DNA of 57,730 bases, the filler included, from Sphacelaria rigidula (lineage: Eukaryota): assembly GCA_964200075.2 (NCBI GenBank). It is 5 parts of 5 records of this genome, joined end to end, with 100 filler letters (N's around TTAATTAATTAA, not from the genome) between each part and the next. Parts side by side here need not be neighbours in the genome. Positions count along the whole stretch, not along the records: positions 11,569 to 23,035 come from CAXNAA020004891.1; 4 more parts are not named here. One strand, given 5' to 3'. Shown here in pieces: positions 1-57,730 of this stretch (the first letter of the stretch is position 1; the number at the start of each line of letters is the position of its first letter). The translations under genes were made by a program, and so were the position numbers. The notes under the pieces were generated by a model. It saw nothing but the letters and a program-made list of their open reading frames with translations, was not told the DNA's origin and made no database searches.

Positions 1-163
1 ATTCATTCACTGATTGACCGCTTTTCACTCTCAATCGTATCATCTACTCTCAATCTCACGAAAACACTGTCACGTACCGATGTGCCGTACCACACGCTGG
101 AACGCATTGCTGTTTTTTATTGGGTTGTTCAAATTGTCTTTTTGCTAACTATTATGCATGAAT

Positions 164-1401
164 CAGGGTTGCACATCGTATATCGATAATCGATACGATT
201 CCGATAAATGTCGGCGATATGCCATATCGGTATCGGAGGGCAGAAAACCGATATATGTGACGTGTCAAATCGAATTTCAAAATCGGATATCGATACGCTC
301 GATAATTCTTGCTTTTTTCTCGTCACATTAACTCAATTTCTCGAAACCGTCGTCACAAGAAACGCAGCGGGGCGGCATTTCCCGAACGGTAGACCCACAG
401 TTGATGTGCAACCCTGCACCCCCCCCGGCCCCCATACCACACTCCACAAGGTACCCTTCACACACTACACACCGCTGGTGCCTCGTGGGTTTCGAGTTTG
501 GTAATGTGATTCGGCGGGGGTGTTTATCAACGATAACTCACGGATGGTGTGGTGGGTAGATACGAGGTCGCGATCAATGCGAAGCTGCAGACAACGGTAG
601 AAAACAGCTATCCTTCAGAGTTTTAAAAGATGGTACTGTCGCTTCGCCTTACCCTCATGTTTGACGAGTGATATTATTTTTCCCTGCATTCGTTCGTCTG
701 GACATTCTACTTGTTGCAAGCCTAGTGGTTTTTTCTTCTTGGTTGGTGACGTACAAATATATACTTTTTAGAATCCAAAAATCAAACCTTGACGCTTGCC
801 GCCAACTCTCCCTGTATTTGGTGGTGAAATACGTCGGAATTGGAGCTTGCATTTCAGTTCGTTCATGTTCAGTGTGCAGAGTCGAGGTGTGCGCTCATTC
901 GATCGAAACACACGGAATAGTGATCGTATACATGATGACAGTATCACCATCACCACACCCGGTGACAAAAGATATTCGCAAAACAGCTGCATCACCGCAT
1001 GCCGCCACTGCTATGCTGTTCAGTGGAAACTACCTCAAGTCACTTGATACCACACCCTCAGGGGCGAGTTTCAAAGCTGGGTCACCTTCTCTCCACGAAT
1101 GTAATAACTCCGCCCAATTCAACCCAGGCATCGTTTCTGATGAGGAGTGAGAGCTTTGAAATCTGTGTAGGGGATGTGGTATCTTGAGCGACCCACAAAA
1201 TTGAGTGAGGGTGTCAGTGTTCAGGTGTACTGCTCGGTCTTGCATACTGCGGCCATACCCAAACAGCCGCATCGCAGCGTAATATTGAAACTCGATACGT
1301 ACCGTGTCCTTTGCGGAAAATCGACGAGAATATCGGTATCAGCAGTTGTGGTTCCCAAGAGTATCAACCGACCTTCATTCCCGCTCCGATATGCAACCCT
1401 G
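164..1401. mobile_element. Non-autonomous hAT-like DNA transposon
   Basis: Terminal inverted repeats CAGGGTTGCACATCG (164-178) and CGATATGCAACCCTG (1387-1401), 14/15 match. Many CGATA/TATCG subterminal motifs at both ends. Flanking 8-mers GCATGAAT / ATATGAAC look like a decayed 8-bp TSD. No transposase ORF recognised. Confidence 0.7.
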
Positions 1402-2338
1402 ATATGAACACAATTGAACAAACTTTATCTGATATACATATATGACAACTCGATCGCGGATGGTTTTGAACGATGAGTACTTCATAACGGGTCCTTCGGT
1501 TTTTTTGGAGATGGACTCAGGTGAGAAACTGCGGGCACCGTACATTCCATCAGTCAGGTGAAAAAGCAAAAAACACGCAAACGGCACACGCTTTCATGCG
1601 TAGTTTACTTTCATCGTGTTTAGAAATATCGACGCCACCTCAAACTTCCTTACACACCTTCTCGTAATTCCTGCTCGTTAGGTTTACATTCCAATAATAT
1701 ATATACCACAATCCATGATACCAAACTGTACCCACACCAACACCTGCGTGCTCCATGACAGTAACATGCCCAGTAACGCAAATAGCCTGATCATATGTAC
1801 GTCAGTCATAGCTGAGAAATCGCCTTCGAAAAACGGACAAGACGAGTTCGGCTTGGTCCCCAAAATACACACCACGTCGGTTCAACTCAGATGAAACCGG
1901 TAGAAATGAAAAGCTGGATGTCCTACCCTTGGCTGGGATTTCATTGCGGGTATAGGCAAAACCGAGATCGAGTCATCACGGGAGCACCATGTCCGCGGAC
2001 TGCTTCGGACAAGAGCGTCTTCGAATCGTCATGGAATCACTACTGAACAGCCGCTGCTGATCTTTTCACATTGCACAAGTCAGAACAGCCAGTGACGATC
2101 AACCCGGCGAGACGAACCGAAACGCTATTTCCTAATCTCGACAAACGTCAGGATAGTAAAAGAAAAGAGAACACAAAAAATGAACCATACGCTCCACACA
2201 CACGAAGATACAAAACGACTCACAACACCAGAAACACAACAGATACGTTGACGAACGTGCCACCGCCATCATCAGCGCACGGCCCATGTATGTGTCGACC
2301 CTGTCCCGGAAACGGGCATGGATTGATCAGAAGCTCCT

Positions 2339-5300
2339 CTAATACGGCCGGTAGCTCCTGTCCTGGCGGCCAGATGTAGCTGCTCCTCCCCTGTACGCAC
2401 CGTAGCCCCCCTGGTCGGCCCCACCGGCACCGTAGCCTGTAGCTGCTGTAGAGGCGGGGTAGCCCCCGTTGCCTGTCGCATCTCCCCCGCCGTAAGTAGT
2501 GCCGTAACCACCAGTGGTTGCGGCGGCTTGCCCACCGGCCGCGTAGCCCTGGTTTCAGAAGATTTCGACCATATGCGCGCGGTGGAGTCGAGGGGCGTTA
2601 GTTTTCTGCCGATTGGATGTGATTCTAGTTGGGGCCACTGCATCACTTGGTGGCAGTGGACAATCCATACCTAGAGTGTCAAGGTCGTCTCGCACAACAA
2701 ATCAAAAGTTCAAGCTAGCCACGGAAGCAATATCAAGAAACATTTGTCCTTCTCGGCAGGGGGCGCTCGGTACGGATCATTACTCTTCAGCGCAGGATTC
2801 GGCTGCTTCGTAACATACGTCCTCAGGTCAGAAGTGCTCGCTCGTCATTCATATTTTCAAACAAGCGACCTGCTTTACTTTTCCTATCTTCGCTGACAGA
2901 TGCACTGATCAGGAACGAACCTGCTGCTGGCCGTAGCCTTGGCTGTAACCACCAGTCTGCGCTCCGTACCCCTGTGTTGCGGCCCCTCCTTGTGAGTACC
3001 CTCCGGCGGTGGACTGGGATCCCTGGCGCGATGCAGACGCCTGCGGGGCCTGGTATCCCTGCTGTCCACCGTATCCCTGGGAGTAGGAAGACTGGTCCTG
3101 TCCGCCGCCACCGTATCCACCGTAGCCCTGCTGTCCACCGTAGCCGTAGTTACCGCCACCGTATCCTTGTTGGCCACCGTAACTACCGTATCCCTGGCAT
3201 GGTCGCGAGAGAATATCAATAAATGGACAAGAAAACAGGTGTGATTTGGTCATTTCCATTCTCCGTCCTTTGAGATACATGAAGAAAACTTCGGGAATGG
3301 AATCAAGCCGCGGTTTTGGAGTATAGTGATACTGCTGGGGTCATGGAGGGAACACGTTGCGCCAAATAGACAGCTTTCCGTTAGGCCGTGAGGCATTTCG
3401 GTCAGATTCACCCACCAGGTGTGACTAATAAACGACGGATAGAGCGAACCACAAATCTCAGCATAGACAACCATTAGACTTCTTCATGACGGTTGTCACC
3501 TGCGATGCTCCACCTCCTCGGTCTCCGCCTTGACTGTAACCACCGCCGTACCCTCCGCGGTCACCCCCACCACCGTAGCCTCCCTGTGAGAGAGAAGTAC
3601 AGACGTGCTATGATGAGACAACAGGTAACAAGCGGATCCGATCGAGGGCTCGGCAGCGGCTTCGCACGTCAGTTCATTATGCGATGGAAGAGTTCAGGCA
3701 CAAGAAGTTGTGTCCCTTGCTGACGGCAGTAGGGTGACTTCTCCCGTGAAAAAAAAACACGGTCAAGATAGCCAGTACCGAAGAACACGCGAATCTACCC
3801 CCCGACTAGATGAACTCTTTCAAATTGACTATACGTCGACAGGCACCACCCGGACTGGCCTACAGGGTTTTTTTCGTCCGTACGCTTTGATGGGTTAATA
3901 CTGGGCCAACACCTGTCCGCCGTAGCCGCCTCCCCGGTTCCCGTAGCCGCCGCCTCCATGGCCTCCGTACCCCTGACATCGCACGTCCGATCGAGACCAC
4001 GTAAGGTGTCAACATCCAACACACAAGCCCTGAAAGACAAAAAATGGCACAATTTTGTCCGAATTTCTTTTTTTGCTTCGCCTACGAGTACATCCTCCCC
4101 CCTCAGCGCGTCATCGGCTCCCGAGACTACACCCCTCAACAACAAACCCGCAGCGACGACCTGCAGCGTTAATCGCTATTCTTGTTTTCACCAAGGACGC
4201 ACCATGGCAACGTCACGTACCTGCTGGGTCCAGCCCTGCTGTCCACCGCCGTATCCCCCCCCACCGCCGTATCCACCACCTCCACCGTAGCCACCTCCAC
4301 CATATCCGCCCCCTCCGTAGCCACCTCCGTTGTTGTAGCCGCCGCCACCGTTGTAACCACCGGGGCGCGGGCCGTCACGGGGAGATGCTGTTTTGACCTC
4401 TACCGACTTGCCTTTCAGCTCATGGGAGGCGCCATTCATCACCTACTCGAGGAAAGGCGCAAAGCAAAACGGGCGGAACAAGTGGTCAGAATTCTGGGGG
4501 AACCAAGCGCACAAGCGTTGGCCGTCGGCGTTAGCAGGAGTGGGTGTTGTTCACCGTGTGAAGGGCAGAAGTCACGTCGATATAGAAAATACAATCGGCA
4601 ACAGGAAGCCCTCATCTTCGCAACGGTTACCATGTGAGAAAGATCGTCGACCGAGCATCATCGTGAAACGTGTTCCGCGTGAGAACATTGGGCGTCCGAA
4701 TTACACTTGAAAGCAGGAATGCGGTAGGCACCTGGTACCGACTCACCTTGCGCACTACGTCGGGGTTGTCGTACGTGATGAAGCCAAAACCACGAGACCG
4801 GCCGGTTTTCTTGTCGTACATCACCACGGCATCCTCCACCTTACCAAACCTGAATATCGTCAATCAAGAAAAAACGCGTCGGTATGTCTTGGTTCACACA
4901 AGAGTACACGGCACACTCCAACTTCGCATCGGGGCAGTGCATCATCCAACCACGGCGGAAATGGGACACCCCAATATAACGCGTGGGGGGGGAAGGGGCA
5001 GAGTTTTGCGAGTAGCAGTGCTGGGCACAGGATTGTACTCACTTCGCGAAGTAGGCCCTGAAGTCCGCATCGTTCACTTCCTGGTCCAGGCCCCCGACGA
5101 AGATCTGTTCCAAGCGAAAAAGTGATGAGCAGCACACGGAAATGCGTACATTCAATCGAACCCGGCGACAGTAGAGGAATGGGAGGGAAAGAGGGTGGGG
5201 GGATAGGGGGGTCACATAAACCCTGGAGGAATAACAATGTGCTGCCGCCGGGACTTTAGCTCGAGATTGCAGACCGTAGATTCGTGTAGGTTGTCACGAG

Positions 5301-8300
5301 AATGGTGACCTTGACCAGTTGACACGACGCATCGCCTGATACAACCTCCAAATGAGATGGTTGTTCAAGACAATCACACCATTACAAGCCACTTCGGCTT
5401 GTTCCCCTCAAGGTTCAGTGCCCAGAAAGGGTTCAAGAGTTTCAACGGTCCAACATGTAAGTCTCAGAAATTGTGACCCATGCATGCCGTTCCAACCAAC
5501 ACTCTTTGATACAGCTCTTCGTGGCGGCTCACACGAGCAAGTCAAGTCAGACCAAGTCAAGTGTAGGGAAAATCACAACGAGACCCGCCACATCAGTCTG
5601 GTGTTTCGCGCAAAGAACCCACTCGGCGTCCAAGCATCACAACTATCGCCAACACGATAGAAACAACGCTGTTCCCGCGTGGCAAGCGCGTGGATTTAGA
5701 CAGACTTGTCGACATTCTGTTACTTCTTGGTTCACCTCTGGCGGCGGCGCCATGCTATGTTTGCGTCTGGCGATGTAACAGCCCGTGCTAGTATGAAAAA
5801 CAAGTGCCGTCAGGCAGTCTGTCGAGTAGACGTCATTGGGTGTGAAGGGTTGTGCTTCAGATCATCAAGTATGGACATTTCGAGCGTTGAGGGGGGGAGG
5901 GCACGCTTCGGAACAAAAAAGGCAACGCGAGGGTACGTGAGTTTACGAGCTGAAGGTCTTCAAAGTCAATGCTGTTGACTTGCGCGTTCAAGTCAACATA
6001 AAAATTACTCTATTATTTATAGACGAACACCGAAAAAAATGTGCAAAAGTAACGATCATCACAGAACGTCATGATATAGGGCTAGGATTAACTTGCAAAG
6101 ACTGTTCCCTACGTGAGAGTAGCCTCTTTCTACTACCTTTCGGAAATTGTAAATTACGAAAAAATCGCAAGAAATAGCCTGGCCGCCGTCTGTCTTGTGT
6201 CAACGGGGGGCTTTTCTTTCAAATTTTTTTGTAACGTTAATGACGGTAAAGAGGCTACTCTCACCTTGTTGTTGAGGGGTGCGTCATTCATGCCACCGTG
6301 GCGGCCGCCCACCTGAGCGCGAGCGCCATCAGAGTGGCCCTGGCGGTCGGACGCGGCCCTGTAGAAGTTCACCCGGAAAGCCGGTCCAAATCGCCCAGTA
6401 AAGGATCGCAAGAGATGAAACCCATCCGGTCAGGTTGCATCAGCCAGCACCGATGTTGTGAAAATCCACCCGCAAAGTCGATGTTGGGCGCCACCATCGA
6501 ACGATACATGCAGTTCATCAACAAAACAATATACAGCAGCAGGCAAGAGGTAGAAAACATTTCAGGCTAAGATAGCCGTAACGTGAGGAGCATGATCCGA
6601 GTGCGGGGAAGAAGAGGGGATGCACCCGTGTCACCTCACGGACGCGCCAAGGGTGATATTCAGCTCAAATGTGTTTCATGCCCGATTTGCTACAACCCCC
6701 GAACCACTGTGACGACGACTCGTAACGCTACTGATATTCCAAAAACTCAGGCAACGAGACGACGCGGTGACCCTAACCAACCTAGGCTGTGGGGCCCTGT
6801 CCCTAGGGACAGCCCTTTTGACGTCTATGGTCCTGCCATCTATCACGTGTTCTTCCTTCAGGGCGGCATCCGCGGCTAAAAAGTAAAAAAGAACACAAAA
6901 CAAGAGGCAACGGCAACAACGGGAAGAGAAGAAAAAAAGCAACATATTATGTATTCAACTGTTACGGTCAACGCTCTTCTTGCGTATCGACGGGTATCGA
7001 CGGCGTACATACATAGATACATAGATACATAAATACATGGTACATATATGGATACATACATACCTGTAGTTACCGAACGTGACGTTTTTCAGTAACATAC
7101 AGTGTACGAGTAGACAGTACATACATACGACGCGCAACGAGGGAACGAGACAAGATCGAAAGGACAGCGAGTGACCGCGGCAAAAACGGTTCGAATTATG
7201 CTCGGCCTGCCTCCCTGCTCCGAAACCCGCTCTGCAGTCCAACGCTCATCTCGATACCGCGACTCTGACTGAATGTCAATATCCACTGTATGACCGCCCC
7301 GCGTATCTGTGCTGCCGCTGCTCCCAATCGACCCTGCCCGAATCTGTCAATATCCCCCGTTTGACTGCCCTGGCGTATGTGTGCTGCCGCTGCTGTCAAT
7401 TTTGGCTCTCCCTGTCCTTATCGCGTTCGAGACCGACAGTACGATACCGGATACTGTTGTGTAGCGTAGTACACAGTACGAGTACGTCTGTTTCCTCTGT
7501 ATCGTAGGTGGTTCTTCTCTCTGCTCTGCCCGTCTCCCTCGTCTGCTCTGCTTGTATACTGCCTGCACCTGAAATAACAAAGTTGATACTGTATTTTGCG
7601 CACATCCCGCGCTACCCTTGCCTTCCTGGCCATTGGCCACGGTATTAGGTGCTTCATTGACAACAAATTCTCGGACAAGGCACGATCATCAAGACATGAG
7701 TTGTATCGGATTCATATAAAAAGAAGCAACACTCTGCACCGTGCTGCTGTTCGGTTTGTACAAACCCGACATGACTCCGACATGCCTCCGACATGAATTT
7801 CACAGGCTTTTGCTACAGCTTACTGAACGCACTTGTCTGTACCGGTTGTAGGGATGACAACAGACTACATCGACCAAACAATCCTGTTTTTAAACAAGTA
7901 AGGGCGCGAACGAAGCAATGTTTTCTCATCATGACGTGATCGCTGGGAGATGCATCACGATCAAGGGGCGACGCGCTGAAGACGATGATGGAGTGGACTG
8001 GGGCAATACAGACAGGATCGACACACCAAGAGCAACAGGAGGAATAACTTGCAACATCGACCCGTAAACGCCGCATATGAACAGAAGCAATGATCAGCAC
8101 CGTGCTGCTGTTCGGTTTGTACAGACCCGACATGCCTCCGACATGAGTTTCACAGACTTCTTGCCACAGCCTGATGAGCACACCGTCTGTACCCGGTTGT
8201 AGGGATGACAACCGGGTACATCCAACAAACATGCCCTTTTTGAAACAAGTCGAAAACGAAGCAATATTTTCCTATCATGACATGATCGCTGGGAGATGCA

Positions 8301-9892
8301 TCACGGTCAAGAAGGGGAGACGCGCTGAAGACGATGATCGAGTGAACTTTGAAGTGATATAGACGGGATCGACACACCAATAAAACAGAAGGGATAGCTC
8401 AACATCGACCCTTAGACGCCGTGCGAAGTTGATGGATACGTTGGCAAACCGTCACGGTAGCCAGGCGGCAGCGAGCCAGGCACCTCACCTGCGCTGTCGG
8501 TGAATTGGACGAATCCGAAGCCACGCGGTTCGCCCGTCATCTTATTACGCATGAGGATCACATCGTTCAGAGTACCCCACTTTCCGAAGTGCGATTTGAG
8601 CATGTCATCCGTAGTCTGCCACGTCAAGCCGCCCAGGAAGATTTTGCCCTCCACGTCCACCTCTGCCGATCCAAGTAATCGTTTACATACAGTTGCCGCG
8701 GCGAACACGGGAAAATAGGTGCGCTTAGAAAACGCCTTGTATCATGTGGCGTACAGGACAGTACAGTACAGGATCAAGTCCGAAGTACCGGTGCGGGTTC
8801 AGCAACCTCTCTGGTATTGGGATTGCCGGTGGATCAGACATGCGCAACGCATTCGGCGCGGTCACCAACGTCCGGTTTGGCCAAGGAGCAGTAGGCAACA
8901 TCAACTTTTAGCGCAGCGATTTTGTGAATCGGGTTTACACGCTATGACGTCACCACGTGGCGCAATGTTGCGAAATATTCAAATTTAACTGGCTCTTTCC
9001 TTCACTTGTTCGAGAATTTTTTTGTAGAGACCAGTACAGTACAGTCTACAGTCAGTTCTTACAATTGATGCGCAGTAACCCCAGGTCCTCGACCAAGACA
9101 CAAGAAATAGTATCGATGCACACCCTTACTTTGCTGTTCTTCGTTGGACATCTCCTTCTTGTCGCCGTCTGGGCCGGCGTCGGTTCCGTTGGTTCCGTTA
9201 GTCTCAGCCACGTGATCCGTCTGATGGGCAGGGAAATAAGACGATGGGACAAAAACAGAGAGGGCAGCACAGGTGTTGAATAATGTGCATACGCGAATTC
9301 CTCGTGGCAAGTCTCATTCGTAGAGCAGAGTACCGAAAAGGCGCACAATGCCTCCAGTCTCTGGTGGGCACCGATTATGGGGGTACAGCCAAGTGAACAA
9401 AAAGATCGGTGGACGCAAGAACTTACGAGTGCCAACAGACAGTGCGAGGTTCGGCAAGGCAGTCCACCCTGGTTTGCAGAGCACCGTGTATCACGATCCA
9501 CCAAAGTTCTCGTCAGGTGACACTTTCCGCGAGCAGGTATCACGTTGCGTGGTGGTTTTGATGACAGTCGGAACCCAAGATTTCCCTAAACTTCTTGTTG
9601 CAAAGCCGCTATATTCGGGGGCACCGACAAACCGTACTCGGGCAGTCCAAAGGGATGAGGTGCAACAATCAGTCGTCCGTCATCTATCTGAGGGGGCCGT
9701 TAGACGAGGAACACAACCGGCACGGCACCACTTGACCATTTTTCATAATTTCTACATGATCATAAAACGCACAGTGGCGCCGTTGGCCGCGACCTCCTCG
9801 TCCGTGACCATGCTGGTTGGCTGTTCCGCCTGCACCTGCTCGTTTTCTGCAACCGTCGGCACGTCGTGTTGTTCGTCCAGTCCGTTAGACAT
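2339..9892 (-). CDS. hnRNP A/D- or Musashi/Hrp1-like RNA-binding protein (2 RRMs + Gly/Tyr/Gln low-complexity domain + C-terminal PY motif), ~528 aa
   Basis: Hand-spliced exons, all GT-AG and phase-consistent: 9892-9773, 9220-9130, 8662-8489, 6875-6782, 6358-6265, 5104-5043, 4849-4747, 4442-4221, 3972-3913, 3583-3500, 3193-2921, 2548-2339 (1587 nt). RRM1: KIFLGGL...RGFGFVQF...[14 protein letters not shown]2: KIFVGGL...[10 protein letters not shown]...LKGKSVEVK. Ends ...[10 protein letters not shown]-stop. Confidence 0.93.
7738..8420. repeat. Diverged ~360-bp tandem duplication in intron 3 of the RRM gene
   Basis: CACCGTGCTGCTGTTCGGTTTGTACA.ACCCGACATG starts at 7738 and again at 8098. The copies stay colinear through TGATCGCTGGGAGATGCATCACG and CAACATCGACCC. 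Confidence 0.85.
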
Positions 9893-11468
9893 AATACTCT
9901 GCTGAATTTCGCTGTCGCTCCGACGCACTGCGAGTCAAAAAGTGCGGTTGTACAACGCAGGCCACCGACACCGAACGAGAATCGGGGGGTCAACGCACAC
10001 AAACGGTGGAGCGAGAGGGTCGCCGATTGTATGTGTTCGGTGGGTAGCCCTGCGGACAGACTATTCTAGAAAGCACGTGATCACGAAAATACAACTACCA
10101 TGCAAACACGTTCAATTCGGAAAAAGCCCGCGTCGACCTTGGAAGTGAAGACAATCAATTTTTACCAACATCCACAACTGGCGGAGATCTTGAGGAACTG
10201 AGGACTACACTATGGTGTAACGGCCCGATGGGCAACACACTCCTCCTGCTTGTCGGGAAATTCGAACTTGATCGCCACGATGCCACATGATACCAACCCG
10301 TCGCGGAGATACGCATTTGTGGTTTTAGCTAAAACGGCCGGTTGCCCTCAGCAGAGCAAAAAGTCGAGTCGCATTATTCGGTAGGGGTTTTGGTTTGTTT
10401 CGCGTACAAGACTGGACAGTACACGGCATCAGAGCACACACTTAGTAGCACCGCGTCGTCGGCAACACCTTTCAAGTACAATCGACTGGGGGAAAATGCA
10501 GCAGACTTCACCAGACTATGTTATGCTGTGTATCTCATCACAGTCACCGCCTCCACCCTTTGACTCACGACCGAAGACGTCGGCAAGATGTACGGGGATT
10601 AAAAAAAAAAGAGGAAAATGATGTACCCCCGACAGATCCGAGAAATGGAGGGCGTGAAAAGCACGACGAATACATGGTATACGGTGTCAACGGAGATGGA
10701 TCGAGGCCACGGGAGCGCTTGTAAGGGCACAACACCACGCCTACACTCACAACCGACACCCTGCGGCATACTCTCATTATTTTTTCCGGGCGCAAGATCA
10801 TCCCCTCAAACACTGTGCGATACCTCACATGGCCTCCAAGTTAGCGGGGCACACCCCGTCTCAGGGCCACGCTGTTCTACAGGCATGCTGTTCTAGCGGG
10901 AGCCAAAAAAAGTTGTACACAGTCAACTTCCCCAGACATGAGATGCCACCTCGACAACAAAATAGCGCCGACTTGCGCGGCAACCACCGACACCTTCTAC
11001 GTACACACAAAGCCAGCGCGGCATGACCACGGTGAACGCGCGCCGACCTCAACAGTGTCCCACGATTCACACACCGCAACACAGGCCTGCGCATCTAGAA
11101 ATAACAGGTCCATTTCCCGCCACCCAAAAACACCATAGGGTAAAAGCTATAAAACTCAAAATAATAACGACAGCGTCAGGATCAGGAAGCATCACATCGC
11201 GCCACTGAAACGAGCGTTATCACGCACATGCGCGGGGAGACGTACATACCTAGTGCACAGAAGACGCTGAGATACGCGATGTAGGGAGTTGGGGCGTGAA
11301 GTACGTAGGAGCAGGGGCTGATGGAGGGTGATCGATGTGGCACACGAATTTTTCTTTTTTTTGGTTGTGCAGGGTCGTGGCGTTCAGGTGCATCGAAGGC
11401 TTTTTTATTATTATTATTATATCCATCACATTAGCTCAATCTCTCGAACCCGTGGCCACAGAGTGCAA

Positions 11469-11568
11469 NNNNNNNNNNNNNNNNNNNNNNNNNNNNNNNN
11501 NNNNNNNNNNNNTTAATTAATTAANNNNNNNNNNNNNNNNNNNNNNNNNNNNNNNNNNNNNNNNNNNN
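11469..11568. other. Assembly spacer (N44-TTAATTAATTAA-N44)
   Basis: Exactly 100 bp. The central 12-mer gives stop codons in all six frames, and the same spacer recurs four times in the window. Confidence 0.97.
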
Positions 11569-11826
11569 CACGCCACGGTGTTTTTTTCTTATGGGTTGGC
11601 GTGCACGCATAGTCAGGCGAATACCCGACATGCCCCGCCCCCGCTCTGTAGGGATGCGAGGTCAATGGTCCGACGACTATGGCATGCATGATCATGGGTA
11701 CACCCCCTGTACGAGCCAAATAAAACACAACAAAACAAGTTTGCCCCATTCTTCGGGGAACAAGTCCCATTCACCTCCTACCCGCAAAAGATCATACACT
11801 ATTGTTTGTCTGCTATTATAACGCAC

Positions 11827-11977
11827 CTGAGTACATCTCCTGCGTCCATCGACGTCGTGGATCCGATCCTGAGGGCGTACCAATTCTTCTCCTTGAGCGT
11901 TATCACCACGTCCATTTCCTCGGCAGAGTCGTCAACGCCATCCATCACCATATTTATGGACTCAAATAACCCCATTT
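11827..11977 (-). other. Possible orphan coding exon of an unidentified gene
   Basis: Protein-like reading MGLFESINMVMDGVDDSAEEMDVVITLKEKNWYALRIGSTTSMDAGDVLR. Followed by a good donor (CAG|GTGCGT) and preceded by a pyrimidine tract with AG. Partner exons were not found, and the segment ends at the 11568 spacer. Confidence 0.35.
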
Positions 11978-13145
11978 CTTCAAGGAACAGCGCGAGGGGC
12001 GGGGGAGCGCACGTGAGAGGGAGGCTGGGGGAGCATTCTTGTATTTCGATGCAATAGTTCACACGTACGCATGTTAGCTTGCACAATTATTTTCCCACGA
12101 GTTTTCATCAACCCCCTTCCCCACGAGACGGTGATGTGGATCCTGGCTCATGCCACTGCCCTACGCTTCCCATCCCCTATGCGGTTGTAAGGAGGCGTTC
12201 TCGTGTGTTTATGCTAATAGATAATGATGTGGGGCCGTCGTGAGTAGGACGCCGTAATATTTTTCACTTGTTGCTCACGTCAATCTAGACCGATAGAAAG
12301 CAACACTCGCCCTGCCTTCTTGGACTGACCACGTACACCTCGCGCCAAATATCATTTTTTTCGACACAGGGAGTAGGTACCCTTTCGGTTTGCGCAATTG
12401 ATGTGACACAGTTTAACATGGTACTGATTTATGCAAGGGAAAAAAGCAAGTATTGTAACCTGAACATGCAATTTCGAAAGACAACGGCCTAATCTAAAAA
12501 ACTACTACGAAGTGCGACTGATTTCTGGATAATGACCGGCGAACAATGACATCTGGATAATGACCGATAATGAAGACAAGCTTCTTGAAGCGGAGCATAC
12601 TCATGTCTTGCGTCCATGCTGTGACCATGGCTGAATCCCTCTGGGATTCGTTAATGTGCGACAATCAATAAATCAATTCAAATCAGATCAATCCTTCCTC
12701 CGATTTCCCTCCCAATCTAGAAGGACACCGTGATGCTGTTATCACGTCGCACGTACGCAAAACGGGTGGAAGGTTGGTAGGAGATACACAACACGGGACG
12801 AGCTGATTTTTTCCATCATGTTTTTGTCTTTTGGGGCATTAGACAAAAATGTAGAGTTGTGAACTGGCTGCCAGTTTAACTGAGCAGTTAAAGTTAACTT
12901 GTACAACTGGTTAGGTGATCGGTTTCGTAACCAGTTGAACCAGTTACCCGACAAATGTGTGGAACTCCAAATTGTTCTTTGTACGTGTGTGTAATACTCA
13001 AGTCAATATTTCTGAAGTATTGTCGTGCTACAAAGACCGTGGGGACGCTGATACAGAGGCGAGTACATGACCGCACAGCGCACACACCTAGACGTAGACA
13101 CGAAATATCGCAGACAATATATTCGAATATAAGGAAAGAGAGACT

Positions 13146-13218
13146 TATTATTATTATTATTATTATTATTATTTTATTATTTCCGCACATTAGTCCGATC
13201 TCGCGAACCCGTGGTCTG
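13146..13218 (-). repeat. RTE-type 3' tail fragment with (TAA)n
   Basis: Reverse complement reads GACCACGGGTTCGCGAGATCGGACTAATGTGCGG-AAATAA(TAA)n, homologous to 17110-17151. Related fragments at 11401-11468 (-) and ~44500-44560 (-). Confidence 0.7.
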
Positions 13219-13711
13219 GGCGCGGACAATTATTGATTGAGCGGATCCAAAATGTGAAGGAAAACTGCGTTCGGTAGCGTTTGGTAGTGTTGTTGTGTGT
13301 GCTGTGCTTGTTTCTGTCGGCATCAAGCATTTAAGCGTTCGGTGGTGGCTAGTCAACGTGATACCGAAGCATGAGGAAGTGTCGAGATTTCTGTTGAATT
13401 TTCCTGGTTTATGAAGTCACACTCAATAACGTTACCAAGTTCTTGTGCTGCTAGTAGTTCCTGGCGCTTGGGTGGTACATGCGGAACGCTACGTACGCTG
13501 TACTACCGTCTCACCGCTTCGTTTTTTGGATTCACGTCGCAAAGTTCAGTGATATTTATTTTTCCCCCATGCATATATATGTTTGTGTACCGACTACGTT
13601 CTCGAATTGCTGGCGCTAGGCGGCTGGAATTCACCGCGATTTTGAAGAGATGTGAAGCCAAATGGCGTAGTTTTCTTGCCTCCGGCGGGGCCCCCTCACC
13701 AGCCGGGGGGG

Positions 13712-13774
13712 GGCGTACTCATTTGTTGCTTGCCTTAGTCATTTGACCATTGACCACGCATCCCTTTCGAGACG
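13712..13774 (-). mobile_element. Short poly(C)-associated repeat (module B) with ~20-bp target duplication
   Basis: Reverse complement of CGTCTCGAAAGGGATGCGTGGTCAATGGTCAAATGACTAAGGCAAGCAACAAATGAGTACG, flanked by CCTCACCAGCCGGGGGGGGG at 13694 and 13779. Confidence 0.85.
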
Positions 13775-16399
13775 ACCACCTCACCAGCCGGGGGGGGGGG
13801 GGGGGGGAGGGAGTTTCCTAATTATAACCCAATTTTTTTTTTTTTTGTTTTTTCTTTTTTTTTTATTTTTTTTCTTTTTTTTTTCGTTGTTTCCTTTTTT
13901 TTGGGTGTGTTGGTTGCATTTACCTGATAATCATAACCGATTGTACTTTTTGAAACCAGTTAACTGATTAGTCAAACCAGTTCACACTTCTACAAAAATG
14001 GGTACATCGCCCCACATTTCGCCAAAAGTGGGTACAGGTACACGCGATTGTTGGAGCTGTCCGTGCCATGCCCAAGCCACTTAAAAATCAATCCCGACGC
14101 GAAGACAAAGTCAACCAATGCCCATGCAGAGCATGCACACCAACTTTCGCGAAAAAATAGCGCGATTTGGGGCCAAACAGCACAGCAGGGGACGAGGGCC
14201 TCGCGGCACACCCTCTGTTGTCCGACAATCAGATATGCCCATCCATCACGAGTAACTATGGATCATCTCGAACACGCTTTCGTTCGCTTTTGGACTAACG
14301 GGTGTCCCAAATGTACCCACGTTTGATCACTATCGGCCCTCCACAGCCGCCGTCCAACCCACCGCACGGCACAAAACCGAAGGGCCAACGAGCGTCTCCA
14401 ACGCTTCTTTTTCATCTCTTTCTACGGCCCTGAGACTCGGGACCCCGCCGTCGGTGATTTCTACCCAGGGCGCTTGCGATACACAAAACAATTTTAGGGG
14501 TAGTGAAGGAACACATAGTAATCGTGGGGTATACTGCATGGACGTGATTGTGGACCATGGGGCGACGAGAAGACGAGCGGACAAGGCGAGATACTCTGCG
14601 GGGTAAATATTTTGGAACTTTTTTGGCTTTTCGCCGAAACGTTTTTCGGCCGTGTGCCATCGAGGGGAATATAAACCAGCGACACAGTGACCGTTGCTGT
14701 GGAAGACTGCTGTCACACAGCCCACACATGAGACATAAACACACATCATCTTATGATCCCATTATCGTAGGATAGACAATCAATAGCTGGGGCCGTATTT
14801 GTTGATCGACTGAGTACTACGTTTCTGCCTCCGGGCCAGTTCGAAATATGTTGAGACACGATGGTTTCCGTCAGACGCGCGCCGTAAAACACACCCATGA
14901 ACGACCAAGGACTCCATCGCCAGCAACTTTTCTGGCACACTCACGGCCGATCCTTTTCAAAAACCGACCGGGTCGCCGTGAAACGAACGACACTGTGTGT
15001 AGATGAGCAAGAGCTAGCGCTAGACGTGGATGCGCCTCTGCTGTGGTGTCTACGCATGCTTGTTCCGGCTGAGTGTTTCGGTCACGCCCGTTGAGATTTC
15101 CAGACCTGTTTCCGACCGTGTCGAGGGCGGAAATAAACACCGTCGTTCCGAGAAAGTCCGTTTTGTGTTTCGTCCTCAAGATCCGAGGTGGTTGTTGGGG
15201 GCAGGCAACCTCCCTTGCTCGCTCTTCTTTCGGTTTCTTTTATAATCCTCTCGGCAAGACGCGGCATAATGATTGTCACGGACACTTCAAACGGTACTTT
15301 ACATGTTGGAAAAAACAGGAATCTTCGTACGAATAAAAGTAAATATTATTGCGCTTCACAATTGGGTATCTCCCAAATCCCCCAATAGTTGCTTTGCGGA
15401 GTACCTCGTCTTGTTCGGTTATCTTCTCGTCGCTCCATGGTCCATAACCACTTCATGCATTATATCCCACGACCACTCTGTGTGCCTTTACAATTCCTCC
15501 GATTGTTTCGTATATCGCGAGCGCCCTGTAGCGCATGTTACCTTGACATGCTTACGCGGTGCGCCTGAGCGATGACTGATGGACGAAGGAGCTCAGGAGT
15601 TGTATTCCGTACTTCTGCAACTTGTTATGTCGTTCCCGCGCGCACACACAACGGTCGTGCGGTGTTTCAATCACTCCGCAGCGGTCTCGTCTCTTTCGGG
15701 TGCAAACCAACGACGGCGGGTCTCGAGTCGCCAGGCCATACAAAAAAAAAAAAAAGCGCTGCAGACGTCCGTCGGTCCTTCTATTTTGTGCCGTGCCGTG
15801 GGTTGGACGGCGAAGGTGGAAGGCCGATAGTGATCGTACACTTTGGATACAAGTGAGTCCAGAAAAGGGTAAAAGGGTGTATAAGAGAGCCATCGTTGTT
15901 GGTAATGGATGCACCCACCTCATTGTCGCACAAAAGAGTGCATGCTGCGAGGCCCTCGTGCCCCACCGTGCTGTTTGGCCCTAAATCGCGCCTTTTTTTC
16001 GCGCCAAAGTTGGAGCACATCCTCTGTATGTGCTGTGGAAACCTTCTCTTTGCGCCGGGATTGAGTTTTAGTGGTTTGGGCGTAGCACGGACAGCTCCAA
16101 CTTCCGCATTTATCCGTACCTACTTTCGGGCTGAAATAGCGGGGTGTCGTACACATTTTTGTCTACCGCTCTTGTTCCCTTGTAACGGTACCCACCTTGT
16201 CTCACCAGTTCATACCTATTCAGCCTCCTTCTGACATTGCGCTTGAACCAGCAAGAGCTTGATGAGCGCAAGGCTGGACCCGGCAAACACATTTACACTC
16301 ATAATCCATACAACAATATAGTACACCCGTGGGTGATGACTGTTCAGAGTCCGAAAATTCATCAGCGGGGGGCGTGGTTTATAGGGGTGATGGAACACT

Positions 16400-17151
16400 A
16401 CCGTGACGGGGCGAATCCAAGCCGGCCGAATCATGCGTATGCACGACGAACGCCTCCCCAATATTGTCAAGCGTGAAGTCATAATCCGAGGGAAGACGAC
16501 GGCGGGCCGACCGGCAAGACGCCTGCAACACGGTGTCACGGAATACTGCTCCGACTTCGGAATAAACACGACATCGTGGACGCAGGTTGCCCAATATCCT
16601 CCGGAATGGTACCGAATCGTAGAGGACGGGGTTAATATGTACATGACAGCCTGGATCGAAGCGAGTCATGCCAAGGTATTGTGTGCTGTTACCGCTAGAG
16701 TTCCCCCAGCGCCTATCGAGGATCACCAAAACATAACGAGTAGACCGTCGCGTGGTACATTCGCTAGTGCACCTGCCATCTTCCGAACAGCTTTGGCATT
16801 TGTCTATGAAGGTACCTGGAGTTGTTGATTTGACCCTCACTAGGTATCATAGCCATATAATTTCAATCCCTGCCGTCGTTTCGTGCACTTTCCTTGTTTG
16901 TACTCAAGTGGCAGACCTGGTGGGCTTAGCTTTACCTCCCGATCAACTCGGGGGAGGCTGTTCCTCTTCTGTGTGCTTGACGTCTCTCCTTTGTTTCATC
17001 TGATGTTATTTCGCGTGTTGCTTTTATTAGTCTCGTAAGGAACAATGAGAGCTCTCTCTATTGTACGGAATAGCGGGGACGGTATTGGAAAGACAAACCC
17101 ACGTCTGTGACCATGGGTTTGACATATCGGGCTGATGTGCGGAAAAAAAAA
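16400..17151 (+). mobile_element. 5'-truncated, degenerate RTE-clade LINE (ORF2 C-terminus + 3' UTR + A-rich tail)
   Basis: ORF 16403-16828 reads AGRIMRMHDERLPNIV...GKTTAGRPARRLQHGV...FGINTTSWTQVAQYPPEWYRIV, matching the RTE ORF2 C-terminal pattern (G.v.RM...RLPK.......G.R..GRP..RW...v..D......W...A.dR..W). Tail: GACCATGGGTTTGACATATCGGGCTGATGTGCGG(A)n at 17110-17151. Confidence 0.8.
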
Positions 17152-19355
17152 AGAATGCAACGTACCCGGATAAGGTACTCTAGCTACAGTTGGGGTCCAA
17201 CCACAGTGCGGCCGTCCAGAGTTCGGGGTCTCTCTGCAGTACAGTACGATCAAAACTGTATGTCACAAGTCCGATTCGCAATCAGGAAATTGCACGATAC
17301 CAGTAAAGTACTGTCATAACGGGCTGGCGACCCACCGCGCAATACTGGGACCCTCACTGCACAGACATGGTGTCGAAAAAATCCCTGAAAACCCATCACC
17401 ACGGGGTGTTGTTCACGCCGGGTGCAGGGTGGTATCTAGGCTATCGACGTTATGCGGTGCCATGTGACACTCACTGTCAAGCTTTGCCGCCCCAGCCACC
17501 AACCCGCTGTAGACCCCCTGCAGTGTGTCAGCATTGTACGCATCCTTCCGGCTCGAACCCAACGAGTTGTGAACACCAGAAGAGAAGAAAGAGAGAGAAA
17601 GAGAGAGAACATCACCATCATCATCACCATCACCAACAGCAGAAGCAACAACAAAAGGGATAGAGCAGAAAAAAAAAATCAGGGAGATAGGTACAACGAG
17701 GGTGAGGAGCACATCGGTGATCGTCAAGGCCACGTTTTTTTTCAATATTTTCGAGTTCAACATATTAACAAAAATCCATGAAGAGCCCACAAATTGAAAG
17801 ATAACGCATATACAATCTTTGAGCAGCAATGATCAAGTTGGATTTGGGCAAGGGGTGAACGGTGGCGCAGGGAACCAGGAAACAGCCGTCCCCGGGGAAT
17901 CGGTTTCTACCGTGAGTGATGGGGTGATATCCACCGTGGTGGCCTATAGCGTGCGAATGACAGCGCTTTTCCATTTTGTTCAAGTTTTTTGTCGAATTTT
18001 TCAATCCGGAGAAGACGCAAGAATTAAAAAGTACATGTTAGCCGGGGATTGAATAAAAACACCCTCCCCGAGAACACAGGTGTTTTGTACCGTTTTGGCC
18101 TGTCAGACACGAATGGCTATGCACCTAAATAGACGAGCGCATCGACAAAATGCGGAAACAATGATTACGAGCTGGGCCAGCTCAAAAGCGGCTTAAAGTT
18201 GCTCATGCCACAGCTTTCCTAGTTTCCCGAATGAACCCGATGTAGGCATATCACTGTGAAGTGTAGACCAACCTGGTAACACACGGCACCGCCGCTGAAT
18301 GAAAAAAAAAAAGTAAAAAAAAATGTACTGCATAATGTATGACCTTAACGACGGACGCAAAAAAAAAAGAGAACCTGTCGGGATTCGAACTTATGACCTC
18401 CATAATTGGAGTCTCCCATCACTAGATTCATAGGGGTGCAGTAGCGTCACGGAAAATGTTGAACGCACGGCCCAATTCGACGACTCTCGAGCTGAAATTT
18501 CAAGTAGACTTTCTGCACCCGATGAACTGATACTTCACGTGAGCAGCTGCAGATTTCCCTTTTTTTTCCCTGGACTCATGATATTATCTTGTTTTTGCTG
18601 ACATTTCAAATGCCCATGACTTTTTTTTTCTTTGCTGCTGACGTGATCTTCTGAATTTTGATCATAAAAAGCTGCCGTCAAATTTTCAGCGTCCAACTCC
18701 TAATATCGCGTCATGCGTCGCCTGAGCGAGATTCACACCCACTCTTGGCTGGCCCAGCTCGCATTTCTTCTCGGAACCTCCATTTGTCCCCAATTGGCGA
18801 TGAAACCGATGCATCCCCTTCCGAACCACGATGGGGTAGGGGGTGTTATATACTGTTTTGGTCAGCTATAAAGCATTTACGAACGAATCGCCATGCCCCT
18901 GAACACACTATAAGCATCGTTCGAATGCATTCACCCGATCCTACAGCTTGAAACAAAATGGACTGGACACCCACAAACATGCGGTTTGCACGCAGGGTCC
19001 TATTTGTAAATCGGTATCATTTTTACTTGAGAAGGACTGAAAATAATGCACGTATTCACATGAAGGCGCCTGCGTGCAAACCATGCGTTTGTGGGAGTCC
19101 GGTCCCAAAAGGGTTGATGACCCCTTCCTTGCCCTATTCCATTTCCCGGGGATGATATCAACGCGTCCCCTCCCCGAACAATCTCAGCGGGAAGGGGGTG
19201 TCATTCGACGTTGTTGCTATTTGCGGCGGGGCAACAATGTATATGAGCACGTGATCGGTCACAATAAAAATCCTAAACCTACCCCGAGTACTGACACCGT
19301 TCGTTACCGATAACGGGACTACGAACACCCTGGGAAAGAAAATGGTGCACCCTTC

Positions 19356-19416
19356 CGTGTCGAAAGGGATGCGTGGTCAATGATCAAACGGCTAATGCAA
19401 GCAACAAATGAGTACG
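19356..19416 (+). repeat. Poly(C)-associated repeat, module B copy
   Basis: CGTGTCGAAAGGGATGCGTGGTCAATGATCAAACGGCTAATGCAAGCAACAAATGAGTACG, flanked by CCCTTCC / CCCCCTTTCCCC. Confidence 0.85.
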
Positions 19417-20471
19417 CCCCCTTTCCCCAAGTACGCGCAGGGGTCATCATGTCCTGTCAAGGCCTGTTGAAGAATGGGGATGCGCCTGAACAAGCGAGTG
19501 ACATCGCCAGTATTTATACTTCTATTTTCTGCTTTGAGACCACCCTTGCCCCCCTTCCCGACGACGGGATGAGAGCATCTTCTCACCCAACACTCCAACC
19601 CGGGGGGTGGGGGTGTTATTTGACGAACTAGCCACGTGCGAGCGAAGTACACGATGCTTCTAAACGCGTGAGCAGTGTCATCATGACATCGGCACCGTAC
19701 TATACAACCGCTACGATAGTAAGAGGCATCAATCTTCGTTCGCGATAGGCCAAAACGGTGGATACTACCCCTGGGGACGGCCATTTTCCCATCCATGGAC
19801 AAGGCATGGGTCCGACCTCCATATGAGACTTATACCGATGTTTTGAAGACGCTTTCTGTATATAGTGGTAGTCGTACGTGCAGTACATTTGATGTTTCGT
19901 GAGGTCTTAAATGCACACAAAAAGCCGAAGCAATGGAGGGGCGACATTACCCCCCAAATCAGTCTATCGTCAACTGGTCAAGACCCGTCGGTCCAAGTGC
20001 TGAGACTCCTTTTGGTGTTTGCTGAGCTGGGATTGACCCGATTCGGCCGCAAGTTTTTTCCACCTCCACGAAGCCGTTTACGACGAAGAGAATGTCTTTG
20101 ATACCCCAAATTGGCAATGCCAGATGTAAACGAGTCATTTCTCGGTGTAAGTAGGGTTAGTATTGCAACAGGCACCTCGGGTTTGGCGTCTTCACCACAT
20201 TTCACGCCAGAAAACTGTTTTCTCTATTCAAGGGAGAATTGGACAGGCGATACTTTCGCCTCGACGATCGCGAAAGTGCCCTGAGGAAACGTTCCTGCTG
20301 CAAGCACCGTGACTACGTCTAGCAATACGTGGGCAAGGGTACCGGAAACATCATATGGTTGGATAGGTGAGCCGCAACAAACTTGAACGTGTATATAATA
20401 ATCAATCAAGACAATGGTTAGCACGTTCAACCACGGGATAGCCCATCATCCAGTCCTCCCCCTCCGCTCCA

Positions 20472-20703
20472 CGGCGCTCCGTCTCGAAAGGGAAGCGTGG
20501 TCAATGGTCAAACGACTAAGGCAAGCAACAAATGAGTACGCCCCCCCCCCCCCCCCCTGGTCCGGCGAGAACCCGGCGTGCTCCGTCCCGGCTTTGTAGG
20601 GGCGGACCCCCGATGGGGTTGGCGTCGCTTGGCGATGACGCTGTAAAACACNNNNNNNNNNGGTCAATGGTCAAACGACTAAGGCAAGCAACAAATGAGT
20701 ACG
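20472..20703 (+). repeat. Poly(C)-associated repeat, modules B-(C)n-A-C, then 10-N gap, then B 3' part
   Basis: B at 20472-20540, a C-run, A (GGTCCGGCGAGAACCCGGCGTGCTCCGTCCCGGCTTTGTAGGG), C (GGGGTTGGCGTCGCTTGGCGATGACGCTGTAAAACAC), N10 at 20652-20661, then the B 3' half again. Confidence 0.85.
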
Positions 20704-21621
20704 CCCCCCCCCCTCCCCTTTCCTTCTTTTGGCTTTTTATAGATAGTTTACACACTGGCTTACAACCACAATGAAAGCAGCATGACAGCCTGTGCAAGCA
20801 GCTGCATCATTGACAGGAGCAACCCAACGAATCTAGCTTCTGTAGATGTGGAATATGCACGAATGACCCTGACGCGCGGTATGTACGGGGCAACGTTTCT
20901 TTCTACCCAGGTACAGTGGGAGAATCTCAGATCATTTTGAAGCCAGGTAAGGTTTACATATTCGTTGTCTTTTTCCAGTCAATCAGCATGTACAGAGTAC
21001 GTTCGCTGTACTTAACCGCTGCTACTGCGATATACGCAGACATTGTGAGATTTTTTTCCATGTTTCGGCAGTCCTGACACTTTCGGGGCACTTCTCTCCC
21101 TCATTTCTAGCATATTCCAATGATGGGCTGTGCGTCATATCGTTTCAGCTGTTCTAGACCTCTACTGACGGTCCGGCGCTTCACTGCACTGCATGCTGTA
21201 TGTACTGAAAACAAGTTTAAACAGAGCTCATTTTATTAGCTCCACGGCCATAAATTAAAGTAGGGCCAGTGAGAGTGTAATCTCTCTCAAATGCTGTACA
21301 CGGTTTCTCGACTTCAACGTCAACAATAGTTAGTCGGTGCGCAAACCTCGTGTGCGATTTCAAAACCAACCGTACGTGCAGGTGAGCTGCACAGAAGCAG
21401 CCCCCCCCTTCGCGTGTTCGAACAGCTAGGAGGTCGTTGGGAAGTGATGAAATCATACCCTCGCTGCAAGATAATCCATATCAGTCAACCTGTGCAGGGA
21501 CATAATTTTATTTTTTATCTAGCATCTGGTTCCTCCGCCTGTTCTCCGGGTCATTCCGCGGTCTGTAGATCCTCAAAATACCTCGCCGCTTTGTAAAAAG
21601 GAAAAAAAAACCACCACCCAA

Positions 21622-21666
<45 letters not shown>

Positions 21667-23035
21667 GCACCCCCCCCCCCCCCCCCTCTCCCGTAATAAC
21701 CTTTTGAACGTTTGCAGATGGACATCTGAGCCTGATTCACTTTTCAAGTGATGATAGCGTCCATTTAACTGAAGAGCGTATCTGGGACTGTCGGCGAAAT
21801 TACTGTTCCGAGACGAGGCTCAATTAGGCGTTAAGGAAATTGTGAAATTGTTGGCGGTTGTGATCACCTTGTGTTGCGAATGTAGAACCTTCCCCTATTT
21901 TGGAGAAAATGAGAACAAATCACCGACAAGAAACCATTGGAGGGTTTCACTGTCGAGTCCTCACATGAAGAAAGGAGGGCGAAACCTGGACGGACACCGC
22001 AAGCTCCCTACACGTAACTGAGTATCATCATGCACACAGGCGTTGACAACTGTCACAACCCTAGTGATCAAATCTTTGCACACAAACCAGAGTATAGTAT
22101 AGCACACTGCTGTGCAGAATACCGCAACTATATGCAGATGGGCGATGAATATCCCACTGATGTAGAGCAAGCAGCTGACAACAGTCTTTGTGCTGGACTC
22201 CACCAGGGAGCGCATCGATCGCTGAAATACTGTAGATCGTACCCAATGCACTACCATACGACTTTACAAAAGGGGCACACCTGCAGTTCATCCTCAATGA
22301 CATGAGGGCGCGTTCGCTTGTTTCCCACAATCTTAACCTTACGTATACGCAAAGGAAGATCCCCCCGCACACCCATGGCTAAAGCAGCACGCGAACGCAG
22401 TAGCAACACGTCGAGACGTCGGCAACGTTCGATGGCTGGCGGCCTGATTTGGCAATATTTTCCTATTTTTCATTTCGTCAAATTGTCATCAGACTGTCGA
22501 TTCCCGTCGGTCGTACCCCCTTCAACTTACGTGTACCCATTACTAGAAAAATAGATCTCTGCCGATCAAGTGTGTTCTACTTTATCCGTTTTGACCCCTG
22601 TTGAACGACCAGGCGATGTCGACCATCGATATCCCAAATACCTCGCGGTTTACCGCAATCTCAGCATTCTGCGTTTTCCGGACTTGTTCGCACCAGGCAT
22701 GGTGGACACGGGTACTGGCCAGCCTGAAATGGATTTAAGCTCTCACGACACGGGGTTTCACAAATTGGGGATGGATTTTTATTGAGGATGCCAAACCGGA
22801 GAATTCAAATATTCGTATCACTATCAAATCTTTGAAAGATGGTTCCATTTCTTCACTTGCTGGTAGTTATCGACAACTACTACACGCCATACAAATTTGG
22901 ATTTCGATAGCCGAAATGTTGGTGTCCCAGCAAGGGTCTGTCAAAAAATAGTTCGGAACACGTGAGCCCCAAAATCGAAAGTTAGAGTTTTTTAAGGCGC
23001 GGGGGGGGGGGGGGGGGGCCCCCCCCCGGCGGGGG

Positions 23036-23135
23036 NNNNNNNNNNNNNNNNNNNNNNNNNNNNNNNNNNNNNNNNNNNNTTAATTAATTAANNNNNNNNN
23101 NNNNNNNNNNNNNNNNNNNNNNNNNNNNNNNNNNN
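23036..23135. other. Assembly spacer (N44-TTAATTAATTAA-N44)
   Basis: Same 100-bp spacer. Confidence 0.97.
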
Positions 23136-23782
23136 CTGACCGCCCCCCCCCACCCCTCACTATTCAACTAGGGGACAGCAGACTGGGTGTCCCCCCCCCC
23201 CCCCCCTACGTGTCCCGAAATATATCTTCGACGGACATTGTTTCAACAAATATTCGTCGCACTTTGAACCCCTCCCCTTCATCGGAACGAGTACGTCGTC
23301 TCATGGGATCAGCCCATCTCTCCTCGGTACGTCACTGCTGTACGGCCACTTTGCGCTTCACCTACAAGCCTTGCACTGGAAAAGAGGAAGCAGATATTTC
23401 ACCCAACACACGGTAGGTACTACCAACGTCAGCACCGATCGATGTTCCCGAACAACTCCAGGGCCTTCTCCAGAGTTACTACTGGCGTATGTGCTTCAGC
23501 ACTGATTTGAAGAGAGCGATGGAGCTATCCAGCTGAACACACCTGAACTGAATGGAGGCTATACTCTCTTGATTGTCAATCGTTGCACACTTGCGAGAAC
23601 GTGAGACCCAAGTCATTCATGAAGCACGGTAGAACAGACACGATAGGCTTATTACCTCAAAATTGAAACATACACAAACGACGGTTCTCGTGACAGGTCA
23701 GCAGAGCATCAAACGCTCATGTACACGAGAATGCAATAAGGAAGGAAACGACAAACTGATACTGAGGTATGGCAAGTAACGG

Positions 23783-24047
23783 CCAGGAACGCAGAACAAT
23801 ACGAGTATTATAGCTCAAACAAACCAAACAAATGGATCAATAGCTTGTCGGGCATGAATACCAAACTCGCACGCACGTTCGATATGTACAAGCAAACGGT
23901 CGCAAAACGGAAGGACCAGAAACGCGGAACAATACGAGTATTATAGCTCAAACAAACCAAACAAATGGATCAATTGCTTGTCGGGCACGGATACTAAACT
24001 CGCACACACATTCGATATGTACAAGCAAACGGTCGCAAAACGGAAGG
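23783..24047. repeat. 133-bp tandem duplication just downstream of the AAA ATPase stop codon (probable 3' UTR)
   Basis: CCAG.AACGC.GAACAATACGAGTATTATAGCTCAAACAAACC...CAAACGGTCGCAAAACGGAAGG starts at 23783 and at 23916. Confidence 0.9.
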
Positions 24048-24106
24048 TAGCCCGTACGACGCCAAATGCAGAATACATGACGGAAAGGTAGGTCTATGAT
24101 GACAAG

Positions 24107-27100
24107 TCACAGGCGTGCCTCCAGAGCTGTGATGTACTCGTCGACGGTGTCGTATTCGTTAGCCAACTGCTCCACCACAGCCGGGGTAAATCGCCCCGTG
24201 CACCCCTCGTCGTCGCCCACAGCACTGCGGGGAACAGCGCGCCGTCCTTTCTTCGGCGGTGACGGGAACTCGGAGAAAATAGCCCGCAGACGCTCGTCCT
24301 GCGCCGGCTCCAAGTCGTCAATCTGAAAGTAGTGCAGTGTCATATCCCGGGCGGCCGGGTACCTGCTTGAGGTTTCACAGAGAATACGGACCGACGTCAG
24401 CGGGCGGGGTGAGGGGCGGGAGGAACGACCGACGGAGCAGCCTTCTGCAGTAGTGCGGTCGCAGTCAGGCGGCGTAATGAGCCAAAATCACTCACCATGT
24501 GGAGAAATTGCCGTAGCCCGAAACCATAAGGGAAGTGCCACCTGATTGCAGGCTACGGCGGGGGACGGTCTTGTTGGGGGTTATCAAACGCGACTTGACT
24601 GGCGATTGTCACCCTACAGGGGAGAGTTGGCCGTGCGTGAGCACAAGCAGGTCCGATACCATAAAGCACATATACCAGTACGACAGGACACTGCATCCGG
24701 CTGGTGCCTTTTTTTGGCTATTTGTGTGTTTTCAAAGTTCTGGTGATACGCTACCCGTTGTTCTTGCGTTGCAGGAAAAACACAACTCTCGGTCAGACCT
24801 CCTGTCATGCTGCCTATTCTCATCAGACTACTTATTTGACGACGATTGTGTTTCCCACGTTCTCCGACATGCTTGTACCCAGTATCCGGTGGTGGGGTCT
24901 AACCGCATACCGTTCGGTACATGAAACCCAGACGGAGAAGTGGTGAAAACAGATGAGCGTCATGTATTTGATCACCAGCAGACTCACACCGAACAAGAGG
25001 AAGCGAACGAACGAAATTGGCTTGAATGGTACTCCATGGAACGAGCAAACGACACCAAGCCAATGTTAGCAACCATCAATGCCATAGCACGACCCCCCCC
25101 ACCCCTTACTCCCACTCTACCTCCGTAAATCACAACACGTGATCCCTGCCGCGAATCGACCGCACGAGAATCCAGACATGGGGCATCACCTACGGCTCAT
25201 TATACTCTTAAGCGTCTGTTTCGCGTGTGCCTGTGCTGATGAAAGCAGATGAGCATCTTCGAAATATTGCGGGGGTAGTGATGGAACACAAAACCCTGCC
25301 TTGTCGTTAGCAGGAGCTCCGAGTGAAGCGAGTGGCCACAGACGATACCAAAACCCGCCTTACCACGTAAATGGTTATGACAACCCAAAAGCACGCATCG
25401 CATCGCTCGATCCCCCATAGTTGGTTCTCTGTTATTGCGGGCCGACTGTTCCATTATCATCATCAGTAACCACGCAGAACCTTCTCCTGTCGCACTGCGT
25501 TATAGCTTGCGGCCACGGCGCCCTCTCAACTCCCGCCGGAGCTATTAGATTTGGTGTGTCTCGCCATTCGCGGAAGCAATGGTACTCACGGCGTTAGATG
25601 GCAGACGCTTGCTTTTAGAGTTTCAAACCCGATATTTGGGCTACAGAGGTACCTCCTCTCATGGCGATTTGCGTGCCGATGTGCACGTAATCACGTGAGG
25701 CCCAAAGGACTGGAGTGAGCTAATCAGCTCGTCGGAAAATTCCTACTGGGTAAACAGCAGCCAACAACGCAAAAAGAAAAACACTCACTTCATGTACCCA
25801 AGGTATATCTGCTTGTCGATACGCCCGGGTCGGATAAGCGCCCGATCCAGCCTCTGCGGGTAGTTAGTGGTCATTATCACGATGCGTCCGGGGCTGTCGA
25901 CCACGCCATCAAGCACGTTGAGAAGCCCCTGCGCGCACGTAGCATGGACGTTCAATGTTGATCGAGTCCGGATCGCCAAATCAGCATAGATTGGCGCAAG
26001 ATGACGTCAAACGACGTGAGGTGTTTGATGTGTAAAAGCGCGCAAAAACGTTTCCGAACACCACCTACCGGCATCGGAACTCCGATGAATGCATCGCGCT
26101 GCAAACTCGGGGAGGTCGAAGGCGCGCAGACGGACCCAATCTAGGCCTACTCTTTTGTCAAAGAAGCAAACTCAATGGCTATACGCTTGGACGTTTCGGT
26201 CGAGATGACAACAACAAAAACAGGGCAATATTTGGTTCTTCCCTCGGCACGCGCTTACCGAAAGATTCAGCTTGTCCGTCTCGCTCTTCCTCTTCTTCTT
26301 GATGTTGCCATTCGTGCCTCGGGCGAGGTCGCGCCATTTCTTCCCTTCGGCGAAGTATACGTCGGCGGCCTGAGAGGTCATGCCGAAGTAGCGGCCGCTC
26401 TCCTCGTCCGAGTCGGAAGACTCTACTTCGCTCAAGTCCAGGACGTCTCCTTCGCTGTGAGAAACTTTCGAGGAGCTGCCATCGATTTTTCCGGAGTCCC
26501 CGCCAGTTCCGAATAATTCTCTCCCACTTTCCCATACCCCTGGCGGCGTAGTATTGTTGGCAGGAGAGCAGTATTTGCGATTGTCGCTCTCGCCCTCGTG
26601 GTTACCGTTGGCGCTCTCCAACTTTGTGTCCTGTGTTGCGACGAGCGTCACTTCCCGGTTCATTTCCGCGCCTGTGCTCCCAACCTCTTCTCTGGTCAGG
26701 GGGGGTCCTTGTACCCATGATGGCACCGATGACCCAAACAAAGGTGACGCCGCCACCACTGCCGTTTGCGCCTGCAGTCTCGAGCAGTAGCTCAACGATG
26801 TCGCGTTCTTCACCAGAGCTGCGGGATCCTTCTGCCCGAATGCCGTCGCCATCGGCGGCGTGGGAGGTGTTGCCGAAACAAAGTGCGGCCTTGCCATTTC
26901 TCGTGCCGCCTGTCGTACGGCGTTTGCGAGGCTTGGTTGTTGGTGCGAACGAGGAACATTTATCTCTCTCTCTATTATATATATGTATCTATATATCGAC
27001 TCTTAGCTGTTGCTTCCGAGGAGAAAGGATGGCTGCTCAAAGGGAGGAGGTTGACACCTACAAAAACAAATATTCACGAGTACGTTACGATCGTTGTAGA

Positions 27101-30100
27101 AGCAACCCGGGCACGGGATAAGTCGATCCCACGGAACAGTTTATTCGTGGAGCTTTTGTGTGCTTTGTGTGCACGCATAATTTAATGAACGCACCTCCAC
27201 AGTAGTGGCCTTCTTCCCTCGCTTCCGCTTGACGCGGTGTCTCTCGCGAACGATCCGGGAGCCCGCGTCGACGTCCTCCATGACAAAGATCACGTCCTCG
27301 AAGCCCAGTGACACAGGCCGAGTATCGCCCACTATGGCGTAGTTCTGGTCGAAAACGATGTCCATGAGATCCTACAAAATATAGGCGGAAGGGATGGATG
27401 TGGAGAGAGTCACGATCTTATCCACGCACCGGCGTGCCCACTCACCGACGCACGGACGCACACCGAAAAACTGCCACCTTACACCGGTATACGCCCGCTG
27501 GGAAAAACATAGGCTAATGAAGCGCTGCGCGAAGGCGTGCTACCTGATTGGTTTTGATGCGGGAAAGGGGCAGATTGACGATGTTCCTGCGCGTGTGGTG
27601 CGCCAGCGCCTTGATCATCGACGTCTTGCCCGTGCCAGGGGGGCCGTGCAACAACAGGCCGAACTTGTGGGGGTACCCCTCGATGGCATACTTGCCTGAC
27701 GTACAGGACCCGCACATTGAGGCACGAGGGAAGGCGGTGAGGAGGGAGAGAGAGACACTGTTATATGCTATGCATGAAAAAGTAACGGTACGTAGCAGCG
27801 CAGTCGAACCAGTGGGGGGGGGCATGTCTGCTCGAGGACATTTTTCGGGTACGAGTTGTCATGCGTGAAAGAGACAATGGCACTGCCGTTTACGCGCGGG
27901 AGCCATACCGTGTGGAGACCTGTGGACGATTGGAAGACGTTCATCTCCAAAGGATCTACCCCGCAGATGTTCGCGCCCACTTACTGCTTGTTGTCCAGCA
28001 AACATGTTTCCCGAGCAAGATTTGTTTTTCACTTGTTTGTACGTGGATCGTCCAATCATCGCCAAGCTCCAACTTCGGGGGGGCGCTCACCGCTTTTCTC
28101 CTCGAAGTGCCGCAGAATCCTCAGGAGATCCTCTTTTTCTGGGAAGAAGAGGCTGGAAAACGTTTTGTTGTCCGACAGCTGGTAGCGTTTGTAGCTGCGC
28201 AATCAAGCAATCGACAAGCATTGTCATCCATCGTGCTTGTCAACCGCCGTTGTAAATGAAGAGCTGCTGCATGTGTTCGTTAGCAGAATAACACATAACC
28301 GTTGCGTTCTATCGTATTGGCGTATAGCGAGATCCTCCCGAATTCTAGCTGTCAACCACAGAGACACTGCAGATACACCTCGCCTCACACAGCAGGAAAA
28401 AAAAATGACCAACCTCGATTTTTTTTTTGCATTCGGTGAGACCAAGTATTATCACCAGCAATTCATCGAAAACACGCAAAAACAAGCTGCGGGGGACACT
28501 GGGGCGCGTTAGAGTGGATAGACATAAAACCCGACACATTTGATGCCAGGCTTGATGGTGACGACTCACGAATGACCCCCCGATGTGGCTTTGGCGCCAT
28601 ATCCAGTGTTCGGGAGTACAGGGCCGCCCTGCAAGATTAGGTTGTACTGGTGACGAACGTTGCTCTCGACGGATTCCATCATCTTACGGTACCAGCTGAA
28701 GGCCTTCTGGATGAACGCCTCGATGCGTTCGTCTCCGTCTACCTCGGAGCACATGAGCTTGTAGTTTTTCTGTTGCCACTCACAAAAAATACGAAGGCGG
28801 ACGGTGCACGCGGGATACAAACCCATGGAGTTTTACATGCCAACCAGGCCATGGGAGGAAGTGAATCATCATCGTCGCCTTTTTTGTATCGCATAGTAGA
28901 GTAATTGACTTCACGGCTAAGCTGCCAACGCACCTTTTCCCTGTACCCCACTGTGGGGCGCTTGCCACTCGACCTTTGGCCTCCGTTGCTCGAATCCATC
29001 TCGAAAATCTCCACCTGCAGAAACACGGTGGGCTCGACCTCCACCCACTTGAAGTTAGGAGGAACGAAATCGATCTTGTAGGCCTTCAGCTGCTCGGCGA
29101 TTTTGGCCTGCACCTACGCATGACACGTGCGCCATACACGAAGTGGATTCACGCGACGCAATTTCAAAACGCGCACACAAAGACATGGTAAATACAAGCG
29201 TCGCCCAAAACACGGGACTCTAGATTTTTACGGTGGAAGCTCGTACTCGCAATGTGGGGAGGTGCCGCAGGATCCCTCTCGAATGCTACACGACTGCTAT
29301 CACAAGCCATTCAGGCGAGGCACAATCAGAGGCGGAAAGCGAGATTGAGTGTACTCTCCACCGATTTTCCCCATCACATCGCGTTTCACGGTTCCGCCTC
29401 ACCGTCATTCCCGGTTGAAGGGTGCGGTCAACTGGGTCCTTCAACGCGCTCAGCATAACCAGCGCGTTATCTAACTTCAGATCCAGCTAAACACACCAAC
29501 GGTTGGTGGTGGCGACAGGATAGCGGCGGCAGGAGCGCGACAGCAGTAGGATCACGAGGCGTCAAAGGGGCAAGACGTGAGCAACTCGGATGGGGAGGGT
29601 GTGTGGCAAAGTATCATTTTGTCGGTTTTGCGGGAACACATGGTGACCGATGACGTCGACGGTGCCGTGGTCGGATATATCTCTGTAAAACCCACCGGCA
29701 TAGGGGGAACTCCACAACAGTTTAGACTATTATGTCTAGATGGAAAAGGTTAACACGAAAAGGGTCGGACACAAAACCCCACGTACTGATGTTTTATATG
29801 TTCATGTTTGGGTTGTTTGCGCTGCGTACGCGTGCAACAAAGGAGCAGCATTACTGTCGGGGTGGACACTGTCAATACATTGACGAACGGTGAATGTATA
29901 CATACTCGGTGACCGATAGCTTGTCGATCAAGTGCGTGGAGATGACGGGGGAAGATACTTTCCGACTATTTAGGTACCTGTCCGATGTAGAGAGAGATTG
30001 CCTCCTGGAGGACGTAGTTACGCTGCCCGTTGGCGATCCTGCCTTCACCGAGGCCCTCCTGCCCTGACATCCGTCCCTATCACAAGAAGTTATCCAGCGA

Positions 30101-32636
30101 TGGGGACAAGGTGATTTAGGCCATTCCTTTCACGAGAATGTCACTTCAAATCGTCGTTGAAAGCAGCAACTTTTTTTCGGACGCGCTTGGCACCAGTAAA
30201 GCACACTCGTTCATACTGCTTGACACCGTTTTCACCTATTACAAGCGCACCGAGAGTGTCTCAGGTCGTCTGACACAACCATGATAAGCCCCTGATTCTT
30301 GTGGAATCAAGGCACCCTCCCCTTCCCCCCTCGGCTGGCGAAAACCCGACGTAGTCCATCCCGGCTTTGTAGGGACGGACCCCCGATGGGGTTGGCGTCG
30401 GTTGGTAACGACGCTGTAAAACACACCACTCGCTGGGTAAGCTAGGCAACCAGGTTACCGTGTTTCTTGCGCGCTTGCGTTTTTTTTTCGATAAGCATTA
30501 TGGTGGTCGAGCTAGATCATTTTGTGCGGGTTGGGAGAACCTCACCTCCGCGCAAACGGGGATGATCATGCTACGTGGGTTTAAATGGTGAGACATCAAT
30601 GAGGCAGTGTGATACCCGTAGCAATCTGTGGAAGTGGCGATACCAGAAAATGAAGCAACTCATCGAAGGTTGACATCCATATGCAAGATTACCAGTACGC
30701 TTCGGGCTGAACAATCTTAGCAGGCTGCAGCCACCCCTTCATGCGACTTGCCGAATACATCACGGCGCTTCGCGCTCGGTGATTGATGCGAGCCTGGTCC
30801 GGCGAAAACACGGCGTCCTCCGTCCCGGCGTTGTAGGGATACGAATTCAATAGTCATATGATCACGGCATGCAAGATCACTAGTACGCCCCCCCCCTCTT
30901 CCCCCCCCCCGTCAAAGGTTGGCGTCGGTTGGCAACGACGCTGTAAAACACATCACACAGTGCGTAAGCAGGCAATCAGGTCACCGTTCTTTTCTCGCTT
31001 GCGCTTTGTTGCGGTGACCACGATGGTGATCGCCTGAAAATATATCGTATGGGGTAGAGAACCTCAACTCCGCCAAGAGGGGATAAGAATACTATTTATA
31101 GGCGGTGTTGAAATGGTGAGACAATCACGAGGCAGTGTAACCCGTGGCTGCCTCTGGGGGTGGCGATACCAGAAAATGAAGCAACTCAATGGAGGCTGCC
31201 ATCCATACGCAAGATGATTAGTACGTTTCGAGCCGAGTAATCTTAGCGGGGTGCAGGTCACCCCTCATGCGACTCGCCGAACACACCACGTTGCTCCGCG
31301 CTTGGTGATTGCGAGCCTGATGCGGCGAAAACCCGGCGCGCTCCATCCCAACTTTACTGGGGTGCGGGGGCAATGGTGGTATGATTCCGGCATGCAAGAT
31401 CATGAGCACACACACATACCCCTCCCCTGTCCTCGAATCACTCCAACCACAAAAGATTGTTACGCATGCGACCAAGCAGCAGGATCGTTTCCTTGAGAGT
31501 AGCGGCACCCGGCCGATAAACTCATGGAGACCCGTGCTCGGGCGCTACCATGATTGTGCCGAAGAAAACAACGATATCGGTGATCGCTGGAACAAACAAA
31601 AGACGCCAGCATGATCCGACCGCGCGCAAATATTGATAGTTGAACGCACGACATTAACCTTCAGGTATGCAGAATTGACGGGCGATGATATTGTTTCTGT
31701 GATTCCACTACTTCGAAACATTGCCGTCGCGGAAAATGCAAGGAAACAACAATGAAGCTATCCAACGAATATCGATTAGCTGTGGGAGTGCTGGGCTACA
31801 TGCCTCAAAAACCTATCCCGGGCTGGTAACGGGGGAGGGAAAGTGGGGGGAGGGGGGAGCGAACGTTGGTAAACACGAGCTGTTGTCCGAAGTGTACGAC
31901 CGACACTAGAAATATGACGGGCTGCTTTACAAGCAACGTTATCTAAACGTGGGCAATAAAACAAGGCGACGGCGCATGCACGCCGTACGTCTTTTACCAG
32001 CGGCAGGCTAACCGTCACGAGAGACGTACTGTCGATACTTTTTGCGCACTCCTGTAGAGGCACCTGTTCGTAGTGGATGGTGCGATGAAACGTTGAAAAA
32101 AATGGTTTCCTTCTCGACCCGCGGTTGAGTATGAAGCCGTAGATCACAGGCCACAGTCTGTCCCAGAGCTTCTGCAGGCTCTTCAGCACAAGTGGGATGC
32201 ACATAGCGATCATCATGTCCAGAACCACGTTGCCAGTCCTCATGGCGTTAATCATCCCCACCTGCGGTTTAATGGACGGAGTGAGATTCGGGACTTTTTG
32301 GTGGCACAAAAAGCGAAACAAAAAATAACCTGAGTATTTCAGGTTGTCCTTAACCGTTACTACAGACCCCAAAGCATTCATTCTCCGTTTCAGCTCATTG
32401 TCGCCAATGCATCACTTTGTTGGTTGCGTCTCGTGTGCGGTTGATCCTGCAGGCAAGATCCCGATCTCGGTCGAGTTGAAACATCTAGCTGCCCGTCGGC
32501 AAAAATTCAGTGCTTGTGCGTACGTACATGTAAAATGAGTAGAGCCCAAGGACAAAGTTCTGTGTCGACAACAACATCGAGTCCCTGAGAGACTCACGAC
32601 TGTAGATATTTCGTGCCATCCCATTGGCACCAACAT
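24107..32636 (-). CDS. BCS1-like AAA+ ATPase with N-terminal hydrophobic segment, ~759 aa
   Basis: Hand-spliced exons, GT-AG and phase-consistent: 32636-32598 (first exon, least certain), 32261-32064, 30076-29978, 29486-29403, 29113-28934, 28769-28570, 28194-28091, 27695-27544, 27371-27195, 26909-26259, 25928-25789, 24362-24107 (2280 nt). Walker [15 protein letters not shown], Walker [46 protein letters not shown]-terminal FTPAVVEQ. Confidence 0.9.
30332..31409 (+). mobile_element. Two tandem ~500-560-bp long copies of the poly(C)-associated repeat (A-C-body-A-B') in an intron of the AAA gene
   Basis: GGTTGGCGTCGGTTGG.AACGACGCTGTAAAACACA at ~30390 and ~30918. Colinear bodies (e.g. GTGGCGATACCAGAAAATGAAGCAACTCA). 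Both end GGCATGCAAGATCA..AG.AC and are separated by a C-rich tract at 30888-30910. Confidence 0.85.
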
Positions 32637-34601
32637 GGTCGAGGAAACAGAGACCTCACCATGCTAATCTGATGATTTGCGGAAGGGAGGGACGGCGCAA
32701 GATCATGCCGAGTCCTAATGGCGTAAGAACTACCGTACATCAAGTTATGACACGCATTATCCACACCCGCCATCTCGTCGCGACGGATGGTCTTGCTGTG
32801 ACGGTCTTGCAAAACTTTCTGCGTTTGACCTTTTGGGCATGATCATCCTGCCACAAACGAGCCACAAGCTCGCTGTGGGCACTTACGGGCTCCTGCGTAT
32901 GGCCAAGACTACCTATGAAGCACGACGATAAATTTCCAGTCCGTTCTCAATCGTACGGTGAGATAGTTGGATAAAAAACTAGAGCGCGGGAAGGCCACAG
33001 ACTTCATGGGAAACGCGGCACCCCCCCCCCCCCCCCATCACCCATCTATGGCTCTGAGGGATATTTTCTTGCCGCGACACAGACTTTTGTACACGTGAAC
33101 GGTAGTTCGTCACGCCCCGCCGGCACAAGTCCACCATATATATACATATATACATATAAATAGGGCCGAAGTTCATGAGAGTATGTCGGCGCGTGCATTG
33201 CGCCAGGTTTACTGTGTGTTTATGTGGGTTCAACTCTGACACGGCCTTGAGCATAGCTTTCCGAACGCTCGAGGTGTCTACCCCATATGACCGCTAAGTC
33301 TACGGGTAATGGGCACACAAACCTCCTCGCGAGGTAGGTGTTGGGTGACGTTTCCTTCTTCCTTCGGGGAAAAAAAAGAAACACCATAATATCGATCAGC
33401 CTTCATTCATCTATTGAGCGCACAGGCCCCTGGTTGAAAAATAAATGGGCAGCGTTTTTTTCTTTTTTCTGGGGGGAGGTCGGGAAAGTTGTATTCGGCG
33501 GATAGACAACGCCCGAAGAGAAGGGACGTGGTCACGCGTATGCAAATCGCGCGTCATAGTTAGTCGTGTGTCAGGTACGATCAGCAGCGACTGCCGTTTC
33601 GGGACAACAGTAAAAACGCATCGAGCTAACAGTAGTACATGCACATGCTCGACGCGCACAGGTGCTGCTAAATAGCTGGACGGCGTAGCGTATTTGGTTT
33701 GGGGGTAAACGTGCTGTACGCAGGGCATTCGGTGTGGTTGAGTCGTGCTTTGGTTTTGTGCTTGACATTTGCGGGAAATTCCCTCTCACCCCACATACGC
33801 AACCTGAGCAGGAGGGGGACGAGCTGACGTACAGACAAGCGACGCGGCTGGAACGACAGCGGTTAGCTTATCCCCCTCACAGATCTCTGTTGTCTGCAAC
33901 TGCGGCGCGAGAATACTCGGATCTCCATCGTTGAATGCTATGATAGCAACCGTGGTGGGTATCAAAGTTGTGGCGAGGGTAGCCATCGTCCTGACACTAT
34001 TCAGCCCGGCAGGGCAAAAACGGAGGGCAAGAGCGTCCACCCGCCTCGCTCAACATGGCAACGTGCTCCTGGACGCCTATTATTAGTCTTGGCAAAAATG
34101 ATATTCCTGCCGAGAGCCCATGTCCTACCGGCTTTCATCTACGCCTACAAAACTCATTCTCCAAAACAGGCGAGACTGTCAGCGGACAACATCGTGAAGC
34201 AGAATCCATGGACATTCCAATTATCACATATCGACAACGGAGAGTTGTTCTTTCGCAGGATAGATTTCACGTTCAGGGAAAGTTGAAATCCACGAAACAA
34301 CTAGAAATGTAGCCCAACCTCGCCTCAAATAAATTTCCGGGCCTGAGCCCAAAAATCTGTTTTTCAAAGACGTGAGATTTCCACGAACGAACCGGTATTG
34401 TGTTCTTCCTTGTGGGGCTTGTCTATTACGCTGAGTAGTAAAGGGCCGTGCATGTCATTGGCCGTCGACTAAGGAGTATTGGCCGATCAAATTTCCGGGG
34501 AGGTTTTCGGGGGGGGGGGGGGGGGGGGGATTAAAAAAAGGGGGGTCCCCTTTTCCCTTTTTCTTTTGGGTGAAAAATTTAATACAACCCCCCCCCAAAA
34601 A

Positions 34602-34701
34602 NNNNNNNNNNNNNNNNNNNNNNNNNNNNNNNNNNNNNNNNNNNNTTAATTAATTAANNNNNNNNNNNNNNNNNNNNNNNNNNNNNNNNNNNNNNNNNNN
34701 N
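34602..34701. other. Assembly spacer (N44-TTAATTAATTAA-N44)
   Basis: Same 100-bp spacer. Confidence 0.97.
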
Positions 34702-34761
34702 GTACTCATTTGTTGCTTGCCTTAGTCATTTGACCATTGACCACGCATCCCTTTCGAGACG
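34702..34761 (-). repeat. Poly(C)-associated repeat, module B copy at a contig edge
   Basis: GTACTCATTTGTTGCTTGCCTTAGTCATTTGACCATTGACCACGCATCCCTTTCGAGACG followed by a G-run; identical to the 13715-13774 copy. Confidence 0.9.
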
Positions 34762-34874
34762 GGGGGCGGGGGGGGGGGGGGGCTTTTGACAGGGAGATGG
34801 GGGCCTGTTTGCAGGACAGTCGAAAAAGCATACCAAGTCAATATGTGTGTTTGAAACTTTCCCAAGGAAAATTA

Positions 34875-37290
34875 CGAGCCGAGAAGGAGGCCCAAGAGGA
34901 GCGGAGTGACCATTCTGATTAGTTACGGCTATCAAAATGGTCATTTTGTTCCTCTACAGGTGGAATAAAGGTGGACTACTTCGCTGTCTAGCCGTATTTC
35001 TCATTATCGCCCTGACAATTCAAGAACGGATTTTATGGACACAAACGACCTTTTACTTTTCTCGTGATCTATGCCGCCTGCCTGATCCCTCATGTGTTGC
35101 CAGCATAGCTTCACACTGTAGTGTTGTAAGACACTAACCAGAGACACCAGCAGAATGCAGTAGGCTATGTTCAGTGGAGAGCGATGACACGCTGACTGTT
35201 TCTTGCCGTTGTGTCCAGCGGAGACATAGAGCACACATACTTACTCTGCACGCGATTGACTGCAGGGTCAAGGCCGAGCAGGTGTTCTCCGGGACTATGT
35301 TCTACATAGATGCCAAACATCCACATATTCATGAGAACGGCGTTTTGTGTAGCGTTCATGGCGGAAGCTGACGTGACGTGGATTGATGTGGGGTTATTTT
35401 TTTCGCAGTGGTTGGCCGCAGGTTGTGCCGCAAAATGTGCGATCGACCAGCGTGCAGTCCTGAAATGCACAGGTCAGCACAGCATTGACTGTGCCACACC
35501 CTGCGGCACCGTACGTACCGTACAATACGCTTCATTGCACCTGCAGTACTTCGATCCACCATGCGCACCACAGGGTACTGTAGTGCTGTGCAGCGTAGAG
35601 TAAAGCCAGTGCAGTACAGAGAGTGCAATGCAGAACCCTGCAACTGAGAGTACATCTCGGTACGGTGAACTACAGCGATACCGTACAGACAGTTGTACAG
35701 TCGTACAGTACAACAGTACGCAGCACTTTCGAACAAAAGGCAAGGCCGCATTGTGACGATTTCCCAACATGGCACCCATAACGGTGGTGAAAGAAGTCAC
35801 GATCTCTAACGGAATGGCGATGTAGCTGGGTGTAGCACTGCTTGTGCGTTGTAGACTGCGAATCGTTCACATCGTCTTCTTACAGCTGAAGCTGGCAAAT
35901 ATAAGGAACTGCACCCAAGGCGACGGCGTGTGTCCGCCGAGCATTCGAATTTTCACTCAGCACAACCGAGCGAATGCTGATACCGTGGCAGCGTCAGGGA
36001 GGTTTCCTTATTGCGATGCAACGCGTTTCTACTTTGTGAATGGTCCCTCGTGAAGAGCATGACAGTTGTGATGGATGTCCCACTTTGTTTGCTAGGGTGT
36101 GTTGATTTTGAACTGGCTGTGATCATGGTGATAAAGGTGGGCGTTCTTCTTCGTTCCGCTACGGACTCTGAAGAGGCACAACGGTTTTCAGAGTAAAGTG
36201 GTGCAAACGGCACTCTCAATGTGAAAAAATCGCTCTAAAAAATGCATCACAGCGGAAAGTACACCGTTACCGGCTATTTTTCCTTCCACTCTGACTCTAA
36301 GATGAGAAAAAATGTTTCCCGAAACTCTCTGTTATTGAAAAGTAAACATTAATAAGCCAGGAACGACGCCCGAGAGGAGCGGAAGGACCATTCTGACCAA
36401 TCACGGCTATCAAAATGGCCACATCGTTTTCGTATAGATTGACTACTTCGTTGTCTAGCGTACTTCTCATTATCGTCATGACATTTCAACCATAGATAAC
36501 ATGTGCACAAAAAACGTGTATGTTACTCTGCTCGTGGTATTTGCCGTCTGCATGACCCCCTCTTGTTTTGCCAGCTTCACACAGTAGTTTTGTTGTGGAA
36601 CACTAAGCACAGACATTGACGGCATGCAGTAGACTGTGTTCAGTGGAGAGCGATGACACACTGACTGATTTTGCCGTTGTGTGCAGCGAAGACATACAAC
36701 ACACATTCTGACTCTGCACGCAATGGACTGCAGGGTCAAGGCTGGTCAGGGGTTCTCCGGGACGTTTCTCTACATAGATAGATTGATTGGTTGATTGATT
36801 ATCTCACATTAGCTGATTGCAACAATCCAGCCCGTGGTCAGGAGCAACAAAAAAAAAAAACAGAATAAGAAAAAAGGAAAGGAACAGAAAAAGACAGAAG
36901 CAACAGTCACATGTAGGAAAGAAGAGAGGAAGCAGCGACAACAACAACAACAACAACAGCTATGACAACAGCTATGACAACATACACACAAACACAACAA
37001 CACAACGAGCTGATTATCTCGCATTACGTTGCTGATTGCAACAATCCAGCTCGGGATCAGAAACAGAAAAAGATGGAGAAAATGAAGAAATGATAAATGA
37101 AAAAATGAAAGAGGAGAATAAAATGTAGAGAAGGGAAAAGAAGAGACAAAAAGACAGAGCCAGGCTCGTTTCCGGGGCGGGGGGCAGGGGGAGCACAGAC
37201 GGTACGAGAAAAAAACAGACAAGGAACCACCAGGAACATACCCAACATCCACATGTTCATGAAAAAAATTGTTTGGTGTCGCGAGAAAAC
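34875..37290. repeat. Diverged ~470-bp direct repeat (34875-35350 and 36355-36780 + 37237-37290)
   Basis: Shared blocks GAGGAGCGGA..GACCATTCTGA, ACGGCTATCAAAATGG, TGTTCAGTGGAGAGCGATGACAC, GACTGCAGGGTCAAGGC and CTACATAGAT. Copy 2 is split by a ~460-bp microsatellite-rich insert and resumes at AACATCCACAT.TTCATGA. Confidence 0.8.
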
Positions 37291-37607
37291 AGCTGTTCTG
37301 AACCCCAAATATGGCATGGTATATGTGTCCATCTGAGGGGGGTTCGCTGTCCAAGTGTTAGTCGATCTGCCCTCATTATTTTCGGAGATGAAGATTTTCC
37401 CCGAAAAAATCGAAATATTCCGGCAAAAAGACAGATTCGTTTATGATAATATTCTTCGCGGTCAAATCGCGGTCACTTTTGTCCCTGCTTGCTGTGTGGG
37501 CTCTGCGTACATCACCCCACTGTACTGTACAGCAACACACATTTCAACTGGCATCATCTCGTCGACCTGTCACTTACAGCAAGACAATCTTTGTGTGACG
37601 CAATAAC

Positions 37608-38656
37608 TAGAGTTGTAAACTGGTTTGGCTCATCAGTTAACTGGTTGCAGGAAAATACAACCAATTACAGTTACCAGTCAAAACTGGAAAACTGGCGGCG
37701 AAGCCGCCTCGCGACTCCGCCAGCGTTGCTTGGTAAGGCAACGCGGCGGAGTCTCCAAAATGCCCCCCTCCCCCGGCTGGTAAGGAGGCGCCGCCGGAGG
37801 CAAGAAAATTACGTAATTTGGCTTCACATCTGTTTTCGAAATCGCGGTAAAATCTAGCTGCCTAGCGCCAGTAATTCGAGCACGTAGTCAGAGCACAAAA
37901 GTACATATGCATAGGGAAAAAAAAAGAAGTGTCACTGAACTTTGCGACGTGAACTAAAAAAACGAAGCGGTGAGACAGTAGTGCACCATACATAGCGTCT
38001 AGGTATATGCGGTGTGCGGTCATATCGTCGCCTTTGTAGCAGCATCCCCACGGTCATTGTAGTACGACAATACTTGGGGAATATTGATATAGGTATGACA
38101 CATACTTCCTCTGTCCCATGAGTAAAGGTACCTAAATTTGTACGGGCCCTTAACGATTCCCGATCTTTATGTTATTTTATGAACTCTACGGTATTTTTTT
38201 GGTCAAGAAAATGTGTTCAAAATTTGAAGCTTGTGCTTGAACCATGCCGCCGAACGGCTACAAAAAAAGTAGTTGGCCCAAAAAGTAGTCGGCCCAAAAA
38301 TGGCCGTATTTTGCCCCTTTCCAAGGGGAAAAAAAGTGTCGAAAGAGTACTTTTTTTGCAGCCGTTCGGGGGCATGGTTCGAGCATGAGCTGCAAATTTG
38401 AAACACATTTTCTTGACCCAAAAAACACCATAGAGTTTATAAAATAAAATAAACGATCGGACATCGTTAAGGGCCCGTACAAATTTAGGTACCTTTACTT
38501 ACGGGACAGAGGAAGTATTTACACAAAACGCTTTGGAGTATGACCCATATATTGGGTGAAATAACTGGTTCAACTGGTTACGAAACCGGTCAGTTAACCA
38601 GTTATACCAGTTAACTGCAACTGACCAGTTAAACTGGCAGTCACTTTACATCTCTA
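37608..38656. mobile_element. Non-autonomous hAT element, family 2, copy 2 (inverted relative to 12852-13992)
   Basis: Termini TAGAGTTGTAAA / TTTACATCTCTA. Flanks GCAATAAC / GTGATAAC (6/8, decayed TSD). Internal sequence is the diverged reverse complement of 12852-13100 and 13490-13992. Confidence 0.85.
38105..38515. mobile_element. Stowaway-like (Tc1/mariner) MITE nested in hAT copy 2
   Basis: TA-CTTCCTCTGTCCC...GGGACAGAGGAAG-TA, with TA duplicated at 38103-38104 and 38516-38517. Inverted arms of ~165 bp. Absent from the homologous position (~12985) of hAT copy 1. Confidence 0.9.
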
Positions 38657-39530
38657 GTGATAACCCTATCCCTAATCCCAACGGAACGCAGACCATTAAA
38701 ATCAGACACAGGGATATTCCAGTCACAGGGCACCGTGCCTGGAATATCCCTGTGTCCGGTGCCAGGAAAAGTAGTGCTGCTGGGGGCGACCGAAGTCAAG
38801 CGCCACAAGCGGACCCATCACCAAAACTGCGGGTCCAACAAAGCTGTGGACTGGCACGGATGGAAGTCGTGGTTCTCGAAAAGTATGTTCGGATTCGAAA
38901 ATAATACCGTGTTCAGGCCTTGATTATCGGACACAACTTCCAACTTTCGATTGTTCACCCATTTTCGAGGATGCTTTGATGACAAAAAACACGGAGCTGC
39001 AGGTGAAAAATCCACTTTTGTTCCAAACTGGACAAAAAAATGGGAAAAGCAATAAGCGTCCAAAAGCAGCAAGTTGATTAGTCGCTGCAACCATAGATCC
39101 GCCCGGCGATCAGTCAACATGCTGCTTTCGGACGCTTGTTTCTATTCCCGCTTTTTCTATCGGTGTCGATAAGACACGGCCTAACTCTTAACCCTTAGAC
39201 CGCGAAGTTAGTCTCCTGTTGAATCGGCATCAATTTCAAGTGAAGAAAAGGATGCATGATCCAGAAAGACTAATCTCGCGGTCTAAAGGTTAAACGACCA
39301 GCGTGGGTCATCTGTTGAATCGGCATCACTTTCACTCGAAAAAATAGTGCGTGAACCAGATGACCTACCCCGGTAGTCAAAGGGCTAACCTCGACAGCAA
39401 TCCCAACACGGTGTCGAAAATCGTGCCGGGTAGCGCCCTCCCCCCACCCCCTCCCCGCTCTGCCACACGCACACCGCACTTGTATTATACTCACACCGCA
39501 CTCGTATTCGCTCTGGGTTGAACAACTTAC

Positions 39531-40205
39531 CCAGTCCCGCATCGCGTGGCAAACAGCAATATTTATTCCAGCTCGTCGTCCGAAAAAACCCTCCGCCTTT
39601 CGAGTCGCCCACACCAGCGGATGCCGAGGGCCGCGCCCGAACATGGTGAAGCCGAGGTTATGCCAGTCGATGATCATCGTGCACCGGCGCACGTAGCACG
39701 CAAACCAGACACACGCCAGGCCTGGCAACGAAGGGGGATTTTGGACGACCATCGCGTCCGGCCTTGGCACCTTGACAATAAGCTCATAAAGGAGTCGTGT
39801 CATGAGGGCGACGGCCTTAGCGATCGCATACACTATGTACGCTGAGCGTTTCAGGCGGCGGTTAAGTCGGCCGTGGGAGAGGGGCGGATCGAAGCGGTGG
39901 AACGTCACTCGGTGGTTGTTCTCTATATCGCGTATGCAGCGCTCGCCCGTGTATCCGACCACGGTGACTTTCACCTTGTGTGCGGCTAGCGACATGGCAT
40001 GGTACTGCATCCGCGGACTTCGACCCACGTCACCGAGCACCACAATCGCTATACGCTGCGTGCTGCCCCGCTGCCGGTCACCCACGCGCAATCCCGTTGG
40101 CAGTGGGATTCGGACAGGTTGACCTTCTGTCATTGACGGTTGAGACGGCGCCTCACCCGGTGTCTGTCTTCTGTGGAGCGCGGGAGTGGAGGCCCTGGCG
40201 CCCAT
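39531..40205 (-). CDS. ALG1: ALG1 chitobiosyldiphosphodolichol beta-1,4-mannosyltransferase, first exon only (partial gene)
   Basis: Motifs IVVLGDVGRSPRMQYHAMSLA, VVQNPPSLP, IIDWHNLGFT and AVCHAMRDW are diagnostic of ALG1. ATG at 40205 and donor TGG|GTAAGT at 39530. Downstream exons were not found in the window. Confidence 0.9.
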
Positions 40206-41522
40206 CTTCGCAGCTGTGCTATTTTATGGGTTTAGGAACAATACCCAACAGTAACTACAGCACAGCGGTCGGCGCAAGTACCGTGCAGTTACCCAACGGA
40301 ACTCACAATACGGCAGTGCGGTTCGGTGCGGTGCTACCGGTCTGCGCGTCTGTCCTACTGTAGGTTAAATCAGTACAGTCGGTAGAGGTCGACACCGACT
40401 ACAGTATACGATCAGCAGGTGTCGGTGTAGCCTAACACGTACTATGTACAACAGCACAGTACAGATTTGCAGGAGCCGATGCCCAACCCGTATCTTATCT
40501 GTACCCGCCCTTAGAAGAGGCGATCCGTCTGTTGCGGTCGACAAGCTTTCCTTGCGGTCGGTTATACTCCTGGCTCGGCTGGTGACGGATGAAAAGTGGA
40601 GATGAGAAGCAAAACTGTGGGATGGTTCTCCCACGGTAGCATCAAGTATTCAGGATCGACTCTTCGCCATCAGTAACGAATCCTAAGGTGTTTTGATGTC
40701 CGTGAAACACTCAGCTGTGTGCCGCACTTCGGCTAAACAGCCGTCCTGCACTGTACAAGAGCTGTGAGGGCGACCGTCATTGGATTGCTTGGACAGCCGA
40801 TGTGCGGCCCGTTATATACCGGTTGGCGTTCGGAGATCACAGACGTGATACCAACGGAACAGTTGTGAACGTCGCGAAAAAACACAACCTTTCAAATCAA
40901 TTGCAGCAGCTAGCACTCTGGCGTAGCACAACAGCCACCATCACTACGGAGCGAAGAATCAGTCATCTCAACAAGAAGACGCTGCTTGATTTGCTTCTGT
41001 GGTGGTCGCTTTTGCCCAACTGAAAGGAGAGGACAGACGTCAGATTTTGCTGTTGTCATTTTCCGCTGATCGTCGCGCAGACGCGGCGCTGTGCGGCCGG
41101 GTGCGTGGGGGAGCGCTGGACGGGGTCATTAGCGTTGGACGGGGTCATTCATCCCAAAGTTGAGAGTTTCCTCACCCTGCCAACATATTCCCTACCAGCG
41201 TGTGTTACGAGCTACATGTAAGAATTGAACTATGTAGGTGGCCTTTTCTGCACAGCGCTACCACTGTCCTGTACTTACTGTACTCCAGCTGTACTGACCT
41301 GCTTGTCCTGCAGCGCTGCTGTACTACAGAAAATAGAACATGTACGCGAACGACTTTTGTACTGCCGTGCCGGTTTGAGACGACATAGCCTCAACATACC
41401 ACCAGCATAGAGGGTTTACGGCGCGGAACGGTCTGTGGTGAAGTTACAAACGACGGCTTTAGGGACACGGTTGGAGACGAAGGTGGGGGTGGAATTGATC
41501 GAAAATACGTCATCACGTAAAG

Positions 41523-44240
41523 ATGGCAAAAGGAACAGGAAAGGGCAAAAAAGACGGTAAGCCGTCGCCGAAAAGCGGGGCGCGTAAGCTAGCCACTGTC
41601 GCGTCGTCCAAGCCCAGCAAACATCGAGCAAGCAACAGCGGCAGAAGCAGTACTCCCAAAAGCGGGAGCAAGCTATCCTACAGAAAGGCGTCAAACACGG
41701 GCGCCGCTGCGGCTGGAGGAGGCCGGGAAGCTACGACAACGTTTCCTATAAAGGAAATTGGCAGTCACAGTGGCAGCAGTAGCAAGAACAAGGCGCTTGA
41801 CTCTTCGACAAAGGATGGTACTAACAAGAAGAGGAAAGATACTGGCAGCGGTAGCGGCGGCGGCGGTGGTACCAAGAAAAAAAAAACAAAGCTAGAGAAG
41901 CAGGCGGAAGCGGAGGAGGAGGAGGAGGAGGCTGAATTTGACGCCGAAGTGACCACCTCGACCAAGCCAGTCGCCACTAGCGCACCGTTAGTATCGGGTG
42001 TTGTCGATGGAAAGAAGAACGGGAAGAACGGTGGCGGTGCTGCTGCCAGTGGAACTAGCGGCAAGGATGGTGGTGGCAAGAAGGGTGCGGAGGTCGTGGA
42101 GGCCGCGGCCGCTGCAGGAACCGGGGCAGGAGGAGCTGCTGCGCCGCAGCAGCCCCCCGAACTGTTTAAGATGACCTGCACGTGTCCGCACCTATCGAGC
42201 CACCCCTTTAGGGCCGAGTTACTGAGGAAGCTCGTGGACGTTCGTTTCGAGGTGAAATAAAACAGCGATGAACCTTTTTGCCGTCGGACCCCGCAGGTGG
42301 ACCATAGAGGTACACCCGAAAAAGTACGAACAAACGTGGCTTTGCCCACACTTAAAAATGCTATATTACTTTAGTCAACGGGTTATTATTGGGAGTAAGT
42401 GGGTGATGCCGAAGTACCCTAAAACCAATTATCACAGATGGACACTCACTTGCTACTGGAATGGGCCAGATGAACACCCCGGCGGCACAGGTCGAATCCA
42501 GCTAAAGGTTCATAACGTACTTCCAAGATCACATTTGCCCAGCTTTCCCTACCCAGTGCTCGTGCAGCCCTGGGCTCGCGTGTGAGTGCTTGATGGCAGT
42601 GCTGTACAACGTAGACACGAGAAGATCAATGGCGGACCCCGCAGGTGAACATTCACATTATGTCGAGACAGTAAAGCACTCTGCAATGTACGGTGTTCCG
42701 AGTGGTAGATAACGGCTACATGGTGTGAGCTTCTTCCGCTGGACTGTGAGCCGAACATACTGTACCTAAACGAGGTCCGGGAGTCAACGTGTTGAGACGA
42801 CTTTTATTTCATTATGGGGGAGATGATGAACGAGGAGTTTACCTTGAGTTCACTTGACACCTTGGCCGAGACGAGCTGACCATTGCATCCATATGCTACT
42901 TAGCCGCCTCACTCCTCATCCAATTAAGGGGAGTTAGTCACCGGCTCTTGGACTGCTACTATGTGCTTCACTAGTCCACATACATTACAGCTGTTGTACA
43001 GTTGCAGTAGCATGTTGTTCCATCGTGCTCTCCATGACGGAATGTGTCGGTTGGCTGGTTTCGGGTACCTTGGGTGCAGAGTACTGTATATATCACAAGC
43101 ATTCAGTCATGGCATGTCACGCGCTGTCCTTCGTTGTATGCGTGCTTGGTGTAGCTCAGCCACCTTTTCGATATAACTCGCAAAACCCCCAGGTTCTGTG
43201 CGAAATTGTTTCGTTGCGTTGTACACAACGCCCGCATTTGTTTTTCTGCGGAGTGCTGTCTACCTTGCGTTGGTTTCAGGGTCGCTCAAAGGTAATGGAG
43301 GCGTAGATCTGTACCATGTCCTCTTTCTTCTGCTACGCGGTACGCGTCTCCCGCGGGAGTCTCCGGTGGGAACTTTGTTTTATACATTCGCTATATGTGT
43401 ACATTTTGTCACGAAATTTATGGATATGGATATGGATACATATATGAACACATTCCATCGTACGTTTAACTCCCCCCCCCCCTCCTCGGGATTAGTACGT
43501 AGTCTCGAGGAATCAACGACCAACGGATCTTTCTCTCCCCCCCCGGTGCTCCGTCTCGAAAGGGATGCGTGGTCAATGGTCAAACAACTAAGGCAAGCAA
43601 CAAATAAGTACGCCCCCGGTGCCAGCCTGGTCCTGCGAGAACCAGGCGTGCCCCGTCCGGGCTTTGTAGGGATGCGAGGTCAATGGTCTTACGACTACGG
43701 CATGCAAGATCATGAGTACCCCCCTCCCCCCCTGGTACTTGCCTGATATTTTGGTATATCAGGTTGGATCAGCACTCATCGATCCCCGCCGAATTTCCTT
43801 TGCCTCACGCTTCCAACCCCGTACACCAGATTTTGGTTATTTGAAAGAAAAACGTATCTATCGGATTTCGACCCCGTAAACCAGATTTTGATGGTGTGAA
43901 AAAAAAAATGTATTTGCCGGATTTCGAACCCTCAACCACTCGCGCCAAATGACCGTTAGTGTACAACTTGGACTACCGGGGCGAGGTGGCATGTAAGAGT
44001 TGAAACAACGACGCACGGAAGTAAATGTGCAGCAATGGGTTCCGAGCTGCACTCCCCTACCGACCCTGTAGTGCTACTCCTTGTGTTTGTGCCTCTTGGT
44101 GGCTCGCGACTCATTTTTGCTGCTCTGGTCGCTGTGAAATGTGTTGAAAGGTGAACACTGCGCTGATGGTGAAGCAACGAGACACGATCGGTGTTTTCGG
44201 CGCCATGGAAGGACAGGGAATGGGCTACGCTGGATCACAG
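41523..44240 (+). CDS. Unknown protein with long Lys/Gly/Ala/Glu-rich disordered N-terminus (partial)
   Basis: Exon 41523-42251 (243 codons, MAKGTGKGKK...TKKKKTK...EEEEEE...CTCPHLSSHPFRAELLRKLVDVRFE, donor GAG|GTGAAA). Probable phase-0 second exon 44151-44240 (VNTALMVKQRDTIGVFGAMEGQGMGYAGSQ, CAG|GTTAGC). Divergent from ALG1. No family recognised. Confidence 0.65.
43544..43720 (+). repeat. Poly(C)-associated repeat, body-less B-A-B' form
   Basis: GGTGCTCCGTCTCGAAAGGGATGCGTGGTC...AAGTACGCCCCCGGTGCCAGCCTGGTCCTGCGAGAACCAGGCGTG...GTAGGGATGCGAGGTCAATGGTCTTACGACTACGGCATGCAAGATCATGAGTAC, flanked by CTCCCCCCC on both sides. Confidence 0.85.
43900..43982 (-). repeat. tRNA-derived SINE-like remnant
   Basis: Reverse complement has an A-box-like TAGTCCAAGTTG and a B-box-like GGTTCGAAATCC followed by a T-run. 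No complete cloverleaf. A similar B-box remnant (GTTCGAATCCC + T-run) lies at 18360-18420 (-). Confidence 0.4.
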
Positions 44241-46166
44241 GTTAGCGCGCGTGTGTGTGTGTGTGTGTTGTGTTGTCATCCCATCTGTTCTGGACGCCGG
44301 TCTACACCTTTCGGTATATATATGTGGACACAACAGCCGGGGTCACACGGGAGGAAGGCCAACACAGAAGCTTTTTCTCTTTCTTTTGTTTCAGTAATCC
44401 ACCTTCTGCGGTGCTTGACTTTCATTTTTCATCGCGAGAGGGGTTCATCGGTCCCTTCCCCTCGTCGACCGCGAAGTCGAAATTTTACCGTGGTAACTAT
44501 TTTATTGTTACTACTACTGATACGCCAGCCTGGTTCTCGGACCCGTGGTTGCAGAGTAAATTGGAGACGCGGACACTGCAGCAGTAGCACATCGTGAAGA
44601 AACACGCACAAAGGAGGGGGGGGGGGGGGGGGGCCGGATTAAGAAGGAACGAAGTAAGAGGGAGGAGGACACAAAAAAAAAGGTCCNNNNNNNNNNCAGT
44701 GCACGGCCCATACTCAGGATGACCGGCCATACCCGGCTCAGCACAGCGTCGTGAACGCTCAGCAAAGGAGGGGGGGGGGGGGAGCCTGATTCATGATGAA
44801 CGAAATCAGAAGGAGCACGACACAAAAATAGATGTCCAGTTGAGGCATGGAAAACAAGAAACAGTCTACGATCACGTTTTAATCTCAAGCCCAAACTGCC
44901 AGCCTGAAAATTCCGAGAGCGGAGGGAAGAGAGGTTAGTCGGAAGGGTTTCAGTAGAGCAGGATTACACCGAAAGAGCACGGGCCGATTGCAAACGAGTG
45001 AGTCCTTCGCCACATGTTGGGGCTGGACCCAGCACATGTTTTCAATGGAACGCTGTGTATAGTATCACGATTTGCGTAAGGAGCTGAGGGGCTCATCCGG
45101 GTGTGGGTAAGGATAACATGCCACTACTTCGAGGTTGAGAAAAAGAGAAAGAAGAACGGGCTGGGGACTGTAGATAATTTCAACCAACACCACCCTTCTC
45201 CGCCGGAAGAGTTCGGGGTTGTGATCTATCCCTCTAGGGTTTTGCTTTTTATGCGCATTTTTTTTTCTTCTTGTGTTTCACAAGTGAATATTATGCGCCG
45301 ATCTATGCAAATTCTGGTGAAGTATGCGCGACTTGTGCGCCTTTTTTGCGTCGTTCTTGAGGTGGTTCCTGGCGGGTTCCTGGCGGCACCGCCCATGGAA
45401 TTTTGCAGCAAAAAAACAAGACGGCATGTTGAACTTTTCGAGATTTCACGACTGCTTGGAAAAAAGGCTCGCTCGTTTTGTCTCCGTTCATTGGTTTTGA
45501 AGGCCATAATAAAATAATAAAAAAACAAAATATGTATATAATGAAAATAAAGTCATGCGCGTTTCTCACGCCCTCTGCTCCTCAGCGGTCTCGTTCGCGT
45601 CGCGCTGTTGGGGCGCGGAAGTCCGCACCTCGGTCACCTCGACCCCTTTCTGCTCTGCCATAATAGTGTAGTGCTCACTGCTGTACTGCCAGTGCACTGT
45701 GCGCTGTACACTGTACAGTTGTGGATTGGACTGGTGTGTGACGTTGTGGCGGGAGCCGCTGTTTGATGTGAAAAATGACACACTTGATTTTCTATCAGTT
45801 TCACATGAACATAGAGTAGCTCACATACAGCACCGTAACCGATATCAGACCCGCAACAAAATTCAAAAAAAAAATTACGAACACAAACGCCACGACTCCA
45901 CGAACCACGCCACATGTAGCACCCGTGGGCATTCACTAGCTGCTGAACATGAGGTGCATAACCCCGTTGGAGTACTATATGCGCCAAGTTATGCGTATAA
46001 CTCAGCTCTCATGCCGTTGTTATTGTTATGCTGAAATCTCCAAAAACAGATGTTATATATTTGCATGAAGAGCAAAAGCCTATATCCCCCCCCCCGCCCC
46101 CACCCCCATCACCTCTAGACTCTTGGGTTGGCGTCGAGTGGCAACGGCGCTGTAAAACAAGCCACC

Positions 46167-46266
46167 NNNNNNNNNNNNNNNNNNNNNNNNNNNNNNNNNN
46201 NNNNNNNNNNTTAATTAATTAANNNNNNNNNNNNNNNNNNNNNNNNNNNNNNNNNNNNNNNNNNNN
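46167..46266. other. Assembly spacer (N44-TTAATTAATTAA-N44)
   Basis: Same 100-bp spacer. Confidence 0.97.
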
Positions 46267-47639
46267 GTAAGTGTGGGGAAAGCACTGCTTCAGGCTTGAA
46301 CCTCATCTCGGAGTTAAACCTCAATTAGCACAATTTGTTGTTTGAGGTTCTCTCGCACACGGCACACGTTTGCAAGTACAGCTGCTATGGTGAGTAAGCA
46401 CGGAGTTCTTTCAGAAAAGGAAAAACCAATAGCTAGATCGGGATTGTGGTACATGTAACTCACTTATTGAGTAACGGCTTGCAGACCAGAGGATGAGACG
46501 TCGCGCAGAGTAGATGAAAGCTGATGACCCTTTTTGTAATTAGTTCTACGAAAGCCTTTTTTTGACCGATTGGTTGCAGGTGAAGGAGGTGGGTAGCAGC
46601 AGCTGTGGTTCGCTGTTTCGCCAACACGTCCTCCTGCCTCGCTTACAACCTTGTCATAATACAAAACCAGCGTGACGCGCCATGCTGTAGCCAATCAAAG
46701 CGTCCGTAGGAACGAGCGTAGTTACACGGCCGAGGATGCGCAGATCAGTCTACAGGTTCCTCAGAACGAGCAGCGGTATCCCAAAACGCACCACTTGCAT
46801 ATCTACTTTGCAAGCACACATTCGACTAGAATCTTTTCATATCCGCCGGTCGTTTCTAGGGACCATCGGCAAATCCCAAAAAACTAGTTTATTTCACGCA
46901 CTCGGTCATTTACCATCAAAACGTGAGCATTGAAAAAACAAATTAACAGTACTCCGCCGGTGGGAGCTGAAATGCAACGTGCCTGTGTCATGTCTTTTGC
47001 GCACGAATTACACCCCGTGCCTTTCCTGACTTTCCATTAAAAAATAAAGTTAATTCAAAGGAAGAGCACGGCGCCTAAACTAGTCGCGGTGCTATCAACA
47101 ATTCTGAATTTCAAATATCAAAATTGAGGCTGGGCGGGGCCTGCAAACTACAAATCCGCTTTTGACTGGACCAACGTGAAACAGTGTCGACCTCAGTTGG
47201 TTCCTGTTGGGAAAAGATGTTCCCGTTTTTCAAAATCCCGTGCTTATTCAAGACAAAGTAGAATCTAAAAGTTTGTGCGAACCCTCTGTGTACATTTTTT
47301 TCACTTTCAACGTGCAGTTCATCACAATGATTTTTTATCCGTTCGAATCAAAATTGGCCGTTAAAAACTGTCGATTTCTGTATCGAGTTGAATTGAACTT
47401 CCAAATGTTGACAAGCACGTTTTTTCATAGCTAAAAAATCAATCGTAGGTTCCGTTCCACATTTGTAATAAAAACAAGCACGATGACCTAGAAATGTATA
47501 CCTTCTCGTATGTTCGCCCAAGAAAGGTATACAATTATTTTTTCGTGAAATTGAGAGTTGAAGATCCAAATGAGAGCGAGAAAGTTTATCCGGACCACGC
47601 TAACGGGGGGCTTTTGAATTGTTGCACGACACTTTGGGT

Positions 47640-50326
47640 TGTAGTATAACAAGAGGTTATTTGACCCTTGGAGCAGACGTACTCAAAGTTTGACTAGAGT
47701 AGTTGTTGCTCTATTTCCCGTCCCCCAACGAAGGCCATGACCGGTCTTGTCGGTACGGCGTGGGGAGGGTATTTTCGGCGGGTGTAGGGCCGGAAATACC
47801 TTCAAGGAGTGATTCCTTCTCACTGCTACCCTTGGCCAAGGATGTGGTGTGGTGGTAGAGTTGGGTCAACACGGTGCTCATCAGGCACACCTACCCCTGT
47901 TCTAATGCAGCAGTATAATATGTCAACACCCTGAGTGCGAGCATACCCTGGTCTACAAGCAGTGTAACGTGTCTACACCCTGAGTGCGGGCATGTTGGAA
48001 TACGGTGTGTGCGCGGAGGCTGCGCGGAGGCTGTCGAAAGCTGGCACGTACACTCTTGATACAAAGGAGCGTTTGCCGGTGTGTAGACTGGCTTCGGCAA
48101 CAAGGACGGTTAGGTCTGGTTGAGCCTTCTGAACGAGACACTTACTACACACGTGTATCAGAGTGGATAATGAAGAGCAGTAGACCTAAATAAATCTTCG
48201 TATTGTGGCGAAATCACGCCGTCACGGTTGAGTATATAGTAGATTCTGGATTATGACCAGGGGACAAGGGCATCCTGTGGATGATGACCCTTGCTGTGCA
48301 GCCCAGGCCAGATGGTGCAGGGTTGCAGGTGTTTCACTTCGAGATAATGATAAGATGTTGTAAAGGCTGACAACTGAGAACCTTGAGGCCAGTGGAGCTG
48401 GGGAGTCCCTCAACAGCATTCAGACGCTGCAGTACTAGCAAACCTGCTAGCGTCACAATATCAATATTAGTGCTAGTGCTGGCGTGCTAGTAGATGCTAT
48501 CGTTCGAGACTGCTGAACATGTTTAGCAGCGAGAGTCTGGAAAACTAGTGATCAGCTTCGGGCACAGGGCTTCACGGACGCGTGAGGAGGCTTCAAGCTG
48601 AGGCAGCTGCAAAGGCGGCTGGCCCGTGATTGATCCAGACTGGAGACTTGCTGAAGCTGCGTACAGCGGGTGTTTATACGACTCCAGGGCTGTGTGGAGT
48701 GGCGAAGCAAGCAGGTGTGATTTGAAGTTCGAGAAAACCTTCGATTTTTCGCTTGAGAATGGAGATACCGGCAGTAGAGCCAGCGGACACAACAGTAACC
48801 CCAGTCATTCTAAGGGAAGAGTTGCGGCCGCCCAGTTACGGGAGTCTGTAATCTGAGGGTGCCTCTACATCGTTTTACACTAAATACTTGGAATAGAAAA
48901 GGAGGGTGGAGCATGCGAATGCAGGGGGTGCAGTGAGGCATCAGGTGGTTTCGATGGCGCAATTAGTACCAACACCCTTACAGCGCGCCTTCGCGAGGCG
49001 GTTCCATGAAAAGCATACCATAGCGCCGCTGCAGTCGGCCGCAGCGATAAAGAAACACGCAGGGCATGCGGCAGGCGCGGAGGTAGAGCTTATTCAGGCG
49101 TCCGCGGCAGTGGCAAAGGCTGTCGCAATGAACCGCAAGGGGAGGACCATGCGTGAGAAGGTGGAGCCCACAATGGGTAAGTTGGAAAGTTATTTTGCGG
49201 AAACTCCCAACGTAGAGATGATTTATCGTTCGTCCGATGGGAAATTTCGCCCAGGGCCCGCTGCGGTGGTTACTAAAGCGGTGGTGGAGGGTCCGGCCTC
49301 GGCGGAATTTAAGCAGGCCGTGCTTGTACAGTTACAGCACGAGACAAATTGGAAGTCGGACACGCACTTAGTCATGGATACGGTGGTGGCCGAAGCTCAG
49401 GCATGGCGGCGGGTCGACGTGTTCGGAAAATCATCCACGTCATCGCCGCATTCTTCGAGCTCGCATAACCACGGACCAAAATCCGCAGGCTCCAATTCCA
49501 CTTGTTTTTCAGTGTGGCCAGGCCGGTCACATTGCACGAAACTGCCGAACATCCTCTGAGGGGGAGTCTGGGAAGACGAGTGCCGCGCGCCCTCACAAAG
49601 GGAGAAGACAAGGTAGTCGCGGTGGCGGCGGTGGCGGATCCTCCAGCGGTGGAGGTGCCCAGTCGACTTCCCAGCAGCAGCAGCAGCAGCAGCAGCAGGG
49701 ACAGCGGCGTCAGTAGGGGTCCGGTTCCGGGTTCGGTTCAGCCGCAGGGGCTGCTGCTCCGCAACGGGCGGTGCAGGTGGGACCAACCTCTCTGGTGTCG
49801 GGCTCGGTGCCGGCGCTGTCGGCAGCAGAGCAGGGCGAGACGCCGGCTGCTGCGCCGGCCGGTTTTCAGCTGAAACTTGAATCCGCTGCTGCGCCGGCAG
49901 GGGTACCGCTGCAATTTGGTTCTGCGGGCGGGGCTTCGTACCCGCCGGCGGTGCCGGTGACCCCAGCGGGGGCGTCTCTGCCTGCGCCACGCGCGCAGCC
50001 GTGGCGTCAAGTGGGGATCATGACCCATCAGTCAGTGGAGCAGGTGCCGGTTGAGGACCACGACAATTATGTCCATGCCGAGTTATATTTGCCCGATCAA
50101 CGGGCGCGGGGAGCTAATTCTGTTGAAGCGGTGTTGGATTCAGGTGCCCACCTCACGAGCGTGTCGGTGTTACTCGTGGAGATACTGGAGCGTCTACTCC
50201 CCGGTGAGCAAATCCAATTCCGTTCTCGCTCGGGGCGCGGCAGGCCATCACCGCATCTGGGCAACGTGTAAATGTGACTGAACGCACGATTCCCCCAAAG
50301 TTGGCGTTCCTGACTACTTGGGGTGC
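47640..50326 (+). mobile_element. Truncated degenerate Ty3/Gypsy-type LTR retrotransposon (putative 5' LTR, PBS, gag, protease)
   Basis: Putative LTR 47640-48149 bounded by TGTAGTA...TACTACA. PBS-like GTGTATCAGAG at 48153-48163 (cf. TGGTATCAGAG for tRNAi-Met). Gag-like ORF 48906-49559 with a frameshifted zinc knuckle C-F-Q-CGQAGHIARNC near 49504-49546. Aspartic protease motif AVLDSGAHLTSVS near 50128-50167. No RT/IN seen, so the Gypsy assignment is inferred. Confidence 0.7.
48204..48457. mobile_element. LTR 'B', copy 1 (probable solo LTR)
   Basis: TGTGGCG...CGTCACA termini; direct repeat of 50327-50549; flanks GTAT/ATAT (possible 4-bp TSD with one mismatch). Confidence 0.8.
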
Positions 50327-50549
50327 TGTGGCGAAATCACGCCGTCACGGTTGAGTATATAGTGGATCCTGGATGATGACCCTTGCTGTGTAGCCCAGGC
50401 CAGATGGTGTTGGGCTGCAGGGGTTTCACTCCGAGATAATGATAAGGTGATGTAAAGGCTGACAACTGAAAACCTTGAGGCCAGGAGAGCTGGGGAGTCC
50501 CTCAACAACATTCAGACGCTGCAGTACTAGAAAACCTGTTAGCGTCACA
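50327..50549. mobile_element. LTR 'B', copy 2
   Basis: Same TG...CA repeat with a ~31-bp internal deletion. Flanks GGTGC / GATTG do not match. It joins the Gypsy protease region directly to the Copia RNase H region. Confidence 0.8.
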
Positions 50550-53500
50550 GATTGAAGAGATAGGTTCCAAATTTTCCGCATTCCGAAAGGGCAATTAACT
50601 CCGCTTCTGTCGTTGAAGTAGCTGTAATACGTGGTAGACTCGAAGTGAAATGAACTAGTCCGTTAGACACGAAAAATAACGTCCCCGCCGTGGATCGCAT
50701 TTCCCTCTGAAGTCCGGCATTACCATACCTTGAGGTTCTCCTGTCGTTGGGTCGATCGTCTCAAAGCCAGGCGGTTTTCTACATAATCCTGTTTCCTGTA
50801 GTTTGCCATTCAAGAAAGCAGTTCGTTCGTCGAGGGCTGAGATAGGCCAATTTTTCGCCGTAGCAATTGCCAGTAACAATCGCTGACTTTCCAACCTGCA
50901 AACCGGAGCGAAAGTACTTCCGCAGTCGAGTCCATGCCTCTGAGACCAACCTTGAACTACCAACCGGGCTTTAAAGCGCCCGTCGGCCTTGACCTTAAAG
51001 ACCCACCTTGTACCGATGATGTTGTTGTTGCTGGGAACAGAGCTGGCCGCGATGATGTCGGCTACTTCATGATTTTTAGTGCTTTGAAGTTGGTCCAGCA
51101 TGGCTTCTTTACATTTCTTTGCGTATGGTAAGCTCGATGCCTGTCGATAGTTGGTAGGTACGGAAACTGACGCGGGCGGTGCAACCTGTTCAACTCCGAC
51201 AGTGCCCATGTACTGACATACCATTCCTAGTGTTGCTGCAGCATGCTGACCCCCAAAAGACATGAAAGCTAGTCGTTTTAGCTCACTGGCTTGCCGTTTG
51301 TTAACGGGCCCAGAAGGAGGATGATGATTGGGACCGCCGACGGAACGCAACCTCCTTTGGGGTGATAGGCGGCGCTGTAGTCGGTGAATTGTCCTCCGTG
51401 GTGCTGTCCTCTAGCTGAGCTATACCATCGTAGATATTTATGTTGAAGTTGTTTGTGCCGTCATACTGTTCCTGATCAACTACACATTTACTGGGTTCCT
51501 GGATGTCCAATGTCGAAAAATCTTCATCACTGCAGGGAGCTCATGTTACTTGTTCGATGAAAGTGACGTTTCTGGAGCTGGATATTTTTCCCGAGTAGCG
51601 ATTGTAAATGCGGTACGACGGACGATCGGAATCATACCCTACTAACACTTCTTCCCAAGCCTTTTCGTCTAACTTACTGTGATGACGTTCCCTGTGCACA
51701 AACGCTCTCGAGCCGATTGTCCGCAAAAATGATAGCTTCAGTTGCTCAAGAAACATCCAAAAATATGGGGTATCCCCACCGATGCTCGGGTGCGGTAGGC
51801 GGTTGAATCACAAGACCAGTTGCAGCAATTTCTTCCCAAAGAAATTTCGGCAAATTCAATTCGTTCGGAAGACAACGTCTAACGTTCAAGATACTCCGCC
51901 CGTCTCTTTCACTGATGCCATTCTTCTGAGGAGTATATGGGCTGGTGAATTCTTGACGATACCCGTAGTTTTGCAGTACCTCTTAAAATAGTCCGCGATG
52001 TTTTCACCCCCACGGTCTGACCGCAGGCGCGGTGTATACGGAATCCTAAAGGAATAGCCAAATCTTGGATGAACCTGCAGAGCGTAATCAGGGTCTCATC
52101 CTTTGTCTTGATGAAGTAGAATACCTTGAAACGCGTGAAGTGATCCGTAAATTTTGCCATGTAACGATAGCCCCCCAGCGCCATGGGCGTGATCGATCCT
52201 GTTAGATCAGTGCTGACCAGTTGCAGTCGTTCCGAAATATTCGTGGAGTCTACAGTCTTTCGGTGGTTCTGCTGCACACTTCATTTAGTTTGCACTTTAA
52301 ACAAGGTGACAGTGACCCCTCAAAGTTCACATCTGATTCAGGAGTATTCAGTAGGCGGCGCATGACCTGCTCCGTGGGATGTCCAAGTCTCCTATGCCAA
52401 ATGTCTGCTCCCGCTGTGCCAGACATGGCTGCTGAAACTCCCGGCATGTCGTGGTAAATGGCTTCTGCAACAATGGTTGTCCCGATGCCCATAGATTCTC
52501 CTTACATAATTGTAGCTGTAAATGCTGAGCTGTTATTAATACTACCCGGTTTCGGAGAAACTTTCACGCTGATGTACTGTAACGCTCCGTTGTTGTCACT
52601 GTTGATAGGCACTTCAAACTTTCCAAGGTCGATATGAGACTCGTGAGAAAATATAGTCGAAGCCCCCTTCGCAAGAGCTTGCACAGGGGAGAACAGATGC
52701 TTCCCCAAACCTGGAAAGAAAACCCCATACCGTTTGGTGGTGAAGATGAATCTATCACTGTCGCAGCTATTGATGAACAAGTTTGTAGGCTGTTGTCGTT
52801 CGATGGTGCGGTTGTAAAAGCTGGATCGGCGACGGCTATATTGGCTTGGCGTTGATGTCCGTCGGAGTTGTTGCTGCCGATGTTGATGCTGTGGTTGCTC
52901 CTACTGTTGTTGCTGCTGCTGTTGTCGCGGTTGTTATTTCGATGGCGGGGATTTCCATGATGGTGATGGTTATTGTTGTTCCGAGCGTTGTTGGTCGCAT
53001 TCCCGCTATTCTGTTGAGATCTACACTCAGAATTGTCATGCTTGTCAGTATGATGGAAACTACACCAATTTACAGGCCTGTTCCTATGGTTTGAATGTAT
53101 TTTAGAACCACAGTCTCTGGCCTGATGTCCTGGCCTCCCGCAGGTGTAGCAATTTCCACGGAATTTCTGGGGTTGATTCAACGATTTCGACAGTGATGCC
53201 ACCAGCAGTGATGAATCTCGACCATGCGATTTTCCGGAGGTAAATATCATCGCCATGCGATTAGCATACATATTTCGCATTGTTGTTTCGATGCTCTGAA
53301 TACTGAGATCTGGATCACGCTCCGCATTGTACTTGATGAGGTCATACTCGCTTGTTAAATCTTCGATCACTATGTCAGTCAGCCTTTCTTCGGAAATGAC
53401 TTTGCCAACGTTGTCCAGTTCGTCCCGAAGCTGATACCCTTTGCTCAAGAAAGAATCAGGGTCTTGCTCTGGTGACATGGTGACGTTGTTAAGTTCTCTC

Positions 53501-54808
53501 ATGAAGATCCTCATTCTCTGCTTCAAAGAATTTTGATACTTGGAAATCGAAGCCTCCCATGCACGCTTACCGTTTGGTCTCTCTGAACCCTCGGCTGGAA
53601 ACGCAAAAAATAACTCGCTGCAGGACCGGTTGTAGGCAGGTACAAAACGTGGAACAATTGTTGATTGCATTGGTCCCAACTCTCTATCTCACGCGTGTTA
53701 GAAATCTGCCTCACATTTGACACCACGCTGGGAGAACGAAATTCTTGTGTAGAATGATGGTCTTCTTCGGTAGGTCCAGTCCCGTTCACCGCTGCGATCG
53801 CCTCGTCCGCCCCCGCGGTTGCCTCCACCGATGATGAATGCGGTCGAACGGACAACTGCTGGCGGGCGGTTTGAGAACGAGTTCTAGCAGGGCTAGATCT
53901 TGTGGCAGCTGGTTGCGGCAGGTCTACCTCAAAAAAATCTTCTTCGAGGATTTCCGCGGGGCGTTCGACCCCGTCGAGGATATCCGCAATCCCCGGATGA
54001 GTTAAATAAATGATAGCGCGCGTAGAGCGCATCCACTCGACGAACTTTGTACCGTCGAACTTGTTGATGCTCTTGATGAGCTGAGTCACAGATGGCTCTC
54101 CCGACATATCCATCTGCCTCACGATACTAATAAAACTTTCTCTTCACACCTGCAGATCTTTGGGAAAGATCAGGGTTCTTGACCCCTTGATTGTCTCTGC
54201 TGTGACGACCTTGACGTGACACCTCCGCGCTCGTGCTGACCGATGTAGTCTCGAACCGAAGGCTGATAACCTGAAGACGTTTGTGGTCGCGAACCGATAG
54301 CTCAAAAGCTGTTGACCTATGTGGTCGCGAATCGAGGCACAAAACCTGTTGGAAAATATTCGCTGGCATAGCACTGTCTCCCTAGACAGTTAAGCAGAGG
54401 CTTGCGCTGCAACAGTGAAGCTACTTGCGAGAAGCAGTGAAGTGAAAAACAAGATCGTGTAGTTCGGCGCTTCTGGCCTAAAATATCAAGCAGCCTCTTT
54501 TGCAAGAGAGAGCTGTTGAAGCAAAGACTGGGTTGCTGACGAGAGTGAGAAGCGGTGGCGAGCGCGAGCGAGCCTCAACTCTTTCCACTCTCTGGAGAAA
54601 AACCAATGCTGTACGCAAACCGAAACTCAAAATGTACCCTAATTCACCATGAAAAAGGTACAGTGAAACGACACATACGTAGTCTACAGTTTCACTTGAA
54701 TCGAAACATACAACATTTAACTCGTGCCGCTTATACAATACAGTATCTTGCAGCGACGATTTCAATCACACACAATGAACTTAGACTGCCCTGTCTAAAT
54801 TCGCAACA
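50550..54808 (-). mobile_element. Degenerate Ty1/Copia LTR retrotransposon
   Basis: Order on the minus strand: gag from 54122 (INKFDGTKFVEW; knuckle CYTCGRPGHQARDC), GAG-pre-integrase (WHRRLGHP...CLKC), integrase (LVSTDLTG; MAKFTDHFTRFK), RT N-part (WVFKVK..GRFKARLVVQG...TFAPV...TAFLNG), RNase H start (ATSTTEAELIAL). Many frameshifts; protease and the RT YxDD region appear deleted. The 5' LTR ends ...CTTCA at 54272; its start (54808 TGTTGCG or 54715 TGTTGTA) is uncertain. Confidence 0.93.
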
Positions 54809-54920
54809 CCCTCTACTGTTGGGCATGAGGAACATTCCTAGATCGCTCCGAGAACTGATCCACGACCCAACCGTCAGAAGGGTTCGGGGTTACCAACTGA
54901 GCCACCGGGGCGACCGGCTC

Positions 54921-55574
54921 TTTGTGTAAAGAGTGCTTGGTCGTCTCACCCGTGGTACCTGAACAGCTTTCGAACCAACTCTTCCTACTCGTAGTCGCTG
55001 TACCTGTACAGTCTGCCATCTCTGCCGTAAGACGGGAGAGCTGCGGCCAGCCAGTGCGCACGGTGTCCATACACGCACGATTCACTCGGCGGTTGTAGAT
55101 CGGTAGATGCGGAACTACGGGGTTTTCGAATATTGGTGTTCAAGTCAACTCAAGCAAAACATGTTGGGTATCCAACATTAGGCAGCGGGTAGGGGCAGCC
55201 GAGCCGTCGAATAGAACGGGGAGGGGCGGGGAAAACAAAGAATGATAAACTCGATCGTATTTCTACAAGCACCAAGTCGATATGAAGCAGGCACACGATA
55301 TACCTTCGAAAGCAAGCGTTGACGTACGTACAACAAGAGAGCCGGGGGGGACACCCGACACGAAGATAAACAACTGGCGTCGATCGAGTTCCCACAAGCA
55401 AGCACCAAGCCAGCGTAAAGCAGGCGCGCGGGATACCTCCGAGAGGAAGCGGCGCGCTGATACAGGCTGTCGCTTACGCCAGAGAGGCACACGTCCACGT
55501 CAGCTGTTCGATGTTTTGTGTAAAGAGTGCTTGGTCGTCTCACCCGTGGTACCTGAACGACTTTCACACCAACT
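54921..55574. repeat. 60-bp direct repeat pair (54921-54980, 55515-55574)
   Basis: TTTGTGTAAAGAGTGCTTGGTCGTCTCACCCGTGGTACCTGAAC is identical in both copies, which start 594 bp apart. Confidence 0.85.
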
Positions 55575-56158
55575 GTTGCGGCGAATATCGACTGTATATG
55601 TAGTAGGCGTTTCGAAGTGCGCTTGGCATGTGCAATAGGTCGTATTCCATTTGCACAGTAGCGTTTTGTTCCAGTTTTGAGGAATTGCGCACCCACTACG
55701 CCATACCTCCATCTTCCATTACCTAGTAACTTCGGTCCTAGCTAACCAGTAGCCAAGCCTAATAAAAAAGCTATCAGCCATCACCTGGAGACATCTCGCT
55801 CGCAAGCAAGCAAAGAGCGTCTCTCTGCACGTGAAAGTGAGTCTGTGCTTGCATGATACATGCAGTGCTGTTTGAACCGAACTCTTCGGAGAGTCTCTGG
55901 TGCAGCACAACTGCTTGACTACAGTAACGGTTACGCTGGCCGCTGGTGTTTCACCACCCCCAGCCTATGTCCCACGAGCTTGATATGCCACCCTGAGACT
56001 CGACCACGACATGGTGACCAATCGAGAAGATAGACAGTACTGGATGATCGCATCGCTGTAGAGCTGCACTGCTTCGCGTATTGTCTGCCTACGGTGTAGC
56101 ACAACAACCGTGATTTCCGTTCAGCTTGGGGTCCTCCAAGCACCGATCACGTGTTCAG

Positions 56159-56277
56159 GTGCCAGAATTTTACATGCCTGTTGGTTCCTCGAAGCGGCCA
56201 TCAGCGGGACAGAACGGAGCTGGGACACCTGGCTGCAACGTATGCTTGCCGCCTTCCGTGCCAACACGACAGCACAG
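56159..56277 (+). other. Possible internal coding exon
   Basis: TTCAG| acceptor and CAG|GTACGT donor enclose a protein-like frame ARILHACWFLEAAISGTERSWDTWLQRMLAAFRANTTAQ. Parent gene unknown. Confidence 0.35.
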
Positions 56278-57065
56278 GTACGTCCTGTGATTCATTATTT
56301 CACGTGCGCATGCTTCCGTGTACGAGCACTGTCATTTCTTCAAAAAAACGAAATTCAAAATTCCCGGTCGGGAATCTTACAGTACCGCACGTTCTATCAA
56401 TGTGTCCCATAGTCACAGCGGGCACGCTGTGTACGAAGTGCTTCGTAGACAGGAGGTAAGTACTGTTGATCCACTACTAGAGAGTGAAGTGTCCCGAGAC
56501 GGAAACCGGCGAACATGCGTGCGCAAAGTACACATGGGCGGCGATTGTTGGTGCTATGCACCTGGAGGTATTGCGAGACTGTAATCTGCGTTCATCATTG
56601 TTCAGCTGTGTACAGACAGTAAATAGCACTCGTGTCAGCTCTTGTGTCCCTGGCTGTTACATATTGGCCAGCGCATATGGTGGTACGCTGTTGGCACTGT
56701 ATTGTGTGCGGTGGCAGCGTGTTTGCGCCGTCTCCAGCTTTGTACCAAAGAACTCCGAGCGCACGCACAGGACTGCTCGAGCAATTGTTCGGATCATCCT
56801 GTGTGAGTCTGAATGAAACTCTGACCAACATACGTGGCATCTATGTTGGAGTCATCCTGGGGGCGAACAACGTTCAACGCCCGGCAAATGATGAAAAGCC
56901 CCTAGTATGATTGATTGATCTGCGGCATTGTGAAAAGTTATTGCACGGGTCAAGTCGTTTGGATTCGCTTCCGCTCCTCGTCACATCATGTCGCCACTAC
57001 AATGGGATCTTCTCATCGACCTACCTTTCGGCACATCATATCTACTCGACAAGCGGTATCGTCAC

Positions 57066-57156
57066 TCCACTACATGGGGCAACTTAGCGTCACTACATGG
57101 ACCAACCTATGATCACTACATGGGGCAACCTACCGTCACTTCATGGGGCAAACAAT
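57066..57156. repeat. Minisatellite, ~23-bp period, core CACTACATGGGGCAAC
   Basis: Four consecutive units at about 57068, 57091, 57114 and 57137, with weaker copies near 56995 and 57194. Confidence 0.75.
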
Positions 57157-57730
57157 TTTTCGCCACGACACTACAGAGGTATCGTGGCTTCTTCACTTCG
57201 GCAAACTTGGGGCAACCAGTGCCGATGCTCGGCAGCAGTAGATACATCGATTGTGTAAGATATTACATGCAGGGCTCACGCCTTGATCATTTTGTTTTGT
57301 CCACCCTTCCTCTACTGTAGGGTTGCGTTTGACTCTTCCCTTTACAGTGACCCATATTTTATTTTATTTTATTTTATTTTATTTTATTTTCTATTTGTAT
57401 CTACCATTTATGTCTTTATTTATTTTTGAGGCTTCGGAATTGCACACGAACATCGGAAGAGCACGCACTAATACTACACCCTCCCGTCCGCCTCTGCCGC
57501 TTTTGCTGGTCGATTTTTCTCGCTCCTGTCGCCCCGAACGTACCTGCCCAATGCCGCGGCGAGTCATACCATGGTCGTTGGTATCGCATTATACCATGTC
57601 AATGATGTGGGGTTTTCCCCCTCCTGTTATCTTTGTTTTTCTGTTCCTGATTGACACTTTCTACGATAGCCCCCCCCAAAAAAGTGCATGGTTTTGGGAG
57701 GCAAAATCTTCACGTAAATCGAAATGGGAA

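What the first reader, a model, noticed from the sequence alone, without database searches (positions are those of the whole stretch)
13694..13798. A retroposon-like element that appears to insert into poly(C)/poly(G) tracts, with filled and empty sites both in this window
Seen: a ~63-nt repeat (module B) sits between two copies of CCTCACCAGCCGGGGGGGGG inside hAT copy 1. The homologous position of hAT copy 2 (~37763-37785, reverse complement CCTTACCAGCCGGGGGAGGGGG) has that sequence once and no insert. In element orientation the 3' end ...GAGTACG runs straight into the C-run of the duplicated target. The other copies (19356, 20472, 30332, 30917, 34702, 43544, 46126) also abut C-rich tracts, and their 5' ends vary while the 3' ends are fixed. 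Established: long TSDs with variable 5' truncation are the signature of target-primed reverse transcription, normally with A-rich or microsatellite tails. Inference: this is a non-autonomous retroposon whose 3' GCCCCC end primes on G-homopolymer DNA, implying an unidentified partner RT/endonuclease with (C)n/(G)n preference. I do not know of a described family like this, but cannot search.
Basis: partly seen in the sequence, partly recalled or inferred. Interest (0 to 1): 0.75.

Follow-up and report, generated by a model that had tools for sequence, protein, structure and literature searches.

The report
Truncated ends of a poly(C)-tailed LINE
The small repeat is the cut-off tail of an ordinary copy-and-paste jumping gene of a kind already catalogued in brown algae, which inserts at runs of C and G; the one oddity is that most copies stop at almost the same very short length.

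Summary
The 62-nt insert at 13714-13775 sits between 20-nt duplications that begin, in element sense, with a C-run. Of 25 copies of the host hAT-like element, 19 are empty at this G-run and 6 carry such inserts. 'Non-autonomous, partner unknown, undescribed' is not. Module B is the last 62 nt of a ~5.8-kb endonuclease-reverse transcriptase LINE in this genome: 18 codons, the stop and a 5-nt UTR. The same kind is curated in Ectocarpus as RTE-X families RTEX-1/2_Ec32, '(C)n 3'', 'C-rich' TSD, with a ~600-bp non-autonomous partner sharing the 3' 60 bp (Dinatale 2025 supplement). The sites at 30332 and 30917 are that partner; 46126 is the LINE's 5' end. Left over: 51 of 79 sampled copies end 57-72 nt from the 3' end, and genome-wide exact matches fall from 2007 to 456 across 9 nt there. 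A recurrent stop of reverse transcription is likeliest; a self-amplifying ~66-nt mini-element is not excluded.

The parts
13694..13713 (+). Target-site duplication, copy at the element's 3' side (element sense: C9 then 11 nt)
13714..13718 (-). 5-nt 3' UTR of the LINE, running into the C-run
13719..13775 (-). Last 18 codons and stop of the LINE endonuclease-RT ORF (SSRKGCVVNGQMTKASNK*)
   Evidence: 17/17 to P0002 C-terminus; 14/17 to Ectocarpus protein P0015
13776..13778 (-). 3 extra nt at the 5' junction (untemplated, or part of a 23-nt duplication with one mismatch)
13779..13798 (+). Target-site duplication, copy at the 5' junction; G-run continues to 13807
12852..13992 (+). Host non-autonomous hAT-like DNA element, copy 1 (16-bp TIRs; 8-bp duplication at 12844-12851 and 13993-14000)
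37608..38656 (-). Host element copy 2, empty site at 37766-37785
19355..19416 (+). LINE 3' fragment, 62 nt, followed by C5
20472..20540 (+). LINE 3' fragment, 69 nt, followed by C17 and the head of the non-autonomous partner
20558..20651 (+). 5' head of a non-autonomous partner copy, cut by an N gap
20662..20703 (+). LINE 3' fragment whose 5' part is lost in an N gap
34702..34762 (-). LINE 3' fragment, ~62 nt, C-run at the 5' junction, 3' flank lost in an N gap
43545..43612 (+). LINE 3' fragment, 68 nt, short duplication overlapping the 5' junction by microhomology
43624..43718 (+). ~95-nt 3' fragment of the non-autonomous partner, followed by a C-run
11601..11706 (+). Diverged 3' fragment of the non-autonomous partner
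30332..30887 (+). Non-autonomous partner (RTEX-N1-like), 556 nt, between C-runs; first of a tandem pair
30917..31409 (+). Second, 5'-shortened tandem copy of the partner (75% to the first)
46093..46166 (+). 5' end of the autonomous LINE after a C-rich tract, cut by an N gap
   Evidence: 82-89% to the first 73 nt of full-length copies L033, L044, L037

Best explanation
Module B copies are 5'-truncated insertions of an autonomous RTE-X-type LINE (~5.8 kb; one ORF with an APE-type endonuclease and an RT, ending 5 nt before a (C)n tail). SHOWN: module B is that ORF's end; the duplications start in a C-run; the site is empty in most host copies. INFERRED, by analogy with L1 poly(A)/T-run priming: the endonuclease nicks the G-rich strand in or just 3' of a G-run; the freed G-ended primer pairs with the C-tail of the RNA; RT copies the RNA; a second nick roughly 10-20 nt away gives the duplication. 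INFERRED, weaker: RT on the long LINE RNA often stops 57-72 nt in, where folding puts the 3' arm of a stem, so most products are ~66-nt stubs. The same enzyme mobilises the ~560-nt partner through its related tail.
For: Long copies carry the RT motif region ~1.35 kb upstream of module B and hit Pfam RVT_1 at E 7.9e-27 and 1.1e-13 (2 of 5 pieces). P0002 (RVT_1 plus endonuclease families) aligns in pieces over residues 1-1360 to full-length copy L044. The RT groups with Ectocarpus proteins at SH-aLRT 99 in a quick tree. Target statistics. Six filled sites among 25 host copies at one G-run, with five distinct insert lengths (~8, ~36, ~45, 62, ~70 nt). The 3' C-run is longer than the 5' one in 10 of 18 scorable sites (e.g. 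14 vs 3 at L088), equal in 3, shorter in 5. For a recurrent stop: both sequence variants at -28 exist as short and long copies; short copies share no non-LINE leader; L114 restarts after reaching -65 and continues upstream; folds of 130 and 200 nt both place a stem arm at -61 to -69; partner-type tails, which lack that upstream sequence, show no end at the equivalent position in the 30 loci read. Ectocarpus RTEX-1/2 match in size, tail, TSD and partner.
Against: No intact ORF was found in this genome: the longest stop-free LINE stretch among 22 long loci is 326 aa, and those copies are about 80-85% identical to the query copy, while short copies differ from the majority sequence by only 1.5 of 37 nt. 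The T variant extends past -73 in 38 of 606 copies, the C variant in 118 of 749 (p 3e-8), which hints at separate amplification of short copies. Predicted folds are no more stable than shuffles (z -0.43 to 1.13), and the two folds give different partners for the same arm. 47 of 75 copies fail the strict duplication test. No RNA evidence for a C-tail was obtained.
Confidence: 0.83

Rival explanations
1. The ~66-nt stubs are a self-amplifying mini-retroposon. Any stub inside a host transcript is bound by the LINE protein, primed at its C-run and cut or stopped at its own 5' border, so it multiplies without a promoter and without the long RNA.
For: Sharp mode at 65-67 nt (30 of 79 copies). Short copies are closer to the majority sequence than long ones (1.5 vs 2.2 and 2.7 differences in 37 nt) and richer in the T variant (19 of 50 vs 2 of 16); genome-wide skew p 3e-8. 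Homology with the partner's tail also begins at -67. The first and last 6 nt of the unit can pair.
Against: Both variants also occur in long copies. No shared leader or transduced flank among short copies. Partner-type tails carry the same terminal pairing yet do not end there. The fragmented assembly probably loses young long copies (21 of the first 100 hits lie at contig ends), which could itself cause the age and variant skew.
Confidence: 0.13
2. The stubs come from LINE RNA already trimmed from the 5' side by a nuclease down to a protein-bound or folded 3' core, and then copied completely.
For: Minor end clusters at 84-93 and 112-119 nt lie near the 5' feet of predicted stems; the mode at 66-67 is the 5' foot of the possible terminal stem.
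Against: The same terminal stem is possible in partner-type tails, which show no such end. No Rfam family in the window and nothing at gathering level over the partner pair. Folds are not better than shuffles.
Confidence: 0.15
3. Module B is the terminus of an LTR, TIR or Penelope-like element, or the duplication at 13694/13779 is a one-off.
For: Ectocarpus Chlamys Penelope-like elements and one unclassified C-rich element exist.
Against: Module B is the C-terminal coding sequence of an APE-RT protein. Duplications and C-runs recur genome-wide. No terminal repeats of the long element were seen in self-comparison.
Confidence: 0.02

Closest known systems
RTEX-1_Ec32 and RTEX-2_Ec32 (RTE-X LINEs of Ectocarpus sp. 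7; Dinatale et al. 2025, PMC12477816, supplement MOESM3)
   Same: Single EN-RT ORF, (C)n 3' end, C-rich TSD, 5.5-5.9 kb, against ~5.85 kb for L044. RT 40-67% identical to named Ectocarpus proteins. An Ectocarpus protein ends in nearly the same peptide.
   Different: A different genome and family. The Ectocarpus consensus FASTA files could not be read, so no direct DNA comparison. The text and tables I saw give no TSD geometry, priming model or truncation peak; Fig. 1C, which shows terminal motifs, was not viewable.
RTEX-N1_Ec32 and RTEX-N2_Ec32 (non-autonomous; N1 is probably the 'Sower' repeat: 2.48 Mb vs ~2.5 Mb, my inference)
   Same: ~600 bp, 3' 60 bp 83% like RTEX-1/2, weak homology to the 5' end of RTEX-2, can be tandem. 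Window 30332-31409 shows all four traits.
   Different: These correspond to the window's partner element, not to module B, which has no head of its own.
Saccharina japonica RTEX-1 (Ye et al. 2015, PMC4421812)
   Same: A recently active RTEX family in another brown alga (passages).
   Different: No tail or target information in the passages seen; sequence not compared.
Mammalian L1 target-primed reverse transcription (recalled)
   Same: The duplication begins with the homopolymer that matches the RNA tail; 5' truncation with microhomology or extra bases.
   Different: C/G in place of A/T; the ORF runs to 5 nt from the tail; truncation peaks at ~66 nt.
RTE-clade LINEs and SINEs whose TSD start follows the 3' microsatellite (Nishiyama and Ohshima 2018, PMC6007223, abstract only)
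   Same: The first TSD base is tied to the 3' repeat of the RNA.
   Different: Those have microsatellite tails and an upstream T-stretch; here the tail is a C homopolymer.

Membership tests
Non-LTR retrotransposon (LINE) | RT-coding ORF upstream of the fixed 3' end | tested here: met
   RVT_1 hits on 2 of 5 ORF pieces; module B encodes the C-terminus
Non-LTR retrotransposon (LINE) | APE-type endonuclease N-terminal to RT | tested here: met
   P0002 carries PF03372/PF14529 and its residues 1-547 align at 62% to L044; in this genome the domain is interrupted by stops
Non-LTR retrotransposon (LINE) | Variable-length TSDs, 5' truncation, fixed 3' end with simple tail | tested here: met
   28 of 75 strict TSDs of 8-20 nt vs 1.9 in controls; C-run tail; 5' ends from 28 nt to full length
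Brown-algal (C)n RTE-X families (RTEX-1/2_Ec32 type) | (C)n 3' end and C-rich TSD | tested here: met
Brown-algal (C)n RTE-X families (RTEX-1/2_Ec32 type) | Single EN-RT ORF in a 5.5-5.9-kb element | tested here: met
   L044 ~5.85 kb; one homologous ORF covers positions 1852-5845. A further ORF in the 1.85-kb 5' part was not excluded
Brown-algal (C)n RTE-X families (RTEX-1/2_Ec32 type) | Non-autonomous partner sharing the 3' ~60 bp at ~83% | tested here: met
   window 43668-43736 81% over 69 nt; alignment
RTE-X clade (Repbase) | RT phylogeny with reference RTEX elements | not testable with these tools
   No labelled Repbase proteins held; the quick tree shows only a clade with two Ectocarpus lineages of unnamed proteins
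RTEX-1/2_Ec32 (same family) | DNA similarity to the published consensus | not testable with these tools
   FASTA supplements unreadable
SINE | Small-RNA-derived head with internal Pol III promoter | tested here: not met
   Module B is wholly LINE-derived; no Rfam hit in the window
Independent non-autonomous mini-family | Private diagnostic mutations or leader absent from long copies | tested here: inconclusive
   Variant skew, but both variants occur in long copies and no shared leader was seen
hAT (host element) | Short TIRs with 8-bp TSD | tested here: met
hAT (host element) | Link to a hAT transposase | not tested
   No autonomous partner was sought

The most novel reading that the evidence does not exclude
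The ~66-nt unit is a promoterless minimal retroposon, thousands of copies strong, that propagates on its own because the LINE protein recognises, primes and delimits exactly this unit; it would define the smallest cis-signal for a G-run-primed, poly(C)-templated insertion reaction.
Probability: 0.13. Interest if true: 0.6.

Novelty: new member of a known kind. Interest (0 to 1): 0.3.

Why it matters
The kind is known, but in the text and tables I saw its C preference is only a note in a supplementary table. Here the target geometry is measured and one G-run is caught being hit repeatedly. The element explains the many C/G runs and contig breaks in this genome. Its endonuclease and RT would be a natural system for G-run-directed insertion. 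The 66-nt peak points to the RNA region that the enzyme recognises and makes the cause of LINE 5' truncation testable on a very short template.

Tried and rejected
Ribozyme or known RNA at the truncation point or partner head: no Rfam hit at gathering score in the window; 3 chance-level hits (E 3-5) over 30300-31450; by eye the head does not fit an HDV-like or twister pattern (recalled consensus). Stable fold of the 3' unit: z-scores -0.43 to 1.13 for 6 sequences. Expression: no RNA holder listed; no reads were laid. Earlier scan notes: nothing by sequence or place; one unrelated green-algal poly(A) note by words. The careful tree did not finish; only the quick tree is used, built from 37 of 45 rows whose alignment to the query spanned >190 aa. 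Pfam found no family in 3 of 5 ORF pieces. Literature searches showed no listing whose title or abstract start describes poly(C)-primed insertion or such a truncation peak; only listings were seen for most papers and subscription journals are missing. Rejected: LTR/TIR terminus; SINE; one-off duplication.

Full report
1. The site. Window 13694-13713 and 13779-13798 are the same 20-mer. Between them lie 62 nt of module B on the minus strand and 3 extra nt. In element sense the 3' end runs straight into the C9 that opens the duplication. The host is a ~0.9-1.1-kb non-coding element with 16-bp inverted repeats and an 8-bp duplication (12852-13992), so 'hAT-like' is fair; no transposase link was tested. 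The second window copy (37608-38656) has the motif once. I read the 25 best of 40 listed genome matches to the host's upstream 233 nt. Of these 25, 19 are empty at this G-run. Six are filled: the window copy (62 nt), L145 (~70 nt), L146 (cut by a gap, probably the same event as L145), L150 (~8 nt), L160 (~36 nt) and L166 (~45 nt). That is about five independent insertions at one G-run.

2. Genome-wide pattern. The 3' 24-mer occurs exactly 3148 times, control 0. I took the first 100 listed hits, left out 10 that lie within ~160 nt of a contig start, and scored 90. Eleven of these run off a contig, leaving 79; four more with N at the 5' junction were dropped for the target statistics, leaving 75. 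A C5 run lies within 12 nt downstream in 61 of 75 (background 1.9%) and within 30 nt upstream of the 5' junction in 50 of 75 (background 4.7%). Exact duplications of >=8 nt with >=3 non-C bases were found in 28 of 75 (lengths 8-20), against a mean of 1.9 in shuffled pairings. The test is strict and misses C-only or mutated duplications, but 47 of 75 do fail it. Where the C-run could be compared on both sides, it was longer at the 3' side in 10 of 18, equal in 3, shorter in 5: modest support for C's brought in by the RNA.

3. What module B is. Some copies continue upstream into a long shared sequence with RT motifs. Twenty-two long loci were fetched. Three hold both ends (L033, L037, L044); L044 spans ~5.85 kb between C-rich tracts and has a ~63-bp tandem array in its 5' part. 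Two of five ORF pieces hit Pfam RVT_1. The nearest proteins are intact 1328-1360-aa endonuclease-RT proteins at 72-73% identity and named Ectocarpus proteins at 40-67%. P0002 aligns in pieces over residues 1-1360 to L044, and its last 17 residues are identical to the translation of window 13772-13722. Module B is thus 18 codons, the stop and 5 nt of UTR. A quick tree puts the RT in a clade (SH-aLRT 99) with two Ectocarpus lineages. All long copies examined are decayed; the longest stop-free LINE stretch is 326 aa.

4. 19355, 20472, 34702 and 43545 are further stubs of 61-69 nt. 30332-30887 and 30917-31409 are tandem copies of a non-autonomous element whose tail is ~80% like the LINE's last 67 nt and whose head shares a motif with the LINE's 5' end. 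Its tail motif occurs 2038 times. 46093-46166 is the LINE's first 73 nt, cut by a gap.

5. What is known. Dinatale et al. 2025 (PMC12477816; seen: abstract, first part of section 5, passages, rows of supplements MOESM3, 4 and 8) list RTEX-1a/1b and RTEX-2_Ec32 as single EN-RT ORF, '(C)n 3'', TSD 'C-rich', 5511-5867 bp. They list RTEX-N1 (604-607 bp) with '60 bp 3' end 83%' to these, weak homology to the 5' end of RTEX-2, sometimes tandem. Each trait is matched here. The consensus FASTA files and the copy table MOESM6 could not be read and may bear on family identity and on copy lengths. 'C-rich' has 0 occurrences in the main text. Maumus et al. 2011 (PMC3145265, one passage) give Sower ~2.5 Mb, like RTEX-N1's 2.48 Mb; equating them is my inference. 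Ye et al. 2015 (PMC4421812, passages) report an RTEX-1 in Saccharina. Kojima 2018 (PMC5753468, passages) lists RTEX as a Repbase clade. The RTE-X label rests on this match of traits, not on a tree with reference proteins.

6. The length peak. Of 79 copies, 13 end before 55 nt, 51 at 57-72 nt (30 at 65-67), 11 at 84-126 and 4 beyond 150. Three of the shortest abut N gaps, and two of the 51 (L111, L114) continue upstream after a gap or an internal repeat. Even if all 21 contig-end cases were long, about half of the 100 would still be stubs. Genome-wide, a 24-nt core extended 9 nt downstream matches 2007 times, and extended 9 nt upstream to -74 only 456 times. Both variants at -28 show the drop: 38 of 606 T copies and 118 of 749 C copies reach -73. 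Partner-type tails in 30 of 2038 loci end instead at 27-60, ~93-107 or further out, with none seen at the equivalent of -67. Folding places a stem arm at -61 to -69 in both a 130-nt and a 200-nt context, with different partners, but folds are no better than shuffles. I favour a recurrent stop on long RNA. Self-amplification stays open because short copies look younger, though loss of young long copies from a 27,214-contig assembly could produce the same look.

7. Verdict. A real feature with a correctly guessed mechanism, but a new member of a catalogued kind: a brown-algal (C)n-tailed RTE-X-type LINE. The length peak is the only part I did not find described in the searches named above.

Noticed in passing
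window 13808-13940; also 21602-21664 and 34530-34600: A- or T-rich low-complexity stretches directly beside long C/G runs; in host copy 1 this replaces the ~75-nt hairpin seen in empty copies. Probably read decay after G-runs, possibly a second insertion.
   Followed up: partly
L058 and L060, 5' junctions: TTAGGG-type letters lie between the duplication and the element (about two units in L058), like telomeric repeat added at the junction.
   Followed up: no
L033:385-939, L044:1594-2092: Tandem array of ~63-bp units in the 5' non-coding part of the LINE.
   Followed up: no
window 30332-30400 vs 30787-30840; 43624-43718: The partner element repeats a ~55-nt unit at its head and again just before its tail; a cluster of partner fragments starts at this unit, ~93-107 nt from the 3' end.
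   Followed up: partly
L017, L044, L086, L089; window 20540-20560 and 43612-43624: Stubs often sit directly in front of partner copies, because each insertion leaves C-runs that are targets for the next.
   Followed up: partly
L150: An insertion of only ~8 nt of the LINE 3' end with its own duplication.
   Followed up: no
P0008, P0022, P0025, P0026 C-termini: A 'V-N-G' motif near the ORF end persists in homologues down to 40% RT identity; it coincides with the DNA most conserved between LINE and partner tails and may reflect an RNA signal.
   Followed up: no
L046:2851-3727 (element sense): A second LINE-like stretch 70% identical to the family, followed by a partner-type tail; possibly a second autonomous family.
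   Followed up: no
window 13992-14599 vs 15396-16162; 38103-38517; 7713-8421; 34877-36779; 48204-50549: Other repeats: large inverted pairs and direct or tandem duplications, not examined.
   Followed up: no
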